Assembly (NCBI GenBank): GCA_025354385.1
Contig: JANXMZ010000055.1
Coordinates: 8,350 to 72,349, forward strand
DNA: 64,000 bases
Origin: Bacteroidota bacterium
Lineage (GTDB): Bacteria > Bacteroidota > Bacteroidia > NS11-12g > UBA955
Direction of reading: 5' to 3'
Shown here: positions 1-64,000 of the stretch, one piece after another
How the letters are laid out: every line of letters starts with the position of its first letter
Position numbering within the stretch: the stretch's first letter is position 1
Notes under the pieces: generated by a model
Told to the model about the DNA's origin: nothing
The model's input: the letters and a program-made list of their open reading frames with translations, nothing else
Database searches by the model: none
Translations under genes and position numbers: made by a program

Positions 1-3000
1 TCTCATCAATTTCTAATGGGTTAGGCAACTGATGCATATCAATTTTCCCATTGGGTGTTAGCGAAAATTGCGCGACCTGCTTAAAAAAAATTGGAATCAT
101 GTAATTAGGCAGTTGCTTCGCTAGAAATATTTTCAATTCATCTTTGTCAATAGCTTGACTGCTTTTGAAATAGGCGACAATACTTTGCTCCCCATTCATA
201 TTTTGCCAAGTTTTAACAATTACAAGATCAATATTTTTATATTTTAAAATATTGTTTTCAATTTCACTCAACTCAATTCTATAGCCCCTAAGTTTTATCT
301 GATTGTCATTCCTGCCAATAAATTCAATATTTCCATCAGAATTCCATTTTCCTATATCTCCTGATTTGTATAAAATATCACCCTCTTTAAAAGGATTAGG
401 AATAAATTTTTCTTTTGTTAAGGTCGGTTGATTTAAATAACCTCGTGTAACACCTCTGCCACCTAAGAGTATTTCGCCTTCAATTCCAATTGGCACCAAT
501 TTACAAAACTTATCTACAATATAGGCTGTGCTATTATTGATTGGTTTGCCGATTGGAATATTTTGCAATTCACTTTCTATAGAATATGTAAGGGAAAAGG
601 TCGTATTTTCTGTTGGACCATAGCCATTAATAATTTTTAATTGCGGATAAAATTTTCTGAGTTTATTGATGTGCACCGGCGATAATTTATCACCGCCTGC
701 TAACAAATAATCCAAATTAGAAAATAAAGAAATATCTGCTTCTATTAATTGATTTAACCAACCAGAGGTAAACCACATAATTTTAACATTATGTTTTTTA
801 ATTTCTTGAGAAAGTAACTTAATATTCAACAAGGTACTTTGAGGACAAATAACCAGCAAACCGCCATTGAGGAGCATACTCCAATATTCAAAAGTTGTTG
901 CATCGAAAGATAAAGCTCCTGTAGCTAAAAGAACAAGACTCGGTTTGAAGTCAATAAAATTGGGATTTACAACCAATCTAATCACATTTTTGTGCTCCAC
1001 CATAACCCCTTTGGGCAGCCCAGTTGAACCAGAAGTATAAATAACGTAGGCCAAATCATTCTCTGTATTTATTTTTTCAATATTATCCTTTGAATATTGA
1101 TTGATAATATTTTTGAATTTATTTAATTCAGTTTCATCTATTACAACTTTGCAATTGCAATCTTGTTTCAAATATTTAATGCGTTCTTCAGGATATTGTG
1201 GATCAATAGGAACATAAGCACCACCGCTCTTCAATAAACCAAGAATAGCAATCATCATCCACTCACTCCTCTCTAATTGAATACCTATTAAATCATTGGC
1301 TACAATTCCATATTCTTTGCGCAAATAATTGCCCAACTGATTGGCCTTTTCGTTTAACAATGTATAGGTCAATACTTCATTTTCGAAGACAATCGCTTTT
1401 TCTTGTGGCGATTTTATTACCTGTTGCTCAAATAAATCAATTATTGTAACCTTCTCAGGCAATATGATGTTTGTATTGTTAAATGTATGCAATAACTCGT
1501 GACGCTCGGCATCACTCATATATTCTAACGCATTTAATGGCAAGTCTGGTTCAAGTAATACGTTTTTTAATAAACTCTCAATATGAGCCGCCATTCTTTT
1601 AATGATTGCGTCATCAGTTAAATAGCCATTATATTCTATCTCTAATGAAATTCCATTATCCTTTTCTTCAAATTTAATTAACAAATCAAGTTCGAGATTA
1701 CTTTTGGTTTGTTCATTATCCTTGCTTTGATAAACAATTTTTACATCATAAAAAGGATTGCTATTTCCAGGGCGTTCAATTGATAAATCTGCCGATAATT
1801 TTTTTAATGAATAGTCTTGGTATTTGATTGCATCTCTGATATTATCTCGAGTAGATTGCAATAATTTGATGAAAGAATCATTGGGTTGGATAAAATTTCT
1901 AATGGCAACCTCAGATTTTGTATCTACAGATTGAAATCCTGTTATAAAATCCTCTTTTCCTGAATATTTATACAATAGGAAAATAGCAAGACAAGGATAT
2001 CCTTCCTTTTCACTCAATTGAAGATGTTCCAACAATTGCTTAAATATTTCCTTTAATTCCTTGTTTATTGGATTTTTGTAACTCTTCGCTAAAAATGCAT
2101 TGTCCAAAGAACGCTTTTTAAGCAGAGGAAATTCGAGTATTGGTAATTCTCCCTCAAAAATTTTAATCCAATACTTTTTTGATTGCTCTATATCAACAAT
2201 TGGGTTCTTTCTATCAATTCCAGGATGTTTATTAATGTGAATGAAACTTTGTAAAGCCTGATTCGGATTTGACACAATATAACGAAGCAGATTTTCGAAA
2301 TCTTGCATCATACGCTCAACGGTTTCCTTTTTGAATAATTGACTGTTATATGACCATTCTAATTGTATTTTACTTTTAGAACCCCAAACGTTTAAATACA
2401 ATTCAAAATTTTCGTATTCACGGGGGTTACTAAAAATATCAAAATTCAATTGATGGAAATCTGTATCACCTTCTATTTCCATATCAATATTAAAAACTAC
2501 TGGAACGAGAGGTATGCGAGACGACTGCCTTGGTATATTCAATTTATTTAGCAATGAACTAAACGTCAATCTCTGATGTTCGTATGCATCCAAAATTGAA
2601 GACTTCCTTGCTTTTAGGTATTCTGGGAAAGATAATTCTGTATTGGGATAACTTCTTATTGGCAATAAACTTACACAATGACCTACAAGGCCATAATAAC
2701 CCGACACCAATTGCCCTGCAGTAGGTAGGCCGATAATAATATCTTGTTGACCAGAGTATGAATGAAGGAATAATTCGAAAGAGGCTAATAGAGTATTAAC
2801 AAAACTGCAACCTTCTTTAATTCCTATATTTTTTAATTCTGCTACAAGTTGGTCATCCAAAACAAAATCTAATCTAGAACTTTTATAAGTTCTTGGAGAA
2901 GGTCTAGGAAAATCTGTTGGTATATTAAGTACTGGTATATTTTCTTTAAACTGTGCCAACCAAAAGTTTTCATTTTCACTATACTCATTGCTATTAGAAA

Positions 3001-3616
3001 AGCTTAATTGTTCTTTGGCATATTCGCTAAATAAATCAGGTTTAGGCAATACAGGGGTAATCTTTTGGCTGTAGGCTGAATAAAACTTGCTTAAATCTTG
3101 AATTAATAATCCTATCGACCATCCATCACAAATAATATGATGTGCTGTAACGGTGAAAAAATATTCTAGACTGCTTAATTTATATAACGAGAATTTAAAG
3201 AGTGGTCCATTTAATAAATCAAAAACATAAAGGACATCATTTAATTTTGATTGCTTAATCGCATTATCAAGCTCTGTTTGATTGTAATGTGAAATATCTT
3301 CAAAGTGATAATTAAATTTAATCTCCTTAAAAACAATCATTTTACTACCATCCTTGGTAAAAGCAGAACGAAGGGATTCATGCCTATTGACAAGTGACTT
3401 CAATGCTAGTTCGAAGGCTTCTAAATTTAACACACCCTCGAATTTAATCGAAAGTGATTCATTAAATGCCCTATTGGCATCATCTCCTCCTAATTTACAT
3501 GAAGTCCATATTTCTAATTGGGGTTCAATTGTATAAAATGAATTTTGAATTTCGGGCCCTTCGAATGGATTAAACTCTATGGCTTCAGAACTGTTAGAAA
3601 TTTTTTCTTTATTCAT
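1..3616 (-). CDS. Non-ribosomal peptide synthetase module, 5' part only (C domain / truncated C-lobe-like insert / A domain); gene continues beyond window start
   Basis: Absent from the ORF track because it has no stop inside the window. My translation of the minus strand from ATG 3616..3614 gives MNKEKISNSSEAIEFNPFEGPEI... No minus-strand ORF fragment is listed in 1..3616, so the frame stays open to the edge. Motifs: TAHHIICDGWS (HHxxxDG, nt ~3105-3135); A cores LAYVIYTSGSTGLPKGV, FDATTFE, NGYGPTENT, YKSGDIG, GRNDNQIKLRGYRIEL, LPNYMIP and NGKID (last ~35 nt). Same layout as the 3635..8341 product. Confidence 0.9.
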   Translation of the reverse strand, partial: MNKEKISNSSEAIEFNPFEGPEIQNSFYTIEPQLEIWTSCKLGGDDANRAFNESLSIKFEGVLNLEAFELALKSLVNRHESLRSAFTKDGSKMIVFKEIKFNYHFEDISHYNQTELDNAIKQSKLNDVLYVFDLLNGPLFKFSLYKLSSLEYFFTVTAHHIICDGWSIGLLIQDLSKFYSAYSQKITPVLPKPDLFSEYAKEQLSFSNSNEYSENENFWLAQFKENIPVLNIPTDFPRPSPRTYKSSRLDFVLDDQLVAELKNIGIKEGCSFVNTLLASFELFLHSYSGQQDIIIGLPTAGQLVSGYYGLVGHCVSLLPIRSYPNTELSFPEYLKARKSSILDAYEHQRLTFSSLLNKLNIPRQSSRIPLVPVVFNIDMEIEGDTDFHQLNFDIFSNPREYENFELYLNVWGSKSKIQLEWSYNSQLFKKETVERMMQDFENLLRYIVSNPNQALQSFIHINKHPGIDRKNPIVDIEQSKKYWIKIFEGELPILEFPLLKKRSLDNAFLAKSYKNPINKELKEIFKQLLEHLQLSEKEGYPCLAIFLLYKYSGKEDFITGFQSVDTKSEVAIRNFIQPNDSFIKLLQSTRDNIRDAIKYQDYSLKKLSADLSIERPGNSNPFYDVKIVYQSKDNEQTKSNLELDLLIKFEEKDNGISLEIEYNGYLTDDAIIKRMAAHIESLLKNVLLEPDLPLNALEYMSDAERHELLHTFNNTNIILPEKVTIIDLFEQQVIKSPQEKAIVFENEVLTYTLLNEKANQLGNYLRKEYGIVANDLIGIQLERSEWMMIAILGLLKSGGAYVPIDPQYPEERIKYLKQDCNCKVVIDETELNKFKNIINQYSKDNIEKINTENDLAYVIYTSGSTGLPKGVMVEHKNVIRLVVNPNFIDFKPSLVLLATGALSFDATTFEYWSMLLNGGLLVICPQSTLLNIKLLSQEIKKHNVKIMWFTSGWLNQLIEADISLFSNLDYLLAGGDKLSPVHINKLRKFYPQLKIINGYGPTENTTFSLTYSIESELQNIPIGKPINNSTAYIVDKFCKLVPIGIEGEILLGGRGVTRGYLNQPTLTKEKFIPNPFKEGDILYKSGDIGKWNSDGNIEFIGRNDNQIKLRGYRIELSEIENNILKYKNIDLVIVKTWQNMNGEQSIVAYFKSSQAIDKDELKIFLAKQLPNYMIPIFFKQVAQFSLTPNGKIDMHQLPNPLEIDE
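1520..2200 (-). other. Truncated condensation-domain C-terminal-lobe-like insert between C and A (module in partial gene); approximate bounds
   Basis: Own translation: KKYWIKIFEGELPILEFP...CLAIFLLYKYSGKEDFITG...LEIEYNGYLTDDAIIKRMAAHIESLL...PLNALEYMSDAERHELLHTFNNT. This resembles the post-HHxxxDG half of a C domain, but it is shorter and has no HHxxxDG. Confidence 0.55.
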
Positions 3617-3634
3617 TTAATACAGTTATTAAGC

Positions 3635-6600
3635 CTATTGAATTTCATTTAATACTTTTTGAAGTATTTGAGCGAATTCAATATTATTGGGCGGCATAAT
3701 CATCTCATCGTGATCGCCATTAACAATGTGTCTAACAATTCCCTTGGCCGCATAAGGTTTCCACCCTAAATGGATAGGATCTTCCTGATAGTATACTTTA
3801 TCAATAGATACAAAAAGATTGATAAGACCATCATAAGGCTCCAATTTGTATTTTTTTATAGCAATTGAATTCAATTCTATTGCCTTATCTATGTTTATGA
3901 AGGTTTCACTCAACTCTGATTTAATATGAATTCCAAATTTTGATTTCAAAGAGATGAATCGCAATTTCCAAAGCAATCCATAATATTCAAAAGTTTTTAG
4001 CGGACTTCTATAAATGGATTTTAAACTAAACCAAAGTATGGTTATAAATTGAGAAAATTGTCTGTTTAGTTTTTCGCTTAATGTATGAGATCTTTTGGCT
4101 TCATCAATGTTAAAATCAAAAATTGAAAGGGTCTTGACGTCCTTGCCCATATTTTTCAATTGTTTTGCCATTTCAAATGCGATAAGCCCTCCAGATGAGT
4201 GACCTGCTAATGCATACGGACCATCGGGATTTTGCAATAGCATCTCCGAAATGTAATAATTTGCCATCTTTTCTATGGAATCCAAAGGTTCATCAATACC
4301 ATCAATTCCTAAAGCCTGCAAGCCATACACAGGTTGATCTTCGTCTAAATATTTGCTTATGTGGTGAAAAACAATAACACCTAAACCACCTCCATGAACA
4401 ATATACAATGGCACTTTATTACCAGATGTTTTTATGGGAACCAAACATTTCCATTTTCGGGTCTTATCTTCTTTTTTGAGCAAGTTGGCCAACTTTTCTA
4501 TTGAAGAGTATTCAAATAAGGATGACATTGGCAATCTAATGCCAGTTTCATTTTCAATTCTAATAACTACCTTTATTGCAATTAGAGAATGTCCACCTAA
4601 TTCAAAAAAGTTTGCGGACTTATCAATATTTTCTATGGGTAGCAAGTCACTCCAAATTTTAGCAACCAACATCTCCTCTTTTGTTGACGATAAATTAAGA
4701 TGATCTGATTGAATAGGTTGAGTTTTTAATTCAATTTTACTTCTATCTATTTTACCACTCGGTAATAAAGGAATTAAATCTAATTGTTCATATTGCGAAG
4801 GCACCATATAACTTGGCAATTTAGAAGACAAAAATGCTCGAAGAAGATTAGTATCTATCATTTCATCTCCCACAAGATAAGCAACAAGTGATTGCTCATT
4901 TTCTGCTTCCCCTTTGGATGTTACCAAAACATTTAATATACCTTTAAATTGCAGTATCGCTTTTTCTATTTCACCGGCTTCTACCCTATAACCTCTTATT
5001 TTTAATTGAAAATCTTTTCTTCCTATAAAAACAATTCTACCATCTGCCAGCCAATAACCCAAATCACCGGTTTTATAAACCCTCTCATTTTTACGAAAAG
5101 GATTCTTTACGAATTTTTCTTTCGTTAATTCCTCGTTGTACAAATAGCCCCTTGCAACACCTTTACCTCCAATGTATAATTCCCCAGGAATTCCTATTGG
5201 TTGAATTTGGTAAAACTCGTCTAAAATATATGTTTGTGTATTCGAAATTGGTTTTCCAATTGGAATCACCTCCTCATCTTTCTCGACCTTGTTAGCTATA
5301 GTGCCGACTGTTGTTTCTGTTGGTCCATAATGATTTACAATTTCAATTTTATTAGTTCGTTCTTTAATTTTAGAAATGTCATTTCCAATTATTTTATCAC
5401 CACCAACAATTAATAACCTCAATCTTGAAGCACTGCAAAAAATATTAAAACTTTCTTCATCAGAAAGTATTAAATTAAGATGTGAAGGCGTTATTTTTAT
5501 AAAAGTTACGTTGTTATTCGAAATATAGTACGCTAATTCTTTTGGTGATTTTACTAATTCGTTAGGGATTACATAAAGCGCACTGCCAGATAATATTGAA
5601 CCAAATAAACTGGTATTAACACCATCAAAAGTAAAACTCGACAACAAAAGAGTGCCTTCATTATTTGCAATTTGAAACTCTGAAATAAACCAAGAATTAT
5701 AATTAATAATATTTCTATTTTCAACCATAACACCTTTTGGCTGTCCTGTGGAGCCAGAGGTGTATATTACATACGCAAGATCATTGGGAGTATTAATTTT
5801 TAGTAAATTATTCTTTGAATAATTATCGGCCAAAACTTCAAATTTTAAAAGTTCCTTTTCATCAATCACCACTTTACATTTGCTATTCTCTTTTAAATAG
5901 GCAATGCGCTCTAGGGGGTACTCCGGATCAATGGGAACATAAGCACCACCACTTTTCAAAACTGCTAAAATGGAAATTACTTGCCATTCACTTCGCTCAA
6001 GTTGAATCCCAATCAAATCATCAGGTTGAATTTCATATGTTTCCCGAAGATAGGCTCCAAGTTGGTTTGAGTGTTCATTTAACCCTGTATAATCAAGCTT
6101 TATATCTTTATAAACAACGGCTAGATTTTTTGGTGTTTTTAAAACTTGCGACTCAAATAATTCTACAATAGTGGTGTCTTCTGCAAAACCTACAAGATTA
6201 TTATTAAACGATTCAAGTATGTGATTTCGTTCTTCAACATTTATATATTCTAAGTAATTTAATGGTTGGTCTGGTGAATTCAACAATGCTTCCATTAATC
6301 CTTGAAAATGATACCCCATTTTTTCAATAACGGACTTATCAAATAATGTTTGGTTGTATTCTAGCTCCAAAACTGTTGAATTTTTTGAACCCAAGAATCT
6401 AAAAATTAAATCCAATCCGGAATTTACTGACTTAATTTTATGGTCAGTTCCTTGAACTTCTATTTTAATTGAATACAACTGCGGGCCATATTCGATTTGG
6501 CGTCTATTTAATTCAGTTTCAATATCGGCAACGGTAAAATCACCGTGCTTTAAACCCTCTCTTAAATTATTGGCAGATGATTGAAACAAGCTTAGAAAAG

Positions 6601-8341
6601 AATCATTGGGTTGAATAAAATTCCTTAATGCAATTAAAGATTCAGAACTGAATAATTTAATACCAGTAATAAAATCTTTCTCGCCTGAATATTTATATAG
6701 TAATAAGTTACATAAACAAACGTAACCTTCTTCCAAGCTTATAGAATAGTGGTCTAACTTTTCTTTAAAAGATAAAAGCAATGATTCACTTATTTTAAAT
6801 TGAACCAAAGAACTTTCAAATTTATTTTCTAAAGAAGTAGCTCTTCTAATTGGCAATTCTAAAACTGGAATTTTATCAGAGTACTTGTACAGCCAATATT
6901 TTTTAGATATTTCATAATGGGCTTCAGGATTATAGGCATTTCCTATAAATTCATTAAAACTATTTAATAATTTTTCTAGCTTCTGATTAGGATCGGAGAC
7001 AATTCTCTTTAACAATTGATTGAAAGTTTGAATCATTTCTTCTACTTTCTCTGGCTTAAATAATTGGCTATTATAAGACCATTCCAATTGAATATTCTTT
7101 TCACTGCCCCATACATTCAATGAAAATTCGAAATTTCGAAATTCTTTTTTATTGCTAATGGTTTTAAAAGTGAGTTGATCAAAATTAACACCATTGTCCA
7201 TTTCCATATCTACGTTAAAAACCACTGGTACCAAAGGAACTCTTGCAGGATCTCTTGAAATTTTTAAATTTTTTAGTAAACTTCCAAAAGTAAATTGCTG
7301 ATGATCATAGGCATCCAGAATTGCTAATTTTCTTTCTTTAAGATATTCAATAAAACTTAATGCCTCATTAATGTTACTTTTTAAGGGCAATAAATTTACG
7401 CAATGTCCAACCAAATTTAATCTACCTGAAGCAGATTGGTCAGCTGCAGGTAATCCTATCACAATATTCTTTTGTCCTGATATTTTTGCAATAAAAATTT
7501 CAAAAACTGCGAGCAATGTATTCACTAGGCTACAACCTTCTTTAATCCCTATTTTTTTTATTGATAGGGCAATTGTTTCCTCTAGTTTTGAATCAATGCG
7601 CTTACTTTTAAAGGTTCTATTTGTAGGTCTTGGGTAATCTATTGGCAGATTAAGGTTAGGGTTGATCTGCTTGTGTTGATTTACCCAATAGTCAATATTA
7701 TTTCTATAAATAGTCCCGTTCACAAATTCTTTCTGCTCATGCGCATATACGCTGAATAAATCAGGGGCTTCCAAATCAGGAAGTAAGTGCTTTTTAAAGG
7801 CAGAATACAATTTACTTAAATCTCGTAAAATAATACCCAATGACCAGCCATCACAAATTATGTGGTGCGCATTGAAAATAAAATAATGTTCGTCCTCATT
7901 TAATTTATAAAGTCTAAATTTAAATAGAGGCCCATTAACAAGGTCGAATACATGAAGTGCGTCTTCTAGCGTATATTGTTCGAGCAGACTTGCTACATCG
8001 CTGTTCGATTTTTGAGATAGGTCCTCAAACTTATAATCAAAAGCTACTTCCTTAAAAACAAGCATTTGTGTGCCATCTGAGTTAAATGCAGAGTGTAATG
8101 CTTCATGTCTGTATACAACAGCTAATAGAGCTTCCTCAAAAGACTTAACATCAAATTTTCCATTAAAATGGAGAGAGATTGATTCATTAAAACCTCTATT
8201 TGCATCATCTCCACCTAAAGCACATGAAAGCCATATTTCCAATTGCGATTCTGTGGCAGGGATAATAGAAACTATTTCGGCACCCACAAACGGATTAAAT
8301 TCGGTAGGATTAACAGATTGGGGATAATCCTTTGAACTCAT
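3635..8341 (-). CDS. Non-ribosomal peptide synthetase, terminating module: C / truncated C-lobe-like insert / A / PCP / thioesterase
   Basis: 1568-aa ORF. NAHHIICDGWS (aa 158-167). A cores: LAYVIYTSGSTGQPKGV, FDGVNTS, NHYGPTETT, YKTGDLG, GRKDFQLKIRGYRVE, LPSYMVP, SGKIDR. PCP FFELGGHSL (Ser1252). TE GHSSGG (Ser1382) and GDHDEM near the C-terminus. The ATG overlaps the upstream stop as ATGA (8338-8341). Confidence 0.95.
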   Translation of the reverse strand: MSSKDYPQSVNPTEFNPFVGAEIVSIIPATESQLEIWLSCALGGDDANRGFNESISLHFNGKFDVKSFEEALLAVVYRHEALHSAFNSDGTQMLVFKEVAFDYKFEDLSQKSNSDVASLLEQYTLEDALHVFDLVNGPLFKFRLYKLNEDEHYFIFNAHHIICDGWSLGIILRDLSKLYSAFKKHLLPDLEAPDLFSVYAHEQKEFVNGTIYRNNIDYWVNQHKQINPNLNLPIDYPRPTNRTFKSKRIDSKLEETIALSIKKIGIKEGCSLVNTLLAVFEIFIAKISGQKNIVIGLPAADQSASGRLNLVGHCVNLLPLKSNINEALSFIEYLKERKLAILDAYDHQQFTFGSLLKNLKISRDPARVPLVPVVFNVDMEMDNGVNFDQLTFKTISNKKEFRNFEFSLNVWGSEKNIQLEWSYNSQLFKPEKVEEMIQTFNQLLKRIVSDPNQKLEKLLNSFNEFIGNAYNPEAHYEISKKYWLYKYSDKIPVLELPIRRATSLENKFESSLVQFKISESLLLSFKEKLDHYSISLEEGYVCLCNLLLYKYSGEKDFITGIKLFSSESLIALRNFIQPNDSFLSLFQSSANNLREGLKHGDFTVADIETELNRRQIEYGPQLYSIKIEVQGTDHKIKSVNSGLDLIFRFLGSKNSTVLELEYNQTLFDKSVIEKMGYHFQGLMEALLNSPDQPLNYLEYINVEERNHILESFNNNLVGFAEDTTIVELFESQVLKTPKNLAVVYKDIKLDYTGLNEHSNQLGAYLRETYEIQPDDLIGIQLERSEWQVISILAVLKSGGAYVPIDPEYPLERIAYLKENSKCKVVIDEKELLKFEVLADNYSKNNLLKINTPNDLAYVIYTSGSTGQPKGVMVENRNIINYNSWFISEFQIANNEGTLLLSSFTFDGVNTSLFGSILSGSALYVIPNELVKSPKELAYYISNNNVTFIKITPSHLNLILSDEESFNIFCSASRLRLLIVGGDKIIGNDISKIKERTNKIEIVNHYGPTETTVGTIANKVEKDEEVIPIGKPISNTQTYILDEFYQIQPIGIPGELYIGGKGVARGYLYNEELTKEKFVKNPFRKNERVYKTGDLGYWLADGRIVFIGRKDFQLKIRGYRVEAGEIEKAILQFKGILNVLVTSKGEAENEQSLVAYLVGDEMIDTNLLRAFLSSKLPSYMVPSQYEQLDLIPLLPSGKIDRSKIELKTQPIQSDHLNLSSTKEEMLVAKIWSDLLPIENIDKSANFFELGGHSLIAIKVVIRIENETGIRLPMSSLFEYSSIEKLANLLKKEDKTRKWKCLVPIKTSGNKVPLYIVHGGGLGVIVFHHISKYLDEDQPVYGLQALGIDGIDEPLDSIEKMANYYISEMLLQNPDGPYALAGHSSGGLIAFEMAKQLKNMGKDVKTLSIFDFNIDEAKRSHTLSEKLNRQFSQFITILWFSLKSIYRSPLKTFEYYGLLWKLRFISLKSKFGIHIKSELSETFINIDKAIELNSIAIKKYKLEPYDGLINLFVSIDKVYYQEDPIHLGWKPYAAKGIVRHIVNGDHDEMIMPPNNIEFAQILQKVLNEIQ
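3647..4429 (-). other. Thioesterase (alpha/beta hydrolase) domain of the 3635..8341 NRPS
   Basis: aa ~1305-1565: LYIVHGGGL, GHSSGG nucleophile elbow, C-terminal GDHDEM histidine motif. Confidence 0.8.
6242..6910 (-). other. Truncated condensation-domain C-terminal-lobe-like insert between C and A (aa ~478-700)
   Basis: KKYWLYKYSDKIPVLELP...CLCNLLLYKYSGEKDFITG...VLELEYNQTLFDKSVIEKMGYHFQGLMEALLNSPDQPLNYLEYINVEERNHILESFNN. This parallels the second half of the preceding full C domain (DYWVNQH..NLPIDYPRP...LLAVFEIFIAKISGQKNIVIG...IQLEWSYNSQLFKPEKVEEMIQTFNQLL). It lacks the N-lobe and HHxxxDG. Confidence 0.6.
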
Positions 8342-11300
8342 TTAAACTCGGTAATATTTATTTGTAAAAACTTTCCAGGCTGGTTGGGGTCATTAATAAA
8401 CCAAGCTGGGTCTCCATTTCGGTCTCTCCCTAATTTTGCACCTGGAATTGGCGGTATCATGGAATTAGTATTTTTGTTTTCTGAAATTTTTGGCGCATAG
8501 AAACCTCCTTCAATGAGTGCCTGAATTGATTTCCTGAAGGCGTCTATAATTTGATTAATTTCATTATCGGTATGAGCCTCTGTAATGAAACATGGGAATC
8601 CATCCCAAATATGTATTCCTTCAAGTCTTAAAGCAGAAAATAATAGTTCACTATAAGGTATTTCTTCTTTGTATTTTATTTTCCATAATGATCCATATTG
8701 AGCTGCATAAATTGGTAAACCATGTTTATTAAATTCTTCATTGAGGTTATTGGCCAAATAATTGGTTTTTTGGGTAATGCCTTCTTGCAATGCAGTTCCT
8801 TTAGATTTCATATAGCTTAATGAAGCCTTTGCAGCAGCCAAAGCTAAGGGATGCCTCACAAAAGTTCCAGCAAAATAGGTAACCCCAATTTCTGGATAAG
8901 ATTCATCACCATATTGCCAAAATCCTCCATCTAACGCATCCATAAATTCTTTCTTTCCTGCGATAGCACCAATTGGAATACCAGCACCCACCACCTTACC
9001 ATATGAAGCTATATCCGCCTTTATACCAAACAAGGCTTGCGCCCCACCGGGATGCATTCTAAATCCGGTAATTACTTCATCAAATATTAATGCCGTTCCT
9101 GAATTCAGCGTAATTTTCCGTACTTCTTTTAAGAAATCAATAGGAGTAAACTCTGGACGCCTACTTTGAACAGGTTCTACCAACACAGCAGCTAATTCAT
9201 GAGCTCTTTCTTTGATAATATTTAAACTTTCTTCTGTTCCATAGTCCAGAATAAGCATATTCTGAACAGCTTCTTGCATAATACCTGGAGCTGCCGGAAA
9301 TGATTTAAGTTTTTTCGTGCCTCTTACAATTACTTCATCAACAATGCCATGGTATGAACCATTAAAGGCAACTATCAGTGATCTTCCAGTTACCGTTCTG
9401 GCTATTCTCATGGTTCCTAATACAGCCTCAGAGCCGGTGCTACAAAGTGCGGACCTATCATGGCCAGTTAAATCGCAAATAAGCGAACAAACTTCACCTG
9501 CCAATTCATGCTGTGGTCCAACCTCATAGCCATTTTCTATTTGATTAAGCAACGCCTTTTTAATAATTTCTGGCTGATGACCTAACATGGAAGAGCCAAA
9601 ACCGTTTAAAGCATCAATATACTCGTTGCCATCAATATCCCACAAACGGGAACCTTTTGATTTATTGACAACCAAAGGATATACAATTTCTTTCGTTAAA
9701 GGTTTAAAGCCCGACACAACCCTTGGATCAGACATCGTACTTCTATTCTTTTGAGCGTATTGCTTACTAAGTTTCGTTTTATCATTGTACTTAACAGTAA
9801 ATTCTTTTAGAAAGGCAGATTGTTTTTCGGTTAGTTCTTCTTTTTGTTTTTCAATTCTTGCGGTTGCTCCAAAAGGTTTGCTAATTTCAGCGGCTTCTTC
9901 AGGACTTAAGTCCGACAAAACTTTAGCACTATTTACATTTACTGGATGACTTTGAGAATTTAAAATATTTCCTGTTGTGGAATTATTTTGAAGCATTGCC
10001 AATTGATTCGATAGCATTTGAATCTGTTGTGCTATTAAATTTATAGGCGATTCATTAACTGGTCCATTTGTTTGAACAGGGGCAATGACATTGGTATTAT
10101 AATATGAATCTTGTGGCAAATTGGCATCTAAATAATCTATTAATAAGGCAGGTGTTGCATAACCTTCATTTAGTTGTCTAAATGTTATTGGCAACCCAAA
10201 CTCTTTTTTAAATGTTATTGCTACTTGTGTTAATAAAAGTGAATCAAGTCCAATTTCTAAAAAACTCATGGTTGGTGAGATGTTCTCCATTTCTAATCCA
10301 GAAGCATCCTCTAGTAATTCTTTAATCCTCTTAAACAGTGTCTGTTTTCTCATTGGTTGAATGTTTTGCTCTGAAGAATTTTCAGCATTATTTAATTCTT
10401 CAAATATAAAATTATTTTTATTGCTAATTGTATCAATATTGTCATTTAAGTTGATGTTGGGTTCAACCCAACATTTTTTTCTATCAAATGCATAGGTAGG
10501 GATATCCATTTTAAGTCGCTTTTGACCATTATAAAATGAATCCCAGTCTGGCTCTATGCCACAAAGCCACATATTGCCAAGAGCCTTTAATATAGAGTGC
10601 ATCTCAGATTTTAAATCACTCCTTTCCAGGCTGGAATAAACATTCACTTTTTTAGCGCTAATTTGTTGTTTGGCTAACGTTGAAGTAACATTCCCTGGGC
10701 CAACTTCTAAAAATAGAGCATTGTCAAATTCAGATATAGTATCAAGAGCCTCAGAAAATCGAACTGTCTTTCTCAAATGCTCCGCCCAGTAATTAACATC
10801 TGTTGCTTGTTCATCTTTTAACCAGGTTCCTGTTACTGTAGAAATAATTGGCTTTTGTGGCTTATTAAGTTTTATTGTTCCAACCATTTTTTTGAATTCA
10901 GGAACAACAGGATCCATCATTGCAGAATGAAATGCATGACTCGTTAACAATACTCGATTCGGAATTTCTAAACCATCTAATTTTTTAGAAAACATTGCAA
11001 TACTCTCGTCATTGCCAGCCACTACACAAAGTTTCTTATTGTTAATTGCTGCCAAAGAAAGGTCTGATGGCAAAATAGCATTTAATTCTACTGAATCAAG
11101 TCTAACAGATAGCATACTTCCCCCAGGCAATTGACTAACGAGTTTTCCTCGTGTCGCTACCAATTTAAGCGCATCATCTAATGAGATTACACCAGCAAAA
11201 TGAGCTGCAACAAATTCACCTATACTATGTCCAACAAAAATGGTTGGTTGAATACCCCAACTCAACCAAAGTTTAGTAAGGGCATATTCAGTAATAAAAA

Positions 11301-14300
11301 TGGCTGGCTGAGTATAATAGGTATTCTTTAATTGATCCTCTGTTTTTTGATTTTGAGATTCTGGAAATATGACCTTTCTGATATCTGTTTTTAGAAAAGG
11401 TTCGAGAATAATGGCACATTCATCAATGGCATTTCTATAAATTTCTTGATCTTTATACAATTCATATCCCATATAAAGATATTGTGCACCTTGACCTGGA
11501 TATGAGAAAATAACTTCACTTGGTAATTCTGTTAATATTTTTGAGTCTGCTCCAGAAATATTTTCCAAAATCAATTGGTTTAAAAAATCTTCAGATGAAC
11601 TAGCCAACAAGAACCTTCTATGATTAAAACTTTCTCTAAATTTATTCAATGAATAAGCCATATCCGCAATATTAGTATGGTTGTTTTTACGAATATGATT
11701 GGCCAATAGGTGTGCATATTTTTCCCTGCTTTCCAAGGATTTGGCCGACCATTTAAATAATTGAAGGCCCTTTACTTCATCAGAAAATTTAACTTTATTC
11801 TCAAATTCTTCCAAAACAACATGAACATTTGTACCTCCTACTCCAAATGAACTTACGCCTGCTATTCTTGTAAGATCAGATACCCAATTACGGTGCTTTT
11901 CATTAACATAGAATGGGCTGTTTTCGAAATCAATATGGTGATTTGCTTTGGTAAAGCCAATAGATGCGGGTATTTCTTTCTTGTACAGAGCTAAAGCTGT
12001 TTTGATTAATCCTGTAACACCTGCAGCGGCTGTTAAATGACCAATATTGCCCTTTACTGAGCCTATGGCACAATATTGATTTTTAGCCTGATTACCAAAA
12101 GCCATCCTTAAACCTTCTAATTCTATGGGGTCTCCCAAAGGAGTACCTGTACCATGTGCCTCAATGTATTGAATATCCGAAGCGGCAACTTTTGCATCTT
12201 CAAGGGCCATCACAATTGCACCTGCTTGACCCAAAGCGCTGGGAGCTGTAAAACTACCTTTACCACTTCCGTCATTATTAATACCAACACCTTTTATTAC
12301 TGCAAAAACTGTATCACCATCCTTTATAGCAGATTCCAAGTTTTTCAATAATACCACACCTGCACCATCACTAAAAACAGTTCCCGTGGCAGTATCATCA
12401 AAAGGTCTGCAATGACCATCTGAGCTAAACATAGCACCTTCCTGATAAATATGTCCACTATTAATTGGAGCTGTAATGCTAACTCCGCCTGCAATTGCAA
12501 TGTCGCAATGTCCATTTCTAATACTTTCTACAGCTTGTGTAACAGCTAATAAAGATGTAGAACATCCAGAATAAACACTCACTGCTGGCCCTTTTAAATT
12601 AAGTTGGTAGGCCGTTCTAGATGCAACATAATCCTTCTCATTTACAGACATTACCTGAAAACTACCAACTTGACTTATTAATTTTTGATTTGAATGAACA
12701 TTATTAATGTAATATGTATTGTTTCCAGAACCCGCATAGACACCTATGATTCCATCATATTTTTGTGGAACATAACCCGTCTTTTCAAGTACTTCCCATG
12801 AAATTTCCATGAATACTCTTTGCTGAGGGTCCATTAAACTGGCTAATTTTGCGTTAATGCCAAAGAAATTTGCATCAAATTTATCTGCGTCATCAATTAT
12901 GCCTCTTGCAGCTACATATTCACTATCATTCTTAATTTGAGATGGTATTGAATTATCTATTTCTTCTTTTGAAAAGAATTTAATGGTTTCTTTACCTTGT
13001 TTTAAAATTTCCCACAAAGAATCAATATCTGGGGCTCCAGGAAATTTTCCTGCCATGCCAATAATGGCGATATCTTCACTTTGATAGTTACTCTTATAAG
13101 TTGATTTTATATTAACTGATTGAGATTTTGCTGGTTCTAAAAGTTGGGATATTCCACCTATTGTAGGAAATTGATAGAGCTTTGTAATTGGCAAATAATA
13201 GTTGTATCGTATTTTTAGATTTGATACAGTTTTTTGAGCAAGTAATGAATTGCCTCCTAACTCAAAGAAATTATCATCTAACCCTATTTTATGAATTTGC
13301 AATATTTCTGTCCAAATATCTGCTATATTTTCTTCAATTCTTGAATTGGGTTTTTTGTATAAGGAATTTAATTCTGGTCGTTCAAAATCCGGCTTTGGTA
13401 ATAGTTTTCGATCTATTTTACCACTAGAGGTTTTAGGAAATTCCTCCATCCAAACAAATGCTGATGGGATCATATATTCTGGGAGTAATTTCATGAGAGA
13501 ATCTCTAACAAAACCAGTATCTTTAACTAACGAATCACTAATTAAGTATGCAACTAGCATTTTTTGACCTGGTATATCTTCTCTGGCAACTACAGCTGAT
13601 TGTTTTATACCTGTTTGTTGAGTTAATACAACTTCTATTTCTCCTAATTCAATTCTATTACCTCTAATTTTGACTTGATCATCTTTTCTTCCTAAAAATT
13701 CAATTTCGCCTTCATTATTAAAGGTTGCCAAATCACCCGTTTTATAAAGCCTTAGTATTCCTTTGTCTGGATGTTGCCAATCAATAAATTTTTCCGCAGT
13801 CAAGTTGGGTTGAAATAAATATCCTTCTGCAAGACAATCACCAGCAATACACAACTCACCTATCTCGCCAATTTCTCTGATTTTTAATTCTTCATCTAAT
13901 ATATAGATTGAAACATTTTCAATGGATTTTCCAATATTGGGCAATGCTGGCCAAGAAGTAGGTTCACCTATTAATCTCTTTTCAGTAACTACGTGGCATT
14001 CAGTAGGGCCATATTGATTATACAGCACTGCGTTATCTAAGTTTTTGAAGAACTCTACTATTTGTGGAGTAATCTTTAATTGTTCACCTGCCGTCATAAT
14101 TTCTTTAAGACTGATAGGATACTTTGAAAAAGAAACAGCCATTTCAGCCAAATACTGCAAGGCAACAAATGGAAGAAATATTCTGGCTATATTTTGATTT
14201 TCAATAATTTCAAGAACCTTGAGTGGATCTAATCTTTGTCTATCGTCAATTAACACTAAAGTTCCACCAGTAGTTAAAGTTGCAAAAATTTCTTGAAAGG

Positions 14301-14892
14301 AAACATCAAAAGTGAGTGGTGCAAATTGCAAGGTTTTTGTGCCAATACGTGAAATGGAATTTATTTTTTGCCATTCTAATAAATTTACAAGCGCCTTGTG
14401 CCGCATACAGACACCCTTTGGCTTGCCAGTAGAACCTGACGTATATAATACATATGCTAAAGACGCTTGCTTTTCAATGTTAATTTTTACCGATTCATTG
14501 TCTTTAAAAGACTTTAATCCAAGTTTATTAAATAGTTCATTATCTTCCGCTGTATGACATATTCCAAATTTAATTTGAGAATCTGAAACTATTTGCTGTA
14601 ATCTTTCTACTGGATAATTGGGGTCTAAAGGCAAATATGCCTTGTTAGATTTAAGAATCGCCAAAACCCCAATTATCATATCAATGGATCGTGTAGTACA
14701 TATACCAACAAAATCTGAATTTGAAGCTTGAATTTTTATAAGGTTAGAAAGTACTTCAGCCTTCGAATTTAATTCAGCATAGCTAATATTAATACCGTTG
14801 TAGGTGACTGCAATTTCATCCTTACAGTCATTTGCAATTTTTTCAAACAATTGATGAACTAACAACAAATTATCATTTTCATTTATAATCAT
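8338..14892 (-). CDS. Hybrid NRPS-PKS: A / PCP / KS / AT / ACP / class-III (HemL-like) aminotransferase
   Basis: 2184-aa ORF. A: LAYVLYTSGSTGKPKGV, FDVSFQE, NQYGPTECH, YKTGDLA, GRKDDQVKIRGNRIELGEIE, LPEYMIPS, SSGKIDRK. PCP: FFELGGNSL. KS: DPQQR, GCSTSL, EAHGTGT, GNIGH. AT: GHSIGE, HAFHS. ACP: LGLDSLL. PLP domain: GSEAVLG, FDEVITGFR, SYGKVVGAGIPIGA. I checked that the Cys777 codon falls at nt 12562-12564. Confidence 0.95.
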   Translation of the reverse strand: MIINENDNLLLVHQLFEKIANDCKDEIAVTYNGINISYAELNSKAEVLSNLIKIQASNSDFVGICTTRSIDMIIGVLAILKSNKAYLPLDPNYPVERLQQIVSDSQIKFGICHTAEDNELFNKLGLKSFKDNESVKINIEKQASLAYVLYTSGSTGKPKGVCMRHKALVNLLEWQKINSISRIGTKTLQFAPLTFDVSFQEIFATLTTGGTLVLIDDRQRLDPLKVLEIIENQNIARIFLPFVALQYLAEMAVSFSKYPISLKEIMTAGEQLKITPQIVEFFKNLDNAVLYNQYGPTECHVVTEKRLIGEPTSWPALPNIGKSIENVSIYILDEELKIREIGEIGELCIAGDCLAEGYLFQPNLTAEKFIDWQHPDKGILRLYKTGDLATFNNEGEIEFLGRKDDQVKIRGNRIELGEIEVVLTQQTGIKQSAVVAREDIPGQKMLVAYLISDSLVKDTGFVRDSLMKLLPEYMIPSAFVWMEEFPKTSSGKIDRKLLPKPDFERPELNSLYKKPNSRIEENIADIWTEILQIHKIGLDDNFFELGGNSLLAQKTVSNLKIRYNYYLPITKLYQFPTIGGISQLLEPAKSQSVNIKSTYKSNYQSEDIAIIGMAGKFPGAPDIDSLWEILKQGKETIKFFSKEEIDNSIPSQIKNDSEYVAARGIIDDADKFDANFFGINAKLASLMDPQQRVFMEISWEVLEKTGYVPQKYDGIIGVYAGSGNNTYYINNVHSNQKLISQVGSFQVMSVNEKDYVASRTAYQLNLKGPAVSVYSGCSTSLLAVTQAVESIRNGHCDIAIAGGVSITAPINSGHIYQEGAMFSSDGHCRPFDDTATGTVFSDGAGVVLLKNLESAIKDGDTVFAVIKGVGINNDGSGKGSFTAPSALGQAGAIVMALEDAKVAASDIQYIEAHGTGTPLGDPIELEGLRMAFGNQAKNQYCAIGSVKGNIGHLTAAAGVTGLIKTALALYKKEIPASIGFTKANHHIDFENSPFYVNEKHRNWVSDLTRIAGVSSFGVGGTNVHVVLEEFENKVKFSDEVKGLQLFKWSAKSLESREKYAHLLANHIRKNNHTNIADMAYSLNKFRESFNHRRFLLASSSEDFLNQLILENISGADSKILTELPSEVIFSYPGQGAQYLYMGYELYKDQEIYRNAIDECAIILEPFLKTDIRKVIFPESQNQKTEDQLKNTYYTQPAIFITEYALTKLWLSWGIQPTIFVGHSIGEFVAAHFAGVISLDDALKLVATRGKLVSQLPGGSMLSVRLDSVELNAILPSDLSLAAINNKKLCVVAGNDESIAMFSKKLDGLEIPNRVLLTSHAFHSAMMDPVVPEFKKMVGTIKLNKPQKPIISTVTGTWLKDEQATDVNYWAEHLRKTVRFSEALDTISEFDNALFLEVGPGNVTSTLAKQQISAKKVNVYSSLERSDLKSEMHSILKALGNMWLCGIEPDWDSFYNGQKRLKMDIPTYAFDRKKCWVEPNINLNDNIDTISNKNNFIFEELNNAENSSEQNIQPMRKQTLFKRIKELLEDASGLEMENISPTMSFLEIGLDSLLLTQVAITFKKEFGLPITFRQLNEGYATPALLIDYLDANLPQDSYYNTNVIAPVQTNGPVNESPINLIAQQIQMLSNQLAMLQNNSTTGNILNSQSHPVNVNSAKVLSDLSPEEAAEISKPFGATARIEKQKEELTEKQSAFLKEFTVKYNDKTKLSKQYAQKNRSTMSDPRVVSGFKPLTKEIVYPLVVNKSKGSRLWDIDGNEYIDALNGFGSSMLGHQPEIIKKALLNQIENGYEVGPQHELAGEVCSLICDLTGHDRSALCSTGSEAVLGTMRIARTVTGRSLIVAFNGSYHGIVDEVIVRGTKKLKSFPAAPGIMQEAVQNMLILDYGTEESLNIIKERAHELAAVLVEPVQSRRPEFTPIDFLKEVRKITLNSGTALIFDEVITGFRMHPGGAQALFGIKADIASYGKVVGAGIPIGAIAGKKEFMDALDGGFWQYGDESYPEIGVTYFAGTFVRHPLALAAAKASLSYMKSKGTALQEGITQKTNYLANNLNEEFNKHGLPIYAAQYGSLWKIKYKEEIPYSELLFSALRLEGIHIWDGFPCFITEAHTDNEINQIIDAFRKSIQALIEGGFYAPKISENKNTNSMIPPIPGAKLGRDRNGDPAWFINDPNQPGKFLQINITEFK
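8503..9720 (-). other. PLP-dependent class-III aminotransferase domain (aa ~1725-2130)
   Basis: WDIDGNEYIDALNGFGSSMLGH, CSTGSEAVLGTMRIAR, IFDEVITGFRMHPGGAQ, and ASYGKVVGAGIPIGAIAG (candidate PLP lysine 1966). The pattern matches glutamate-1-semialdehyde aminomutase-like enzymes. Confidence 0.8.
10123..10350 (-). other. ACP domain (aa ~1515-1590)
   Basis: FLEIGLDSLLLTQ with Ser1551. Confidence 0.8.
10573..11520 (-). other. Acyltransferase domain (aa ~1125-1440), malonyl-type signature
   Basis: FSYPGQGAQY, GHSIGE (Ser1223), HAFH at aa 1319-1322. Confidence 0.85.
11803..13077 (-). other. Ketosynthase domain (aa ~606-1030)
   Basis: IAIIGMAGKFPGA start, DPQQR, active-site Cys777 (GCSTSL), His913 (EAHGTGT), His952 (GNIGH). 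Confidence 0.9.
13378..14865 (-). other. Adenylation domain (aa ~10-505) of hybrid synthase
   Basis: A3-A10 core motifs as listed for the CDS. Confidence 0.85.
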
Positions 14893-14955
14893 TATTTAAA
14901 TGTTTGATTATTTGAATATTAATAGATTACAGAAATATGAAGAAGTATTAATTAC

Positions 14956-14963
14956 AAAATTAT
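14956..14963 (-). promoter_or_regulatory. Candidate Bacteroidota -7 box (TAATTTTG, TAnnTTTG consensus) upstream of NRPS/PKS operon
   Basis: Plus-strand caaaatta, which reads TAATTTTG on the minus strand. It lies ~64 nt upstream of the ATG at 14892. I saw no convincing -33 TTTG, and the motif is expected by chance roughly once per 1.5 kb in this composition. Confidence 0.25.
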
Positions 14964-15189
14964 TGCAGTAGCAATACTGCCTTAAAAAAGCAAAACAGTG
15001 TTTAATCATTTGTGTTTTAGTTATTTAAAATATAAAAGTTCGACTCGTTTTAGTGTCTAACTGTATATATTTCATTGCAATAATAACTAATTTATTAAAA
15101 AAATAAAAACTTTGAAAATAATTTTGAACTTTTTTTAAGTTATATAAGTCTTTTTTTTAGGATCTTACCCCATTAATGAGATTGATTTA

Positions 15190-15723
15190 TTAATTATTAA
15201 ATTGACATTTTAAACCCAGAAATACGACAGGTCCATTATATCTCTGATAAGTATTATTCTCATAATAGGCCCCTGTAAGGCCATAATCATAACCCAATTT
15301 GAGATTTGCAATGATTTTTTTTCCTAAATTAATTTGACCACCGATGGTTTGAATACTCGATAAATAAGTGTGATTCTTAATATTACTATGGTAAAGTGTT
15401 GGATTCAGAGAAATAGCAGGTGAATAAAAAACACCCCATTTATTTTCAAAATAACCAACTTCTGGAAATGCAATAAAACTGAGGTAATCTGCTTGTATGA
15501 TGCTTCCTTTTGATCTTTGGCTATAAAACATAGATGTTTCAATATAAAAATACTTATTCAATTTACTACCTATCGTAAAACCATATATAGGTTGAAAACT
15601 ATTGGGGTTAATTCCAATCTTATTAACACCTGTTACATATCCAATTTCTTGACTTTCTGCTAATTGAGCATTGTTTAAAAATGTTATAATTACTAGGTAA
15701 ATACGCAAATGAGATTTGATCAT
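15190..15723 (-). CDS. Small outer-membrane beta-barrel (OmpW/porin-family-like) protein
   Basis: 177 aa. N-terminal signal peptide (LVIITFLNNAQLAES). Alternating aromatic/hydrophilic beta-strand pattern. C-terminal ...FLGLKCQFNN, with an aromatic residue near the end typical of OMP barrels. Confidence 0.55.
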   Translation of the reverse strand: MIKSHLRIYLVIITFLNNAQLAESQEIGYVTGVNKIGINPNSFQPIYGFTIGSKLNKYFYIETSMFYSQRSKGSIIQADYLSFIAFPEVGYFENKWGVFYSPAISLNPTLYHSNIKNHTYLSSIQTIGGQINLGKKIIANLKLGYDYGLTGAYYENNTYQRYNGPVVFLGLKCQFNN

Positions 15724-16305
15724 CTTTCAAAATTAAGATATTACTATCTATTAAATAATAATGAATTTAATTGATTAAGTATATCCACTTAAAATTTGCT
15801 TATTATGTTTAAATTTACAAATAATTCTCACTTAAAAAATTGGAGTTGGCCCAATGTTAAGTTGTTATTAAAATATTAATAACTTTTGTTTTTAAAATAT
15901 TGACTGCCAGTTTATTGTATATTTTTTTCAAATTATTAGACATATTTTATGTTTCTAGCATTTGGTAAATAAAAAAATAGAAGTATAATTGCACAATGAT
16001 TATTAAGTATAAAATACTATGTGTATTAATACTCATTAAACTTTTAACTAAAACGAACTTTTGCATGATTACTAATACTAAAACACAAACATATGATACA
16101 CGGCTACTTGTCTTCAAAACAAATTCTTTCATTTAATAATAGCACTTATTATTTCAAAATTTTAATTCAAAACCTATTAAACGGCTTTGAATATCCCTTG
16201 TTAAATTATTCTTTAATACCAGTGAATTCCAAAAATACATCAATATTAAACTAAACAAAATAGAAACTAACAGAACTTAATTCGATCAAAACTAAAACAC
16301 AAAAC

Positions 16306-17883
16306 ATGAAAGATTCACAAAGTTTATATCTCAATAATTATATAAGGTATATAAAATTATTTTTGATAGTCGGTGACTTATTGCTCTTGAATATGTCATA
16401 TATTCTTGCATTTGTTATTCTCCATGGCAATATTGAAACACTAAACAATAAAGATTCTCAGATTTTTTTATTCGTTTCAAATATTTTTTGGCTATTTCTA
16501 CTCTATCACTTTAAAGAAACAATTTGCAGGCGTAAGCACATTGAAGAATGTCTATCCAAAACATTTAAATTAATTACTTACTTGTTTCTGTCACTAACCA
16601 CTTTCGCTGTATTATTTAAGTTAAGTAATATTTCAAGAATGGAGTTCATTGTTTTTTTTATTAATTTTACTTCAATCACATTGGTATACAGAGTTGCCTC
16701 TATAATGTTTCTAAAAAGAATTAGAAAATTAGGCAACAATTTTAGAAATGTTATTATTGTTGGTGGAGGTGAAAATGCATTTGAGATTAATAGTGCGCTA
16801 TCAAATGATTTATCGCAAGGATACAAGATTTTAGGTTTTTTTGATGATAACCCTTCTCAGGCAAAATTAAAGTCAAACTATTTAGGTTCATTGACAAATG
16901 TTGCCGACTTTGCTCTTCATAACCATGTTCATGAGATATATGTAACACTGAGAGATTTCGATAATTCTGCAATCAGACAACTCATTAATTTCTGTGAGAG
17001 AAATCTAATACGTATAAAGTTTATACCCGATTATAAGTTGTTTCAAGAGACCAATAAAGTTTCTATAGATTTTTACGGAAAAGTACCTGTTATTTCTTTA
17101 AGAATAGAGCCTTTGGAAATACCTATTAATAGGATTAAAAAGCGTTTATTCGATGTATTCTTTTCATCTGCTGTAATCATTTTTATTTTCCCTTGGCTGT
17201 TTCCAATATTAATATTCTTGGTAAAATTGAGTTCTAGAGGTCCAATTTTCTTTAGTCAAAAACGATCAGGTGAAGGAAATAAAAGTTTTTGGTGCTACAA
17301 ATTTAGAACTATGCGAGTGAATAACCAGTCTGATAGTCTGCAAGCAACTGAAAATGATTCTAGAATAACACGTGTTGGCAAATTCATGAGAAAAACAAGC
17401 CTTGATGAACTGCCTCAGTTTTTTAACGTATTAATTGGTAATATGTCTATTGTTGGTCCTAGACCTCACATGTTAAAACACACAAAAGAATATTCTGAGA
17501 TTATTGACAAATATTTAGTTAGACATTTTGCTAAGCCGGGCATTACAGGATGGGCACAAACTCATGGATACAGAGGCGAAACGAACAATATTGAAGCAAT
17601 GGAAAAACGCATAGAGCACGATATTTGGTTCATTGAAAACTGGTCTTTCCTATTGGATATTAAAATTATAATTCTAACCGTTCGTGATATGTTCAAAGGA
17701 TTATCCAGCCATTTGGAATCGCGTAAAGAAGTTGTTGAAAATGAATCTTCAATAAGGAGAAAAATACCTATGAGATTAGTGCAATCTTACACCTTATCGA
17801 GTAGTTTCAATCATAAAAAAGCATTCAGATCATTGAGAAATAACATCAATAATGCAAGGACTGAAAGAAATTTGGCTGAATGA
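16306..17883 (+). CDS. Polyprenyl-phosphate sugar phosphotransferase (WbaP/exopolysaccharide initiating transferase family)
   Basis: 525 aa. N-terminal TM helices, central Rossmann-like segment (VIIVGGGENA), KRLFDVFFSSAVIIFIFPW...SRGPIFFSQKRSGEGNKSFWCYKFRTM, DELPQFFNVLIGNMSIVGPRP, FIENWSFLLDIKII. Carries a ~65-aa basic C-terminal extension. Confidence 0.9.
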   Translation: MKDSQSLYLNNYIRYIKLFLIVGDLLLLNMSYILAFVILHGNIETLNNKDSQIFLFVSNIFWLFLLYHFKETICRRKHIEECLSKTFKLITYLFLSLTTFAVLFKLSNISRMEFIVFFINFTSITLVYRVASIMFLKRIRKLGNNFRNVIIVGGGENAFEINSALSNDLSQGYKILGFFDDNPSQAKLKSNYLGSLTNVADFALHNHVHEIYVTLRDFDNSAIRQLINFCERNLIRIKFIPDYKLFQETNKVSIDFYGKVPVISLRIEPLEIPINRIKKRLFDVFFSSAVIIFIFPWLFPILIFLVKLSSRGPIFFSQKRSGEGNKSFWCYKFRTMRVNNQSDSLQATENDSRITRVGKFMRKTSLDELPQFFNVLIGNMSIVGPRPHMLKHTKEYSEIIDKYLVRHFAKPGITGWAQTHGYRGETNNIEAMEKRIEHDIWFIENWSFLLDIKIIILTVRDMFKGLSSHLESRKEVVENESSIRRKIPMRLVQSYTLSSSFNHKKAFRSLRNNINNARTERNLAE

Positions 17884-17902
17884 TTTTAAGATAACCTCAT
17901 AC

Positions 17903-17936
17903 AAAAAAAAAGCACTCAATGGAGTGCTTTTTTTTT
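17903..17936. terminator. Bidirectional rho-independent terminator between convergent genes
   Basis: A9, then stem AGCACTC, loop AATG, stem GAGTGCT, then T9. Confidence 0.8.
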
Positions 17937-17954
17937 GTATTCAAAACTTTTAAA

Positions 17955-19187
17955 TTATAGAATGGTTTCTTTCATTTTAAATAAAATAGCTTGCTTGTTT
18001 AAAAATGCTTCCGCATATTTTCTTGCATTTATTTTAGTGGACGAATAATCTCTGGTGCATGCTTCTTGAATAGCCTTTAGCAATTGAATATTGTCTTCAG
18101 GAGGTATTACAATACCCATATGGTGATTATTGATCTCATTATAGAGACTCGTACCCTCAATCGCTGTTGCGATAACCAAACCTCCAGTGGAAAGTATGGT
18201 TGTTAGCTTACTCGGCATTACCAAATCACTCGCTTCTGCTTTTTGTAAGACTAAATGTACATCCGCCAAATTCAAAAATTCATTAAATACATTAAAATCT
18301 TGCAGCTGCAGAAATTTGAGATTGCTCACCCCCCTCTTATTGGTTATTAATTCCAGATTTTTTTTATACGGACCGTTGCCACAAATAATGAATTTAATCT
18401 TTTCGTCTGCCATACAAATGTCAGCAATATCAATCAAGGCTTCAAGGCCTTGTTTTTCACCAATACTACCTGAGTATAATACTATTTTATCTGTTGCTTT
18501 ATATCCCCAATTTATTTTTATATCGCTTTTATTTTCCAATGGAAAAAATTTAGCCGTATCTACCCAGTTTGGAAAATTAAGTATGCTTCTTTCCGACTTA
18601 TTTTTTATTTTTAAAATCATTCCATTAGAAATTGAACTAATCGTATCTACCCGTTTTAAAATAAATTTTTCTAGCGAAAAAAGCATCTTAAATACAAATT
18701 TGGAATCAACCACTTTTAAGTCTCTAGCTGCCTCAATTTGTAAGTCTTGTATATGATAATTAATCTTACCTCCCTTAAATAAACGGTAAAACAGGGCTAA
18801 GAAACCTAAATGAAATGGAGGTGCAATACAAAATATATGGCTATGTTTTTTCGAAAATAGCAATGCAATAGTTTTAAATAGAGCTGCATTAAAAAAACTT
18901 GCCTCGTGTATTATGCGCTTTAAACCACTTGGCATAACTGGTACATATAATGGACACCTATGAACGATAATTTTACCATCTTTATAATGTTCTGTTTTAT
19001 AAAAATTTCCCGAATACGGTATCTGAACTTTCCAGTTTGGATAATAAGGGAAAGATGTAATGACTGTGCACTCATAACCATTCTCAGCCAGCCATTCAAC
19101 CATTTCTCCTGTATATTTTCCAATACCAGTTAATTCAGGTGAATAATTAATGCCTATTATAAGTATCTTGTTGTTTTGTATTTTCAA
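17955..19187 (-). CDS. Glycosyltransferase, WcaI-like (GT4)
   Basis: N-terminus KILIIGINYSPELTGIGKYTGEMVEWLAENGYECTVITSFPYYPNWKV is the WcaI-family signature. The start is TTG, with no nearby in-frame ATG. Confidence 0.85.
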   Translation of the reverse strand: MKIQNNKILIIGINYSPELTGIGKYTGEMVEWLAENGYECTVITSFPYYPNWKVQIPYSGNFYKTEHYKDGKIIVHRCPLYVPVMPSGLKRIIHEASFFNAALFKTIALLFSKKHSHIFCIAPPFHLGFLALFYRLFKGGKINYHIQDLQIEAARDLKVVDSKFVFKMLFSLEKFILKRVDTISSISNGMILKIKNKSERSILNFPNWVDTAKFFPLENKSDIKINWGYKATDKIVLYSGSIGEKQGLEALIDIADICMADEKIKFIICGNGPYKKNLELITNKRGVSNLKFLQLQDFNVFNEFLNLADVHLVLQKAEASDLVMPSKLTTILSTGGLVIATAIEGTSLYNEINNHHMGIVIPPEDNIQLLKAIQEACTRDYSSTKINARKYAEAFLNKQAILFKMKETIL

Positions 19188-19214
19188 AGAGAAATAGTTT
19201 AATTTAAAATCGTT

Positions 19215-20042
19215 TTATTTATTTTCACTTTCTTTAATTTTGCAATAGATGGTTGTAAAATAAGACATTTTTAACATCGCAAAAGCAAAACCTCTTGCGC
19301 CATCTCTAAAACCTCCTAGAAATATAAAACTACCCATAAAAAAGAAAGGGCCTATCCATACACTTCTCATTAATTTGTATTTTAACTTTTGTTTCCAAGT
19401 CCATTTTGATACTATATCAGGAGAATTGATTAGTTTTAAAAATCTGGCAGCTTCCCAAGCAGCATACTCATTATGCTTATTCATATAGTGTGTTACCCCC
19501 CTGAAATCTTGATGATCAATCTTGCTTTTAATTTTGCCAATAGGTCCATTTAAAACTGGATGTTCATGAATTTCCATATCTAGTTTGCTCCATTGATTCT
19601 CATCTATTTTTTCATATTCACCTGCACCTACTTTAAACAAAGCCAATTTATTTAAAGGGTAACCTCCTTTTAGCTTCTTACCCATAAAATAAATTGTATA
19701 ATTTAGCCAAAAACCAATAATATCCTCCGATTTTTCTAGAGCCATGCTTAACTCTGATTTAAATTCTGACGTTAAATATTCATCGGCATCTAAAAACATG
19801 ACCCATTTAGTTTTTAATGGTTGGTTTCGCAAAAACCAATTTCTTTTTTTGGGAAACTTCCCATCCCATTTAAAATCTATAAATTCAGCTCCATTCTCTA
19901 TTGCAATTTGCTTTGTTTGGTCTGTACTTCCAGAATCAATAACAACAATATGGGCCGCAAAATTTTTACCAATAGCCGCAAAGCAACCAGATAAGTTCTT
20001 CTCCTCGTTGAGGACAGGAATGGCAATTGTTAAATCTAACAT
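19215..20042 (-). CDS. Glycosyltransferase family 2
   Basis: IAIPVLNEEKNL...VVIDSGSTDQT...FLDADE (DxD); C-terminal hydrophobic segment. Confidence 0.8.
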   Translation of the reverse strand: MLDLTIAIPVLNEEKNLSGCFAAIGKNFAAHIVVIDSGSTDQTKQIAIENGAEFIDFKWDGKFPKKRNWFLRNQPLKTKWVMFLDADEYLTSEFKSELSMALEKSEDIIGFWLNYTIYFMGKKLKGGYPLNKLALFKVGAGEYEKIDENQWSKLDMEIHEHPVLNGPIGKIKSKIDHQDFRGVTHYMNKHNEYAAWEAARFLKLINSPDIVSKWTWKQKLKYKLMRSVWIGPFFFMGSFIFLGGFRDGARGFAFAMLKMSYFTTIYCKIKESENK

Positions 20043-20045
20043 TAA

Positions 20046-20597
20046 TTAATCTTCAAATAATATTGTTCTTTTTTTCAATGGCGTACATGGATTACCAGAA
20101 CAAACCATCCAATCTGGCATGTGCTTACTTACTACAGCGCGCGCACCAATTACGCAGCCGGTTCCAATTTTTATTCCAGGATGAATAAATGCTTCGGTAG
20201 CAACCCAAGCATAATTGCCAATTGTTATTGGCTTTGTTATCAATATAAATCCCTTTGTATTGTAATCGTGGGTACCAGCGCATAAATGAGCTCCTTGCGA
20301 AATAACCGCTTTCTTGCCTATCGTTATTTTATCTTGAGAATATAGTATTGCTCCGTTCGCTATTCCGCACTCATCAGCAAGTTCAAGATTCCAAGGTGCC
20401 CATATTTTTACTTTGGGATACACATGAACCTTCTTTCCAACTTTTGCACCAAAACATCTTAGAATAAATGATCGCCATTCGTGAAAGGGTTTAGGTGAAT
20501 AGGTAAATAAAAAGAAAGATGTTATGTCCCAAATTAAACGACCTACTCTATTAGAAAGTGAAAAAGATGGACCACTATGAGTATCCTGATTATGCAT
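20046..20597 (-). CDS. Hexapeptide-repeat acetyltransferase (WcaF-like)
   Basis: 183 aa. Left-handed beta-helix repeats (IGNYAWVATEAFIHPGIKIGTGCVIGARAVV). The N-terminus resembles colanic-acid WcaF. Confidence 0.8.
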   Translation of the reverse strand: MHNQDTHSGPSFSLSNRVGRLIWDITSFFLFTYSPKPFHEWRSFILRCFGAKVGKKVHVYPKVKIWAPWNLELADECGIANGAILYSQDKITIGKKAVISQGAHLCAGTHDYNTKGFILITKPITIGNYAWVATEAFIHPGIKIGTGCVIGARAVVSKHMPDWMVCSGNPCTPLKKRTILFED

Positions 20598-20610
20598 AAA
20601 TTTTGTTTAA

Positions 20611-21795
20611 TTACGAAATTGCTTTTAAAAAACTGTTGGCAGCAGAATGGATGGTAAAATACTTTTTAAATGTTTGAAAAGCATTTGATGCCATTTTTTC
20701 TTTTTCAGTTGTGGATTGTTCTATCCAATTTGTAATAAGGTCTGAAACTCCATTATAGTTATCTTCTGAAACAAATCCTGCTTCAGACAATTCTATTTCT
20801 TTAAAAATATTAACTTGATTAGAAATTAGCACCGGTTTGCCACATGCCAATGCTTCTGCAACTGCAATTCCAAAATTTTCTTGATGGCTCGGAAGAATAA
20901 AAGCTTCTGAACCGTAAAATGCCCCCCATTTAATATCACCACTCAACATTCCAGGGAAAATAATTTTACTATTTAAAACTTCATTACTATTTACTATTTT
21001 ATTCATTGCTTGTCCATATTCAGTTTCGATACCAGGACCTGCAATGACCAACATGGGCACCAAATTAGGATTCATGGTCTCCAAAATATTTTTATAGACA
21101 TTAATCAGGATATCTACCCCCTTTTTGGGATGAATTCTACTTAAAAATAGTAAATATGGTTGACCAATTAACTTTGGACATTTATTCAATAACAATGATT
21201 TCATCCCTTCTTTTAAATCAGGAGGTGTTTCTATGCCATAACCAGCATTTAATTCCTTTTTAGGATGATATGGTTTGAATGTATTTCTGGCTAATAATAA
21301 TTCCGCTTGACATGTAAACAAGACTCCATTGGATGCATTTATCAATTTAGATTCAATAAACTTCCAATATAAAACATTTCTAATAGCCTTTAATTTTCTC
21401 CCTTCTGCAACTTGAAAGTACGGATCGAGCATACCATGTGGCATCACATAATATCGAGGTGTTTTTTGTCCTTTTATTTTAAGTTTATTGATTGCCTTGC
21501 GGACAGCATACCCATGATATTGCCATAGTCCATGCACAATAACAACATCAAAACGATTCAAATTAAATAATAACCATTTTAATAATTCTTTATTGTAACA
21601 CCACGAGGTTTTGGAGGGGCCAAGAGCATTGATAATGAAAGTATCTTGCTTAAGAAAATTTTCCATTGGGTGATCCAAACAAACCACTTCATTATAAATA
21701 CCCATAGTATTTAATTCAGGAATTGCATTGCGTATTCCTTGACATGGGCCACCACTATCTGGATTCATACTAGAAATGACACGCAAAATTTTCAT
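20611..21795 (-). CDS. Glycosyltransferase family 4
   Basis: ENFGIAVAEALACGKPVL (EX7E region). I prefer the ATG at 21795 (MKILRVISSMNPDSGG) over the track's TTG at 21837, which would overlap the upstream gene by 20 nt. Confidence 0.8.
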   Translation of the reverse strand: MKILRVISSMNPDSGGPCQGIRNAIPELNTMGIYNEVVCLDHPMENFLKQDTFIINALGPSKTSWCYNKELLKWLLFNLNRFDVVIVHGLWQYHGYAVRKAINKLKIKGQKTPRYYVMPHGMLDPYFQVAEGRKLKAIRNVLYWKFIESKLINASNGVLFTCQAELLLARNTFKPYHPKKELNAGYGIETPPDLKEGMKSLLLNKCPKLIGQPYLLFLSRIHPKKGVDILINVYKNILETMNPNLVPMLVIAGPGIETEYGQAMNKIVNSNEVLNSKIIFPGMLSGDIKWGAFYGSEAFILPSHQENFGIAVAEALACGKPVLISNQVNIFKEIELSEAGFVSEDNYNGVSDLITNWIEQSTTEKEKMASNAFQTFKKYFTIHSAANSFLKAIS

Positions 21796-21817
21796 TTTTA
21801 TAACAAGTAAATAGTGA

Positions 21818-23668
21818 TTAAAAATTGTTCTTCTCAAGCCATTTCTCGAGAATTACAAATGACCAAACGTGCATCCAAGTGATGGTATTATCATATTCTA
21901 AAAACCTTTTCCAAATATTGTTTAAATTCTTTTCATTTAATAAATCTCTTTTTGAAAGTTTTGTGATGGCCTCCTCACAAAATGATTTTAATTCACCCCT
22001 TAACCAATAATCCCATGGAAACGAAAATCCCTTTTTGGGTCTATTCACAATTTCTTCCGGCAATAATTCTCCCATTGCATCTACCAAAAGACTCTTTGGT
22101 GATTTGCCTGAATTCTTCATCTCATCTGGAACAGTTAAAATAAACTCAATCAATTTGTAATCGAAGAACGGCTCTCTAACTTCCAAAGCCCAAGCCATGC
22201 TCATTTGATCGGTATCTTTCAATAATACATCCAATGTATAATTTGTTAACTCTGCAATAGAGTATTGACCATAAAGTGGAAAATCTTGCACTTCTTTTTT
22301 ATCCAAATCTTTCCAATTAATGATAGGCACTATTCTTTTGCCATCAAATAATTTACCTAACTCATCTTTTAGAAATATACTTCTACTATTTGCATAAAAT
22401 GATTTTATTCCTTCTCCTTCTATATCTTGGAAATCTTTTATCTTTGAGATTATTCTACTACTTACTAATGGTTTAACTATACGTATTAAGAATTTTGAGA
22501 AAGGATTTCTAATCAGAAATTTGATCTTATTATAATCTTTCCATCTCTTAAAATTTCTATATCCTGCAAATAATTCATCGCCACCAATCCCAGTAAGAAC
22601 AACCTTGATTCCAGTTTTGGCTACCATTTTAGAAACAATGTATGTATTAATTCCATCTACAGTTGGGCTATCCATATTTGAAATAAAATCAGGTAATTCC
22701 AATAGAAGATCATCTGCTTTTAACTTAAATTCAGTATGCTTTGTTTTATATTTTTCTGCAATCCTCCGAGAATATTCCGATTCATCGAATTCTTTTTCGT
22801 CGAAAACAATAGAGAATGTTTCAATAGGTTGAGCGCTGTTTTTAGCCATTAAAGCTACTACTGCAGAAGAATCAATTCCACCTGAGAGAAAAGCACCAAC
22901 TTTTACATCAGACACCATCCTGTTTTTTATTGATGCTTCAAATAAGTATCTCGTTTTTTCCTTTACAGAATTATAGTTTAAGTTTTGAATACCCTCATTT
23001 TTAATATCAGAAATTGACCAATAAAGGGATTTGGTCAAAATTTTATTATTGTAAACGGCACATTCTCCCGGACATAATTGATGTAAATTTTCGATCATTG
23101 TTCTGGGTGTCTTTACAACAAGATTGCCAAAATATTGATGCAAAGAGATCTGATCTATTTTCTTCTCAATTAATCCTGAACTCATCACACTTCTAATTTC
23201 GGAACCAAAAACTAAAACTTTGTCATCCACATAATAATAAAAAGGTTTAACACCAATGCGATCCCTCGCGATAAAAAGTTCCTCATTTTTTTTATCCCAA
23301 ATTGCGAAGGCAAACATCCCATTTAGATGATCTAAACATTTTTTACCCCATTGAATATAGGCTGCTAAAATCACCTCTGTATCTGAGTGTGTCTTCCAAT
23401 TATATTCTAGTAAAGGTTTTACTTCCTGATAATTATAAATCTCGCCATTGAAAACAATTACATAATTACTATCTTGTGAGTAAAAGGGCTGATTGGCACC
23501 ATTACTTAAATCAATAATGGATAACCGGGTGTGCCCAAGAGCAATCCCCACATCAACGAAAGCACCTTCTGAATCGGGCCCGCGATGACTGATTCCTTCA
23601 ATCATTTTCTGAATCAAGGAACTTCCCATATCAACATTTAAACCAACTATACCTGCAATTCCGCACAT
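21818..23668 (-). CDS. Asparagine synthase (glutamine-hydrolysing)-like amidotransferase
   Basis: MCGIAG N-terminal nucleophile Cys2, HRGPD, SGGIDSS PP-loop, 616 aa. Confidence 0.9.
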   Translation of the reverse strand: MCGIAGIVGLNVDMGSSLIQKMIEGISHRGPDSEGAFVDVGIALGHTRLSIIDLSNGANQPFYSQDSNYVIVFNGEIYNYQEVKPLLEYNWKTHSDTEVILAAYIQWGKKCLDHLNGMFAFAIWDKKNEELFIARDRIGVKPFYYYVDDKVLVFGSEIRSVMSSGLIEKKIDQISLHQYFGNLVVKTPRTMIENLHQLCPGECAVYNNKILTKSLYWSISDIKNEGIQNLNYNSVKEKTRYLFEASIKNRMVSDVKVGAFLSGGIDSSAVVALMAKNSAQPIETFSIVFDEKEFDESEYSRRIAEKYKTKHTEFKLKADDLLLELPDFISNMDSPTVDGINTYIVSKMVAKTGIKVVLTGIGGDELFAGYRNFKRWKDYNKIKFLIRNPFSKFLIRIVKPLVSSRIISKIKDFQDIEGEGIKSFYANSRSIFLKDELGKLFDGKRIVPIINWKDLDKKEVQDFPLYGQYSIAELTNYTLDVLLKDTDQMSMAWALEVREPFFDYKLIEFILTVPDEMKNSGKSPKSLLVDAMGELLPEEIVNRPKKGFSFPWDYWLRGELKSFCEEAITKLSKRDLLNEKNLNNIWKRFLEYDNTITWMHVWSFVILEKWLEKNNF

Positions 23669-23696
23669 TTCTTGTTTATTATTTTATTATTTTAAA

Positions 23697-24860
23697 TTAT
23701 TCAACGATTATCTTTTTATAAATATTCTCAATTCTATCAAGATTTAACTGAAGATCAAATCGCTTAATATTTTCGAAATCCTTGGATGAAATATTATTTA
23801 ATTCTAAATTAGATAGGTTTAGAATTTCATTGATTTTATTAGCTCCATGTAATCTCCACTGAATTGCTTCTTTTTCATTATATGGTCTTCTAGGTATATA
23901 AAAAGCTGCTTCTCCGCCAACCTCTGTCATTGGTTTTTCATTGGTAGTTAAAACAGGGACACCGGCTACCATGGCCTCTGCAATTGGCCAACCAAAACCT
24001 TCCTCCAAAGATGGAAATAAGAAAAGAGAGGCGCCATTATATGCTAGATTAAGTATTTTAATATCTAATTTACTTTTTATGATGATATCTTTTTTGTAGT
24101 CAGAATTATTAATCATGGTTTCAATTTGCGTATTAGCAGGTTCGCCAATTAAAAGCAAGGGTAAATTATTAGTTCCTAAAGCACGCCATGACTCGTAAAT
24201 CTCAATTACTCCTTTTCTGTTCTTATACCATAAATTTCCTCCTACGTGTAATATAAAACCTTGTGCTAGGTTAGAATTTAATTTATTAGCTAATTCTGTT
24301 CTTGCTAGTTCCTTATTTACAAAATGAAATTCAGAATTAATTCCGTTGTAAACAACTTCAGAAATTAAAGGTTTAGTTAAAAGTACATTTTCCAAATCTT
24401 CTCTTGTTCTTTCTGAAACAGAAATATAATTTGAACCTATTAGATAACCTTTGCGTATAAATTTTTGGTATAATTTTCCAGTCCAGCTAATTCTATTCTC
24501 CTCAATTTTTCCCAGTCCTGATTTTTGCGCCATAAAATCGTGACAATGTATAACATTCGGCAAATGACTAACCAATGGCACCCATGGTCCAAGTGCATTA
24601 TCAATAAAAACATAAAGTGTATTTTTTGGAGAACTTTTTATTTTTTTCTTTACTTCTATTGGAAACAGAATAAATTGATCCATGTAACCCGCCCATTTTT
24701 TTAAGAATTTTGGCATTGGCCAATTAAAAATTCGGGCTTTTGGTTGCCAAATATCAACTTCATGCCCTTTTAATTTCATGCCATTGGCTAGCATTAAAGT
24801 ATACTGCTGCATACTTTGAGAATTAAAAAAATCGGGATGGTTAAAAAAAATAATATTCAA
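23697..24860 (-). CDS. Glycosyltransferase family 4
   Basis: LFPSLEEGFGWPIAEAMVAGVPVL. The TTG start lies 1 nt after the upstream stop. Confidence 0.8.
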   Translation of the reverse strand: MNIIFFNHPDFFNSQSMQQYTLMLANGMKLKGHEVDIWQPKARIFNWPMPKFLKKWAGYMDQFILFPIEVKKKIKSSPKNTLYVFIDNALGPWVPLVSHLPNVIHCHDFMAQKSGLGKIEENRISWTGKLYQKFIRKGYLIGSNYISVSERTREDLENVLLTKPLISEVVYNGINSEFHFVNKELARTELANKLNSNLAQGFILHVGGNLWYKNRKGVIEIYESWRALGTNNLPLLLIGEPANTQIETMINNSDYKKDIIIKSKLDIKILNLAYNGASLFLFPSLEEGFGWPIAEAMVAGVPVLTTNEKPMTEVGGEAAFYIPRRPYNEKEAIQWRLHGANKINEILNLSNLELNNISSKDFENIKRFDLQLNLDRIENIYKKIIVE

Positions 24861-24861
24861 G

Positions 24862-26031
24862 CTATGCTATCGTTAATCGTTTTAAATTGGTTGAAATTGT
24901 GCTGTAACTGTATTCGTTTAATATATCTTCAGGCTTTGTCTGATGTGTTAGTTTATTATTTATCAGAACATTTTTTAAAGCATCCGATAATTGGTCAATA
25001 TTTCCTGTTTTAAAAACAAATCCATTGTCTCCTTCAATAATTAAATCTGTAGCGCTTCCCGGTAAATCAGATAGGATAACCGGTAATCCAAAATTCATGG
25101 CCTCATTGACCGATAGACCCCAAGTTTCCCCTATTTCGGAACACATTACGAAGAGATTCGAAATTGCATAAAACTCGGACACCTTGGATTGATTTACAAA
25201 ACCAGTTAGCAATACATTTTTCAATTTATTCTCTTGAATAAAATCTTCAATATTACTTCTGAGTTCCCCCTCACCAAGCATAACCAGCCATGTTTTATCA
25301 CTATTTAGATTCTTAAAGGCATTTAATAAATCCATGGGTCTTTTCTTTTCCATGTATTTCCCTGAATACAAAATAACTTTAGCTTCCAATGGAATCCCCA
25401 AGCGTTTTCTAATATTACTTAACTCAGGCATTAATTCCTTACATTCTTTTCTAAATCTAGTATTGTCAACAGAATAAGGGCAAAAAATTAATTTATTTTC
25501 TTTTATTCCAAAACTCTTATAAAAATACTTATTCTGAGTGCCAATGTATAAAAAGTTACTTATTCTAGGAAAGATGATTGTCTTTAATCCCCAATTTTTA
25601 AGTTTTTGTTTCCAACCAGTTTTTAATAATTCTTGATTTTGTGGCATCTCGCATCTTAGGCAAATTGTATGGCCTAATAATTTTCCTAACATAATAACCA
25701 TAAAATGCGTGAAATAATTCCAACCATGTACAACAATTACAGATTTTTGGATTTTAAAAAGTTGTTTGATGATGCCTAAATTAATAAGTCCAAAAAAACC
25801 CGTTCCTTGAGATGGTTTCCAAGAATAATTTTTAAAGAATTGATATTGATACCCGTTCAATAAAGGTATATCCCATTTCACGTCTACACCAAATTGTTTA
25901 TCTAAAGCGCCACGAATAGATTCATCTGAGCAATACCAAGCCTTAGTAACAACTCCATCATCATTCATAAATTTATAGAGCGGTGCAAAATATTGAATCG
26001 GATGTGAGTTAAGAAAAATAATTTCTTTCAT
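24862..26031 (-). CDS. Glycosyltransferase family 4
   Basis: GETWGLSVNEAMNFGLPVILSDLPGSATDLIIEGDNGFVF. Confidence 0.8.
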   Translation of the reverse strand: MKEIIFLNSHPIQYFAPLYKFMNDDGVVTKAWYCSDESIRGALDKQFGVDVKWDIPLLNGYQYQFFKNYSWKPSQGTGFFGLINLGIIKQLFKIQKSVIVVHGWNYFTHFMVIMLGKLLGHTICLRCEMPQNQELLKTGWKQKLKNWGLKTIIFPRISNFLYIGTQNKYFYKSFGIKENKLIFCPYSVDNTRFRKECKELMPELSNIRKRLGIPLEAKVILYSGKYMEKKRPMDLLNAFKNLNSDKTWLVMLGEGELRSNIEDFIQENKLKNVLLTGFVNQSKVSEFYAISNLFVMCSEIGETWGLSVNEAMNFGLPVILSDLPGSATDLIIEGDNGFVFKTGNIDQLSDALKNVLINNKLTHQTKPEDILNEYSYSTISTNLKRLTIA

Positions 26032-26063
26032 TAAAAATTCCTTCTGGTTTTGTTAAATAATAG

Positions 26064-27440
26064 TCAACTTTGTTGACCTTTTTGAATTGGTAATTCTTTT
26101 CTGAATGATGCTAACCATAATCCTCCTACTAATGCACAAAAACCTAATGCTGTGGGTTGATGCCATTGGCCTTGGGTAACTACTATTAAACCCAAACTGG
26201 CTATTAACCATGGTAAAATATCGTTAGATGATATTCTTTTATAGCTAGATAAACCTAATTTAACTGCCAACCCAAAACGAATAAAAACTACAAATAATCC
26301 TATCAATCCCATCTCTCCTATTTCTCTCATCCATTCATAATCCGCTGCTAATAAAACTGAATTATTTCTTGTAAGTTGAGCCCCCAAAGTTGTACCGATA
26401 CCTATACCTGCTCCAAAAAACGACTTATCTCCAGAGCCAATAATTGCTTTTACTAATTGCCCTAAAAATCTTTCACCTAAAACACCTTCAACCAATCCAC
26501 CTTCTGTTTCGTTGGCACCCTCAAAACGATCCGTAAAGGCTTCGGTGGCTGTTTTAAAAAAACTAACATTGCTAAAAACCTTCAATACTAGAATTATCAA
26601 TATTGCTGAAAATATTATTCTAAAGAGATATTTAGGTTTTTTAATTACGGCTATTAGAAGGAACAATACCGAAACACCAACTTGAAGTGAAAGTCCACGG
26701 CTTATTGAAAGTGGAATGGCCACCACTAATGCAATAGTTGAGGCAATCAAAAGTCTTCTATTAATCTTATTTGGGTTCACCCAAAAAAATAAAATAAATG
26801 GTGCAACTAAACTATAAAAACAGGTAGTGCCATTGGTGAATGAAAAGAAACCTGGTGGCCTGAAATAGCCCAGAGCACCTCCAAAACCAGCACCTGCCTC
26901 ATCACCACCAACACCTCTGTTCACCCATGCGGATTGAGGACTGTAGAATTGTAATCCAATTAATACTGTCATGACGATTGAAATTGCTAATAACATTCTG
27001 CCCATTCTCAAAACATCATCTTGATTAAAAATTCTCCCCATTACAAAAATCATAGGAAAATATAACAAAAGAGTTCTGGCACCATATAAGGCAACAAATA
27101 CATTTCCATGTCCAAAAAAGAGAGCCATAAGAAAGCTAAACCCTCCTATAATGGTCATTCCAGTTAAATAAATATTATATTTTAATAATCCCTTTTTATT
27201 GGCTTTAATAATTAACCAAAGTACTATAGGATCGCGAATAATTAATAATGGCATAGAAAGGAATGGCAAAAACCATTTCCTTAAAGCTCCTTCAAATATC
27301 CAAAGTAAAAAGAATAACCAAATACCAATTTTCAATTCATAATTAGGATCGCTTGGTGAAGCTAAATTATACTTTTCCCAAAAACCTTTTTTTCTAATTA
27401 AAGGTTGATTAATAATATTTGTATGAATTGAATGATCCAA
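26064..27440 (-). CDS. O-antigen polymerase/ligase-like (Wzy-type) integral membrane protein
   Basis: 458 aa, ~10 or more hydrophobic helices with a large loop. Its position is inside a Wzx/Wzc locus. TTG start. Confidence 0.6.
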   Translation of the reverse strand: MDHSIHTNIINQPLIRKKGFWEKYNLASPSDPNYELKIGIWLFFLLWIFEGALRKWFLPFLSMPLLIIRDPIVLWLIIKANKKGLLKYNIYLTGMTIIGGFSFLMALFFGHGNVFVALYGARTLLLYFPMIFVMGRIFNQDDVLRMGRMLLAISIVMTVLIGLQFYSPQSAWVNRGVGGDEAGAGFGGALGYFRPPGFFSFTNGTTCFYSLVAPFILFFWVNPNKINRRLLIASTIALVVAIPLSISRGLSLQVGVSVLFLLIAVIKKPKYLFRIIFSAILIILVLKVFSNVSFFKTATEAFTDRFEGANETEGGLVEGVLGERFLGQLVKAIIGSGDKSFFGAGIGIGTTLGAQLTRNNSVLLAADYEWMREIGEMGLIGLFVVFIRFGLAVKLGLSSYKRISSNDILPWLIASLGLIVVTQGQWHQPTALGFCALVGGLWLASFRKELPIQKGQQS

Positions 27441-27445
27441 TTAAA

Positions 27446-28702
27446 TTAATGTGCGAGTGTTTTATAATGATTTTTAACAGCTGCAGAAAGCTCATCTCTA
27501 AAAACTTTCCATGGTCTTCTTCTGGCTGTTTCCATTGCTTCTTTTCCAGCAAATGAAATTTTCTCAGGGTTGGCAATTAGGTCTTCCAAAACGCTTTTTA
27601 AGGCAATAGTTGAACCAGTTTCAATCAACCACCCATTTTTATCGTGTTCTATCAAATCAGGACCTGCAGAATTAAAGGTTGCAATTACCGGGGTTCCTTG
27701 AGACATTGCTTCTGATATTACCAACCCAAAACCGTCAAATAAAGTAGGAAATACAAGTACATCATGTTCTCGCATTATTTTTAAAATTTCATCATGGTGT
27801 AAACTTGGAATCCAATTATGTTTTGCAACCATTTCATTTAATGCTTCGCAATTATCATCGGCTTTTCGGCCAATTAACGTTAAACTTATATGTTTCTCCA
27901 AAGTTGCAATAGCCTCTGCAAGATACGCAATGCCTTTTTGTTGAGAGAGGTTCCCTACAAAGAGTATTTTGAGCGGTTCATTTGCCTGATGTTTCCTATA
28001 TTCTCTCACCGATCCAACCTCAGGAAAGCCATAAGGAATTACTTGAACTGGTGGAAGTTTTCCTGGATAATCGCTAAGTGTTGATTTTGTAAATTTGCTT
28101 GCCACGAAAATTACACTCGCCATTTTTATTTCCTCATCCTTCCTTCTTAATTTTTCCTCTGAATCAAAAAGACCTGTTATTGTTGATTTCCATTCAGGAA
28201 AACGTTTTTTCTCCTCTTCCAGTATGCGCAATTTGGCGCGCCAGTATCCGGTAGGTAAATCGTATATATTTTGATAACCCTTGTTTCTAGCTGAATTAAA
28301 GGATTGATAAGCCCCATCTTCGTATGCATAAACACCATCTATTTGAGAAGCATCTGATTTTTTAATGATATCGGCTATCTTTTTATCAAGATTTCGGGTG
28401 ATTGCCTGGACACTGAAGTAACCAGTTTCTTGAGTTAGCAATTTTTTTATTCCAGCCCTTGCAGCCAATAACCTTCCCAATTCCATGAAGGGTTCAGTAT
28501 GGGTATATGGTTGTAAAATAAGTTCCAAACTGCGTTTTTTCAATTCAGAAAGAAAACTGATATTAGCCAAATTATCTAAAAAAGAACCTTCAAAGCAAGC
28601 AATACTGGTATGAAATTCTGCAAGCATATCACTTTCTGCAAAAGCAATGGCAGAGGCTCTTACATTTGCATTTCCTTGAGGATGAAATAATATCAATTTC
28701 AT
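27446..28702 (-). CDS. Glycosyltransferase family 4
   Basis: FPTLFDGFGLVISEAMSQGTPVIATFNSAGPDLIEHDKNGWL. Confidence 0.8.
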   Translation of the reverse strand: MKLILFHPQGNANVRASAIAFAESDMLAEFHTSIACFEGSFLDNLANISFLSELKKRSLELILQPYTHTEPFMELGRLLAARAGIKKLLTQETGYFSVQAITRNLDKKIADIIKKSDASQIDGVYAYEDGAYQSFNSARNKGYQNIYDLPTGYWRAKLRILEEEKKRFPEWKSTITGLFDSEEKLRRKDEEIKMASVIFVASKFTKSTLSDYPGKLPPVQVIPYGFPEVGSVREYRKHQANEPLKILFVGNLSQQKGIAYLAEAIATLEKHISLTLIGRKADDNCEALNEMVAKHNWIPSLHHDEILKIMREHDVLVFPTLFDGFGLVISEAMSQGTPVIATFNSAGPDLIEHDKNGWLIETGSTIALKSVLEDLIANPEKISFAGKEAMETARRRPWKVFRDELSAAVKNHYKTLAH

Positions 28703-28720
28703 TTTTGAATATTAAATCAA

Positions 28721-29314
28721 TTATAAGGATAGCCAAGCTTTATTGGCTGCCAAAAATTCACATGGATTGTAGTTCAACAATTCGGTTCTTTTTTTATCGA
28801 TTGCTTTTGCGGGATTGCCAACCATAATAGTTCCTGGTAAAACCGATTTTGTTACCACCGCCCTTGCACCAATTACCGCACCTTTACCTATACTTATACC
28901 TGGTAATATCAATGCACCAGTGCCAATCCAAACATAATCATCAATTTTCACTTCCCCTTTTATCTCTTTCCATGATGGGTCTAATACATCATGAGAAGCC
29001 GTTAAAATTTCAACACCATCATTGATACAAACATGGTTTCCTATGATTACATTATCATGTATACTTAATTTAACGCGGCCAATAAAGCTATTATGACCAA
29101 CTGCAAGCAATTTAAATCCACCTTCAATATTTACCTCACCAATTTCTGCAGTTTCGCTAATTGTGGCTCCTTTCCTTATTAAACTTGTTCGTCTTCTATT
29201 TCTTTTTAGTAATTCGGGCAATAGCAATATTCTTTTTCCCCAATTTTTATAAAATATGAGTGAGCTAATAGGCGATTTCGCTCTATTTTGCCATAGATAT
29301 TGTAAACTTGCCAT
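28721..29314 (-). CDS. Hexapeptide-repeat acyltransferase
   Basis: IDDYVWIGTGALILPGISIGKGAVIGARAVVTKSV. Confidence 0.8.
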   Translation of the reverse strand: MASLQYLWQNRAKSPISSLIFYKNWGKRILLLPELLKRNRRRTSLIRKGATISETAEIGEVNIEGGFKLLAVGHNSFIGRVKLSIHDNVIIGNHVCINDGVEILTASHDVLDPSWKEIKGEVKIDDYVWIGTGALILPGISIGKGAVIGARAVVTKSVLPGTIMVGNPAKAIDKKRTELLNYNPCEFLAANKAWLSL

Positions 29315-29318
29315 ATTT

Positions 29319-30443
29319 TTATTTTGAAGATAAATTATAGATAAACTGATCTGAAACAGCAGCCAAATTGTGGGATGTTGGTGGAGATAGCTTCATTTCA
29401 AAAATAGATTTAGAATCGTCTGGCTTAAATTGAATCATTCCTTCATCTAATTGGTATTTAAAATTAATACTTGGATTCCAATCACGCGATACATTGATAA
29501 CAATCAAACCATGTTCTAACATTGCTGCAACTGATCCACTTTTATCCATTAGAGAGATAGGTGTTGTTGCAATTCCATATTTTGAATGACTTAACTCGTA
29601 GGAAATTCTTTCTGAAGACTGTTCTCCTAAAACTACTAATTTTAAACCTGCGGCTGTCCAATCATTTTCCCATACTTGCTGCTCGGATCCACACCGACCT
29701 ATGATAGTTAATTTAGCCGTGGCGTTGATTAATTTGACTTGATCTAAAACTTGTTGAACAAATTTTTTGACTGGAGCTCCAGCGTGAATTCCACCAAACA
29801 AAATAAAACTCAATTCATTGTCACTATCTCTAATGCTTTTCAAATTATTGGGAATTTCATTTTGAACAACATAAATATTTCCAAACAATGGTAAATAAAG
29901 TGGGTTACAACCAAGTTCTTTCAAATATTCTAAATATAATTTTGTTTGTGTGTGAACAACTAAAGGTTGTAATTTAAACAGGAATTTTTTAATTAATTTT
30001 TTTTGCAATTTTCCCCATAAATAATCCTTAATCGAGGCATTTGATGTCATACCCACCCACAGTTCATGAAACATAATGTGCCACTTTACATTTTTGGCAA
30101 GCTTGCTTAGCTCTGTAGCCCATCCATAAGGTAATCCTTTGGCATTAAAAGCAAATGGCACGAATTGTAAGCTTATCCATTCTGGATTATTTTTATCAAT
30201 CCATTCTTTAACTCTAACAAACCGTTTTACTTTTTCTAATAAACCTGGAAGTCGTAAAACTGGAATTTTTATACCTTCCGATAATTGATTTGTTATTTCT
30301 TCATAAGAAACAAAAAAATCATTTATAGCTAATACAGATACGGAATGCTCCTTTTTAATAAGCGATCCGGCCAATCGTCGGATGTAATCACCAACACCAT
30401 CCTTACCTGGTTCTATTGAGCCACAAATGAATATTATTTTCAT
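29319..30443 (-). CDS. Putative glycosyltransferase (GT-B-like)
   Basis: N-terminus MKIIFICGSIEPGKDGVGDYIRRLAGSL is typical of GT4 N-domains. The C-terminal half is divergent. Confidence 0.5.
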   Translation of the reverse strand: MKIIFICGSIEPGKDGVGDYIRRLAGSLIKKEHSVSVLAINDFFVSYEEITNQLSEGIKIPVLRLPGLLEKVKRFVRVKEWIDKNNPEWISLQFVPFAFNAKGLPYGWATELSKLAKNVKWHIMFHELWVGMTSNASIKDYLWGKLQKKLIKKFLFKLQPLVVHTQTKLYLEYLKELGCNPLYLPLFGNIYVVQNEIPNNLKSIRDSDNELSFILFGGIHAGAPVKKFVQQVLDQVKLINATAKLTIIGRCGSEQQVWENDWTAAGLKLVVLGEQSSERISYELSHSKYGIATTPISLMDKSGSVAAMLEHGLIVINVSRDWNPSINFKYQLDEGMIQFKPDDSKSIFEMKLSPPTSHNLAAVSDQFIYNLSSK

Positions 30444-30477
30444 TTAAAATTATAAATAAGACCTCTTACTTCAATTG

Positions 30478-31026
30478 CTATTGAAATAATCTTTTATACA
30501 CTTTGCAATCCTCTTGTTCGCAAAATTCGTCTTCGTGTGTCCTTATTATTTTGGCGGGAACCCCTGCAACCAATGTCTGAGGAGGAACATTCTTGGTAAC
30601 AATAGCACCAGCAGCAATTTTAGCACCTCTACCAATGGTTACACCGGGTAAAATAATGGCTCTTGTTCCAATCCACGCGTAATCATGGATTACCACTGGT
30701 CTTTCCCTATCTTTTTTACCATTTTCATCTTTTTCATGATCGGCCGTTAAGATAATTACATCTGAAGAAATTGAAACGCCTGTTCCAATTGTTATACTTC
30801 CTCTTGTGTCAATCCTGCACCTCGCATTTATGACAGAGTAGTTACCAACTGTTAATCCTCGCGCGCAATCGAAAGTAGTTCGCATTAAAACAGTACTGTG
30901 TTTGCCAAAATTAAAACCCATAAAGTATTTGTAATAAGCAACTCTTATGGTGTGGCTGGGGATTTTGGAAATCCATTCATTGCAAAAATAAAGTCGCAAT
31001 TCGGATAGAAATCTATTGATTATCAT
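30478..31026 (-). CDS. Hexapeptide-repeat acetyltransferase
   Basis: IHDYAWIGTRAIILPGVTIGRGAKIAAGAIVTKNV. Confidence 0.8.
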   Translation of the reverse strand: MIINRFLSELRLYFCNEWISKIPSHTIRVAYYKYFMGFNFGKHSTVLMRTTFDCARGLTVGNYSVINARCRIDTRGSITIGTGVSISSDVIILTADHEKDENGKKDRERPVVIHDYAWIGTRAIILPGVTIGRGAKIAAGAIVTKNVPPQTLVAGVPAKIIRTHEDEFCEQEDCKVYKRLFQ

Positions 31027-31029
31027 AGT

Positions 31030-31977
31030 TTATTTTTTTTGATATATTCTACTAATTAAGGACGCAGTGAGAATACTGAGTTTTTTTCTTTTTCTATAGC
31101 CTGCACTAAAAGATTGAATAGGACCATCAACATATTTCCAATATGCACTATCTTGAAGTGTTGGGGCATATCCTTTTAACGCAGATGGTATAAATTTCTT
31201 TTTCCAAGGTTTGGGAGAACCAACAGCGTGAGACATTGTCCAACCTCCATGAATAAAGTCCATACCTTCGGGTCCGAATTCACTTATAGGCGAATTGCAG
31301 CACATGGCTGCCATGTTCATTGCATCTTGGTCTGTTGCAAAAAAAGGATCTGTTCTATCTGTTGGCATAAATTTATCTGGTGCCAAATTGTAGTGTTCAA
31401 TACCAACATCCATTATTTTTTTCCAGACTTGCAGATACTCTTTGTGATTTTTATCGACACCACAATATCCACCATTTATATAAGCGTGTAACTGATGTGT
31501 GATTTTAAAGCCCGCTTTTGCAATAATTTCTTCCCACATTTTTCTAATGGGGTGAGTAGTGGGCATATCTGTGGCAATAATTTCATGCACCAACGCGACA
31601 CCATAAGACATCCATTTTTCAAAAAAAGTCCATTTGCATTTAATAACAATATCTGGATCGAAATATGAAAGTGAATCTGCATTTTTAGCCGGTCCATTAA
31701 AAAGTCTAATCATAAAGTCAGGCTTGTAATTGGTAAGGTGGTATTCCGTTTCTACTGGTAAGAAGTGTAATTTTAAATCATCCAGAACAGTTAAAGTAGT
31801 TGCGCCAGGCCATTCGAGTTCAGTGTTCAATTTTGCATTTTTGCTCCATTCCGGCAAATTACCGCGGTAACCTACAAAAATATCTCCACGAAATCCATTT
31901 TGATAAAGTGAATTTGATAAGCCAGCCAAACCATGATGGAAATGCTTTTCAAATAATGTACATACGGACGAATTCAT
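31030..31977 (-). CDS. Hypothetical protein, possibly divergent GT-A (GT8-like) nucleotide-sugar transferase
   Basis: YFDPDIVIK (DxD-like) and ATDQDAMNMA (resembles the GT8 DQD-LN motif). No signal peptide or TM. Embedded in the polysaccharide locus. Confidence 0.35.
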   Translation of the reverse strand: MNSSVCTLFEKHFHHGLAGLSNSLYQNGFRGDIFVGYRGNLPEWSKNAKLNTELEWPGATTLTVLDDLKLHFLPVETEYHLTNYKPDFMIRLFNGPAKNADSLSYFDPDIVIKCKWTFFEKWMSYGVALVHEIIATDMPTTHPIRKMWEEIIAKAGFKITHQLHAYINGGYCGVDKNHKEYLQVWKKIMDVGIEHYNLAPDKFMPTDRTDPFFATDQDAMNMAAMCCNSPISEFGPEGMDFIHGGWTMSHAVGSPKPWKKKFIPSALKGYAPTLQDSAYWKYVDGPIQSFSAGYRKRKKLSILTASLISRIYQKK

Positions 31978-31981
31978 ATTC

Positions 31982-32569
31982 TTAATTTTTAGTATTATTT
32001 TCCCTTTTTTTTATAAATCTAGCAGGCACACCGGCATAAATTTCATAGTCTCCAATATCTTTCAACACCACTGAACCAGCAGCAATCACTGCTCCCTTTC
32101 CAATTTTAACACCCTTTAAGACAATAACATTTGCCCCTAACCAAACTTCTTCTCCAATCTCTATTGGTACAATTTCCTGTTTTTGAGTGTTCATAGGCTC
32201 ATTCAATGCCATGCCGTGATTATGGTCAATAAATTTGCATCCTGAAGCTATCATTGCATTTTTCCCAATTGTTATTTTTCCACTGATATTAAATTCACTA
32301 AAAGCACCAATAAACACACCATCGCCAATAAGAATAGATGGTTCCTTTTTCCAAATACCATCATATTTAAAAAATATCTGATGTTCTAAAATACATTTTT
32401 CTCCAATCAATACTTGATGTGGCCATGTTACTTTTATTTTTGGAATTCGAGTATTCTTACCAATTTTCATTCCCAAAAACAAATACCATAATTTCCTCAG
32501 AGTAGCAGAGAAAATACGACTATATCTTATTCTAAGAACAAAAGCTGATTGTTGAATAAAGTATGACAT
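31982..32569 (-). CDS. Hexapeptide-repeat acetyltransferase
   Basis: IGEEVWLGANVIVLKGVKIGKGAVIAAGSVVLKDI. The track start at 32572 is TTG and is followed immediately by ATG at 32569, which I prefer. Confidence 0.8.
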   Translation of the reverse strand: MSYFIQQSAFVLRIRYSRIFSATLRKLWYLFLGMKIGKNTRIPKIKVTWPHQVLIGEKCILEHQIFFKYDGIWKKEPSILIGDGVFIGAFSEFNISGKITIGKNAMIASGCKFIDHNHGMALNEPMNTQKQEIVPIEIGEEVWLGANVIVLKGVKIGKGAVIAAGSVVLKDIGDYEIYAGVPARFIKKRENNTKN

Positions 32570-32589
32570 CAATGAATTAATTTAATTTT

Positions 32590-33570
32590 TCAAGAAAACT
32601 CGCCCGGATAGTATCCCAATTTCCTAACCAATCTGGCAAGGTTAAAGTATGGATCTTTATGATTACTGTATAGCAATTTTTTTAAAATCCAATTATGATT
32701 AACAATGTCTAATATGGCTTCTAAAAATATATCATTTGCAATGTTAGAATGATGCAAGCGCTTTTCTAATGTTCGATCTTTTCTATATTCATTAATGAGT
32801 GTAGACATGATAACACCTTTGGCTCTTCTTTCTGCGCGCCATGCTAAAATCCTGTTTTGCTTTTTCAATTGCTTAGACATGTTGAAATACATTAGCGGCC
32901 AACAATCTCTCGTTATGTCTTGATTTTTTATTGCATCCTGATCAACATGTCTTCTCCAATAATTAATTGTCTGTCCGGTAGCATATAAATTAAGACGCGT
33001 TGCATTAGAATAAATCCAAAGCCAATCATTACCACTATGGGGTTTAGAAACATATGGCCATTTTCTCATTGTTGAAGTTCTCATAATTGATAAAACTGGA
33101 AAACCTAACCCATTGAGAATAGCGTTGGAAAGCAATTGAAACCCAGACATAGGACCCTCTTTGAAAGTTCTTTGCACTTTGGCATCATTTTTTGCTTTTT
33201 CAAATGTTGTAAATGACCCAAAAAAAACATCAATGGTATTATCTTTTGTATAAGCTTCTAAAAAAAGTTTAAAGGCATTGCCTTCAATTAAATCATCACT
33301 GCAAAGAATAGAGATAAAATCAGAATTTGCCAATTGGATACATCTGTTCCAATTTCCAAACAATCCAATATTATTTTCGTTCTTGACGTATCTTATTCTA
33401 CTATCATCAAAAGTTTCGCAAATCTCTTTAAAATCATTGTGTGCCGAATGATCATCTACCACTATTATTTCTGTACATTCCACAACACTAAGTGCCGAAG
33501 AAAGTGCTTCGGAAAATCCCAATATTCTATCATAAACTGGAATTCCAATAGTATAAGTGAGTTGATTCAT
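32590..33570 (-). CDS. Glycosyltransferase family 2
   Basis: IGIPVYDR...IIVVDDHSAHND...LCSDDL. Confidence 0.8.
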   Translation of the reverse strand: MNQLTYTIGIPVYDRILGFSEALSSALSVVECTEIIVVDDHSAHNDFKEICETFDDSRIRYVKNENNIGLFGNWNRCIQLANSDFISILCSDDLIEGNAFKLFLEAYTKDNTIDVFFGSFTTFEKAKNDAKVQRTFKEGPMSGFQLLSNAILNGLGFPVLSIMRTSTMRKWPYVSKPHSGNDWLWIYSNATRLNLYATGQTINYWRRHVDQDAIKNQDITRDCWPLMYFNMSKQLKKQNRILAWRAERRAKGVIMSTLINEYRKDRTLEKRLHHSNIANDIFLEAILDIVNHNWILKKLLYSNHKDPYFNLARLVRKLGYYPGEFS

Positions 33571-33608
33571 TATTATTTAAAAAACAAATTGAATTTGTTT
33601 AAATATAT

Positions 33609-34904
33609 CTACTGTCCTTCAATTTTTCTAACTCTATAGATGAAATAGATGTAGTACATTAAAATTTCCACGATGCCAATAAAAAGATTTAATTCTAAGA
33701 CACCCATTAAGGTTGAAACATCAATTATTAATGCCCCAACAATAATTGTTACTATAATAACAGGTATGGTTAAAATAGGAGCCATAATCATTCCACGATT
33801 AACAGAAAGTGCAAACGATGCACCACCTAATAATCCCAAACAACCACCCGCAATGCATAAAATTAATTCAGTTTGCAGGTTTGCGTATTCAGGCCCAATA
33901 ATCCATAATATCTGATTTGGAAACAAATAGGTAATTCCAACAGCAAGGCAACCAAATAAGGTCAAACCTAATTGAATTTGAAAAAAAATTTTTGTTAACT
34001 TATTTTTATCGTTTGGTAATCGTGCAAAACGTGGGGTTACCAGTGTGCTCATAAGTGTTCCTATAACACCCAATAACATACCCAATCTACCAAGCGCACC
34101 AACTTGTGCAACAGAATTTGTGTTGCCGAAAAAAGAAATCAACCAAATGGTAATTTGACCTGATACACAATAATAAATTGCCCCAGGTAAAATTCGTTTA
34201 ACAAAAGAAAGGATTTCCTTCCTTACAACTGGATCTGGTTTTTGATTAGTATCTACATATTTTAAAGAAATCTTTCGCAAATCTAGATTTCCCCATATTT
34301 GAGCAATTCCGGATGAGATGATGGCGAAAAAAGCCCAAGGAAAAATAAAAATAGACAGAGTAGTCAAAAATAATCTACCAATGTTCAGATATACATTATT
34401 TCTTTGAAGCGATTTAATGTCCTGATGTAATTTAGGAGCCAATTGTAATATGGTTCCCGATAAAGCAGTATAAAATGCAGGAATTAATGAAGCAAGTAAA
34501 AGAATGGACATCACCCACGAAGCTCCATGGTGTCTCAATAAATATATTAGGAACGGGGCAACAATAATTAAACTGGCGATTGCAAATTTCTTTCTCAGGT
34601 CTAAGCCTGTTGCCAATACGATTCCCAATCTTTCTTTATCCTGCCATACTTTACCACCTTGAGCCATTGTGCCAGAAGATATACCTCCATCTGCCAACAC
34701 TACCATTGTACCCAGCATTGTATTTGCTAATGTATAAAATGCATATTCGGTTGCGGGAAGCAATCGTATTACCAAAATGCCACTTACTAACCCTAAAAAT
34801 TGAACCAAAATCTGAGCACTACCAGTATAACCAACCAATTTAATCCAATTAAAAAGATTAATAATGGCCGGATTATTTTTGTGCTTTTGCAATACAGTTT
34901 TCAT
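33609..34904 (-). CDS. Polysaccharide flippase (Wzx/MOP-superfamily-like)
   Basis: 431 aa, ~12 TM helices, positioned next to Wzc. Confidence 0.65.
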   Translation of the reverse strand: MKTVLQKHKNNPAIINLFNWIKLVGYTGSAQILVQFLGLVSGILVIRLLPATEYAFYTLANTMLGTMVVLADGGISSGTMAQGGKVWQDKERLGIVLATGLDLRKKFAIASLIIVAPFLIYLLRHHGASWVMSILLLASLIPAFYTALSGTILQLAPKLHQDIKSLQRNNVYLNIGRLFLTTLSIFIFPWAFFAIISSGIAQIWGNLDLRKISLKYVDTNQKPDPVVRKEILSFVKRILPGAIYYCVSGQITIWLISFFGNTNSVAQVGALGRLGMLLGVIGTLMSTLVTPRFARLPNDKNKLTKIFFQIQLGLTLFGCLAVGITYLFPNQILWIIGPEYANLQTELILCIAGGCLGLLGGASFALSVNRGMIMAPILTIPVIIVTIIVGALIIDVSTLMGVLELNLFIGIVEILMYYIYFIYRVRKIEGQ

Positions 34905-34934
34905 AATAACAAATGGAGAGAAAATTCTTAGAAA

Positions 34935-37331
34935 CTATAATTTTTGTTCCGATTTCTGAACTGGCTTTTTAGATTTTGAAAAGAATTTTTTACTCGATTT
35001 TTTAGATATTTCTTGATCAACACCATAACCGTAGCCATAACCATATCCATTACCATAACCATAGGTTGGAGATTTACCTATACCGAATATACCTCTTGAT
35101 TTTAATCCATTGAATATAATATTCAGATTATTGAATTCTTTATTTTGAAATAATTGATTAACAAATTTCAAATATTTTTTTGGGGTATGTTTATGGCGAA
35201 TAACATATAAGCACAGGTCAGAATATTTATTGAGTATTCTCGCATCTGTAACAAGCCCAATAGGTGGCGAATCTATGATAACATAATCGAACTCTTTTTT
35301 TAATTCTTCCATCATTGTATCCAACTTACCGTTAAGCATTAATTCAGTTGGATTGGGTGGAATAGTGCCCGAAGGAATTACAAATAAATTTTGAACATTT
35401 TTAACGGGTACTATAATTTTATCAAGTTGTGCTATGCCCGCCAAATAATTAGAAATACCAGGCTCGTTTTTGATGTCAAGCATATTACTTAATTTTGGTT
35501 TTCTTAAATCCAATTCCAGTAAAACCACCTTTTTATTTGTTAGTGCCAAACTAGCCCCCATATTTATGGCAATAAAACTTTTACCATCTCCAGAAATAGA
35601 CGAAGTAAATAATAATGTATTCTTATCATCTTTAATTCCCAAATAAGTTAAGGAGGTTCTAAGAGATCTGAACTGTTCTGCAATAGAAGATCTGTTACCA
35701 TCCGTAATAATTGGCATTTCTTTGCTTTCATCGTGCAATATTTCTGCAAGAATAGTGGCACGTGTTGCCTTTTCTATTTCTGTTCTGAAAACAACAAACG
35801 AATTGTATTTTTCGCGTAAAAGAACAAATAAGACTGCGGCTAAAAATCCAACAACTAACGCAATAAAATAAATACTGGTTTTTACTGGACTTACCGGAAA
35901 ACCAAGACTCTCGGCATCATTAATTAAGCGGCTATCTGCAATGGCCGAGGCGTATGTAAGAGCTGTTTCTTCCCTTTTTTGCAATAAGAAAGTATAAATG
36001 CTACTTTTAATATTTTGGTTTCGATTGATATCTAAAAGGTCTCTTTCTTGCTTTGGCATTTTAAGCAACCTTGAAGAGTATTTATTACTTTCATTCTGCA
36101 CTTTACTTTGACGCGAGAGGAGATTCTGTCTATAATTCCTTAAATTTTCTAATAATCCTGGCTTCAATTGTGCTATTTGGCCCTTTAAAGCAATTACGGA
36201 AGGCGAATTTTCTGCATTGGTTTTTCTGAGCCTGTTGAGTTGCAATTCTGCTTCATATAATTTACTTAAGACCTGAGATAAAAGTGGATCTGTAATACCC
36301 ATAGTGGCTGGCAAAGTACCCGAACCATCATTTTTACTGATAACATAACTTTCAATCTGGTTCAAAACATCAATTTGAATTCTTATTTCTGACAATTGCT
36401 GATCGCTATTTGTTACGCTGCTTAAATAAGCAGACCCTTCGGAACTTAAATCCACGATGCCACTTTGTGTCATGTAATCTACCTTCTCTCCTTCAATATT
36501 AGAAAGTTCTAGCGTTACTTTAGCCAAACGTTCTTCAATGAAATCAAGGGTATTCTTAGACATTGCATTTTTTTCATTGATTGCGTCTTTGTTATAGGTT
36601 TTAATCAAGGTGTTTAGGATGTCCTCCGCTCTTTTAGGCGAAGGGTCTGTGTAACTTAAATTCAGAATGGTAGATTGGTTGGAAGCTGCATTGATGGTTA
36701 AATTATTGACCATTCCTTTTGCCATGCTCGTAACCCTTTGAAGCAATAAAAAATACTGACCTGTTACTTTAGAGTCGTTAAGGTGATTGTAATTGATTCT
36801 GAATTTCCCATAAGGTGTATTAACGGGCACCTCCAAAGGATATTTTTTACCCTCAAATAATATGGATTTATCAACAGGATTATAAATAAAAGTAATAAAT
36901 CCTCCAGAACCTTTAATGTTTTCTGGCTCCAAAGCAATAAAGGAAACTGGGCAATTAGAATAAGCTAACAAGTGGTGAATCCTTCCTGGCACATATATTT
37001 GCGCATACAAACCCAACTCTTGCACTACCTGCCCCATTAATTTTTGAGATTTTAATATTTCAATTTCATTTTTTACATTTTTTTTAGGTGCGGAAACATC
37101 CAACGCTTTCAAAATAGTTTCTGTTCCACTTTCTTCGTCCTTCAGAATTAAAGTAGCATTGGCTTGATAGATTGGCGTTTGATATCTAATGTACATGAAA
37201 GCTGTAAAAATACTGATGCTAACTGTCAGCACAAATACAGGCCAAAAGGGTAAATAAAGATGGATTAAATCAGCAAGTGCATTCGAATCTTCTTCTTTTT
37301 CAAAAGGATTTTGAAAAGTGTTATTGCTCAT
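34935..37331 (-). CDS. Polysaccharide co-polymerase / tyrosine autokinase (Wzc/GumC-like)
   Basis: 798 aa. N-terminal Wzz-type TM plus coiled-coil periplasmic region. Second TM (IYFIALVVGFLAAVLFVLL). Walker A SSISGDGKS. C-terminal Tyr cluster TYGYGNGYGYGYGYG (nt ~35022-35066). Confidence 0.9.
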   Translation of the reverse strand: MSNNTFQNPFEKEEDSNALADLIHLYLPFWPVFVLTVSISIFTAFMYIRYQTPIYQANATLILKDEESGTETILKALDVSAPKKNVKNEIEILKSQKLMGQVVQELGLYAQIYVPGRIHHLLAYSNCPVSFIALEPENIKGSGGFITFIYNPVDKSILFEGKKYPLEVPVNTPYGKFRINYNHLNDSKVTGQYFLLLQRVTSMAKGMVNNLTINAASNQSTILNLSYTDPSPKRAEDILNTLIKTYNKDAINEKNAMSKNTLDFIEERLAKVTLELSNIEGEKVDYMTQSGIVDLSSEGSAYLSSVTNSDQQLSEIRIQIDVLNQIESYVISKNDGSGTLPATMGITDPLLSQVLSKLYEAELQLNRLRKTNAENSPSVIALKGQIAQLKPGLLENLRNYRQNLLSRQSKVQNESNKYSSRLLKMPKQERDLLDINRNQNIKSSIYTFLLQKREETALTYASAIADSRLINDAESLGFPVSPVKTSIYFIALVVGFLAAVLFVLLREKYNSFVVFRTEIEKATRATILAEILHDESKEMPIITDGNRSSIAEQFRSLRTSLTYLGIKDDKNTLLFTSSISGDGKSFIAINMGASLALTNKKVVLLELDLRKPKLSNMLDIKNEPGISNYLAGIAQLDKIIVPVKNVQNLFVIPSGTIPPNPTELMLNGKLDTMMEELKKEFDYVIIDSPPIGLVTDARILNKYSDLCLYVIRHKHTPKKYLKFVNQLFQNKEFNNLNIIFNGLKSRGIFGIGKSPTYGYGNGYGYGYGYGVDQEISKKSSKKFFSKSKKPVQKSEQKL

Positions 37332-37345
37332 AAATTTTAGTTGTT

Positions 37346-38107
37346 TTACTTGATTGTTTTAGACGTTGTGTAAATAAGGAGTATGAAAGAAACAGTTGTG
37401 AGAAAGAGGGATAGGTTTTGTGTAAATCTCGACAATGGAGCTGCTTTGGTATGGGTTGACTCTACGTATAAAACATCTTGGTTTTGAAGATAAAATATAT
37501 CAGTACTAAATATTTCGTTATTATTAAGACTGAATCGTTTTGTTATTCTCTTTCCATCCTTTTCCCTAATCAATAAGATATTTTCTCTGTTTCCATAAAT
37601 TGTCAAATCGCCAGCCATACCAAGTGCCTCTGTTATGGTGATGTGTTCGTTCGGCACTGTAACAACACCGGGCTTATTTACTTCACCAAGAATAGTGATT
37701 TTAAAATTGGTGATTCTCACATTGACAATTGGGCTAAGCATTAATTGATTTTGAATTAATTTTTTAGAAATGGTGTCTGCCAATTGGATTTTATTTAATC
37801 CTCCCGCTTTAATATTGCCCAATAAGGGAAGTTTGATTCTGCCGGAATCATCCACCATAAAACCATCTGCAGTTGACACATTATTCAAAATTTTACTTGT
37901 TTCAACATCCAATGAAAATACTGATATCTGCAAAATGTCGCTTGGTTTAATAATACTCTCTTTAGGGAATAAAGTAGAATTAGAAACGCTGTTGGTTTCT
38001 AAGGATTTAAAATATATCAGCTTCTCATTTTTTCTTGTAAGGCAAGAACTTAAGCCAAAAATTAGCGCCATAAGAAGAATAAGAATAGAATTTTTTGAAA
38101 TTTTCAT
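37346..38107 (-). CDS. Polysaccharide export outer-membrane lipoprotein (Wza-like)
   Basis: Lipoprotein signal LSSC. Poly_export-like IKPSDILQISVF. SLBB-like GEVNKPGVVTVP...ITITEALGMAGD. Confidence 0.8.
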   Translation of the reverse strand: MKISKNSILILLMALIFGLSSCLTRKNEKLIYFKSLETNSVSNSTLFPKESIIKPSDILQISVFSLDVETSKILNNVSTADGFMVDDSGRIKLPLLGNIKAGGLNKIQLADTISKKLIQNQLMLSPIVNVRITNFKITILGEVNKPGVVTVPNEHITITEALGMAGDLTIYGNRENILLIREKDGKRITKRFSLNNNEIFSTDIFYLQNQDVLYVESTHTKAAPLSRFTQNLSLFLTTVSFILLIYTTSKTIK

Positions 38108-38288
38108 TATTTTATAAAAGATTGATATTGTGTAATTAGGGATTTACGAAACTATTTCAGCAATTAATGTTTTTTTATTGATTGAATTTGAAGGATTTAA
38201 GACAATAAATGATATTCAAAATCAAAGATCAAAAATGAGAGATGTTTACAAAGCTTCGCTATCGTTAGTCACAGAATGTACTAAAGCC

Positions 38289-38296
38289 CAAAACTA
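38289..38296 (-). promoter_or_regulatory. Candidate -7 box TAGTTTTG in the upxY-wza spacer
   Basis: Plus-strand caaaacta, which reads TAGTTTTG on the minus strand. It lies 27 nt downstream of the upxY stop and ~180 nt upstream of the wza ATG. No clean -33 TTTG. Confidence 0.2.
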
Positions 38297-38322
38297 AAAT
38301 TAGGTTGCAATATTAGTGAATT

Positions 38323-38835
38323 TTATTGTTTTTTGCTTATTTTTACTACAAAAGATAACGGTAAATTAACTTCCAAAGCACTTCCAAGTGCTTCAACAGA
38401 TACTATTATACGCCTTTTACCTTTGATTACCAGAGATTTAGCAACCAAGCCAGTAAATGGACCTTGGGTTACCAAAACATCTTCACCTTCTTCAAAATCA
38501 ACATTTTCTATTGGCGAAACCTCCGATGAATCATTCATCAATATTTTGAGATTCTCTATTTCTTGGTCTTTAATTACTGCAGGTTGTCCTATGTATTTTA
38601 AAATCCCAAGTGCTCCTTGCACTTGAAGTGTCTCATAAACCCTTTCTCTCTCAATTTTAATAAACACAAAAGTGGAGATGAGAGGTGTTGAAATTTTCTT
38701 TTTCCGATCGCTCCAAATCCTTATGCTATTTACTAATGGTAAATAAGTATCGTAGCCTAAAAGTGTTAATTTATCAAAGACCCTTTTCTCTGCGTTTGGC
38801 CTGGTGTATATAGCGTACCAATTATTTTGAGCCAT
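38323..38835 (-). CDS. UpxY-family (NusG-like) transcription antiterminator
   Basis: WYAIYTRPNAEKRV...IWSDRKKKISTPLISTFVFIKI (NGN) and GEDVLVTQGPFTGLVAKS (KOW). Sits at the head of the polysaccharide locus. Confidence 0.85.
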   Translation of the reverse strand: MAQNNWYAIYTRPNAEKRVFDKLTLLGYDTYLPLVNSIRIWSDRKKKISTPLISTFVFIKIERERVYETLQVQGALGILKYIGQPAVIKDQEIENLKILMNDSSEVSPIENVDFEEGEDVLVTQGPFTGLVAKSLVIKGKRRIIVSVEALGSALEVNLPLSFVVKISKKQ

Positions 38836-38848
38836 TCCTCAACTAAAA

Positions 38849-39625
38849 TTAATTAGATTCATAAGTCCCATCAGCCTCTCTCATCATTCTGTGAGCCAAA
38901 TCCTTTCCTAAATACTTATCTATAATATTGTGAACGACATATAATAAAGGTGTCAATAAAATACTTAGTGCTAACTTATACAAATAGTTCATGATACCTA
39001 TTGCCAATACCTGATTTAAAGACCAATTGTTTCCAATATAAAAGGCAATAAACAAAACAACGAAACTATCAATTAATTGTGAAATTACTGTCGACCCTGT
39101 GCTCCTTAACCATAAATTCTTTTCACCTGATTTTAATTTTAGATAATGAAATATGCGCACATCTATTAACTGCCCTACTAAAAAAGCTACTAAAGAACCA
39201 ATGATGATCCACAATCCCTGCCCAAAAATGGCATGGTAAGCATGCTGCATGTTATCTATATTTTTTCCCTCGCCACTCTTTACCCACCAATCTGCAGGTG
39301 TTGTTCCAATCGCTGTAAATACAATTATGAAGGCATAAGAAATCATAATCGCTGCCAAATAACTCAATAGCTTAACGCCTTTCTTTCCATAGTATTCATT
39401 GATTATATCGGTCATAATAAATACAATTGGCCAAACAATTACACCGCATGTTAACTCAAATGAAAGATGCTCAAATCCAAGAATATTGATATCGAATTTT
39501 TTAAACCCGAAAGTATTTTCAAATGAAAATATTTTGGTTCCTATAAATTCAGCAACTATGGCATTTGTAATAAAAAATGCTCCTAAAATAATAAATAAAT
39601 TTGTCTTTTTATCGTTTTTATACAT
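38849..39625 (-). CDS. Queuosine-precursor transporter family protein (YhhQ/DUF165)
   Basis: WPIVFIMTDIINEYYGKKG, GQLIDVRIFHYLK, WLRSTGSTVISQLIDSFVVLFIAFY. Confidence 0.75.
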   Translation of the reverse strand: MYKNDKKTNLFIILGAFFITNAIVAEFIGTKIFSFENTFGFKKFDINILGFEHLSFELTCGVIVWPIVFIMTDIINEYYGKKGVKLLSYLAAIMISYAFIIVFTAIGTTPADWWVKSGEGKNIDNMQHAYHAIFGQGLWIIIGSLVAFLVGQLIDVRIFHYLKLKSGEKNLWLRSTGSTVISQLIDSFVVLFIAFYIGNNWSLNQVLAIGIMNYLYKLALSILLTPLLYVVHNIIDKYLGKDLAHRMMREADGTYESN

Positions 39626-41032
39626 TTATATTAATTCCAATTCATCTCCCATTTCTGGTATAAAAATATCTTTAAACCCTACATTTTTTAGTTTCTCTGC
39701 CCATGTCAATTGGGTGTCATAATCTCCATGTACAAGTATAAGTTTCTTCACTTCATCGGCTTTTTGGCAAGTAAGGTATTCTAACATCTCATTATAATCG
39801 CCATGGGCACTGTAATTTTCCATACTTTCGACACTGGCAACTACTTTATACATTTCACTAAAAATTCTAACCTCAGGGTCGCCAGCCTTTAGACGGCCAG
39901 CAAGCGAATCTGGAGAGGCATAACCAACCAGTAAAATGGTATTTGATGCATTTCCAATATTGTTTTTTATATGGTGCTTCACCCTTCCTGCTTCTGCCAT
40001 ACCACTAGCACTTATAATAATGCATGGTTTTTTAGAGTCATTGATTTTTTTTGAATCTTCAGCAGACTGCACATAATGCAGATTAGGAAAATCAAAAGGA
40101 TCGCCATCTTTATTAATATAGGCTAATATTTCTTTATTAAAATACTCGCGATGGGCAGACATCACCTGAGTTGCTTTGGTAGAAAGAGGACTATCTACAT
40201 AAACATCAATGACAGGTAGTTTACCTGCAAATGCCAATTTATCCAACGAATAAATAATTTCCTGTGTTCTGTCTATACTAAAGGCTGGTATGATTATTTT
40301 ACCTTTATTTTCAACACAGGTTTTTTGAACAATGCTTAATAAATGGGCATCAACATCTGTTTGAACGGCATGAAGTCTATCTCCATATGTGCTTTCGCAA
40401 ATGATGTAATCAGCTTGAGGAAAAGGTTCTGGACCTTTAAGTATAGCGTCGTTCTTACGACCAATGTCTCCGGTGAACGTTAGATTAATAACCGAATTAT
40501 CTGCTTTAGTTAATTCCAAATTCAATGCTACACTCCCTAATATATGTCCGCTCTCTGTTGTTAAAACTGTTACCTCATCATCTATCTTAAATTTACCTTC
40601 TAAAGGTATTTCAACCAACATGCTAAGGGTTTTCGTAGAATCTTCGGGTGAGTAAAGCGGTTCTATTAACTCTTGGTGCTTTTCGATTTTTCGCATATTA
40701 ATATATTTTAAATCGCTCTCTTGAATGTGCGCACTATCTAGCAACATAATTTCGCATAAATCAATGGTACCGCTAGTAGCGTAAATATTGCCATTGAATC
40801 CATCTTTTACTAACTTGGGTAATAATCCAGTATGATCAATATGTGCATGCGAAAGAATGATGTAATCAATACTGGCTGGCTCAAATCCCCAATGCCTGTT
40901 CAATAGGTTACTATCTTGCCCCATGCCTTGAAACAGACCACAGTCTAAAAGAATATTTTTACCACTATCGGTCGTAAGTAAATGCTTAGATCCTGTTACG
41001 GTTCTTGCTGCTCCCCAAAATGTCAACTTCAT
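39626..41032 (-). CDS. MBL-fold beta-CASP RNA-metabolising hydrolase
   Basis: LSHAHIDHTG, the beta-CASP portion, and C-terminal AHGDYNEM...LVHGD. Its stop TAA directly abuts the ATG of the next gene (39625/39626). Confidence 0.7.
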   Translation of the reverse strand: MKLTFWGAARTVTGSKHLLTTDSGKNILLDCGLFQGMGQDSNLLNRHWGFEPASIDYIILSHAHIDHTGLLPKLVKDGFNGNIYATSGTIDLCEIMLLDSAHIQESDLKYINMRKIEKHQELIEPLYSPEDSTKTLSMLVEIPLEGKFKIDDEVTVLTTESGHILGSVALNLELTKADNSVINLTFTGDIGRKNDAILKGPEPFPQADYIICESTYGDRLHAVQTDVDAHLLSIVQKTCVENKGKIIIPAFSIDRTQEIIYSLDKLAFAGKLPVIDVYVDSPLSTKATQVMSAHREYFNKEILAYINKDGDPFDFPNLHYVQSAEDSKKINDSKKPCIIISASGMAEAGRVKHHIKNNIGNASNTILLVGYASPDSLAGRLKAGDPEVRIFSEMYKVVASVESMENYSAHGDYNEMLEYLTCQKADEVKKLILVHGDYDTQLTWAEKLKNVGFKDIFIPEMGDELELI

Positions 41033-41093
41033 AGAAGCAAACTTAAGGATTTTTGAATCAAAGAAATTGAGATGTTATTTTTGAATATGAACA

Positions 41094-42722
41094 TCAAAAA
41101 ACAACTTGTCCACTTTTTATTGTATGCAAAACTTTCACTTTACTGAATTCATTTTTTGAAATGGTATTGAGATTGCCGTTTAAAATAATAAAATCTGCAT
41201 CCATGCCAGCAATCAAAGCACCCTTTCTATGCTCCAAACGACATGATTTGGCAGCCCAAATGGTCATCCCTTTTAGAGCTTGTTCTGGCAATAATTTTTC
41301 TTCTAATTGAAAAGGTTTTTGATTGGCTGCATTGATATTTTCTCTAAACACTGCACTATAAAAAGTAAATAGTGGATTTAAATATTCTACAGGAAAATCG
41401 GTACCCAATGGCAAATACCCATTTTGTTTCAACAAAGTTTGATAGGCATAAGCACCTTTCATTCTATTGTTGCACAAGCGATCTTCTGCCCAAGGTCCAT
41501 CGCTTGTAGCATGTGTAGGTTGTACAGAGGGGATAATTGAAAACTTCTTAAATAAATAAAAATCTTTTACATCTATTATCTGGGCATGCTCTATTCGCCA
41601 ACGCTCATCATTGTTCCCTTTTAAGTATTTCCCATAAATTTCGAGCAATAGTCTATTAGCCGAATCGCCAATGCAATGGGTATTTACCTGATAAGTTGTT
41701 GTATTTTTAATATCGTTGCACCATTTATCAAAATATACCGCATCATTTAGCAACATGCCATTATGATCTTTTCTGTCGCAGTAAGGTGTTTTTAATTTAG
41801 CACCTCGGCTGCCCAGGGCACCATCTGCATATAATTTAAAACTACATATTTTAGTATGGTCGTTTTCATAAACTCCCTTGTTTTGAGCAAATTTCAAACC
41901 ATTACTTGTTGGATTTAGCATTATGTATAAGAAAATAGAAAGTTCATTTTTTGTTCCCAAGGAATCTAAAAACAAGGCAGTTTCAATATCTAAACCTGCA
42001 TCCGCCAATGTTGTTAAACCGAGGCTGTAGCATTCCTTCTCAGCTTTTTTTAGCACTGTAAATAATTCTTCATTCGATGGTGGTGTAATTACTTTTTCAA
42101 CCATGTCTACAGCATTGTCTATTAATACTCCGGTTAGTTTTCCATCCTTTCTGATAAACTCCCCACCTGCCATAATTGAATTCTCCTCAATACCTGCAAG
42201 CGTCAATGCTTTTTGATTGCATATGGCTGCATGCCCATCAATTCTTTTTAAGATGACTGGTTTATCTGGAAACAAAATATTTAATTCTTTATTATCCGGA
42301 TAGTTTTTATCCGCCCAATCATTTTGATCCCAACCCCTACCTATAAGCCATTCCGATTGAGATGTTTTACTAAATACAATTAGTTTATTCATGGCTTCTT
42401 CCCAACTACTTGTGCCTACTAAATTGCAACTTAAAAGTGTTTTTGCATACCCATAAAAATGGCAATGGGCATCTATAAAACCAGGAAAAATATTTTGCTT
42501 TTTTAAATCCGAAAAATTATTCACATGACAAGTATATTGTCTCAATAGGGTACTATCTCCAACAGCTATTATTTTTCCATTATCAATTATCATTACCGAA
42601 GCTTCTGGATGCTTATCATCCATGGTATGTATATTACCATTGAAATAAATGGCATCGACATTTTGTAAATTGCTTTTACAAGACAAAAGCAAGCAAATAC
42701 AGATTGTTAAAATATAACGCAT
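41094..42722 (-). CDS. Amidohydrolase-family (Amidohydro_3/YtcJ-like) lipoprotein
   Basis: FPGFIDAHCHF metal motif. I prefer the ATG at 42722, which gives MRYILTICICLLLSCKS (lipobox). The track start at 42764 lies 13 nt from the divergent gene. Confidence 0.75.
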   Translation of the reverse strand: MRYILTICICLLLSCKSNLQNVDAIYFNGNIHTMDDKHPEASVMIIDNGKIIAVGDSTLLRQYTCHVNNFSDLKKQNIFPGFIDAHCHFYGYAKTLLSCNLVGTSSWEEAMNKLIVFSKTSQSEWLIGRGWDQNDWADKNYPDNKELNILFPDKPVILKRIDGHAAICNQKALTLAGIEENSIMAGGEFIRKDGKLTGVLIDNAVDMVEKVITPPSNEELFTVLKKAEKECYSLGLTTLADAGLDIETALFLDSLGTKNELSIFLYIMLNPTSNGLKFAQNKGVYENDHTKICSFKLYADGALGSRGAKLKTPYCDRKDHNGMLLNDAVYFDKWCNDIKNTTTYQVNTHCIGDSANRLLLEIYGKYLKGNNDERWRIEHAQIIDVKDFYLFKKFSIIPSVQPTHATSDGPWAEDRLCNNRMKGAYAYQTLLKQNGYLPLGTDFPVEYLNPLFTFYSAVFRENINAANQKPFQLEEKLLPEQALKGMTIWAAKSCRLEHRKGALIAGMDADFIILNGNLNTISKNEFSKVKVLHTIKSGQVVF

Positions 42723-42776
42723 GATGCAAATATCTATTTCTTCCGCCATTCCCCAAAATATCATAATTTTGTACCA

Positions 42777-44210
42777 ATGTTTTTACCTGAACCTAATGCC
42801 TTTCAAGAACATGAGCAATTATTTAAAACCTTCGGTGAGTTGGCGGATAATAATGGAATTGAAATTTACTTGATAGGTGGATTTGTACGAGATATTTTTT
42901 TATTAAGAGATAGCAAGGATATTGACATTGTTGTGATTGGAAAAGGCATTGACTTTGCAAAAAAAGTGGCTCAAAAGTTATCACATAGTAAATTTTCATT
43001 TTTCGAAAACTTTGGAACTGCTCAAGTTTTATTCCAGGATTTGGTGATTGAATTTGTTGGCGCCCGGAAAGAAAGTTATGAGCTCAATAGCCGGAAACCA
43101 TTTGTAGAAGCCGGTTCTCTCAAAGACGATCAAGAAAGAAGAGATTTGACAATCAATGCTTTAAGCATTGGTCTTAATAAAAATAATTACGGGCAAATAG
43201 TAGATCCTTTTAAAGGTTTAGATGACCTCGACCATCAGATTATTCGCACGCCAATGGATCCTGATAAAACTTTTAGTGATGACCCATTGCGAATGATGCG
43301 CGCCATTCGGTTTGCCTCTCAGCTTGGATTTAGAATAGAAGAAAAAACTTATGATGGTATTGTAAGAAATAAAGAAAGGATTAAAATTATTTCTCAAGAG
43401 CGGATAACAGATGAACTGAATAAAATCATTTTATCTCCTGTTCCTTCCATTGGTTTTGAATATTTATTTGATACGGGTTTATTGCATTTAATTTTCCCTG
43501 AAATGGCCAATTTATTTGGCGTTGAAACGATTAATAAAAATTCTCATAAGGATAATTTCTATCATACCTTACAAGTACTTGATAATCTATGTAAATTGAG
43601 TAACGACCTATGGTTGAGATGGGCTGCCATATTGCACGATATTGCGAAACCAGCAACCAAAAGATACGAGCCAGGCGTAGGCTGGACTTTTCATGGGCAT
43701 GAAGACAAAGGCAGTAGAATGGTAAAACCCATTTTTACAAAATTAAAATTACCACTAAATGAAAAAATGAAGTTTGTGGAAAAACTTGTTTTACTGCATT
43801 TAAGACCGATTGTTTTATCTCAGAATATTGTTACCGATAGTGCCATTCGCAGAGTAATGGTTGAAGCTGGAGAAGATATTGAGGCACTTATGATGCTTTG
43901 CAGAAGTGACATTACAAGTAAAAATGAAAAGAAAGTTGAACGCATTAAGCAAAACTTTTTCATTGTTGAAGAAAAAATGAAAAATGTTGTCGAGAAAGAT
44001 ACTCTTAGAAACTGGCAACCTCCAATAACTGGCAATGATATTTTAAAATCGTTTCACATTGAGCGACCACAGCAGATCGGCCTCTTAAAAAATGCCGTCA
44101 GGGAAGCAATTTTGGACGACAAAGTGAGTGATAATTTTGGTGATGCAATGTTATTTTTAAAAGAATTTGCGAGCAGCCTCGGGATAAAAGAAAAAACTCA
44201 AGAAAATTAA
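42777..44210 (+). CDS. tRNA nucleotidyltransferase/poly(A) polymerase family protein with HD domain (CCA-adding-like)
   Basis: GGFVRD, RRDLTINAL, PLRMMRAIRFASQLGF, HD region WAAILHDIAKP...HGHEDKG. Confidence 0.75.
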   Translation: MFLPEPNAFQEHEQLFKTFGELADNNGIEIYLIGGFVRDIFLLRDSKDIDIVVIGKGIDFAKKVAQKLSHSKFSFFENFGTAQVLFQDLVIEFVGARKESYELNSRKPFVEAGSLKDDQERRDLTINALSIGLNKNNYGQIVDPFKGLDDLDHQIIRTPMDPDKTFSDDPLRMMRAIRFASQLGFRIEEKTYDGIVRNKERIKIISQERITDELNKIILSPVPSIGFEYLFDTGLLHLIFPEMANLFGVETINKNSHKDNFYHTLQVLDNLCKLSNDLWLRWAAILHDIAKPATKRYEPGVGWTFHGHEDKGSRMVKPIFTKLKLPLNEKMKFVEKLVLLHLRPIVLSQNIVTDSAIRRVMVEAGEDIEALMMLCRSDITSKNEKKVERIKQNFFIVEEKMKNVVEKDTLRNWQPPITGNDILKSFHIERPQQIGLLKNAVREAILDDKVSDNFGDAMLFLKEFASSLGIKEKTQEN

Positions 44211-44227
44211 TTTATTTTTGCCAAGTT

Positions 44228-44818
44228 ATGATTTACCGCTTTAAAGTTTGGTTCGAGGAAGATGAGGATATTAATAGGGTCATCGACATTCAACCTACCG
44301 CCACTTTTTTAGAATTACACAATATTGTTTTAGACTCCATTGGATTCAACAAAAAAGAGCCTTCTTCCTTCTATGTATCCGATGATAATTGGAGAAAGGG
44401 TAAAGAGGTAACTTTAGAAGATTCTGGAAATCTTAAACTATTAATGGAAAAAATAAAAATAAATGAGATGGTAAACGATCCTCATCAAAAGTTTTTATAC
44501 ATCACAGATTTTAAAGAACAATGGACTTTGCACATAGAATTGCAAAGCATACAAAATGATGTGAAAGGCATTAAGTATCCTTTAATTTCAAAGTCTAATG
44601 GCAAAGCACCAAAGCAAAATGAAGGATTAGGTAGATTTAAAATTGTTGACGAATCGGAGTTTGATGAAATTGCCAATAAATTAGTTAGCAAGCAAGCACC
44701 TATTTTAGATGAAGGTTTTGATGAAGAAGCTTTTGGAGAAGAAGGTGAAGATGACGAAACCGCAGAAGATGAATTTGGGGAAAGTTTTAGTGAAGGTGGC
44801 GAGGAAGAACATATTTAA
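44228..44818 (+). CDS. Hypothetical protein with MM3350/pRiA4b-ORF3-like N-domain and polyacidic tail
   Basis: YRFKVWFEEDEDINRVIDIQPTATFLELHNIVLDSIGF...FLYITDFKEQWTLHIEL resembles the PF07929-type fold signature. The C-terminal 45 aa are D/E-rich. Confidence 0.45.
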   Translation: MIYRFKVWFEEDEDINRVIDIQPTATFLELHNIVLDSIGFNKKEPSSFYVSDDNWRKGKEVTLEDSGNLKLLMEKIKINEMVNDPHQKFLYITDFKEQWTLHIELQSIQNDVKGIKYPLISKSNGKAPKQNEGLGRFKIVDESEFDEIANKLVSKQAPILDEGFDEEAFGEEGEDDETAEDEFGESFSEGGEEEHI

Positions 44819-44902
44819 TGCTTGATCAAAATATTCTTTAGCTTCAATCGGAACGTTTCCCTTTAAACAAAATAATCAAGTAAATAAGTTATAACCTAAA
44901 CT

Positions 44903-45667
44903 ATGCAAATTACCTTTCTTGGTACCGGTACTTCACAAGGTGTACCACTAATTGCATGCCAATGCGAGGTTTGCAAAAGTAACAATTCCAAAGACAAACG
45001 TTTAAGAAGCAGTATTCAATTTGATATTGATGGGAAGGTAATTGTAATAGACAGCGGTCCAGATTTTAGGCAACAAATGTTGCGCAATAACACGCTTCGG
45101 TTGGACGCCCTTATATTTACCCACGAACACAAAGACCACATTGCTGGTATGGATGATATACGCGCCTTTAATTACATTAATAAAAAAGCAATTGATGTAT
45201 ATGCAACAGAAAATGTTCAGACGGCTTTAAGAAGAGAGTATCAATATATTTTTTCCGATTTTAAATATCCAGGTATCCCAGAATTAGAATTTATTACTAT
45301 GGATGCGATGCATGCTTTTGAGGCTGCAGGAGTCACCATTACACCAATAGAAGTATTACATTATAAATTACCAGTGCTTGGTTTTCGTATCAATGATTTC
45401 ACTTACATAACAGATGCTAATTTTATTGATGATGTAAATATGGAGAAAATTAAAGGCAGCACCCATTTGGTATTGAATGCACTTCGACATGAACAGCATA
45501 TTAGTCATTATACACTTAATGAAGCTATTGAGGTTGCAAAAAAGCTAGAGGTTCCCAATGTCTATTTCACACATATCAGCCATCAATTGGGCTTACATGA
45601 TGAGATTAACAGACATTTACCAGAAGGTATGCAATTGGCATGGGATGGACTGAAATTAAACCTTTAG
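44903..45667 (+). CDS. MBL-fold metallo-hydrolase (PhnP/RNase-Z-like small form)
   Basis: FLGTGTSQGVP, CxCxxC (CQCEVC), HEHKDHIAG. Confidence 0.7.
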   Translation: MQITFLGTGTSQGVPLIACQCEVCKSNNSKDKRLRSSIQFDIDGKVIVIDSGPDFRQQMLRNNTLRLDALIFTHEHKDHIAGMDDIRAFNYINKKAIDVYATENVQTALRREYQYIFSDFKYPGIPELEFITMDAMHAFEAAGVTITPIEVLHYKLPVLGFRINDFTYITDANFIDDVNMEKIKGSTHLVLNALRHEQHISHYTLNEAIEVAKKLEVPNVYFTHISHQLGLHDEINRHLPEGMQLAWDGLKLNL

Positions 45668-45679
45668 TAAATCTTTATT

Positions 45680-46063
45680 TTGAAAAGCATAAAAAAATAC
45701 ATGGCTTTTACTTCATTCTTAATATTATTAATCTGGGAATTATGGGGCATCGTTCGTGGAGATTACGCAGTTTCTGTAGTTCCAGGTTGGCATACTCCAA
45801 TCATTGCTCCTTGGGCCATGTTTTCAATTACATTAACGTTATTTACCACATTTATTTTAATATTTTATATAATTACATATTGGCGATTAATTGGAAGGTT
45901 TGAATATTCTGAAATAAAAATATTTATCATTCATTTTTTGTTAAGCACACCTTTTGTAATTTTCAACAATTTAAATGTTCAGACCATGGCAATATTCTTT
46001 TTATTATTCTTAGCTGGATTTATTTTGTTCTCTTACAAATATTTTCAACTAAAAACTAGATAA
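45680..46063 (+). CDS. Small integral membrane protein (4 predicted helices), unknown function
   Basis: Hydrophobic segments throughout. The track start is TTG; an alternative ATG lies at 45701. Confidence 0.4.
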   Translation: MKSIKKYMAFTSFLILLIWELWGIVRGDYAVSVVPGWHTPIIAPWAMFSITLTLFTTFILIFYIITYWRLIGRFEYSEIKIFIIHFLLSTPFVIFNNLNVQTMAIFFLLFLAGFILFSYKYFQLKTR

Positions 46064-46091
46064 ATTAATTCCATAAAAAGTAGATATCCTG

Positions 46092-47003
46092 TTATTGGTT
46101 TTTACTTCTGTTCCTGATTTTCATTTTTTTCATGAAAATAATGGCTAATAAGCGCTCATAGTGTCTTCTTAAAAACTTCAATAATGAACCAATATTAGCC
46201 CCACTGTAATATTTATCTTCATAAAACAATAAAATATCATTTCGGGGAATCTCTTCCATTTTTGGATCCATGCTGTTTGTTTTTTTATCGTGCCAATGAA
46301 TAACAAAAGGATAACCTTCTTTATTTTTAAGCCGTTCAATAGATACCTGCGCAGTCGTTGGGTTTAGACCCTCCTTCATAAAATCCAAACGCTTTAAACT
46401 TATTTCACCATTTTGTGTTTTTTTCATCAACATGTAATTCAACAAGGGTTGTTCTCCCCCAAAAGTAAATGCCTCTCTGAACAATTGCACTCGCGGTTCT
46501 TTCCATTCCAAAAATTTACTAAAATCTGCACGCTTTAGTGTGCCAGAGGTACCTACAATTTGCCCACTATTAAATGTAAAACCTGGAAATACAAAATCAG
46601 GATCTAGTTGTCTAAGTTTATTGGGGTCAAAATAATATTTCAATATATCTTTTTCGGTATAGTTTTCTTCCACAACTATCCAATCTTCCTCATACTTCTC
46701 AAGTTCTTCCAATATAGGCCCAACCAAAACAATATCTGAATCCAACATCAGGAATCTCTTTTTTTCTATTTGCAAAATAGCTTCTAACTTGGAAAAGCCC
46801 CAACCATAGGCCCTGATATTTTGAGGAAAAATTTGAACATTAAAATATTTTTCCAACTCTGATGAATCAAAATCACCAAGAATTAAATCTTTAAGCAAAA
46901 CAATTGGAATAGACGGATACCAATGGCGAATACTAGCAACACAGATGCGTGTTAATCGATAATCTAATTTGTAACATGGAATATAAATTACTTCAATTTT
47001 CAT
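46092..47003 (-). CDS. Hypothetical protein, possible GT-A-type glycosyltransferase
   Basis: IYIPCYKLDYRLTRICVASIRHW...FLMLDSDIVLVGP (DxD-like). Confidence 0.35.
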   Translation of the reverse strand: MKIEVIYIPCYKLDYRLTRICVASIRHWYPSIPIVLLKDLILGDFDSSELEKYFNVQIFPQNIRAYGWGFSKLEAILQIEKKRFLMLDSDIVLVGPILEELEKYEEDWIVVEENYTEKDILKYYFDPNKLRQLDPDFVFPGFTFNSGQIVGTSGTLKRADFSKFLEWKEPRVQLFREAFTFGGEQPLLNYMLMKKTQNGEISLKRLDFMKEGLNPTTAQVSIERLKNKEGYPFVIHWHDKKTNSMDPKMEEIPRNDILLFYEDKYYSGANIGSLLKFLRRHYERLLAIIFMKKMKIRNRSKNQ

Positions 47004-47393
47004 TTATTAAAATGATTATCCATTTTATTCAATGGTAATGTGAGGCAAACATAAGCAAATAAGTATAAATTCAGAATATGAGTGGCAGATTCAAGTTATT
47101 CAGCTAGCCTTTGCAATTTTAAGATTAATATAAATTACAACCATCCCAACTCAACCTATCAATTAGCATTTGGAATTGTATTGTAATATTACCCTCCTTT
47201 GTTATTTTATTGACATGCGCAGAAAAATATTAGTTGGTAGACAGAGTTTAAGGAAATTAAGATACCTAGGTGGAGTAATCTTATTGTATCCTGAATAGCA
47301 AAGGTCCACTCATTTCTTATCCTAGGTTAACAAATATTCCCATTAAAAAAGCAATCTTTGTATTGGCATTAAAATGGCAAAAAGCATTTACCC

Positions 47394-48341
47394 ATGCAAC
47401 GCAAACACTTCATTAAAATAATAGCAGGAACAACAGGTATGATAACTTTAGGATCATTTAATAAAATAACAAACTTGCTCGAAGAGCAGGATGAAACCAT
47501 GCCGGTTCTCTTTATAGGGCATGGCTCGCCAATGAATGGCATAGAAGACAATGAGTTCAGTCAGCGTTGGGTGGCTATGGGCAAGGAAATAAGCGTTCCT
47601 AAAGCCGTCTTGTGTATTTCTGCACATTGGCTTACCAGCGGCACCCACATTACTGCCATGGAGAATCCTAAAACCATTCACGACTTTGGTGGCTTTCCTC
47701 AAGAATTGTTCAATGTACAATATCCAGCTCCTGGTAATCCAGAGCTAGCTTCAGAAATAGCGGGCATTGTAAAAAAAGTAGGCGTCGGCCTCGATCACGA
47801 ATGGGGTCTCGACCATGGCACTTGGTCGGTTATCAAAAACATGTACCCTTTAGCCAATATCCCTGTATTGCAACTCAGCATAGATTATAACCAACCCATG
47901 CAATATCATTACGATTTGGCGAGAGAATTAGCCTCACTGCGGAAAAAAGGTGTACTTATAATTGGTAGTGGAAATATGATTCACAATTTACGCATGGTGG
48001 CTTGGGATAAAATGGAAGTGCCTAATTACGGCTATGACTGGGCAATAGAGATGCATGCTAATTTTAAAAAGCTAATTACGGATAAGAACCATGCTGCCTT
48101 AATAGATTATACCAAACTTGGGCAAGCTGCAATGCTTTCTATTCCAACTCCCGATCATTATATTCCATTATTATACAGTCTAGCGCTACAAACAGATAAG
48201 GATGAGGTTAGCTTTTTTAATGATAAATTAGTTGCCGGCTCACTCAATATGACTTCGGTTAAAATATCGAACAGAGCCACTCAATCTTATGTAAAACCTA
48301 CAGATAAAGCCAAAGACTCCACGGTTTCAGATTCTATTTAA
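47394..48341 (+). CDS. ygiD: LigB-family extradiol dioxygenase (4,5-DOPA dioxygenase/YgiD-like) with N-terminal signal-like extension
   Basis: PVLFIGHGSPMN, ISAHW, HEWGLDHGTWS, GSGNMIHNL. The N-terminus MQRKHFIKIIAGTTGMITLGSF looks like an export signal. Confidence 0.75.
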   Translation: MQRKHFIKIIAGTTGMITLGSFNKITNLLEEQDETMPVLFIGHGSPMNGIEDNEFSQRWVAMGKEISVPKAVLCISAHWLTSGTHITAMENPKTIHDFGGFPQELFNVQYPAPGNPELASEIAGIVKKVGVGLDHEWGLDHGTWSVIKNMYPLANIPVLQLSIDYNQPMQYHYDLARELASLRKKGVLIIGSGNMIHNLRMVAWDKMEVPNYGYDWAIEMHANFKKLITDKNHAALIDYTKLGQAAMLSIPTPDHYIPLLYSLALQTDKDEVSFFNDKLVAGSLNMTSVKISNRATQSYVKPTDKAKDSTVSDSI

Positions 48342-48474
48342 GGCGATTGACGCAAAATTCAACTTAGGATTTTATAAATTTAACACTCCATTTAATCAAA
48401 GCAACTTATTTCTTTGGACCTTTATCTCAAGAATCCGTGAATAATATTCATATCACCTTTAAAAAGTTGGGTAC

Positions 48475-48508
48475 AAAAAAAAGGATAGTCATTTTAACTA
48501 TCCTTTTT
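48475..48508. terminator. Bidirectional rho-independent terminator (ygiD-like / rpsA convergent)
   Basis: A8, then stem GGATAGT, loop of 7 nt, stem ACTATCC, then T5. Confidence 0.7.
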
Positions 48509-48526
48509 GATTATGATTAATTTTAA

Positions 48527-50653
48527 TTAAAAAGTTTTTGCTTCTTCAATCCATGCATGCCATTGCTCAAGGCTGGTCATGCTGTCTTGATTTTCCAATT
48601 CGGCAATTCTTTCGTCTGTTAATGATATTAAATCATTGTAACTATGAATTCCTAGAGCGTTTAATCTTTTTTCAAATGCTGGTCCTACACCAGTAATTTT
48701 CTTAAGATCATCGCCATTGGTTGTTTCTGCTTTTTCTTCTTTTTCAACTACTTTCTTTTCAGCTTTTGGTTTAGCTTCAGTAGTGGGTTTACTTCCAGCA
48801 TTGTCAAACATGGCTTTCAAATCGCTGAAGGCATCTAATTCACCTAATGATGATTTATCATTAGATTTATTAATTGGTTTACCTGTTTTAACTCCAGGTT
48901 TACCTGACTTATCGCCAGCATTGTCTTCTGCTTTTCTTGCTTTATCTTCTGCTTTCCATGTGTTGGTATGAGAAAGAACGATGCTTTTACTTTCTTTATT
49001 GAATTCGATTACTTCGAATGCCAATACTTCATCTTCTTTAATTTTACCACCGTTTTCTTTTACCAAATGGCGTTTAGGAGCAAATCCTTCTATACCGTAT
49101 TGTAATTGAACATTGGCACCTTTATCATTTTGAGAAGTAACAGTTCCTTCGTGAACAGTTCCCAATCTGAAAATAGTTTCGAAAGTATCCCAAGGATTTT
49201 CTTCCAATTGTTTGTGACCTAGAGATAAACGTCTGTTTTCAGCATCTACTTCTAAGACAACAACATCAATTTTCTCATCTTTCTTAATAAATTCAGAAGG
49301 ATGTTTGATTTTCTTGGTCCAAGATAAGTCTGATACGTGGATTAATCCATCAACACCTTCTTCTAGTTCGATGAACAAACCATAGCTGGTTAAATTCTTA
49401 ACTGTTCCGTTGTGTTTGCTACCTACTTTGTATTTTTCAACGATAGAAGCCCATGGATCCGGTGTTAATTGCTTAATACCTAAGGACATTTTGTGCTCTT
49501 CTTTATCCAATGATAAAACGATAGCTTCAACATCATCACCTGCTTTCAAGAAATCATGTGGACTTCTTAAATGACTGCTCCAGCTCATCTCTGAAACGTG
49601 AACCAAACCTTCTACACCTGGCTTAATTTCGATGAATGCACCATAATCAGCAACAGTTACAACTTTACCTGCAACTTTCTCTCCAATTTTAATGTTTTCA
49701 CCTAAAGTATCCCAAGGGTGCTCTGTTAATTGTTTCATGCCTAGAGAAATACGTTTCTTTTCGTCATCAAACTCTAGAACAACTACATTGATTTTTTGGT
49801 CTAACTTCAATAACTCTTCTGGGTGATTGATTCTACCCCAAGAGATATCTGTGATGTGCAATAAGCCATCAATACCACCTAAATCAACGAATACACCAAA
49901 AGGCGCTATATTTTTAACGATACCTTCTAACACTTGTCCTTTTTCTAATTTAGACAAAATATCAGATTTCTGTGCTTCGATATCATCTTCAATCAATGCT
50001 TTGTGAGAAATAACAACGTTTTTAAACACGTCATTCACCTTCACAATTTTGAACTCCATGTCTTTACCTACATATTGATCGTAATCTTTAATCGGCTTAA
50101 CATCGATTTGTGAACCTGGCAAGAAAGCGTCAATGCCCATGACATCAACAACCAATCCACCTTTTGTTCTATTTTTTACTAAACCAGTTAAAATAGTGCC
50201 TTCTTCCATAGCTTTCAAGATATGCTCCCATGCTTTCTCTTGAATAGCGCGTTTGCGCGAAAGAATTAACTGTCCGTTTTCGTCTTCTGTATTTTCTACA
50301 TAAACTTCAACTGTATCACCTACTTTAACATCTGCTAAATCTTTAAATTCATTTTTTGAAATGATACCATCAGATTTAAAACCCACATTCACGACAATCT
50401 CACGTTCTGAAATTGCTACTACATAACCACTTACTAACTCATTCTGAGTTAAGCTTTTCAAAGAACCTGAATATAAATTCTCTAGTTCTTTGCGTTGGTT
50501 TTTGTCGTAGTTACCAAAACCAGCGTTGTCCATGCTCCAATCGAAATCACCCGCAGCCGGAGCTGTTTCTTTGTTAGTGCGGGTTTTTGGGGTTTCTGCG
50601 GCTGCCTCAACTGTTGTTGTGGCGTTGCCTTGGTTTAATTGTTCTTCTGTCAA
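48527..50653 (-). CDS. rpsA: 30S ribosomal protein S1 with long C-terminal extension
   Basis: Repeated S1/OB modules (GxVxxxxxxGxxVDxG...GLxHxSxxSW). The conserved N-terminal DFDW lies upstream of the first internal Met, so the TTG at 50653 is the start. 708 aa. Confidence 0.9.
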   Translation of the reverse strand: MTEEQLNQGNATTTVEAAAETPKTRTNKETAPAAGDFDWSMDNAGFGNYDKNQRKELENLYSGSLKSLTQNELVSGYVVAISEREIVVNVGFKSDGIISKNEFKDLADVKVGDTVEVYVENTEDENGQLILSRKRAIQEKAWEHILKAMEEGTILTGLVKNRTKGGLVVDVMGIDAFLPGSQIDVKPIKDYDQYVGKDMEFKIVKVNDVFKNVVISHKALIEDDIEAQKSDILSKLEKGQVLEGIVKNIAPFGVFVDLGGIDGLLHITDISWGRINHPEELLKLDQKINVVVLEFDDEKKRISLGMKQLTEHPWDTLGENIKIGEKVAGKVVTVADYGAFIEIKPGVEGLVHVSEMSWSSHLRSPHDFLKAGDDVEAIVLSLDKEEHKMSLGIKQLTPDPWASIVEKYKVGSKHNGTVKNLTSYGLFIELEEGVDGLIHVSDLSWTKKIKHPSEFIKKDEKIDVVVLEVDAENRRLSLGHKQLEENPWDTFETIFRLGTVHEGTVTSQNDKGANVQLQYGIEGFAPKRHLVKENGGKIKEDEVLAFEVIEFNKESKSIVLSHTNTWKAEDKARKAEDNAGDKSGKPGVKTGKPINKSNDKSSLGELDAFSDLKAMFDNAGSKPTTEAKPKAEKKVVEKEEKAETTNGDDLKKITGVGPAFEKRLNALGIHSYNDLISLTDERIAELENQDSMTSLEQWHAWIEEAKTF

Positions 50654-50662
50654 ATTTTATTT

Positions 50663-50667
50663 CCTCC
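50663..50667 (-). promoter_or_regulatory. Shine-Dalgarno-like AAAGGAGG 9 nt upstream of the rpsA TTG start
   Basis: The minus strand reads AAAGGAGGAAATAAAAT-TTG. Confidence 0.6.
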
Positions 50668-50680
50668 TTTGTTGGGGCGG

Positions 50681-50688
50681 CAAATTTA
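50681..50688 (-). promoter_or_regulatory. Candidate -7 box TAAATTTG upstream of rpsA
   Basis: Plus-strand caaattta, which reads TAAATTTG (TAnnTTTG) on the minus strand. It would give a ~20-25 nt leader containing the SD-like element. Confidence 0.3.
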
Positions 50689-50767
50689 AATATTAATTAT
50701 TAAATTACCTATAGTTTTTTATTTGGACTAAGGACTTGGGAATTCAAGGCATTGTGTTAGAATTTTT

Positions 50768-51088
50768 TTACCATAAAAAGACTGCGAAAAATAGAAAAAT
50801 AAAAGCTACAAAATGATTCCATTTCAAAGGTTCTTTTAAAACAAAAACTGCAAATATACAAAATACAACTATGGTGATTGCTTCTTGGATAATTTTAAGT
50901 TGGTAACCACTCATACCTTCTAATTTACCTATCCTGTTAGCAGGTACCATAATGCTATATTCTACCAATGCGATTAACCAACTTACCGCAATGGCTTTCC
51001 ACAGGGGTATACCTTCAAATTTTAAATGTCCATACCATGCTATTGTCATGAATACATTAGAGACAATAAGCAATAAAATTGTCTTCAT
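50768..51088 (-). CDS. DMT-superfamily small membrane protein (DUF486)
   Basis: LLIVSNVFMTIAWYGHLKF...VPANRIG...QLKIIQEAITIVVF...EPLKWNH. Confidence 0.7.
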   Translation of the reverse strand: MKTILLLIVSNVFMTIAWYGHLKFEGIPLWKAIAVSWLIALVEYSIMVPANRIGKLEGMSGYQLKIIQEAITIVVFCIFAVFVLKEPLKWNHFVAFIFLFFAVFLW

Positions 51089-51570
51089 TATAAATTACTT
51101 CTTTTTGTGAAATTAAAAAACGGATAAATTTCGCTTTTTAAGCGGGCCAATTTTAATTTGGTTTTTATATTGTCAGCTTGGTTTGGATCTGCCGTTTCTT
51201 CTAAAATATTTTGGCGAATATTTAGTTCTTCGAAAATACTAAACAGTATTTTATTCAAGTTATTTGATGAAGAATCTGAAGAGGATACCAATAAATGATG
51301 CATTTCTTGATAGGTGGCTAACAAGGCTACTTCATTTAATGCTTTTATTTTTGTAATAGATTTCAATTTAAGTTTCGTCAAACATGCATTTCTCAAGGAA
51401 TCTATATTGGTATTATCTGTTTTTGATATATCAACAAAACTATCATTTAACATTTCCGATGAAAAATTCAAAATAGTATCATTTATACTATCTGTAATCA
51501 TCTCTTCTTTTGTGGCAGATGATTGGCAGCTCAAAATAAAAAGCAAAATGAATAGATAATAATACTTCAT
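51088..51570 (-). CDS. Hypothetical lipoprotein
   Basis: Signal plus lipobox FILSCQS. Its stop overlaps the next ATG (TAATG). Confidence 0.5.
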   Translation of the reverse strand: MKYYYLFILLFILSCQSSATKEEMITDSINDTILNFSSEMLNDSFVDISKTDNTNIDSLRNACLTKLKLKSITKIKALNEVALLATYQEMHHLLVSSSDSSSNNLNKILFSIFEELNIRQNILEETADPNQADNIKTKLKLARLKSEIYPFFNFTKRSNL

Positions 51571-51616
51571 CTTAAATATTAGTGTTCAAATATAAGTATA
51601 GCAAAGCTAAGGGCAT

Positions 51617-51650
51617 AAAAAAAGTTGAGATTTTAGTCTCAACTTTTTTT
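51617..51650. terminator. Rho-independent terminator (stem AGTTGAGA/TCTCAACT)
   Basis: A7, then an 8-bp stem, loop TTTTAG, the complementary stem, then T7. Lies 22 nt downstream of the 51672 gene end. Confidence 0.8.
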
Positions 51651-51671
51651 CAATTTAATTAAAAATCGTAA

Positions 51672-52340
51672 TTACTTTGATTCAGATTTAGAACCAGTCT
51701 TTTCAGAGGCAAATAATACTGCAAATTTGGTTTTGGTTTGTGCAATTTTGATATTGTCAGAACCTTTGAAAGCTTTTTCCTTTTCAACTTCATTTTTTCT
51801 AGTGTCTAAAGCTTCATATAAAGCTTTTACATAAGCAAGTTGGTCGGCATCGTACGATGATTGATTTGCTTTGAATTTTTCATAAAACCCATTATAAGTG
51901 CTCAAAATATTTGAAGCATTCACCCAAGAAAAATCCATTGTATTCATCATAGCAACTTCGCCAAAGATGGTTTTAGCCATTACAATTTTAGCTTCATCGT
52001 TAAAACCTGTCATTGCAGGTTCTGATGCTTTTGTAGATTCTTCCATTTTGGCAACATAAGCTATTTTGTATTCTTCCCAAGATTTTTGAGATGCTTCTAA
52101 TTTTGCTTTTTCTTCTTCTTTCAATTTGTCTGCGTTAGCAGTAAGGTCAGCAGTAGCCGCCTTATATTGACCATCTAGGGCCACCCATGTAGTAGAGTCA
52201 TAAACAACGTTAGCTGTTTTAACTGAATCAATCCATTTCTGTAGATTTTCAACTTGAGCAGAAAGTTCCTGCTTGTTTGTACCATTATTGCAAGCTACTA
52301 AAGCTACAATTGCGAATACTGTTATTATTATTTTATTCAT
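51672..52340 (-). CDS. Hypothetical helical lipoprotein (paralog of 52436..52873)
   Basis: Lipobox ALVACNN. Lys/Glu/Ala-rich. Confidence 0.55.
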   Translation of the reverse strand: MNKIIITVFAIVALVACNNGTNKQELSAQVENLQKWIDSVKTANVVYDSTTWVALDGQYKAATADLTANADKLKEEEKAKLEASQKSWEEYKIAYVAKMEESTKASEPAMTGFNDEAKIVMAKTIFGEVAMMNTMDFSWVNASNILSTYNGFYEKFKANQSSYDADQLAYVKALYEALDTRKNEVEKEKAFKGSDNIKIAQTKTKFAVLFASEKTGSKSESK

Positions 52341-52379
52341 TAATGGTGCAAAGATAGGTGATTGTGAGAGATATCGGAC

Positions 52380-52415
52380 AAAAAAAAAGTTGAGACGTTA
52401 ATCTCAACTTTTTTT
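52380..52415. terminator. Rho-independent terminator (same stem AGTTGAGA/TCTCAACT)
   Basis: A9, then an 8-bp stem, loop CGTTAA, the complementary stem, then T7. Confidence 0.8.
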
Positions 52416-52435
52416 ATATGGTTAAATAATTGAAA

Positions 52436-52873
52436 TTATTTTTTGATCATATCTTTACCTTCTTTTACAACTTCTTTGCCTTTTTCGATGATGGTTTTAC
52501 CAGCTTCGATTGTAGCAGCAGCTTTAGTTGTATCAGATGCCATCATTTGAGCAGCAGCTTCTTTTTCTTTGGTAATTGCAGCAGAATAAGTAGTACCAAC
52601 TTCAGCCCAAGCAGTGTTAGCAGCTTCTAAAGCTTTTTTACCAGTTTCATCCAATTCTTCCATTTTAATTGAAGATACTGCGGTGTTAAACTCAGCAGTG
52701 TAATTTGCCCATGAAGTTGAATCATGAGTAGTAGCAGTAGCTATTACATTTTTGATAGAATCTACCCAAGTAGTTAATTTAGCAACGTTAGCGGCTGATT
52801 CAGTTACAGCTGGAGTGTTGTTACAAGCTGCAAATAAAGCTGCAACAAAAGAAGCGATGATTAATTTTTTCAT
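52436..52873 (-). CDS. Hypothetical helical lipoprotein (paralog of 51672..52340)
   Basis: Lipobox LFAACNN. Shares L..W.DS.K, DST.W and LEA...W.E motifs with its neighbour. Confidence 0.55.
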   Translation of the reverse strand: MKKLIIASFVAALFAACNNTPAVTESAANVAKLTTWVDSIKNVIATATTHDSTSWANYTAEFNTAVSSIKMEELDETGKKALEAANTAWAEVGTTYSAAITKEKEAAAQMMASDTTKAAATIEAGKTIIEKGKEVVKEGKDMIKK

Positions 52874-52930
52874 TTTTATTTATTTCTTAAATTTGGTGCA
52901 AAATTAAAATTTTTATTTATTTATACAAAT

Positions 52931-53485
52931 TTATTTTTTGATAGGAAAACGCATTTTATAATCATGCTCCACGCGACCTAGACTAATATTGTTTAGTTTG
53001 CCTTTAAGAAGATTTTTTTTAAGTGGGGTCACGTAATCTACAAACAACTTCCCCTCGATGTGATCATATTCGTGTTGAATGATTCTAGCAGCCATACCAT
53101 CAAAAGACAACTCATGCTCCACAAAATTATCATCCAAAAAGCGAATGGTTAACTCAGGTTTACGACTTACATTTTCTCTAATAGTGGGTATACTAAGGCA
53201 ACCTTCCTCATATTTCCATGGCTCGCCCCATTCATTTAGAATGAGCGGATTGATAAAGGTCTGTTTAAAATCTGCTGGTTTAATACCTTCTATTGGAGTA
53301 CCATCAACTACAAAAATACGAATAGGGAGTCCGATTTGAGGTGCGGCTAATCCAATGCCGTTGCTTTCGTACATAGTTTCATACATATTGGCTATTAACT
53401 CCTGTAAACCAGGGTAATTAGGGTCAATATCTGTACATTTTTTCCTTAAAACAGGAGAACCGTAGGCATAAATTGGTAATATCAT
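52931..53485 (-). CDS. def: Peptide deformylase
   Basis: GIGLAAPQIG, EGCLS, QHEYDH. Confidence 0.95.
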   Translation of the reverse strand: MILPIYAYGSPVLRKKCTDIDPNYPGLQELIANMYETMYESNGIGLAAPQIGLPIRIFVVDGTPIEGIKPADFKQTFINPLILNEWGEPWKYEEGCLSIPTIRENVSRKPELTIRFLDDNFVEHELSFDGMAARIIQHEYDHIEGKLFVDYVTPLKKNLLKGKLNNISLGRVEHDYKMRFPIKK

Positions 53486-53892
53486 CTGGAAGCTAAATAA
53501 GTTTGCAAAATTAATGCAGCAGCTACTGTATCTACAAGTTTTTTATTTTTTCTATCCTTTTTTTTATAGCCTGCATCTATTAAAGTCTGCTTTGCCATTC
53601 GACTCGTTAATCTTTCATCAATTTTAACAATGGGGTATTTTGGGAAGTTTTCTTTTAGTTTTTTTTCGAATTCTATCACTAATTGGGTCGCATCTGTATC
53701 AGATCCATCCATATTCAAAGGAGCACCCAATACGATAGTTTCTACTACTTCTTTTAAAAAATAGGCTTTCAAATAATCTATTATTATACTAGTATCTATT
53801 GTATCCAAAGGGTATGCAATCATCTGCAAAGGGTCCGTCACCGCCACACCAGTTCTTCTTCCTCCATAATCTAAGGCTATTATTCTGCTCAT
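53482..53892 (-). CDS. ruvX: Holliday-junction resolvase-like RuvX (YqgF)
   Basis: IIALDYGGRRTGVAVTD, DERLTS, AAALILQTYL. ATGA overlap with def. Confidence 0.9.
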   Translation of the reverse strand: MSRIIALDYGGRRTGVAVTDPLQMIAYPLDTIDTSIIIDYLKAYFLKEVVETIVLGAPLNMDGSDTDATQLVIEFEKKLKENFPKYPIVKIDERLTSRMAKQTLIDAGYKKKDRKNKKLVDTVAAALILQTYLASR

Positions 53893-53951
53893 TTAATATT
53901 ATGCAAGATTGCATTTTTCTGTTCAAGATAAAAAAATTAATTTCGCACAAT

Positions 53952-55184
53952 ATGGAATTAGTGAATGGAAGATATCAGTTAGGTGGTGTTGATTTACTGG
54001 AATTGGTAGAAAAATACGAATCGCCTCTTTATGTGTATGACGCAGAAAAAATGCAGGAACAGTTTAATAAGCTTTATAATGCATTTCCGGGTGTTAAGTT
54101 AAACATACATTATGCTTGCAAGGCTCTAAGCAATATCACCATTTTAAAATTAATGAAGAAATTTGGTACTGGACTTGATGCTGTTTCCATACAAGAAGTC
54201 TGGCTAGGATTAAAAGCGGGTTTCGAACCATCTGAAATATTGTACACACCCAATGGGGTTAGCATGGCTGAAATTGAAATGGCGGTTGAAGAAGGTGTAA
54301 AGATTAATATTGATAACATATCTATATTGGAGCAGTTTGGTGCAAAATACGGTAGTATAGTTCCTGTTTGCATTCGTGTCAATCCACATATTATGGCTGG
54401 TGGAAATCATAAAATTTCTACTGGGCACATTGATTCCAAATTTGGTATTAGCTACTACCAACTTAGACACGTTTCGAGAGTTGTTAAATTATATGATATT
54501 AATGTAGAAGGTTTGCATATGCATACTGGCAGTGATATTTTAGATGCTGAGGTGTTTATAAGAGGAGCTGAATTATTGTTTGAAGCAGCCGAAGATTTTA
54601 AAGATTTAAGGTATATGGACTTTGGAAGTGGATTTAAAGTTGCATACAAAGAGGCCGATGTAACCACAGATATCAACGATATTGGCGGTAAAATAGCTTC
54701 TCGATTTATTGAGTTCTGCAAAAAATATGGCCGAGAACTCGAACTTTGGTTTGAGCCAGGTAAATTTTTGGTGAGTGAATCGGGTTATTTTTTGGCAAAA
54801 ACGAATGTAGTAAAACAAACCACCAGTACTATGTTTGCAGGAATTGATTCAGGATTAAACCACTTGATTCGTCCAATGTTGTATGAGGCCTATCACAAAA
54901 TCACCAATATTAGCCATCCAACAGGAACAGAGAGAATTTATGCCGTCGTTGGTTATATATGCGAAACAGATACCTTTGGTTGGGACAGAAAATTAAATGA
55001 AGTAAGAGAAGGCGATATACTTGCATTTCACAATGCTGGAGCCTATGGCTTTAGTATGTCCAGCAATTACAATTCACGTTTCCGACCTGCAGAGGTTTTA
55101 ATATATAACGGCAAGGCTCACCTTATTCGCAGAAGAGAAACCATGGAAGATTTAATTTTAACTCAAGTAAGTTTGGAGATTTAA
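53952..55184 (+). CDS. lysA: Diaminopimelate decarboxylase
   Basis: YVYD, HYACKA (PLP Lys), HMHTGS, GAYGFSMSSNYNSRFRPAEV. I take the start at ATG 53952 (MELVNGRYQLGG) rather than the track's 53799, which overlaps ruvX. Confidence 0.9.
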   Translation: MELVNGRYQLGGVDLLELVEKYESPLYVYDAEKMQEQFNKLYNAFPGVKLNIHYACKALSNITILKLMKKFGTGLDAVSIQEVWLGLKAGFEPSEILYTPNGVSMAEIEMAVEEGVKINIDNISILEQFGAKYGSIVPVCIRVNPHIMAGGNHKISTGHIDSKFGISYYQLRHVSRVVKLYDINVEGLHMHTGSDILDAEVFIRGAELLFEAAEDFKDLRYMDFGSGFKVAYKEADVTTDINDIGGKIASRFIEFCKKYGRELELWFEPGKFLVSESGYFLAKTNVVKQTTSTMFAGIDSGLNHLIRPMLYEAYHKITNISHPTGTERIYAVVGYICETDTFGWDRKLNEVREGDILAFHNAGAYGFSMSSNYNSRFRPAEVLIYNGKAHLIRRRETMEDLILTQVSLEI

Positions 55185-55196
55185 ATAATCATTGTT

Positions 55197-55808
55197 TTAC
55201 TGCTGTGCGCGCAATTGCTCTATAAAATTAAGCAATGTTTCGAATGCCAGCGAATCGTTTTGATTGTTTTCTATCACAATATCTGCTTGCTCTCGGTAAG
55301 GAAATACATATTTTTCGTACCCGGGTAATGCATGATGGGTATATTGATAGGCAGTCATTTCTTCTGATATTCCCCTCTCCTCTTTATCGCGAATTACTCT
55401 TCTTCTGTAAGTAATATCATGAGGAGCATTTACAAATATTTTGTAATCCATTAAATTAAAAATTTCATCAAAATGAAAAATAAACAGGCCTTCTATAAAG
55501 ATTATTGGGGCTGGCTTTATTTGAGTCCATCTTTCTTGCGCATTTGGATTATTAAAATGATACAACTTTTGTGTCAAGGTTTTCCCTTGTCTTAAGGCTT
55601 TCAAATCTCTCAGAAAAGCGTCTATATCAATACCTTCAGGCAGGTCAAAATTCTCTATACCATTTATATCCTTCTGCTGAAATTGAATTGGCTTGTAATA
55701 ATTATCACAGGACAAAATAGTAATTTTATCTCCCATCTTATTTTTGAGAAGCTCTATTAAATGGGTTTTACCAGAACCACTATTTCCACTTAAACCAACA
55801 ATTATCAT
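55197..55808 (-). CDS. udk: Uridine kinase
   Basis: GLSGNSGSGKT P-loop, plus DNYYK, FDLPEGID and EGLFIF. Confidence 0.85.
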   Translation of the reverse strand: MIIVGLSGNSGSGKTHLIELLKNKMGDKITILSCDNYYKPIQFQQKDINGIENFDLPEGIDIDAFLRDLKALRQGKTLTQKLYHFNNPNAQERWTQIKPAPIIFIEGLFIFHFDEIFNLMDYKIFVNAPHDITYRRRVIRDKEERGISEEMTAYQYTHHALPGYEKYVFPYREQADIVIENNQNDSLAFETLLNFIEQLRAQQ

Positions 55809-55929
55809 TGAGAATTTTTATACAATACTTATTTATTGCTAGAGCAAATATATTAACAGAATTGGAATACATGCAAATTCATACATATGAATAATTGTTG
55901 AATTCAAGCAGAGTACTTACTTTCGCATT

Positions 55930-56433
55930 ATGAAACCTTTCTTTTTTATTATTATCACATTTTGTCTAACATTAGCCTGCAATAATGGCGAAAAAACTTT
56001 ATTAAAAAATATTAAACTGTTGGAAGCAAATAAGAGTTTGGCCACCAGTGATACATTAATTAATAGCTATGTTAACTTCTCCAATCAATTTCCTAAACAT
56101 CCATTCGCTGTTAAATTTTTATTTAAAGCTGCAGAAGCCACAGTAAAAGCAGGTAGATATGAGGCTGGAGCTAAATTATATGAGCAATTAGCCAATAACT
56201 ATAAAGACAGTTCGCTTGCTCCTGAATCACTTTTAAGAGCAGGTTTTAATTATCAATCTATAAATGATGTGTCTGATGAAAAGAGGGTATTCATACAATT
56301 CTTGAATAATTATCCAAAACATGACCGAGTAAATGATATTAAAATGAGTTTGGAGATTATCGACTACACACCTCAGCAACAAGATAGCATTTTGATGGAC
56401 CGTATTTTGCGCAACAATAGTGCTTCTGAATAA
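55930..56433 (+). CDS. TPR-like lipoprotein
   Basis: Lipobox TLACNN. Helical-repeat pattern (KFLFKAAEATVKAGRYEAGAKLYEQLANNY). Confidence 0.55.
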   Translation: MKPFFFIIITFCLTLACNNGEKTLLKNIKLLEANKSLATSDTLINSYVNFSNQFPKHPFAVKFLFKAAEATVKAGRYEAGAKLYEQLANNYKDSSLAPESLLRAGFNYQSINDVSDEKRVFIQFLNNYPKHDRVNDIKMSLEIIDYTPQQQDSILMDRILRNNSASE

Positions 56434-56536
56434 AGTTCTTTAGATGCTAATTTTATAGCTTCATTACCAAATAATACTTCTTGGCATATCTTGTGCAATA
56501 AATAAATAAATTACAAGTTAATTTAGCACCCATTTT

Positions 56537-59500
56537 ATGCAAAAAATATTTTTTTCTTTTATTCTCCTAATTTTATCAAGCGCTGCTTTGGGGCAGACCA
56601 GTTTTAGTACGGAACCCAATATTTTTATTGTTGAGTTTACAAAATTCATGAATGACGCTAAAAAACCAGCGCTCACCAAGACAATGGAAAGTTTTAACAC
56701 CAACTGGAAAACACTTAAATATTCGGCCGACCAACAATTATTTATTATGCGCATAGCCAATAGCATGATGTATAAAAGTATGCCAAGAGATCCTTATTTT
56801 GAAATAATGGTAAATAATTTGGAATTGGTTTTAAAAAACAAACTCAATCCTGCTATTTTTAAACAATGGCAAATTATTTCTTTGAAATTACTCGATAAAA
56901 ATCAAAAAGAATACCTTGCTTTTTTGGAAACCTGTAATACCCTATTTGCAGACAATACCCTCTGTAGGTCGGAAGCCAGAAGATGGTACGCTAGCAATGC
57001 CAATTATGAAATTACATACATTAACAATCGCATAGCAATTGTTTTTAAAAATATTGATTTAATATGCCAAGCCGATCAAGATAAAATTAAAATAGCTAAT
57101 TGCGCTGGCACTTTTTATCCAGATAAAAAAATATGGGTTGGCACACAAGGTAGAATTAACTGGGAACGCGTAGGAAAACCAGAAACAGAAGTATATGCCA
57201 CTTTCACGAAGCATCAAATAGATATGAATACTGGAGCTATAAATGCAGATTCGGCATTGTTGAATTATCCAAAAATATCTTCACAAAAAATATTAGGCAA
57301 GCTAAGCGACAGAGTTTCACAAACAGTTTCTGCAGATCAAGTAAAAAAATCAGCGTTTCCTCAATTTATAAGCAGTGAGCCAACGATTGAAATTAGGGGC
57401 ATAGTAGGAAGTAATGCAATTTACAAAGGTGGTTTTTCCATGCAAGGTGCGCAAGTCAATAGTCAAAGTATTGGACAAGGAATGGCTAAAATTATTCTGT
57501 TATACAAAGGCAAACCGTTGGTGGAGGTTACTTCAGATGCATTTCGATTAGACAGTGGCAAGGTGATGAGTCAGCAGGCATCTGTTAAAATTAAAGCGGA
57601 TACAGGTTTTATTTATCATCCAAAAATCATTTTCAATTACAACATAGAAAAGAAAAAAATGATTTTAAATAAAGGTGTTAATGGATTAATGCGCATGCCT
57701 TGGACAGATAATTATCATGGTGTAGAGATAGATGTTGAACAAGTAATATGGGATCAAGATAAACCATACATTGATTTTGACATGATTTCCAATGATAAAA
57801 CCGCCTATGTAGAAACGAATACTTTCTTCAAAAAATTCCTTTTCGAAAGTTGGCAAGGCGCTTTAGCAACTAACCCAATTGAAAAAATGTTTCAATTTTG
57901 CAGAACCAACATGAATGAGAATCGCAAACTAAGCCGTGCTTTCACCATTCAAGATTACGCCAATGCCTTCGGTTCTACCAAAGAATACTTGGAACAACAA
58001 ATCATTGATATGTCAGATGGAGGATTTCTTTTTTATAATCGCCTCAATGATTCCATTTATGTGCGCGATAAACTTTACAACTGGATAGCTAATAATACAG
58101 GAGGAAAAGATTATGATATATTGAGACTTGGCAGCGTGATAGCAGGAAAGCCCAATATTACTTATAACTTAAATTCAAATGAATTAAAAATGGAAGGGGT
58201 TCGGAAATTTACCTTCAGCGATTCTCAAAACGTAGTATCAATGCCAAAAGATCAGTTGGTTGTTATAAAGAAGGATAAGAATTTGCATTTCTCTGGTTTG
58301 TTAAGAGCAGGACGTATTGACTTTTATTCTAAAGATTTTAATTTTGATTATTCACAATTTCAGATTCAGAACACCACGATTGATAGTATGGTAATTTACT
58401 ACCCTGATTTAAATACCAATGCTTTAAGAAAGGTTCAGAGTGTGCTATCTAATACCTATGGACGCATTCTTATTGACAAGCCCAATAACAAGTCGGGACT
58501 CAAGAATTTTCCTGAATACCCCATATTTATAGCCGAGCGGGGTTCGGAGATTAATTACGATAGAGCAGCCACGCATAACCATGCTTATAAGGCAGATAAA
58601 TTTGTTTTTGAAATTGATCCATTTACGATAGACAGTCTTGACAATTTTACCATTGCTGGTTTTGCTTTTGGAGGTACTTTAAAATCAGATGGTATCTTTC
58701 CTGATATTAAAAACAAGGCGAGTATTCAACCAGATTACTCACTAGGATTTGTTGATAAAGTAAATTTACCAATGTACAATGGCAAAGGTCAAGGAGATTT
58801 AATTATTAACTTAAGTAACCGAGGTTTTTATGGAAGTGGTGATTTAATTTATCAAACCTCTATTTCAAAATCTCCAGAATACTTATTACTACCTGATGCA
58901 ACTGTTGGCAATAGTAGTAGTTTTAATTTGCCGGAAAGCGCTAAATACCCTTTAGTTTCTGGCTTTAACGTAAGAACAGAATGGTACCCTAAGCAGGATA
59001 AAATGTTCCAAACAAAATTAGATAGCAATTTTTCTATCTTTAAAACCAAGTATGACTTTGATGGAAAATTAACCCTCTCTCCTGCCGATTTAAGAGGTGA
59101 TGGCAGACTCCTTTGGCCAGATGCTGTATTTGCTAGCAATGATATGATATTTGGTAGAAATAAATCTGACGCTGCCGTTTCGAGTATTAGGATATATGCC
59201 GTAGACCCGAGCAAATTTGCTTTTGAAAGCAATAATGTGAAGGGTAATGTTGATTTTGATAAACGCGAAGGTAAATTCTTAACCAACATCATTGGCACCT
59301 ATACCTATTTTCCATTCAATAATTATTCAAGTAATATGAACGATTACAAATGGGATATGACTAAGAAAACAATGGAAATTAAACCAAGTCTGGCGATGGC
59401 TGGTCTTAAACCTATTTTTGTTGGTTTACCGCAAAACACAACAGACAGCGTAAAATTTGAATGCGCTTATGCTAAATTTGATTTAACTAAGTTTATTTTA

Positions 59501-60919
59501 AACATGGAAAAAATTCCATTTATTGATATTGCAGATAGCAGAGTTTATCCATTTGGAGGCAAAGCCACAGTCAGAGAAAAAGCAGCCATGGACCGATTGG
59601 ATAGTTCGCGAATTGAGGCCAATAGGCTCGATAAATTTCATGAGATTAAGAATTGCCACACGACTATTTTAGGTGGCAATAGTTTAAATGCGGACGGTTA
59701 TTACCGTTATTTGGATAAATACAAGGCAGAACAACCGTTGTATGTTGATAGTATTAGAATTGATAAGGATAAGCACTTGGTAGGTTATGGCAAAATTGCA
59801 GAGGATAAGAATTTCCGATTAGATAAAAAGATTGGTTTCAAAGGTTTATTTGAAGTACTAAGTACTCGTAAACCAATACAATTTATTGGATATGTTAGAC
59901 CAATGCATTCTTTCACATTTATGGAAACCAGTTGGATAAGGTACAATTATGTTGTAGATCCGCAAAATGTGATCATTAATGTGATGAATCCGAGAGATAA
60001 GGATAATAACAAATTGTCCTTAGGGTTATATTTTGCTAATGATAGCAACCATGTCTATCCAATTATGTTCGATTTAAAAAGAAGATATAGCGATCCTGAA
60101 TTGCAGTCAGATACTGGTATTTTATTTTACGACCATTCTAAAGATGCTTTCTTTGTTGGTAATGAAGCAAAATTACTCAACAAGTCTTTAAAAGGAAGCT
60201 ATATGCAATATAACGAGGCAGATAAAAGTGTATATGCAGAGGGCCGTTTTAACTTTAATCTTGCTACGCAGAAAGCCCGTTGCGAAACTGCAGGGTCGGC
60301 TACCCATTCGGCCACAGACAGCACTTATCGGTTTAACCTTATGATGTGGCTCACTTTCCCACTGCCTGCAGAAGTGAATGCCAAAATAACAAAGTTCCTT
60401 GTAGCCGAAGGTGCTGGAAAAGCCCCTGGGTCTATGAAAAACATTGAAAGTAAAAAGGCTTTGGCTGAATTAATATCCGATGTTAAGACTCAAGAGAAAA
60501 TGCAGAAAAGTGTCGATGCTACAGGTGTATTGCCTGCGGAGGGAGAATTTAAGACTGGCTTTGTTTTCTCAAATGTTATTTTTGGATTCAATAGGGTTAA
60601 ACGCAAATTTATTGGTACTGGCAATATTACCATGCCATTGTTTAATGGAACCGTTATTAACAAAAGTTATGATGCAACTGTTGCGATTGAAAAGAAAAAA
60701 AGTGGTGATAAAATATACATTTATATTGTAACCGATAATGGTGAGTGGCTTTACATGGAATATGCCAGAGGAACCATGGTTATTGCTACGAATAATGTTG
60801 AATTAGCGGCAGCAGTAAATCTTGCTTCGGAGAAATATGATCCTGAATTTACTTTGCGTTTAGGTACAGAAAAAACAAAAGATAATTTCTTAATTCGCAA
60901 CGATGTTGATCAAGAATAA
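56537..60919 (+). CDS. Very large secreted hypothetical protein (1460 aa), no recognisable domain
   Basis: Sec signal MQKIFFSFILLILSSAALGQ. N/K/F/Y/D-rich, beta-like composition. I saw no catalytic motif, T9SS C-terminal domain or repeat family. Confidence 0.7.
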   Translation: MQKIFFSFILLILSSAALGQTSFSTEPNIFIVEFTKFMNDAKKPALTKTMESFNTNWKTLKYSADQQLFIMRIANSMMYKSMPRDPYFEIMVNNLELVLKNKLNPAIFKQWQIISLKLLDKNQKEYLAFLETCNTLFADNTLCRSEARRWYASNANYEITYINNRIAIVFKNIDLICQADQDKIKIANCAGTFYPDKKIWVGTQGRINWERVGKPETEVYATFTKHQIDMNTGAINADSALLNYPKISSQKILGKLSDRVSQTVSADQVKKSAFPQFISSEPTIEIRGIVGSNAIYKGGFSMQGAQVNSQSIGQGMAKIILLYKGKPLVEVTSDAFRLDSGKVMSQQASVKIKADTGFIYHPKIIFNYNIEKKKMILNKGVNGLMRMPWTDNYHGVEIDVEQVIWDQDKPYIDFDMISNDKTAYVETNTFFKKFLFESWQGALATNPIEKMFQFCRTNMNENRKLSRAFTIQDYANAFGSTKEYLEQQIIDMSDGGFLFYNRLNDSIYVRDKLYNWIANNTGGKDYDILRLGSVIAGKPNITYNLNSNELKMEGVRKFTFSDSQNVVSMPKDQLVVIKKDKNLHFSGLLRAGRIDFYSKDFNFDYSQFQIQNTTIDSMVIYYPDLNTNALRKVQSVLSNTYGRILIDKPNNKSGLKNFPEYPIFIAERGSEINYDRAATHNHAYKADKFVFEIDPFTIDSLDNFTIAGFAFGGTLKSDGIFPDIKNKASIQPDYSLGFVDKVNLPMYNGKGQGDLIINLSNRGFYGSGDLIYQTSISKSPEYLLLPDATVGNSSSFNLPESAKYPLVSGFNVRTEWYPKQDKMFQTKLDSNFSIFKTKYDFDGKLTLSPADLRGDGRLLWPDAVFASNDMIFGRNKSDAAVSSIRIYAVDPSKFAFESNNVKGNVDFDKREGKFLTNIIGTYTYFPFNNYSSNMNDYKWDMTKKTMEIKPSLAMAGLKPIFVGLPQNTTDSVKFECAYAKFDLTKFILNMEKIPFIDIADSRVYPFGGKATVREKAAMDRLDSSRIEANRLDKFHEIKNCHTTILGGNSLNADGYYRYLDKYKAEQPLYVDSIRIDKDKHLVGYGKIAEDKNFRLDKKIGFKGLFEVLSTRKPIQFIGYVRPMHSFTFMETSWIRYNYVVDPQNVIINVMNPRDKDNNKLSLGLYFANDSNHVYPIMFDLKRRYSDPELQSDTGILFYDHSKDAFFVGNEAKLLNKSLKGSYMQYNEADKSVYAEGRFNFNLATQKARCETAGSATHSATDSTYRFNLMMWLTFPLPAEVNAKITKFLVAEGAGKAPGSMKNIESKKALAELISDVKTQEKMQKSVDATGVLPAEGEFKTGFVFSNVIFGFNRVKRKFIGTGNITMPLFNGTVINKSYDATVAIEKKKSGDKIYIYIVTDNGEWLYMEYARGTMVIATNNVELAAAVNLASEKYDPEFTLRLGTEKTKDNFLIRNDVDQE

Positions 60920-60995
60920 AAACAGACTCACATTTTTTTAACAAAAGCACCTTAAATTTGATATTTAAAAAAAAGTTTATCTTTGCCGATTAAAT

Positions 60996-61646
60996 ATGAA
61001 TACTATAACTGAACTTTCCTTGATTCTATTAGGTGTTAGTGTATCCTATCTAATAGGTTCCATGCCAACGGCACTATGGGTTGGTAAAGCTTTCTTCGGA
61101 CTCGATATTAGAGAACATGGCAGCGGCAATTCAGGTGCTTCCAATACTTTCAGGGTATTGGGTAAAAAAGCTGGCACCGCTGTGCTTATAATAGATGTAA
61201 TAAAGGGTTTAACTGCAGCTAGTATTGTTAGATATTATTCTTTCGTTGAATTGGGCAGCATCAGATATGTTAATTTACAATTATTATTTGGCTTATCAGC
61301 TGTGGTAGGACATGTATTTCCAGTTTATGCCAAGTTTAAAGGTGGTAAAGGAATTGCCACTCTGCTTGGCATGTTGATTGGCATTCATTATCTATCTGCA
61401 CTGGTTTGCATGGGCTTATTTTTAGGAACCCTCCTTTCCACAAGATATGTTTCCCTCAGCAGTATTTTAACTGCAGTAGCATTTCCGTTTATTGCCATTA
61501 TACTTTACAAAAATGAAGAACCAATGTTTATTGCATTTGGCGTGGCAGCAGCATTAATGGTAGTACTAACCCATCAAAAAAATATTAAAAGATTGGTTGC
61601 CGGAAATGAAAGCAAAGCCAATCTTCTTAAAAAACACAAGCGATAA
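60996..61646 (+). CDS. plsY: Glycerol-3-phosphate acyltransferase PlsY
   Basis: GSGNSGASN, DVIKG, HVFPVYAKFKGGKG. Confidence 0.9.
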   Translation: MNTITELSLILLGVSVSYLIGSMPTALWVGKAFFGLDIREHGSGNSGASNTFRVLGKKAGTAVLIIDVIKGLTAASIVRYYSFVELGSIRYVNLQLLFGLSAVVGHVFPVYAKFKGGKGIATLLGMLIGIHYLSALVCMGLFLGTLLSTRYVSLSSILTAVAFPFIAIILYKNEEPMFIAFGVAAALMVVLTHQKNIKRLVAGNESKANLLKKHKR

Positions 61647-61654
61647 ACCTAAAC

Positions 61655-61954
61655 ATGAATTTTTCATTTAATTTTGAATCTCAACATAAAACAGATACAG
61701 TAGCTGAGGCTAAATCTGTGGATATTGGAGCATTTGAAATCATACTTTACAACGATGATGTAAATACTTTTGACCATGTGATAGAGTGTTTGATGAAATA
61801 TTGCAACCATGATGCACAACAAGCTGAACAATGTGCGTGGCTGGTTCACACCAAAGGCAAATGTGCTGTAAAATCAGGAGATTATTCAAGCCTAGCACCG
61901 CTTTGTAATGCCCTTTGTGAAAATGGTCTTTCCGCTCAGATAGAAATGGTCTGA
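61655..61954 (+). CDS. clpS: ATP-dependent Clp protease adaptor ClpS
   Basis: ILYNDDVNTFDHVIECLMKYCNHDAQQAEQCAWLVHTKGKCAVKSG. Confidence 0.9.
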   Translation: MNFSFNFESQHKTDTVAEAKSVDIGAFEIILYNDDVNTFDHVIECLMKYCNHDAQQAEQCAWLVHTKGKCAVKSGDYSSLAPLCNALCENGLSAQIEMV

Positions 61955-61973
61955 AAAAAACAATACAATTTAT

Positions 61974-62777
61974 ATGAACAAAATAATACTAGTACTAGTA
62001 AGTGTAACCTTGCTAATAAGCTGCACCAAAGTCCCTATTACAGGACGCAAACAGAACAACCTTGTTAGCGAAACGGAATTAGAAACCCTAAGTGCTACTG
62101 AATATACTAAATTTTTAAGCACGAATAAAATCTCTACAGACGCCAAACAAAATGAGTTGGTAAAAAGGGTTGGAAATAATATTGCTACTAGCATCACAAA
62201 TTTCTTTAAAACCTATAAAGATGGCAAATACATGAAGGACATTGCCAATTACAAATGGGAATTTACTGTTATAGATGATCCAACTGTGAATGCATGGTGC
62301 ATGCCCGGTGGCAAAGTAGTTGTATATACTGGATTATTGCCAGTTACACAAAATGAGACTGCGCTTGCAGTAGTAATGGGCCACGAAATTGCACATGCAG
62401 TTGCTAAACACGGTAATGAAAGAATGAGTCAGCAATTGAAAGCCCAAACGCTCGGAACTGTTTTATCTGTTGCTGTTTCAGGAAGCCCTCAAGCTACTCA
62501 AGATATATTTAATGTTGCCTTTGGGGTTTCAGGAAATTTAAGCCTATTAAAATACTCCCGCACTCATGAAACAGAAGCTGATAAAATTGGCTTGGTTTTT
62601 ATGGCGCTTGCTGGTTACGATCCTCAGGAAGCCATTCCTTTTTGGGAAAGAATGAGTAAAATGAGTGCAGGTGCTAAACCACCTCAAATTTTGAGCACAC
62701 ACCCTAGCGATGCGCAAAGAATTGCGGACTTGAAAGCTTGGATGCCCGAAGCGATGAAATACTACACTAAAAAGTAA
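61974..62777 (+). CDS. M48-family zinc metallopeptidase lipoprotein
   Basis: Lipobox LLISCTK. HEIAHAVAKH (HExxH). Downstream ETEADKIGL. Confidence 0.85.
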   Translation: MNKIILVLVSVTLLISCTKVPITGRKQNNLVSETELETLSATEYTKFLSTNKISTDAKQNELVKRVGNNIATSITNFFKTYKDGKYMKDIANYKWEFTVIDDPTVNAWCMPGGKVVVYTGLLPVTQNETALAVVMGHEIAHAVAKHGNERMSQQLKAQTLGTVLSVAVSGSPQATQDIFNVAFGVSGNLSLLKYSRTHETEADKIGLVFMALAGYDPQEAIPFWERMSKMSAGAKPPQILSTHPSDAQRIADLKAWMPEAMKYYTKK

Positions 62778-63188
62778 TTGAAAACAATTATAGCTGATGA
62801 ATCTCATATTCCTCAAGTTGCAACTAGTATTCTTGAAGGAATTGGGAATAGAAAAATAATTCTATTAAAAGGCAATTTAGGATCTGGCAAAACCACGCTT
62901 ACTAAAATAATTCTATCTCAACTGGGAATTCTAGGCGCCATTACCAGCCCTACTTTTAATATTGTTAATGACTATTCTTTTGCAAACGATGGGCATTTAT
63001 ACCATTTCGATCTTTATCGCATAAAATCAATTGAAGAATTGTATGAAATAGGGTTTGAAGAATATTTGGACTCCGGAAATATTTGCATTATAGAATGGCC
63101 TGAAATTGCAGAAGAATTATTACCCAATAATTGTTTAAAGGTGACCATTCAAATGAAAGATTCCGAAAGAATTTATCAAATAGATTAA
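62778..63188 (+). CDS. tsaE: tRNA t6A biosynthesis ATPase TsaE
   Basis: LKGNLGSGKTTL, SPTFNIVNDY, LYHFDLYR, IEWPE. The TTG start directly follows the upstream stop. Confidence 0.85.
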   Translation: MKTIIADESHIPQVATSILEGIGNRKIILLKGNLGSGKTTLTKIILSQLGILGAITSPTFNIVNDYSFANDGHLYHFDLYRIKSIEELYEIGFEEYLDSGNICIIEWPEIAEELLPNNCLKVTIQMKDSERIYQID

Positions 63189-63295
63189 AAATTATTTAGG
63201 ATTAAATTTGGACCTTTTTAAGGCACTTATCTAAAGATTATTTTCATGTTTGGTGATGTTGACAAATCACAGTATTTCATTACTTTTGCATCGCT

Positions 63296-64000
63296 ATGAT
63301 TAAAATAAAAGCATTACCCAAATCCACCGCAAAAAACAATACTGTTTTAATAATTGATGTCAAAACCTTCAAGAAATCAGAGGTTTTAAGCACAGAGCAA
63401 AACACGGCTGTCAAAAATGCAATTAAATCTGAAAAGAAAAATATCTTTTTCCATGATGGTTCATTTCATATCCTTGTAATTTTATCAGAAACAACAGTCA
63501 ATTGGAAAGTTTCTGAATTACTCAGAAAATCGGGTGCAAAAATTTGTACTGTTTTAAATGAAAATAAAAAGGAATCTGTTAATATTATTTCTGATGACCA
63601 CAAAGCCTCTTTAGCACTAGCAGAAGGTATAGCACTTTCCAATTATCAATTTTTAAAACATAAAAGTGATAAAAAGAAATTAGGAAATTCTCTATCAGAA
63701 ATTAATATCATCAACACAAATGTTAGCAAAAAAGAAATAGCAGACTTAAATATAATTGTACACGCTACTTATTTAACCCGTGATTTGGTTAATGAACCTT
63801 TCAGTCATTTAAATGCTGTCCAATTATCTGATGAATTTAAAAAGATTGGCAAAGATGCTGGGTTTAGCGTTGAAGTATGGAACGAAGCCAAAATAGAAGC
63901 ACAAAAAATGGGTGGTTTACTTGCAGTGAATAAAGGCAGTAAAGTGCCGCCAACTTTCAACATCATGGAATACAAACCTAAAAATGCCATTAATAAAAAA
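63296..64000 (+). CDS. pepA: Leucyl aminopeptidase (M17), 5' part; runs off window end
   Basis: Own translation from ATG 63296: MIKIKALPKS...TRDLVNEPFSHLNAVQLSDEF...KMGGLLAVNKGSKVPPTFNIMEYKP. Not in the track because there is no stop inside the window. Confidence 0.8.
   Translation, partial: MIKIKALPKSTAKNNTVLIIDVKTFKKSEVLSTEQNTAVKNAIKSEKKNIFFHDGSFHILVILSETTVNWKVSELLRKSGAKICTVLNENKKESVNIISDDHKASLALAEGIALSNYQFLKHKSDKKKLGNSLSEINIINTNVSKKEIADLNIIVHATYLTRDLVNEPFSHLNAVQLSDEFKKIGKDAGFSVEVWNEAKIEAQKMGGLLAVNKGSKVPPTFNIMEYKPKNAINKK

What the first reader, a model, noticed from the sequence alone, without database searches (positions are those of the whole stretch)
1520..6910. Orphan half-condensation domain wedged between a full C and the A domain, conserved in two modules
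Both C-starting synthetases have a complete C domain of ~450 aa with HHIICDGWS. In each, an extra ~220-aa segment follows before the A domain: nt 6242-6910 in one gene and ~1520-2200 in the other.

The extra segment begins with the KKYW..xPxLExP motif that normally follows HHxxxDG. It contains an LL.YKYSG.xDFITG block equivalent to the usual LL..ysg..divIG. It ends with the canonical C-domain tail (LE.EYN..L.......I.+M..H...L.......P..PLN.LEY....E...L...FNN) that normally abuts an A domain.

The segment has no N-lobe and no catalytic histidines, and it is shortened in the middle. The architecture therefore reads C(N-lobe)-C(C-lobe)-C(C-lobe remnant)-A.

This looks like the scar of a recombination inside a C domain that moved an acceptor-lobe-plus-A unit. 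That is the same break point exploited in engineered XUC exchange units. Its retention in two diverged paralogous modules suggests it is tolerated, or has a structural or docking role.
Basis: partly seen in the sequence, partly recalled or inferred. Interest (0 to 1): 0.65.

Follow-up and report, generated by a model that had tools for sequence, protein, structure and literature searches.

The report
Orphan condensation half-domain before adenylation domain
Two neighbouring peptide-synthetase genes of an uncultured Bacteroidota bacterium each carry, between a complete condensation domain and the adenylation domain, a non-catalytic half condensation domain; it most likely arrived from another synthetase by recombination and was kept as a structural support for the adenylation domain.

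Summary
In both genes (g2 = 3635..8341, g3 = ..3616, minus strand) a complete C domain with HHIICDG is followed by a 223-aa segment (c'; nt 6242-6910 and 1517-2185). This segment matches only the C-terminal half of Pfam Condensation (50.7 and 68.4 bits).

AlphaFold predicts c' as a C-lobe. Its two crossover elements that normally reach the N-lobe are truncated (floor loop 18→6 residues, latch 26→13). The c'+A-core model superposes on solved C-A didomains (TM 0.83, rmsd 3.9 Å). The full C does not take that position (rmsd ~21 Å).

c' is not a copy of the adjacent C-lobe. It is closer to elongation-type lobes of multimodular NRPSs, whereas C, T and TE belong to a Bacteroidota C-A-T-TE family that lacks c'.

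All four lineages found carry c' in both paralogues. It evolves two to three times faster than its flanks, and its tree groups by genome rather than by orthologue.

The closest known things are the N-terminal C*/ADA domains. An internal position after a working C domain was not found described.

The same architecture recurs independently in three other NRPSs of the survey panel. Verdict: a real feature, a new variant of a known kind, of moderate interest.

The parts
8338..14892 (-). g1: hybrid PKS, AMP-binding(FAAL-like)-ACP-KS-AT-ACP-aminotransferase (2184 aa). It is the presumed supplier of a beta-amino fatty acyl donor to the C domains of g2 and g3.
   Evidence: Pfam domains. The same gene precedes the synthetases in L009, L011, the P0176 contig and Spirosoma L095.
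3635..8341 (-). g2: single-module NRPS with architecture C-c'-A-T-TE (1568 aa).
   Evidence: Translation and Pfam.
6962..8302 (-). g2 complete C domain (aa 14-460) with catalytic HHIICDG at aa 159-165 (nt 7847-7867).
   Evidence: PF00668, 335 bits for the whole protein, best stretch aa 27-458. 50% identical to the C domain of Spirosoma C-A-T-TE P0206. pLDDT ~85-95.
6911..6961 (-). Poorly conserved tether between the full C and c' (aa 461-477).
   Evidence: pLDDT below 50 at aa 464-470. Variable length and sequence across the family.
6242..6910 (-). g2 c': orphan C-terminal lobe of a condensation domain (aa 478-700). It has no N-lobe and no HHxxxDG, and its floor loop and latch are truncated.
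   Evidence: PF00668 partial hit at profile 297-445/456, 50.7 bits. Aligns to own C-lobe aa 218-458. The AF2 secondary-structure order equals that of the C-lobe, with the floor loop reduced from 18 to 6 residues and the latch from 26 to 13 residues. The c'-A model matches C-A didomains at TM 0.83.
4727..6241 (-). g2 C-A linker and A domain (aa 701-1205).
   Evidence: PF00501 aa 729-1067 and PF13193 aa 1124-1197.
3647..4666 (-). g2 T (aa 1226-1288) and TE (aa 1311-1565) domains.
   Evidence: PF00550 and PF00975. They are closest to the T and TE domains of the C-A-T-TE family.
1..3616 (-). g3: paralogous C-c'-A-T-TE synthetase, cut by the window end (1205 of 1567 aa lie in the window).
   Evidence: Translation. 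The full gene is on L009 at 14726-19429. It equals P0166.
2246..3577 (-). g3 complete C domain with HHIICDG at nt 3122-3142.
   Evidence: PF00668, 365.9 bits for the whole protein, best stretch aa 45-457; motif position.
1517..2185 (-). g3 c': orphan C-lobe (aa 478-700).
   Evidence: PF00668 partial hit at profile 297-444/456, 68.4 bits. 39-40% identical to g2 c' with no gaps.
20..1516 (-). g3 C-A linker and A domain (aa 701-1199).
   Evidence: PF00501 aa 729-1061.

Best explanation
c' is a non-catalytic, isolated C-terminal (acceptor-side) lobe of a condensation domain. It is an internal counterpart of the C*/ADA domains known at the N-termini of some adenylating modules.

Origin (inferred). 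An ancestor of the form PKS + C-A-T-TE, as still found in Spirosoma, acquired a foreign stretch by recombination. That stretch consisted of a C-lobe, the C-A linker and probably at least part of the A domain, and it came from an elongation-type (LCL-like) module. The donor junction lay at the N-lobe/C-lobe hinge just upstream of motif C4 (YW), and the recipient junction lay at the end of the resident C domain. The gene was then duplicated into g2 and g3.

Function (inferred). c' occupies the canonical C-lobe position on the A-core and keeps the native C-A linker and interface. It therefore stabilises or tunes the A domain, as C_Asub, C* and ADA domains do elsewhere. The catalytic C domain hangs from c' on a ~20-residue flexible tether and must meet the T domain by movement.

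Having no N-lobe partner, c' has lost most of the two crossover elements (floor loop and latch) and its catalytic-tunnel motifs. It evolves fast under fold-level constraint only. It has also been homogenised between the two adjacent paralogues, most simply by old gene-conversion events.
For: Shown by tool results:
- The segment matches only the C-terminal half of the Condensation profile and has no His motif.
- c' is confidently folded (pLDDT 72-94) with the C-lobe order of secondary-structure elements. Its floor loop is 6 residues against 18 in the full C, and its latch is 13 residues against 26 with the strand lost. The loop definitions come from PMC11186497.
- A c'-A-core model built from the 8 family sequences alone superposes as one body on solved C-A didomains: Txo1 6p4u at TMq 0.83, rmsd 3.9 Å over 676 columns; LgrA ~0.8; McyB 0.77; SrfA-C 0.74. 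A-only structures give 0.51-0.55.
- In the C-c'-A model, the full C plus A do not fit the canonical arrangement (rmsd ~21 Å, TMq 0.37-0.41).
- Mosaic ancestry. The full C, T and TE score 1.3-1.5 bits per residue against the C-A-T-TE family and 0.5-0.95 against multimodular NRPSs. c' shows the reverse: 85-112 bits for its own lobes against up to 165 bits for foreign lobes. Kimura distances from c' are 2.58 to own lobes, 2.65 to C-A-T-TE lobes and 1.83-2.32 to multimodular lobes. The clade of own plus C-A-T-TE lobes excludes c' in 99.7% of bootstraps.
- Polarity. 61 single-module relatives of 1330-1400 aa lack c'. Spirosoma has the same PKS followed by a c'-less C-A-T-TE.
- Retention. All 8 family proteins, from 4 lineages with both paralogues, have c' at 222-229 aa with intact reading frames.
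- Rate. Orthologues g2 and P0153 are 66-67% identical in C and 60% in A, but 24% in c'.
- Concerted evolution. C-lobe, A and T support the orthologue split at 99-100%. c' instead supports {g2,g3} at 80% and {P0153,P0175,P0177,P0203} at 98%.

From the literature:
- Deleting the isolated C-lobe (C*) of ACVS abolishes module-1 function, and the ADA domain is required for adenylation (PMC7884236).
- The C-terminal subdomain alone modulates A-domain specificity (PMC11546977; bioRxiv 10.1101/2021.08.23.457306).
Against: - No experiment bears on this protein. The support role is inferred by analogy.
- AF2 has seen many C-A didomains, so the canonical placement of c' may partly reflect that prior. Model 2 has only moderate confidence (pLDDT 73.9). 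No coordinates or PAE were available, so the interface could not be inspected.
- c' is the least conserved part of the protein (23-29% identity between window proteins and other lineages), which would also fit a merely tolerated spacer.
- Another A domain in the same cluster (A-T-TE, 887 aa) has no c', and Kranz et al. found that adding a C_Asub impaired one A domain.
- Evidence that the A domain came with c' is weak. The best multimodular A domains are only 3-6 points more identical than the best C-A-T-TE A domains, and A-domain similarity tracks substrate.
- The trees are NJ trees on simple distances, long branches are present, and the comparison panel was selected by similarity to c'.
- No DNA-level trace of recent gene conversion was found.
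Confidence: 0.6

Rival explanations
1. Neutral recombination scar. c' is a leftover that folds well enough not to disturb the enzyme, has no role of its own, and is slowly decaying.
For: It is the fastest-evolving region: 24% identity against 60-67% in flanking domains of orthologues. Catalytic motifs are lost and loops deleted. Untrimmed C-c'-A cases in other NRPSs (one clearly young, P0110) show that such duplications arise readily.
Against: It is kept at nearly constant length (222-229 aa), with no frameshift or stop, in both paralogues of four lineages. Orthologous flanking domains across those lineages have diverged to 43-82% identity. There are zero indels between g2 and g3. pLDDT is high. 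A useless 670-nt segment would be expected to be deleted or to break up. N-terminal analogues (C*/ADA) are experimentally required.
Confidence: 0.2
2. Docking or oligomerisation element. The exposed face of c' that normally binds an N-lobe mediates contact between the two synthetases g2 and g3 (c':c' or c':C) or with another cluster protein. This would couple two TE-terminated single modules.
For: c' sequences group by genome rather than by orthologue (sliding windows), as expected if the two copies must match each other or a shared partner. The two genes always occur as an adjacent pair in the c'-bearing clade. The c'-less Spirosoma relative has a single synthetase.
Against: Gene conversion explains the same pattern without any interaction. 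The elements that bind a partner lobe (latch, floor loop) are the ones that were deleted. Orphan lobes at the N-termini of unrelated multimodular NRPSs show the same trimming without any paired paralogue. No interaction could be modelled with the tools at hand.
Confidence: 0.12
3. Local tandem duplication. c' arose by out-of-register recombination within the same gene, so that the resident C-lobe was duplicated, and it then diverged beyond recognition. P0110 appears to be a young example of this process.
For: In P0110 the extra lobe is 53% identical to the adjacent lobe, which shows the mechanism exists. Fast evolution of c' could erase family-specific signal and cause long-branch artefacts.
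Against: c' scores 85-112 bits on its own family's lobes but up to 165 bits on foreign elongation lobes. Mean identity of c' is 28% to LCL-type lobes against 20% to own lobes. The own plus C-A-T-TE clade excludes c' in 99.7% of bootstraps, and a joint clade appears in only 9%. Drift does not bring a sequence closer to a different subfamily.
Confidence: 0.08

Closest known systems
C* domain of ACV synthetase and ADA (adenylation-activating) domain of fungal alpha-aminoadipate reductases (Iacovelli et al. 2021, PMC7884236; Kalb et al. 2015 as cited there)
   Same: It is about half the size of a C domain and is modelled as an isolated C-lobe. It has no N-lobe and no HHxxxDG. Early motifs are lost and C6/C7 are partly kept. 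It sits directly N-terminal to an A domain. The known examples are required for the activity of that module.
   Different: C*/ADA domains sit at the protein N-terminus of an initiation module or reductase. Here the lobe is internal and is preceded on the same chain by a complete, apparently active C domain. Sequence relatedness to ACVS C* was not tested. Function here is untested.
Truncated C* domains annotated at the start of bacterial loading modules (for example ThdA of thermoactinoamide, PMC7253712)
   Same: It is an orphan C-terminal part of a C domain in front of the A domain and is presumed inactive in condensation. It has been suggested to influence A-domain selectivity. At least 15 multimodular NRPSs in my panel begin this way, starting at the same YW motif, and 8 of those aligned share the latch deletion.
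   Different: The position differs (N-terminal against internal). The window's c' is not specially related to these lobes in sequence (21% mean identity against 28% to complete LCL-type lobes), so the shared trimming looks convergent.
XUC exchange unit (C_Asub-A-T-C_Dsub), an engineering concept of Bozhüyük et al. 2019 as described in bioRxiv 10.1101/2021.08.23.457306
   Same: The N-terminal boundary of c' lies at the linker between the N- and C-terminal subdomains of a C domain. The C_Asub stays with its A domain.
   Different: XUC swaps replace the resident C_Asub. Here the resident C_Asub was kept and the incoming one added, which gives two C-lobes in a row. The downstream T-TE belong to the recipient lineage.
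C-c'-A modules in other NRPSs found here (P0132 three modules, P0110 one module, P0027 at the end of the protein)
   Same: A complete C domain is followed by a second C-lobe that begins at YW and, in P0132 and P0110, is followed by an A domain.
   Different: These are independent events, with 20-23% identity to the window's c'. The c' of P0110 is young (53% identical to its neighbouring lobe) and untrimmed. The c' lobes of P0132 are old but untrimmed. None is annotated or, as far as I could find, described.

Membership tests
Catalytic NRPS condensation domain (PF00668; LCL/DCL/starter types) | Two CAT-like lobes (N-lobe plus C-lobe, ~450 aa) | tested here: not met
   c' is 223 aa. Pfam covers only profile positions ~297-445 of 456. 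The AF2 secondary structure equals a single lobe.
Catalytic NRPS condensation domain (PF00668; LCL/DCL/starter types) | HHxxxDG active-site motif (C3) | tested here: not met
   There is no HH in aa 478-700 of g2 or g3. The motif is present only in the upstream full C domain (aa 159-165).
Catalytic NRPS condensation domain (PF00668; LCL/DCL/starter types) | Homology to the C-terminal lobe, including motifs C4, C6, C7 and the C-A linker | tested here: met
   Pfam E-values of 1.5e-13 and 6.4e-19. BLASTP against own C-lobe gives E 7e-12. The 8-sequence profile scores 145-165 bits on complete C-lobes.
C*/ADA domain (isolated C-lobe preceding an A domain) | Isolated C-lobe fold of roughly half C-domain size without an N-lobe or His motif | tested here: met
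   The definition comes from PMC7884236.
C*/ADA domain (isolated C-lobe preceding an A domain) | Immediately upstream of, and packed against, the A domain | tested here: met
   c' ends in the canonical C-A linker motif (P..PLN.LEY...E...L..FNN), and the A domain starts ~30 aa later. The c'-A-core model superposes on C-A didomains at TM 0.83, rmsd 3.9 Å. This rests on a prediction only.
C*/ADA domain (isolated C-lobe preceding an A domain) | Located at the N-terminus of an initiation module or stand-alone enzyme | tested here: not met
   c' is preceded on the same polypeptide by a complete C domain (aa 14-460).
C*/ADA domain (isolated C-lobe preceding an A domain) | Required for adenylation or module activity | not testable with these tools
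   This needs deletion constructs and adenylation assays.
XUC-type unit (break at the C_Dsub/C_Asub linker) | [quoted passage not shown] | tested here: met
   c' begins 2-3 residues before the C4 'YW'. That is the same point at which N-terminal and internal orphan lobes of other NRPSs begin.
XUC-type unit (break at the C_Dsub/C_Asub linker) | C_Asub and A domain share a foreign ancestry relative to the upstream C_Dsub | tested here: inconclusive
   c' is clearly foreign to the resident C domain. The affinity of the A domain to multimodular NRPSs is only marginally higher than to the C-A-T-TE family.
Non-catalytic full-length C-like domains (for example the X domain of glycopeptide NRPSs) | Both lobes present, with a degenerate active site | tested here: not met
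   Only one lobe is present.

The most novel reading that the evidence does not exclude
Orphan C-lobe plus A-domain units may be a natural, recurrent exchange unit of NRPS evolution, able to land behind an intact C domain. In this clade the retained lobe would have been co-opted as a matching pair of interaction modules that couples two TE-terminated single-module synthetases, which would explain why the two c' copies evolve in concert. Convergent loss of the latch and floor loop would then be a general signature of condensation lobes that have been released from their N-lobe partner.
Probability: 0.15. Interest if true: 0.7.

Novelty: new variant of a known kind. Interest (0 to 1): 0.5.

Why it matters
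NRPS engineering depends on knowing which pieces can be moved. Here nature appears to have moved an acceptor-side C-lobe (with its linker and probably its A domain) behind a working C domain, and then kept it through a gene duplication and the divergence of at least four lineages.

- This supports the view that the C-lobe/A-core interface is the co-adapted unit, as the XUC, 'extended gatekeeping' and C*/ADA work proposes.
- It suggests that a redundant lobe is tolerated, or even needed, when that interface would otherwise be broken.
- The convergent truncation of the latch and floor loop in independent orphan lobes gives a simple sequence signature for recognising such non-catalytic lobes in genome mining. 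At present they show up only as unexplained partial 'Condensation' hits or long C-A spacers.
- The gene cluster itself (beta-amino fatty acid PKS, two or three TE-terminated single modules, and cupin/JmjC oxygenases) is uncharacterised.

Tried and rejected
- A word-indexed homology search with c' alone found nothing: 351 candidates, none significant. This was uninformative rather than negative, because the parent protein is in that collection.
- An exact-peptide scan of GTDB genomes with g2 c' found nothing. With the two-sequence profile it found only ordinary, longer C-lobes.
- The exhaustive representative search with the c' profile was swamped by multimodular NRPSs, whose many ordinary C-lobes sum to high scores. 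It gave no c'-specific census, but it supplied a useful comparison panel.
- A single-sequence search of PDB sequences gave only a weak TycC hit.
- Codon-level comparison of g2 and g3 found no recent gene-conversion tract. Identical-codon frequency at conserved residues is 0.58 in c' against 0.44-0.52 elsewhere, and the longest shared run is 17 nt.
- One Biopython bootstrap timed out and was redone with custom NJ code. A first lobe tree had NaN distances and was redone.
- Descent of c' from the latch-less N-terminal orphan lobes was rejected: mean identity is 21% against 28% to complete LCL-type lobes.
- An X domain or other full-length C-like domain was rejected because only one lobe is present.
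- A chance match was rejected on the E-values.
- Literature searches for an internal partial C domain between C and A found no description. The library lacks most subscription journals, so this is not proof of absence.
Full report
WHAT IS THERE

The left end of the window carries three co-directional genes on the minus strand.
- g1 (8338..14892) is a hybrid PKS: AMP-binding, ACP, KS, AT, ACP, class-III aminotransferase.
- g2 (3635..8341, 1568 aa) follows it.
- g3 starts at 3616 and runs off the window.

On a 112-kb metagenomic contig that holds identical proteins (L009), g3 is 1567 aa. It is followed by an A-T-TE protein (887 aa), a PPTase and two cupin_8/JmjC-like proteins. g2 and g3 both read C - extra segment - A - T - TE.

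The full C domains are normal: PF00668 gives 335 and 366 bits for the whole proteins, and HHIICDG sits at aa 159-165.

The extra segment (c') is aa 478-700 in both proteins. In window coordinates this is nt 6242-6910 and nt 1517-2185. Scanned alone, it matches only the C-terminal half of PF00668 (positions 297-445 of 456), at 50.7 and 68.4 bits. It aligns end to end with aa 218-458 of the neighbouring C domain at 20% identity, E 7e-12.

FOLD

An AlphaFold2 model of g2 aa 1-1130 used 50 aligned sequences, of which only the 8 family members cover c'. Its mean pLDDT is 86.9. c' scores 72-94, and the tether at aa 464-470 falls below 50.

The secondary-structure elements of c' repeat those of the C-lobe of the full C domain, one for one, with two exceptions.
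- The segment between the strands at 556-562 and 569-575 is 6 residues. The full C has 18 residues there (299-316, including a short helix).
- The segment between the strands at 625-631 and 645-651 is 13 residues. The full C has 26 there (380-405, including a strand).

By the published definition (floor loop between β8 and β9, latch between β10 and β11; PMC11186497), these are the two crossover elements through which a C-lobe grips its N-lobe. The assignment of strand numbers is mine.

A second model contained only c' plus the A-core (aa 465-1130) and used the 8 family sequences alone, so that canonical C-A proteins could not supply co-variation. Its pLDDT is 73.9. It superposes as one rigid body on solved C-A didomains:
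- Txo1 6p4u: TMq 0.83, rmsd 3.9 Å over 676 columns
- LgrA: about 0.8
- McyB-C1A1: 0.77
- SrfA-C: 0.74
- A-only structures: 0.51-0.55

By contrast, when the C-c'-A model is aligned to the same structures through its full C and its A domain, the rmsd is ~21 Å and TMq is 0.37-0.41. In the models, then, c' and not the catalytic C holds the canonical platform position on the A domain. This is a prediction, and AF2 has a prior for that arrangement.

DISTRIBUTION AND POLARITY

A whole-protein search found six further proteins that cover g2 end to end (P0153, P0174-P0177; 1572-1577 aa) plus a fragment (P0203). All carry c' at 222-229 aa.

Their loci are syntenic: PKS, two C-c'-A-T-TE genes, PPTase, and two or three cupin_8 genes. 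In one MAG the first synthetase is split into three ORFs. Four lineages therefore carry c' in both paralogues.

The organism of the window is an uncultured Bacteroidota bacterium. Its ribosomal protein S1 is 82% identical to that of a Chitinophagaceae MAG, and the sequence occurs in rock and sediment metagenomes.

In contrast, 61 relatives of 1330-1400 aa (Spirosoma and others) are C-A-T-TE without c'. In Spirosoma the same PKS is followed by a single c'-less synthetase. That synthetase's C domain is 50% identical to the C of g2. c' is thus a derived insertion in a C-A-T-TE scaffold.

ORIGIN

I built local HMMs of each part of the family and scored a 270-protein panel. The full C, T and TE are much closer to the C-A-T-TE family (1.3-1.5 bits per residue) than to multimodular NRPSs (0.5-0.95).

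c' behaves the other way round. Its own neighbouring lobes score 85-112 bits, C-A-T-TE lobes 70-94 bits, and elongation-module lobes of multimodular NRPSs up to 165 bits.
- Kimura distances from c' are 2.58 to own lobes, 2.65 to C-A-T-TE lobes, and 1.83-2.32 to multimodular lobes.
- In NJ bootstraps, own plus C-A-T-TE lobes form a clade that excludes c' in 99.7% of replicates. c' joins them in only 9%.
- Mean identity over shared columns is 28% to LCL-type lobes and 20% to own lobes.

c' is therefore not a tandem copy of the resident lobe. It came from another kind of C domain.

Whether the A domain came with it is unclear. The best multimodular A domains are only 3-6 identity points closer than the best C-A-T-TE A domains, and A-domain similarity follows substrate specificity.

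c' starts 2-3 residues before motif C4 (YW). This is the inter-lobe hinge, the same site used for XUC fusions.

THE SAME THING ELSEWHERE

Screening ~900 C-lobes of the panel for lobes without an N-lobe gave two groups.

(a) At least 15 multimodular NRPSs begin with an orphan lobe that starts at the same (K/R)xYW(L/M) motif. These correspond to the 'truncated C*' loading modules known from the literature (PMC7253712).

(b) Three other proteins have a complete C followed by a second lobe.
- P0132 has three such modules. The c' copies are 45-92% identical to one another and 23-27% identical to the adjacent lobes.
- P0110 has one. Its c' is 53% identical to the adjacent lobe, so it is a young duplication.
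- P0027 has c' at the end of the protein.

An alignment shows that eight of the N-terminal orphan lobes and the P0027 lobe have lost the latch at exactly the same place as the window's c' (17-19 residues) and have a shortened floor loop. The young orphans (P0055, P0006, P0110) and the old P0132 lobes keep both. Because these groups are not specially related to one another, the trimming looks convergent.

EVOLUTIONARY BEHAVIOUR

c' is the fastest-evolving part of the protein. Orthologues g2 and P0153 are 66-67% identical in C, 60% in A, 64-69% in T and TE, but only 24% in c'.

Even so, g2 and g3 show no indel across c', and the family varies by only a few residues in length.

Unexpectedly, c' groups by genome rather than by orthologue.
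- Paralogues within one genome: g2-g3 are 39% identical and P0153-P0175 are 52% identical.
- Orthologues between the window organism and other lineages are 23-29% identical.
- NJ bootstraps give the orthologue split {g2,P0153,P0203} 99-100% support in C-lobe, A and T.
- In c' that split is absent from both the NJ tree and the best-supported bootstrap splits. Instead {g2,g3} has 80% support and {P0153,P0175,P0177,P0203} has 98%.
- Sliding windows place the anomalous region at about aa 440-700, and in L011 up to about aa 800.
- Shared derived blocks such as RNFIQPNDSF in g2 and g3 argue against a mere compositional effect.
- No recent conversion tract is visible in the DNA.

Old, repeated gene conversion between the adjacent paralogues is the simplest reading. 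Selection for matching copies is the alternative.

MECHANISM (INFERRED)

The closest known elements are the C* domain of ACV synthetases and the ADA domain of fungal alpha-aminoadipate reductases. These are isolated C-lobes in front of an A domain, without a His motif. Their deletion abolishes the activity of that module or adenylation (PMC7884236).

Work on McyB and GxpS shows that the C-terminal subdomain and the C-A interface alter A-domain activity and specificity.

I therefore propose that c' serves as the structural partner of the A-core, preserving a co-adapted interface and linker. The catalytic C is tethered to it by ~20 flexible residues and reaches the T domain by movement. I put this at about 0.6.

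The rivals are a neutral scar (0.2), a docking element between g2 and g3 (0.12), and a diverged local duplication (0.08).

NOVELTY

Orphan C-lobes upstream of A domains are known at N-termini. I found no description of one retained internally behind a working C domain, of its mosaic ancestry, of the convergent loss of latch and floor loop, or of concerted evolution between paralogues. The searched library is incomplete. I rate the finding as a new variant of a known kind, of moderate interest.

Noticed in passing
window 1-14892 and L009 1-24707: This is an uncharacterised gene cluster. A FAAL-ACP-KS-AT-ACP-aminotransferase PKS (the architecture expected for a beta-amino fatty acid starter) is followed by two single-module NRPSs that each end in their own TE. 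In this organism a third A-T-TE protein without any C domain or c' follows, then a PPTase and 2-3 cupin_8/JmjC-like proteins. Several TE-terminated single modules in a row is an unusual logic, and the product is unknown.
   Followed up: partly
window 1517-2185 and 6242-6910; L011, L013: The c' segments of the two adjacent paralogues are more alike within a genome than between orthologues (39-52% against 23-29%), while the flanking C, A and T domains follow orthology with 99-100% bootstrap support. This suggests gene conversion limited to about aa 440-700 (up to about aa 800 in L011), or selection for matching copies.
   Followed up: partly
panel proteins P0077, P0078, P0105, P0147, P0141, P0113, P0073, P0125, P0027: Orphan C-lobes at the N-termini of unrelated multimodular NRPSs, and one at a protein C-terminus, have lost the latch (17-19 aa) at the same alignment position as the window's c' and have a shortened floor loop. 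Complete C domains and young orphan lobes keep both elements. This looks like convergent trimming.
   Followed up: partly
panel proteins P0132 (aa 1395-1637, 2713-2956, 4035-4277), P0110 (aa 2317-2555), P0027 (aa 5289-5502): The C-c'-A architecture occurs independently in other NRPSs. It ranges from a young duplicate (53% identical to its neighbouring lobe in P0110) to old copies propagated by module duplication (P0132).
   Followed up: partly
window 16306-37331: A polysaccharide biosynthesis locus lies directly beside the PKS-NRPS cluster. It includes a Bac_transf priming transferase, six glycosyltransferases, an asparagine synthase and a Wzz/GNVR tyrosine-kinase-like protein. The Bac_transf and the first glycosyltransferase are also adjacent to the cluster in L011, and glycosyltransferases flank the Spirosoma and L013 loci.
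   Followed up: no
window 15190-15723 (minus strand): A 177-aa ORF without any Pfam match lies just upstream of the PKS. An ORF of similar size (187 aa, no Pfam hit) is in the same place in L011.
   Followed up: no
L013 4786-9512 and L014 955-5681: In one MAG lineage the g2-type synthetase is called as three ORFs (194, 1065 and 285 aa). The same split is seen in two independent assemblies, so it is either a real disruption or split of the gene, or a shared sequencing artefact.
   Followed up: no
window 56537-60919 (+), 26064-27440 (-), 33609-34904 (-), 29319-30443 (-), 46092-47003 (-): Several sizeable ORFs, including one of 1460 aa, have no Pfam match at E <= 1e-5.
   Followed up: no
window 8338-8341 and 3617-3634: The g1 stop overlaps the g2 start (coordinates overlap by 4 nt), and g2 and g3 are separated by only 18 nt. 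This suggests translational coupling of the three synthase genes.
   Followed up: no

Follow-up and report, generated by a model that had tools for sequence, protein, structure and literature searches.

To our knowledge, in-line β-amination by an aminotransferase embedded in a polyketide synthase is known only for lipid and polyketide chains, as in the iturins and microcystin. MycA aminates the β-ketone while it is carrier-bound and passes the resulting β-aminoacyl chain to a C domain. In McyE/NdaF, which belong to the amination of Adda in microcystin/nodularin synthesis, the aminotransferase domain (AMT) is embedded in a PKS module, between its ACP and the NRPS domains that follow. In SwnK (swainsonine; pipecolate) and in the dolaproine and detoxinine modules, an A domain loads proline or pipecolate, to which KS-AT-ACP adds a single malonyl unit. 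Two further enzymes are relevant here, namely RedL of the prodiginine pathway, with the domain order A-ACP-KS-AT-ACP-PLP, and BioA, a class-III aminotransferase that converts 7-keto-8-aminopelargonate into 7,8-diaminopelargonate and thus an α-amino ketone into a vicinal diamine.

A hybrid NRPS-PKS gene, here designated HYB, with the same domain order as RedL was found in the window, i.e., the whole 64,000-nucleotide stretch of Bacteroidota DNA that was analysed. HYB is the first gene of an operon and is followed by two genes encoding C-A-PCP-TE proteins (Table 1). Taken as a whole, the locus is best explained, with a probability of about 0.7, by a short, branched NRPS-PKS assembly line that HYB initiates, and we infer from the sequence that the product would be a proline-derived β,γ-diamino-acid dipeptide.

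Table 1. Features of the HYB locus in the window, with residue ranges and the basis of each assignment
Feature	Position	Strand	Extent	Basis and remarks
HYB, hybrid NRPS-PKS gene	8338..14892	(-)	2184 aa, ATG start	ORF list, Pfam
A domain, amino-acid type, proline-like code	13417..14847	(-)	aa 16-492	TIGR01733, pocket alignment
PCP, GGNSL with Ser549	13135..13329	(-)	approx. aa 522-586	Pfam PP-binding, motif
KS, Cys777/His913/His952	11953..13077	(-)	aa 606-980, then KS-AT linker to ~aa 1107	Pfam, motifs
cis-AT, GHSIGE and HAFH (malonyl signature)	10555..11508	(-)	aa 1129-1446	Pfam, motifs
ACP, GLDSL with Ser1551	10129..10329	(-)	aa 1522-1588	Pfam, motif
AMT, MycA-type class-III, PLP lysine Lys1966	8497..9792	(-)	aa 1701-2132	Alignment to 6KFM/6KFU
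C-terminal tail PPIPGAKLGRDRNGDPAWFINDPNQPGKFLQI, putative docking element	8341..8460	(-)	aa ~2145-2184	Conserved in split homologs inspected
Gene 2, C - truncated C lobe - A - PCP - TE	3635..8341	(-)	1568 aa	Pfam, translation
Gene 3, C - truncated C lobe - A - PCP - TE	1..3616	(-)	5′ part only	Translation; full gene on source contig
orf177, small protein, signal-peptide-like N-terminus	15190..15723	(-)		Just upstream of HYB; sequence read

The initial annotation, made from the sequence alone, had placed six domains in series on this one polypeptide, and Pfam returned the same order, A-PCP-KS-AT-ACP-AMT, to which tail conservation adds a putative docking tail at the C-terminus. The matches comprised AMP-binding (16-359), AMP-binding_C (418-492), ketoacyl-synt N and C (606-980), Acyl_transf_1 (1129-1446), two PP-binding stretches, of which that at 1522-1588 was the best, and Aminotran_3 (1738-2095), so that the aminotransferase domain named in the annotation was supported. 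E-values across the domains ranged from 1e-23 to 1e-66, with 3e-66 and 5e-40 for the N and C parts of the KS, and a chance origin is ruled out for a 6.5-kb ORF with such domain scores. All residues and motifs that had been named were present at their positions in the translation: the carrier motifs GGNSL at 546 (Ser549) and GLDSL at 1548 (Ser1551, the phosphopantetheine serine of the ACP), the KS motifs GCSTS with Cys777, EAHGTGT at 911 (His913) and GHLTAAAG at 951 (His952), the AT motifs GHSIGE at 1221, with the active serine, and HAFH at 1319, the latter being read as malonyl-specific, and the PLP-domain motifs GSEA at 1820, FDEVITGFR at 1937 and YGKVVG with Lys1966. The KS and AT thus proved intact as described, and with its complete Cys-His-His triad and canonical motifs the KS appears condensation-competent. 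The reported lack of reductive domains was also reproduced, as no KR, DH, or ER match was obtained in HYB with Pfam at E ≤ 0.001. The inter-domain gaps measured 76 and 150 aa by Pfam boundaries, and a reductive domain between the AT and the ACP is precluded because the 76-residue gap is too short for one. The best PDB match of the KS-AT part was 8xju/8xjy (E 1e-209), with a chain named "Peptide synthetase" co-deposited in 8xjz. These entries (8xju/8xjy/8xjz) were the best structures for both the KS-AT and the A domain of HYB, and our guess is that they are perhaps ClbI/ClbH.

The AMT of HYB matched the solved aminotransferase domain of MycA (6KFM/6KFU) with an E-value of 4e-122 over 432 residues, compared with 4e-50 for the best glutamate-semialdehyde aminomutase. 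The two AMT domains align end to end, with YGK and DE(V/I)ITGFR conserved, and Lys1966 of HYB falls on the YGK of the MycA structure, PLP lysine included. These scores favor the MycA-type in-line β-amination predicted in the initial annotation. As in the iturin synthetases, the AMT is followed by a C-A-PCP module, which is supplied by gene 2, overlapping the HYB stop, and is carried in cis by fused homologs; priming by a fatty-acyl-AMP ligase and ACP is absent from HYB. By sequence, HYB is predicted to work like MycA, yet it falls outside the iturin-synthetase family because it carries an amino-acid A domain instead of a fatty-acyl-AMP ligase. The class of the PLP domain also bears on a looser parallel that had been drawn with prodiginine and tambjamine synthesis, in which extension would start from pyrrolyl-PCP, formed by oxidation of prolyl-PCP, and an amino acid would be condensed by the PLP domain. 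The succession of a proline-like A domain, KS, carrier, and PLP domain does resemble PigI/PigJ/PigH, but only superficially, since the PLP domain is of class III and MycA-like, not an α-oxoamine synthase, and no acyl-CoA-dehydrogenase-type oxidase acting on a prolyl carrier was found in the cluster or among its conserved neighbors. Domain typing effectively refutes this route, whose probability we put close to nil.

An amino-acid primer, as opposed to a fatty-acyl one, had likewise been proposed for HYB, and three observations agree with it: the A domain scored 362.6 bits against the NCBIfam amino-acid adenylation model TIGR01733 (curated cut-off 317.4), the equivalents of Asp235 and Lys517 are present, and the best PDB matches of the N-terminal domain are NRPS A domains. 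The specificity code, read from the alignment to GrsB1/TycB1, in which Ile238 of HYB occupies position 278, is DVQIMAQVVK. Compared with the proline code DVQLIAHVVK, seven of the ten positions are identical and two are conservatively replaced, while position 322 is changed from H to Q. The 148-aa pocket region matched GrsB module 1 (8p5o, E 8.5e-25) and TycB module 1 (9bfd_B, TycB residues 650-795, E 2.8e-23), both of which we take to be proline-activating, and the next match had an E-value of 1e-12. Hardly any gaps interrupt the alignment to the two modules, and none falls in the stretches that line the pocket. Proline, loaded on the PCP, is most likely the starter judging from this pocket. 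A glycine starter, to which the top PDB match LgrA (E 4e-169) would have pointed, was rejected, as that score sums two separate A-domain matches of ~280 bits each. The proline-like starter is a point that the initial annotation did not contain.

The Gln at position 322 in place of the textbook His counts against the reading of HYB as a proline-primed initiating subunit, and it would suit a starter analogous to proline (e.g., pipecolate, hydroxyproline, or methylproline), which JmjC/cupin_8 oxygenases might make or modify while the remaining logic stays the same. Gln is the residue of most family members, with the code DVQ[LI][MI]AQVVK in about 110 of 120 homologs, and cupin_8 genes lie with the cassette in this locus and in at least nine more. 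However, an analogue seems unlikely, given that the code differs from GrsB1/TycB1 at only one position beyond the identical and conservative ones, that His and Gln variants are exchanged among related domains, and that cupin_8 genes are missing from most loci although the code of the starter domain is constant. The exchange is seen in the second modules of Parapedobacter, whose codes read DVQFIAHVVK, DVQFIAQVVK, and DVQFMAQVVK when position 278 is taken from the first-pass column, not the GrsB1/TycB1-aligned one, and the canonical DVQLIAHVVK is the code of five representative starter domains.

The two downstream genes are paralogous and 49% identical. The ATG of gene 2 overlaps the stop of HYB (ATGA), and its translation shows HHIICDGWS, GGHSL, and GHSSGG, as well as an Asp-like A-domain code (DGTKIGHVGK) and the N-terminal sequence TEFNPFVGAEI. 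Gene 3, which leaves the window at its left end and encodes 1567 aa in full on the source contig, has a Val code (DAFWLGGTFK) and begins with IEFNPFEGPEI. The C domains of the partners keep HHxxxDG; their best PDB matches, Txo1/2 and TycC, were uninformative on subtype. Beyond the window, the same strand continues after gene 3 with an A-PCP-TE gene with a Gly-like code, an Sfp-type PPTase gene, and two JmjC/cupin_8 genes; the cupin protein gave no match in PADLOC. The multi-gene line with three TE-terminated partners behind HYB had been missed in the initial annotation. Just upstream of HYB, orf177, possibly an outer-membrane β-barrel protein, gave no match in Pfam, NCBIfam, or PADLOC. A homolog lies at the equivalent place in the closest genome, and its membership in the HYB system is uncertain. 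A sigma-70 promoter scan gave 27 sites where 23 are expected, which is background level, and tRNA and Rfam searches of the window yielded no matches.

The C-terminal tail of HYB was conserved in all split homologs inspected and was absent where HYB is fused directly to a C domain, while the motif [VI][DE]F[DN]PFxGxEI was found at the N-terminus of 55 of 55 split partners examined. This pattern suggests that the tail and the FNPF motif form a docking pair at a branch point. Since the motif is present on both gene 2 and gene 3, the line probably branches from HYB into two products. In fused homologs of roughly 3440-3480 aa, AMT-C-A-PCP-TE is contained in one polypeptide, and the C-A-PCP-TE protein is therefore the functional successor of HYB.

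The pathway proposed here is a prediction from the domains as regards its substrate, its amino donor, its stereochemistry, and the mode of release. The A domain would adenylate L-proline or a close analogue and load it onto the PCP, after which the KS would condense the prolyl unit with malonyl-ACP to give 3-oxo-3-(pyrrolidin-2-yl)propanoyl-S-ACP. The AMT would then turn the ACP-bound β-ketone into an amine, yielding a β,γ-diamino acid, i.e., a vicinal diamine whose γ nitrogen would be the proline ring nitrogen. The next step would fall to a separately encoded C-A-PCP-TE protein, whose N-terminal FNPF motif would receive the tail of HYB. The C domain of this partner would couple the diamino-acyl thioester with the amino acid that the partner itself has loaded, and its TE would free a dipeptide-sized product by hydrolysis or lactamization. 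With Asp or Val as that amino acid, as predicted for this organism, the calculated [M+H]+ is 274.140 or 258.181, and with Gly the product would be C9H17N3O3, at [M+H]+ 216.134 or, when cyclized, 198.124.

This hand-over to the C domain may face competition, as a free γ-amino-β-keto (or β-amino) thioester can lactamize spontaneously, and the formation of five-membered rings from γ-amino thioesters is chemically easy. The starter nitrogen of HYB would be free because the A domain has no C domain ahead of it; by attacking the ACP thioester it could give a bicyclic, loline-like or pyrrolam-like 1-aminopyrrolizidin-3-one, whose amine would be acylated by the TE-bearing proteins. The unusual surplus of TE domains and the C-less A-PCP-TE protein would also fit this outcome. 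We nevertheless consider it very unlikely as the main route, since in fused homologs the AMT runs straight on into an intact C domain, in the canonical donor-to-acceptor geometry of MycA, the partner C domains have retained their catalytic motif, and the docking pair is conserved.

The cassette, consisting of HYB, C-A-PCP-TE, and usually the PPTase, was found in at least 564 species-level genomes. Of the 80 that were listed, 78 belong to Bacteroidota, and the two exceptions look mis-binned. Homologs of identical architecture share 55-72% identity with HYB, and the conserved three-gene core was represented by HYB in 82 loci, C-A-PCP-TE in 69, and the PPTase in 47. The proline-type starter is constant across this family from soil, freshwater, and marine Bacteroidota, and the second residue is variable; it is usually Gly, most relatives having a single Gly-activating partner. 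A wider metagenomic superfamily has Val, Thr, Ser, and other starters. That the architecture is not rare but phylum-wide in Bacteroidota had been missed in the initial annotation. The initial annotation had recognized no characterized pathway of this kind, and none emerged here: NCBIfam holds no equivalog for the HYB family, and full-text literature searches returned nothing on it, the consulted genome-mining papers on Bacteroidetes and Pedobacter being silent about it. The family is a large and coherent target for genome mining that is experimentally accessible because carriers exist that are cultured, as in Pedobacter, Mucilaginibacter, and Spirosoma, and genetically tractable, and the relatives with Val, Thr, Ser, or other starters are abundant in metagenomes.

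The genomic surroundings raise the question of function. In the window, the cassette comes directly after a capsule operon on the same strand (UpxY/NusG-like, Wza, Wzc, glycosyltransferases, AsnB-like), from which it is separated by an inverted sugar-phosphate transferase gene. Rather than act as a free metabolite, a cationic diamino-acid product might be linked to a surface polysaccharide or might prime or regulate it, with the cassette serving the adjoining capsule or exopolysaccharide pathway. Similar same-strand, tightly spaced arrangements include genes of the Wza-like, Wzc-like, Wzy, and Bac_transf types in Spirosoma and Mucilaginibacter, a Poly_export (Wza-type) gene by Pfam in Maribacter, where a Wzy_C match was weak and below the cut-off, and paired GT2 genes in Pedobacter, Mucilaginibacter, and Parapedobacter. 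Within flanks of ~5 kb, a polysaccharide gene was present in at least 42 of 69 loci and export or polymerization machinery in at least 18 of 69; both counts are lower bounds, and without a genome-wide background rate the enrichment is a judgement, not a statistic. The association is, however, not universal, being absent from most Flavobacteriales loci and many others, the adjoining polysaccharide genes differ in type between lineages, and no transferase was found that could couple the thioester product to a sugar. A dedicated polysaccharide role is consequently quite unlikely in our estimate. If true, it would make the cassette a thiotemplate system devoted to surface-glycan biology rather than to a diffusible secondary metabolite. 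The frequent polysaccharide-locus neighborhood hints at a physiological, not an antibiotic, role.

Compared with known systems, HYB is closest to subunit A of the iturin family (MycA, ItuA, BmyA), which likewise has KS-AT-ACP-AMT without reductive domains, followed by C-A-PCP, and it resembles MycA in its predicted on-carrier amination and hand-over to a C domain. MycA differs in its start by a fatty-acyl-AMP ligase and ACP, its lipid β-amino acid, its heptapeptide macrocycle, and its Bacillus host, whereas HYB has an amino-acid A-domain starter with a proline-like pocket, belongs to Bacteroidota, and heads a line that appears to be two building blocks long and split after the AMT by the putative docking pair. 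McyE/NdaF, compared by description, are set apart by a C-methyltransferase and by their substrate, a long polyketide chain that PKS modules upstream deliver. In SwnK and the dolaproine and detoxinine modules, a KR reduces the β-ketone to a hydroxyl or methoxy group; HYB, with an AMT and no KR, would give an amine. The PLP domain of the RedL/PigH type is a class-II α-oxoamine synthase that condenses an amino acid, in contrast to the class-III transaminase of HYB, and the A domain of RedL loads a fatty acid, whereas that of HYB is of the amino-acid type. BioA is similar by analogy in the predicted net chemistry, but it is a free-standing enzyme of primary metabolism with a free-acid substrate, and the substrate of HYB would be a carrier-bound thioester. 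The HYB family would apply in-line β-amination to an amino-acid starter, and its predicted building blocks are β,γ-diamino acids, in this case a pyrrolidine-containing vicinal diamine, a building block that we know from no characterized pathway.

The hybrid gene HYB is an uninterrupted reading frame of 2184 aa with an ATG start, and its Pfam matches, Aminotran_3 included, gave the six-domain order A-PCP-KS-AT-ACP-aminotransferase proposed in the initial annotation. No KR, DH, or ER family was matched by Pfam in HYB, and since the spacers between AT and ACP (76 residues) and between ACP and the PLP-dependent aminotransferase (AMT) domain (150 residues) are too small to hide such domains, their reported absence also holds. 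Ser549, Cys777, His913, His952, GHSIGE (1221), HAFH (1319), Ser1551, GSEA (1820), FDEVITGFR (1937), and Lys1966 were all found where they had been placed, giving a complete KS triad and the AT motifs, with HAFH being the accepted malonyl signature of AT domains. The original observation is fully confirmed and its interpretation is right, with room for sharper specifics. A PDB search with the KS-AT didomain returned as top solved relative a "Polyketide synthase" (8xju/8xjy, E 1e-209), with CurL far behind. Entry 8xjz contains this protein together with a "Peptide synthetase" chain, which is also the top single-domain PDB match of the HYB A domain. Because both parts match chains of 8xjz, the nearest structural relatives seem to form a pair with hand-over from NRPS to PKS.

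Features of the hybrid gene, its operon, and its surroundings (window positions unless marked aa or L002, the source contig)
Feature	Position	Strand	Remarks
HYB	8338..14892	-	A-PCP-KS-AT-ACP-AMT
AMP-binding	aa 16-359; C-terminal subdomain aa 418-492		Pfam
First carrier domain			Pfam; one of two PP-binding stretches, between A and KS
Ketosynthase N and C	aa 606-980		Pfam
KS-AT linker families	up to ~aa 1107		Pfam
Acyl_transf_1	aa 1129-1446		Pfam
Second carrier domain	aa 1522-1588		Pfam
Aminotran_3	aa 1738-2095		Pfam
HYB putative docking tail	8341-8460	-	conserved in split hybrids only
Gene 2	3635..8341	-	1568 aa; C, truncated C-terminal C lobe, A, PCP, TE
Extra ~260 residues of gene 2	6167-6949	-	between C and A
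Gene 3	starts 3616	-	18 bases past gene 2; leaves window; 1567 aa; 49% identical paralog of gene 2
Partner N-termini with motif	gene 2 ~8280-8341; gene 3 ~3550-3616	-	
A-PCP-TE, Sfp-type PPTase, two JmjC/cupin_8	L002 19590-24707		beyond left window end
Hairpin GCAGTATTGCTACTGC, then TAATTTTG	14955-14980	-	63-70 nt upstream of HYB ATG
orf177	15190-15723	-	signal-peptide-like N-terminus; beta-rich by eye
Capsule or exopolysaccharide locus	16306-38835	mostly -	
Bac_transf sugar-phosphate transferase	16306..17883	inverted	then orf177 and cassette
GT1/GT2/GT4 genes, hexapeptide acetyltransferases, AsnB-like amidotransferase	below Wzc, to 17955	-	
Wzc (Wzz/GNVR/AAA_31)	34935..37331	-	
Wza (Poly_export)	37346..38107	-	
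UpxY/NusG-like	38323..38835	-	
Metallo-beta-lactamase-fold protein	44903-45667	+	254 aa
ORF without Pfam family	56537-60919	+	1460 aa

The PLP domain (aa 1701-2132) aligned end to end with the crystallized MycA aminotransferase construct (6KFM/6KFU; E 4e-122, 411 bits), whereas the top glutamate-1-semialdehyde aminomutase reached only 4e-50. YGK, which carries the PLP lysine, and DE(V/I)ITGFR are kept in this alignment. The domain is thus predicted to be a MycA-like transaminase that acts on beta-ketones from within the PKS and not a stray HemL protein, in agreement with the in-line amination logic of MycA/ItuA suggested initially.

Priming by an amino acid rather than a fatty acid, the other part of that proposal, was upheld as well. 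The A domain exceeded the curated NCBIfam cut-off for TIGR01733 (362.6 vs 317.4 bits), its PDB neighbours were NRPS A domains throughout, and equivalents of Asp235 and Lys517 are present, all of which indicates an amino-acid adenylation domain and not a fatty-acyl ligase. A very high score against LgrA was an artefact of two A-domain matches being added together. With the 148-residue pocket region, the best PDB matches were Gramicidin S synthase 2 (8p5o, E 8.5e-25) and Tyrocidine synthase 2 residues 650-795 (9bfd_B, 2.8e-23), the first modules of GrsB and TycB, which activate proline; all further matches were at 1e-12 or weaker. The pocket-lining stretches aligned without gaps, giving the code D-V-Q-I-M-A-Q-V-V-K for HYB and D-V-Q-L-I-A-H-V-V-K for both reference domains. 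DVQ[LI][MI]AQVVK recurs in about 110 of the 120 closest homologs, and Gln and His swap at position 322 among related A domains. Together, the proline-type pocket match, the conserved code, and this swapping argue that the starter would be proline or a close analogue.

When 1.84 billion representatives clustered at 50% identity were searched by phmmer with the AMT domain as query, 2888 proteins matched at E ≤ 1e-30, and the best 150 of these were annotated. Among these 150, A-T-KS-AT-T-AMT was the commonest complete architecture (49 proteins), with C-A-T(-TE) extensions on additional proteins, and all 71 full starter A domains carried Asp235 and Lys517. Proline-like starter codes, canonical DVQLIAHVVK among them, accounted for 32 of the 71, the others including canonical Val, Thr, and Ser codes as well as Gln- and Cys-like ones. 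Given these varied codes, amino-acid-primed beta-aminating modules would form a broad class, and HYB is placed in its proline clade.

HYB founds a large, uncharacterized family in Bacteroidota. In a search of 5.8 billion proteins with at least 8000 matches, the best 120 all had the HYB architecture at 55-72% identity, and the organism-named entries among them were all Bacteroidota (Spirosoma, Hymenobacter, Mucilaginibacter, Dyadobacter, Puia, and others). About 12 of these 120 are ~3440-3480 aa long with C-A-PCP-TE fused behind the AMT domain, which identifies the separate C-A-PCP-TE protein as the functional successor of HYB. With each species represented by a single genome, a scan detected the AMT domain in at least 564 genomes; among 80 carriers listed, 78 belong to Cytophagales, Sphingobacteriales, Chitinophagales, or Flavobacteriales. 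Both remaining carriers are MAGs titled Janthinobacterium lividum (L052, L075), betaproteobacterial bins with a Bacteroidota-type cassette, and are probably mis-binned contigs rather than evidence of horizontal transfer; their gene order is that of Sphingobacteriaceae loci L028 and L045. In the MAG contigs L035 and L053 the hybrid gene is split into many short ORFs, which suggests frameshift errors or pseudogenization. Unbiased clustering of all locus ORFs gave a conserved core of the hybrid (82 loci), C-A-PCP-TE (69), and PPTase (47). Searches of NCBIfam and the literature returned no curated family for this architecture and no paper on it, although a recent characterization may exist; likewise, no characterized pathway had been recognized initially.

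Within the operon, the stop codon of HYB shares bases with the gene 2 ATG, and recovery of the source contig via exact protein look-up placed an 887-aa A-PCP-TE (gene 4), an Sfp-type PPTase, and two JmjC/cupin_8 proteins on the same strand past gene 3. The A-domain codes DGTKIGHVGK (gene 2), DAFWLGGTFK (gene 3), and DILQ.SMIHK (gene 4, without a C domain) presumably denote Asp-like, Val, and Gly-like residues, as judged from published codes. Three TE-terminated proteins within a single short operon are unusual. The extra residues between C and A in gene 2, and in the equivalent part of gene 3, match the Condensation profile only at positions 185-456, its C-terminal half, and are therefore regarded as a truncated C lobe; HHxxxDG is absent. 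A similar half-C is N-terminal in the Maribacter hybrids (L067).

Across loci, the partner code is mostly DILQ.G[MVL]IWK, the glycine code, with Asp, Asn, Ala, Val, Cys-like, and proline-like variants. The closest genome, L007, has an AMT domain 86% identical to that of HYB, yet a different partner code; the predicted head group stays the same from locus to locus and the second residue changes, even among close relatives. Some Pedobacter partners contain an N-methyltransferase insertion. In L012, the partner (11476-16710) has a methyltransferase domain inserted within its A domain (Pfam), predicting an N-methylated second residue (sarcosine). Other loci from Pedobacter, Larkinella, and Spirosoma have partners of similar length (~1745 aa).

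The C-terminus of split hybrids is formed by a conserved tail, PPxPGA(K/R)LGRDxxGNPAWFIxDPxQPGKYLQV, absent in proteins fused straight to the C domain, and (V/I)(D/E)F(D/N)PFxGxEI directly precedes the C domain in all 55 split partners examined. We infer that they are a putative docking pair, which to our knowledge is not among the described COM or docking domains. Since the motif occurs in both gene 2 (TEFNPFVGAEI) and gene 3 (IEFNPFEGPEI), the operon may contain a branch point, with a single donor supplying both terminating modules.

Immediately upstream of the cassette (HYB, C-A-PCP-TE, and usually PPTase) lies a complete capsule or exopolysaccharide locus. Same-strand polysaccharide export or synthesis genes adjoin the cassette in Spirosoma, Mucilaginibacter, Maribacter, and Fibrella, and paired GT2 genes do so in Pedobacter, Mucilaginibacter, and Parapedobacter. 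By BLAST with a small reference set, a polysaccharide gene lay within ~5 kb in 42 of 69 loci, as a raw count, and export or polymerization machinery in 18 of the 69. The association is frequent, not universal, and is offered as a lead rather than a finding. The family is a moderate to good genome-mining target, more so if this link proves functional. Between locus and cassette, orf177 had no Pfam, NCBIfam, or PADLOC matches; it has a homolog in the same place in L007 and may encode a small outer-membrane barrel. Upstream of HYB, TAATTTTG fits TAnnTTTG, the Bacteroidetes -7 promoter consensus, which could be chance, the DNA being so AT-rich. Elsewhere, the precomputed annotation gives the 1460-aa ORF no Pfam family and matches the 254-aa protein, which lies in otherwise chromosomal housekeeping-like DNA, to the Anti-Pycsar Apyc1 family (PF23023).

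From the domains of HYB, their order, the catalytic residues, and the downstream partners, we infer the following assembly-line steps. The KS would condense prolyl-S-PCP with malonyl-ACP, the AMT domain would transaminate the beta-ketone on the ACP, and the resulting 3-amino-3-(pyrrolidin-2-yl)propanoyl thioester would be handed to the C domain of the docked C-A-PCP-TE protein, where it would be coupled to Asp or Val in this operon and to Gly in most relatives. The TE would then release the product, either by hydrolysis or by seven-ring lactam formation via the beta-amine. As a competing route, spontaneous lactamization to 1-aminopyrrolizidinone is plausible on chemical grounds, but the conserved geometry of the C domain agrees with it less well.

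HYB is accordingly read, at the sequence level, as a MycA-type beta-aminating module with proline priming. Its module would work like those of MycA/ItuA and McyE/NdaF, although the fatty-acyl ligase loading that defines the iturin family is replaced by amino-acid loading. The swainsonine, dolaproine, and detoxinine modules are likewise proline- or pipecolate-primed but have a KR where HYB has the AMT domain, while RedL shares the domain order of HYB with a PLP domain of another class.
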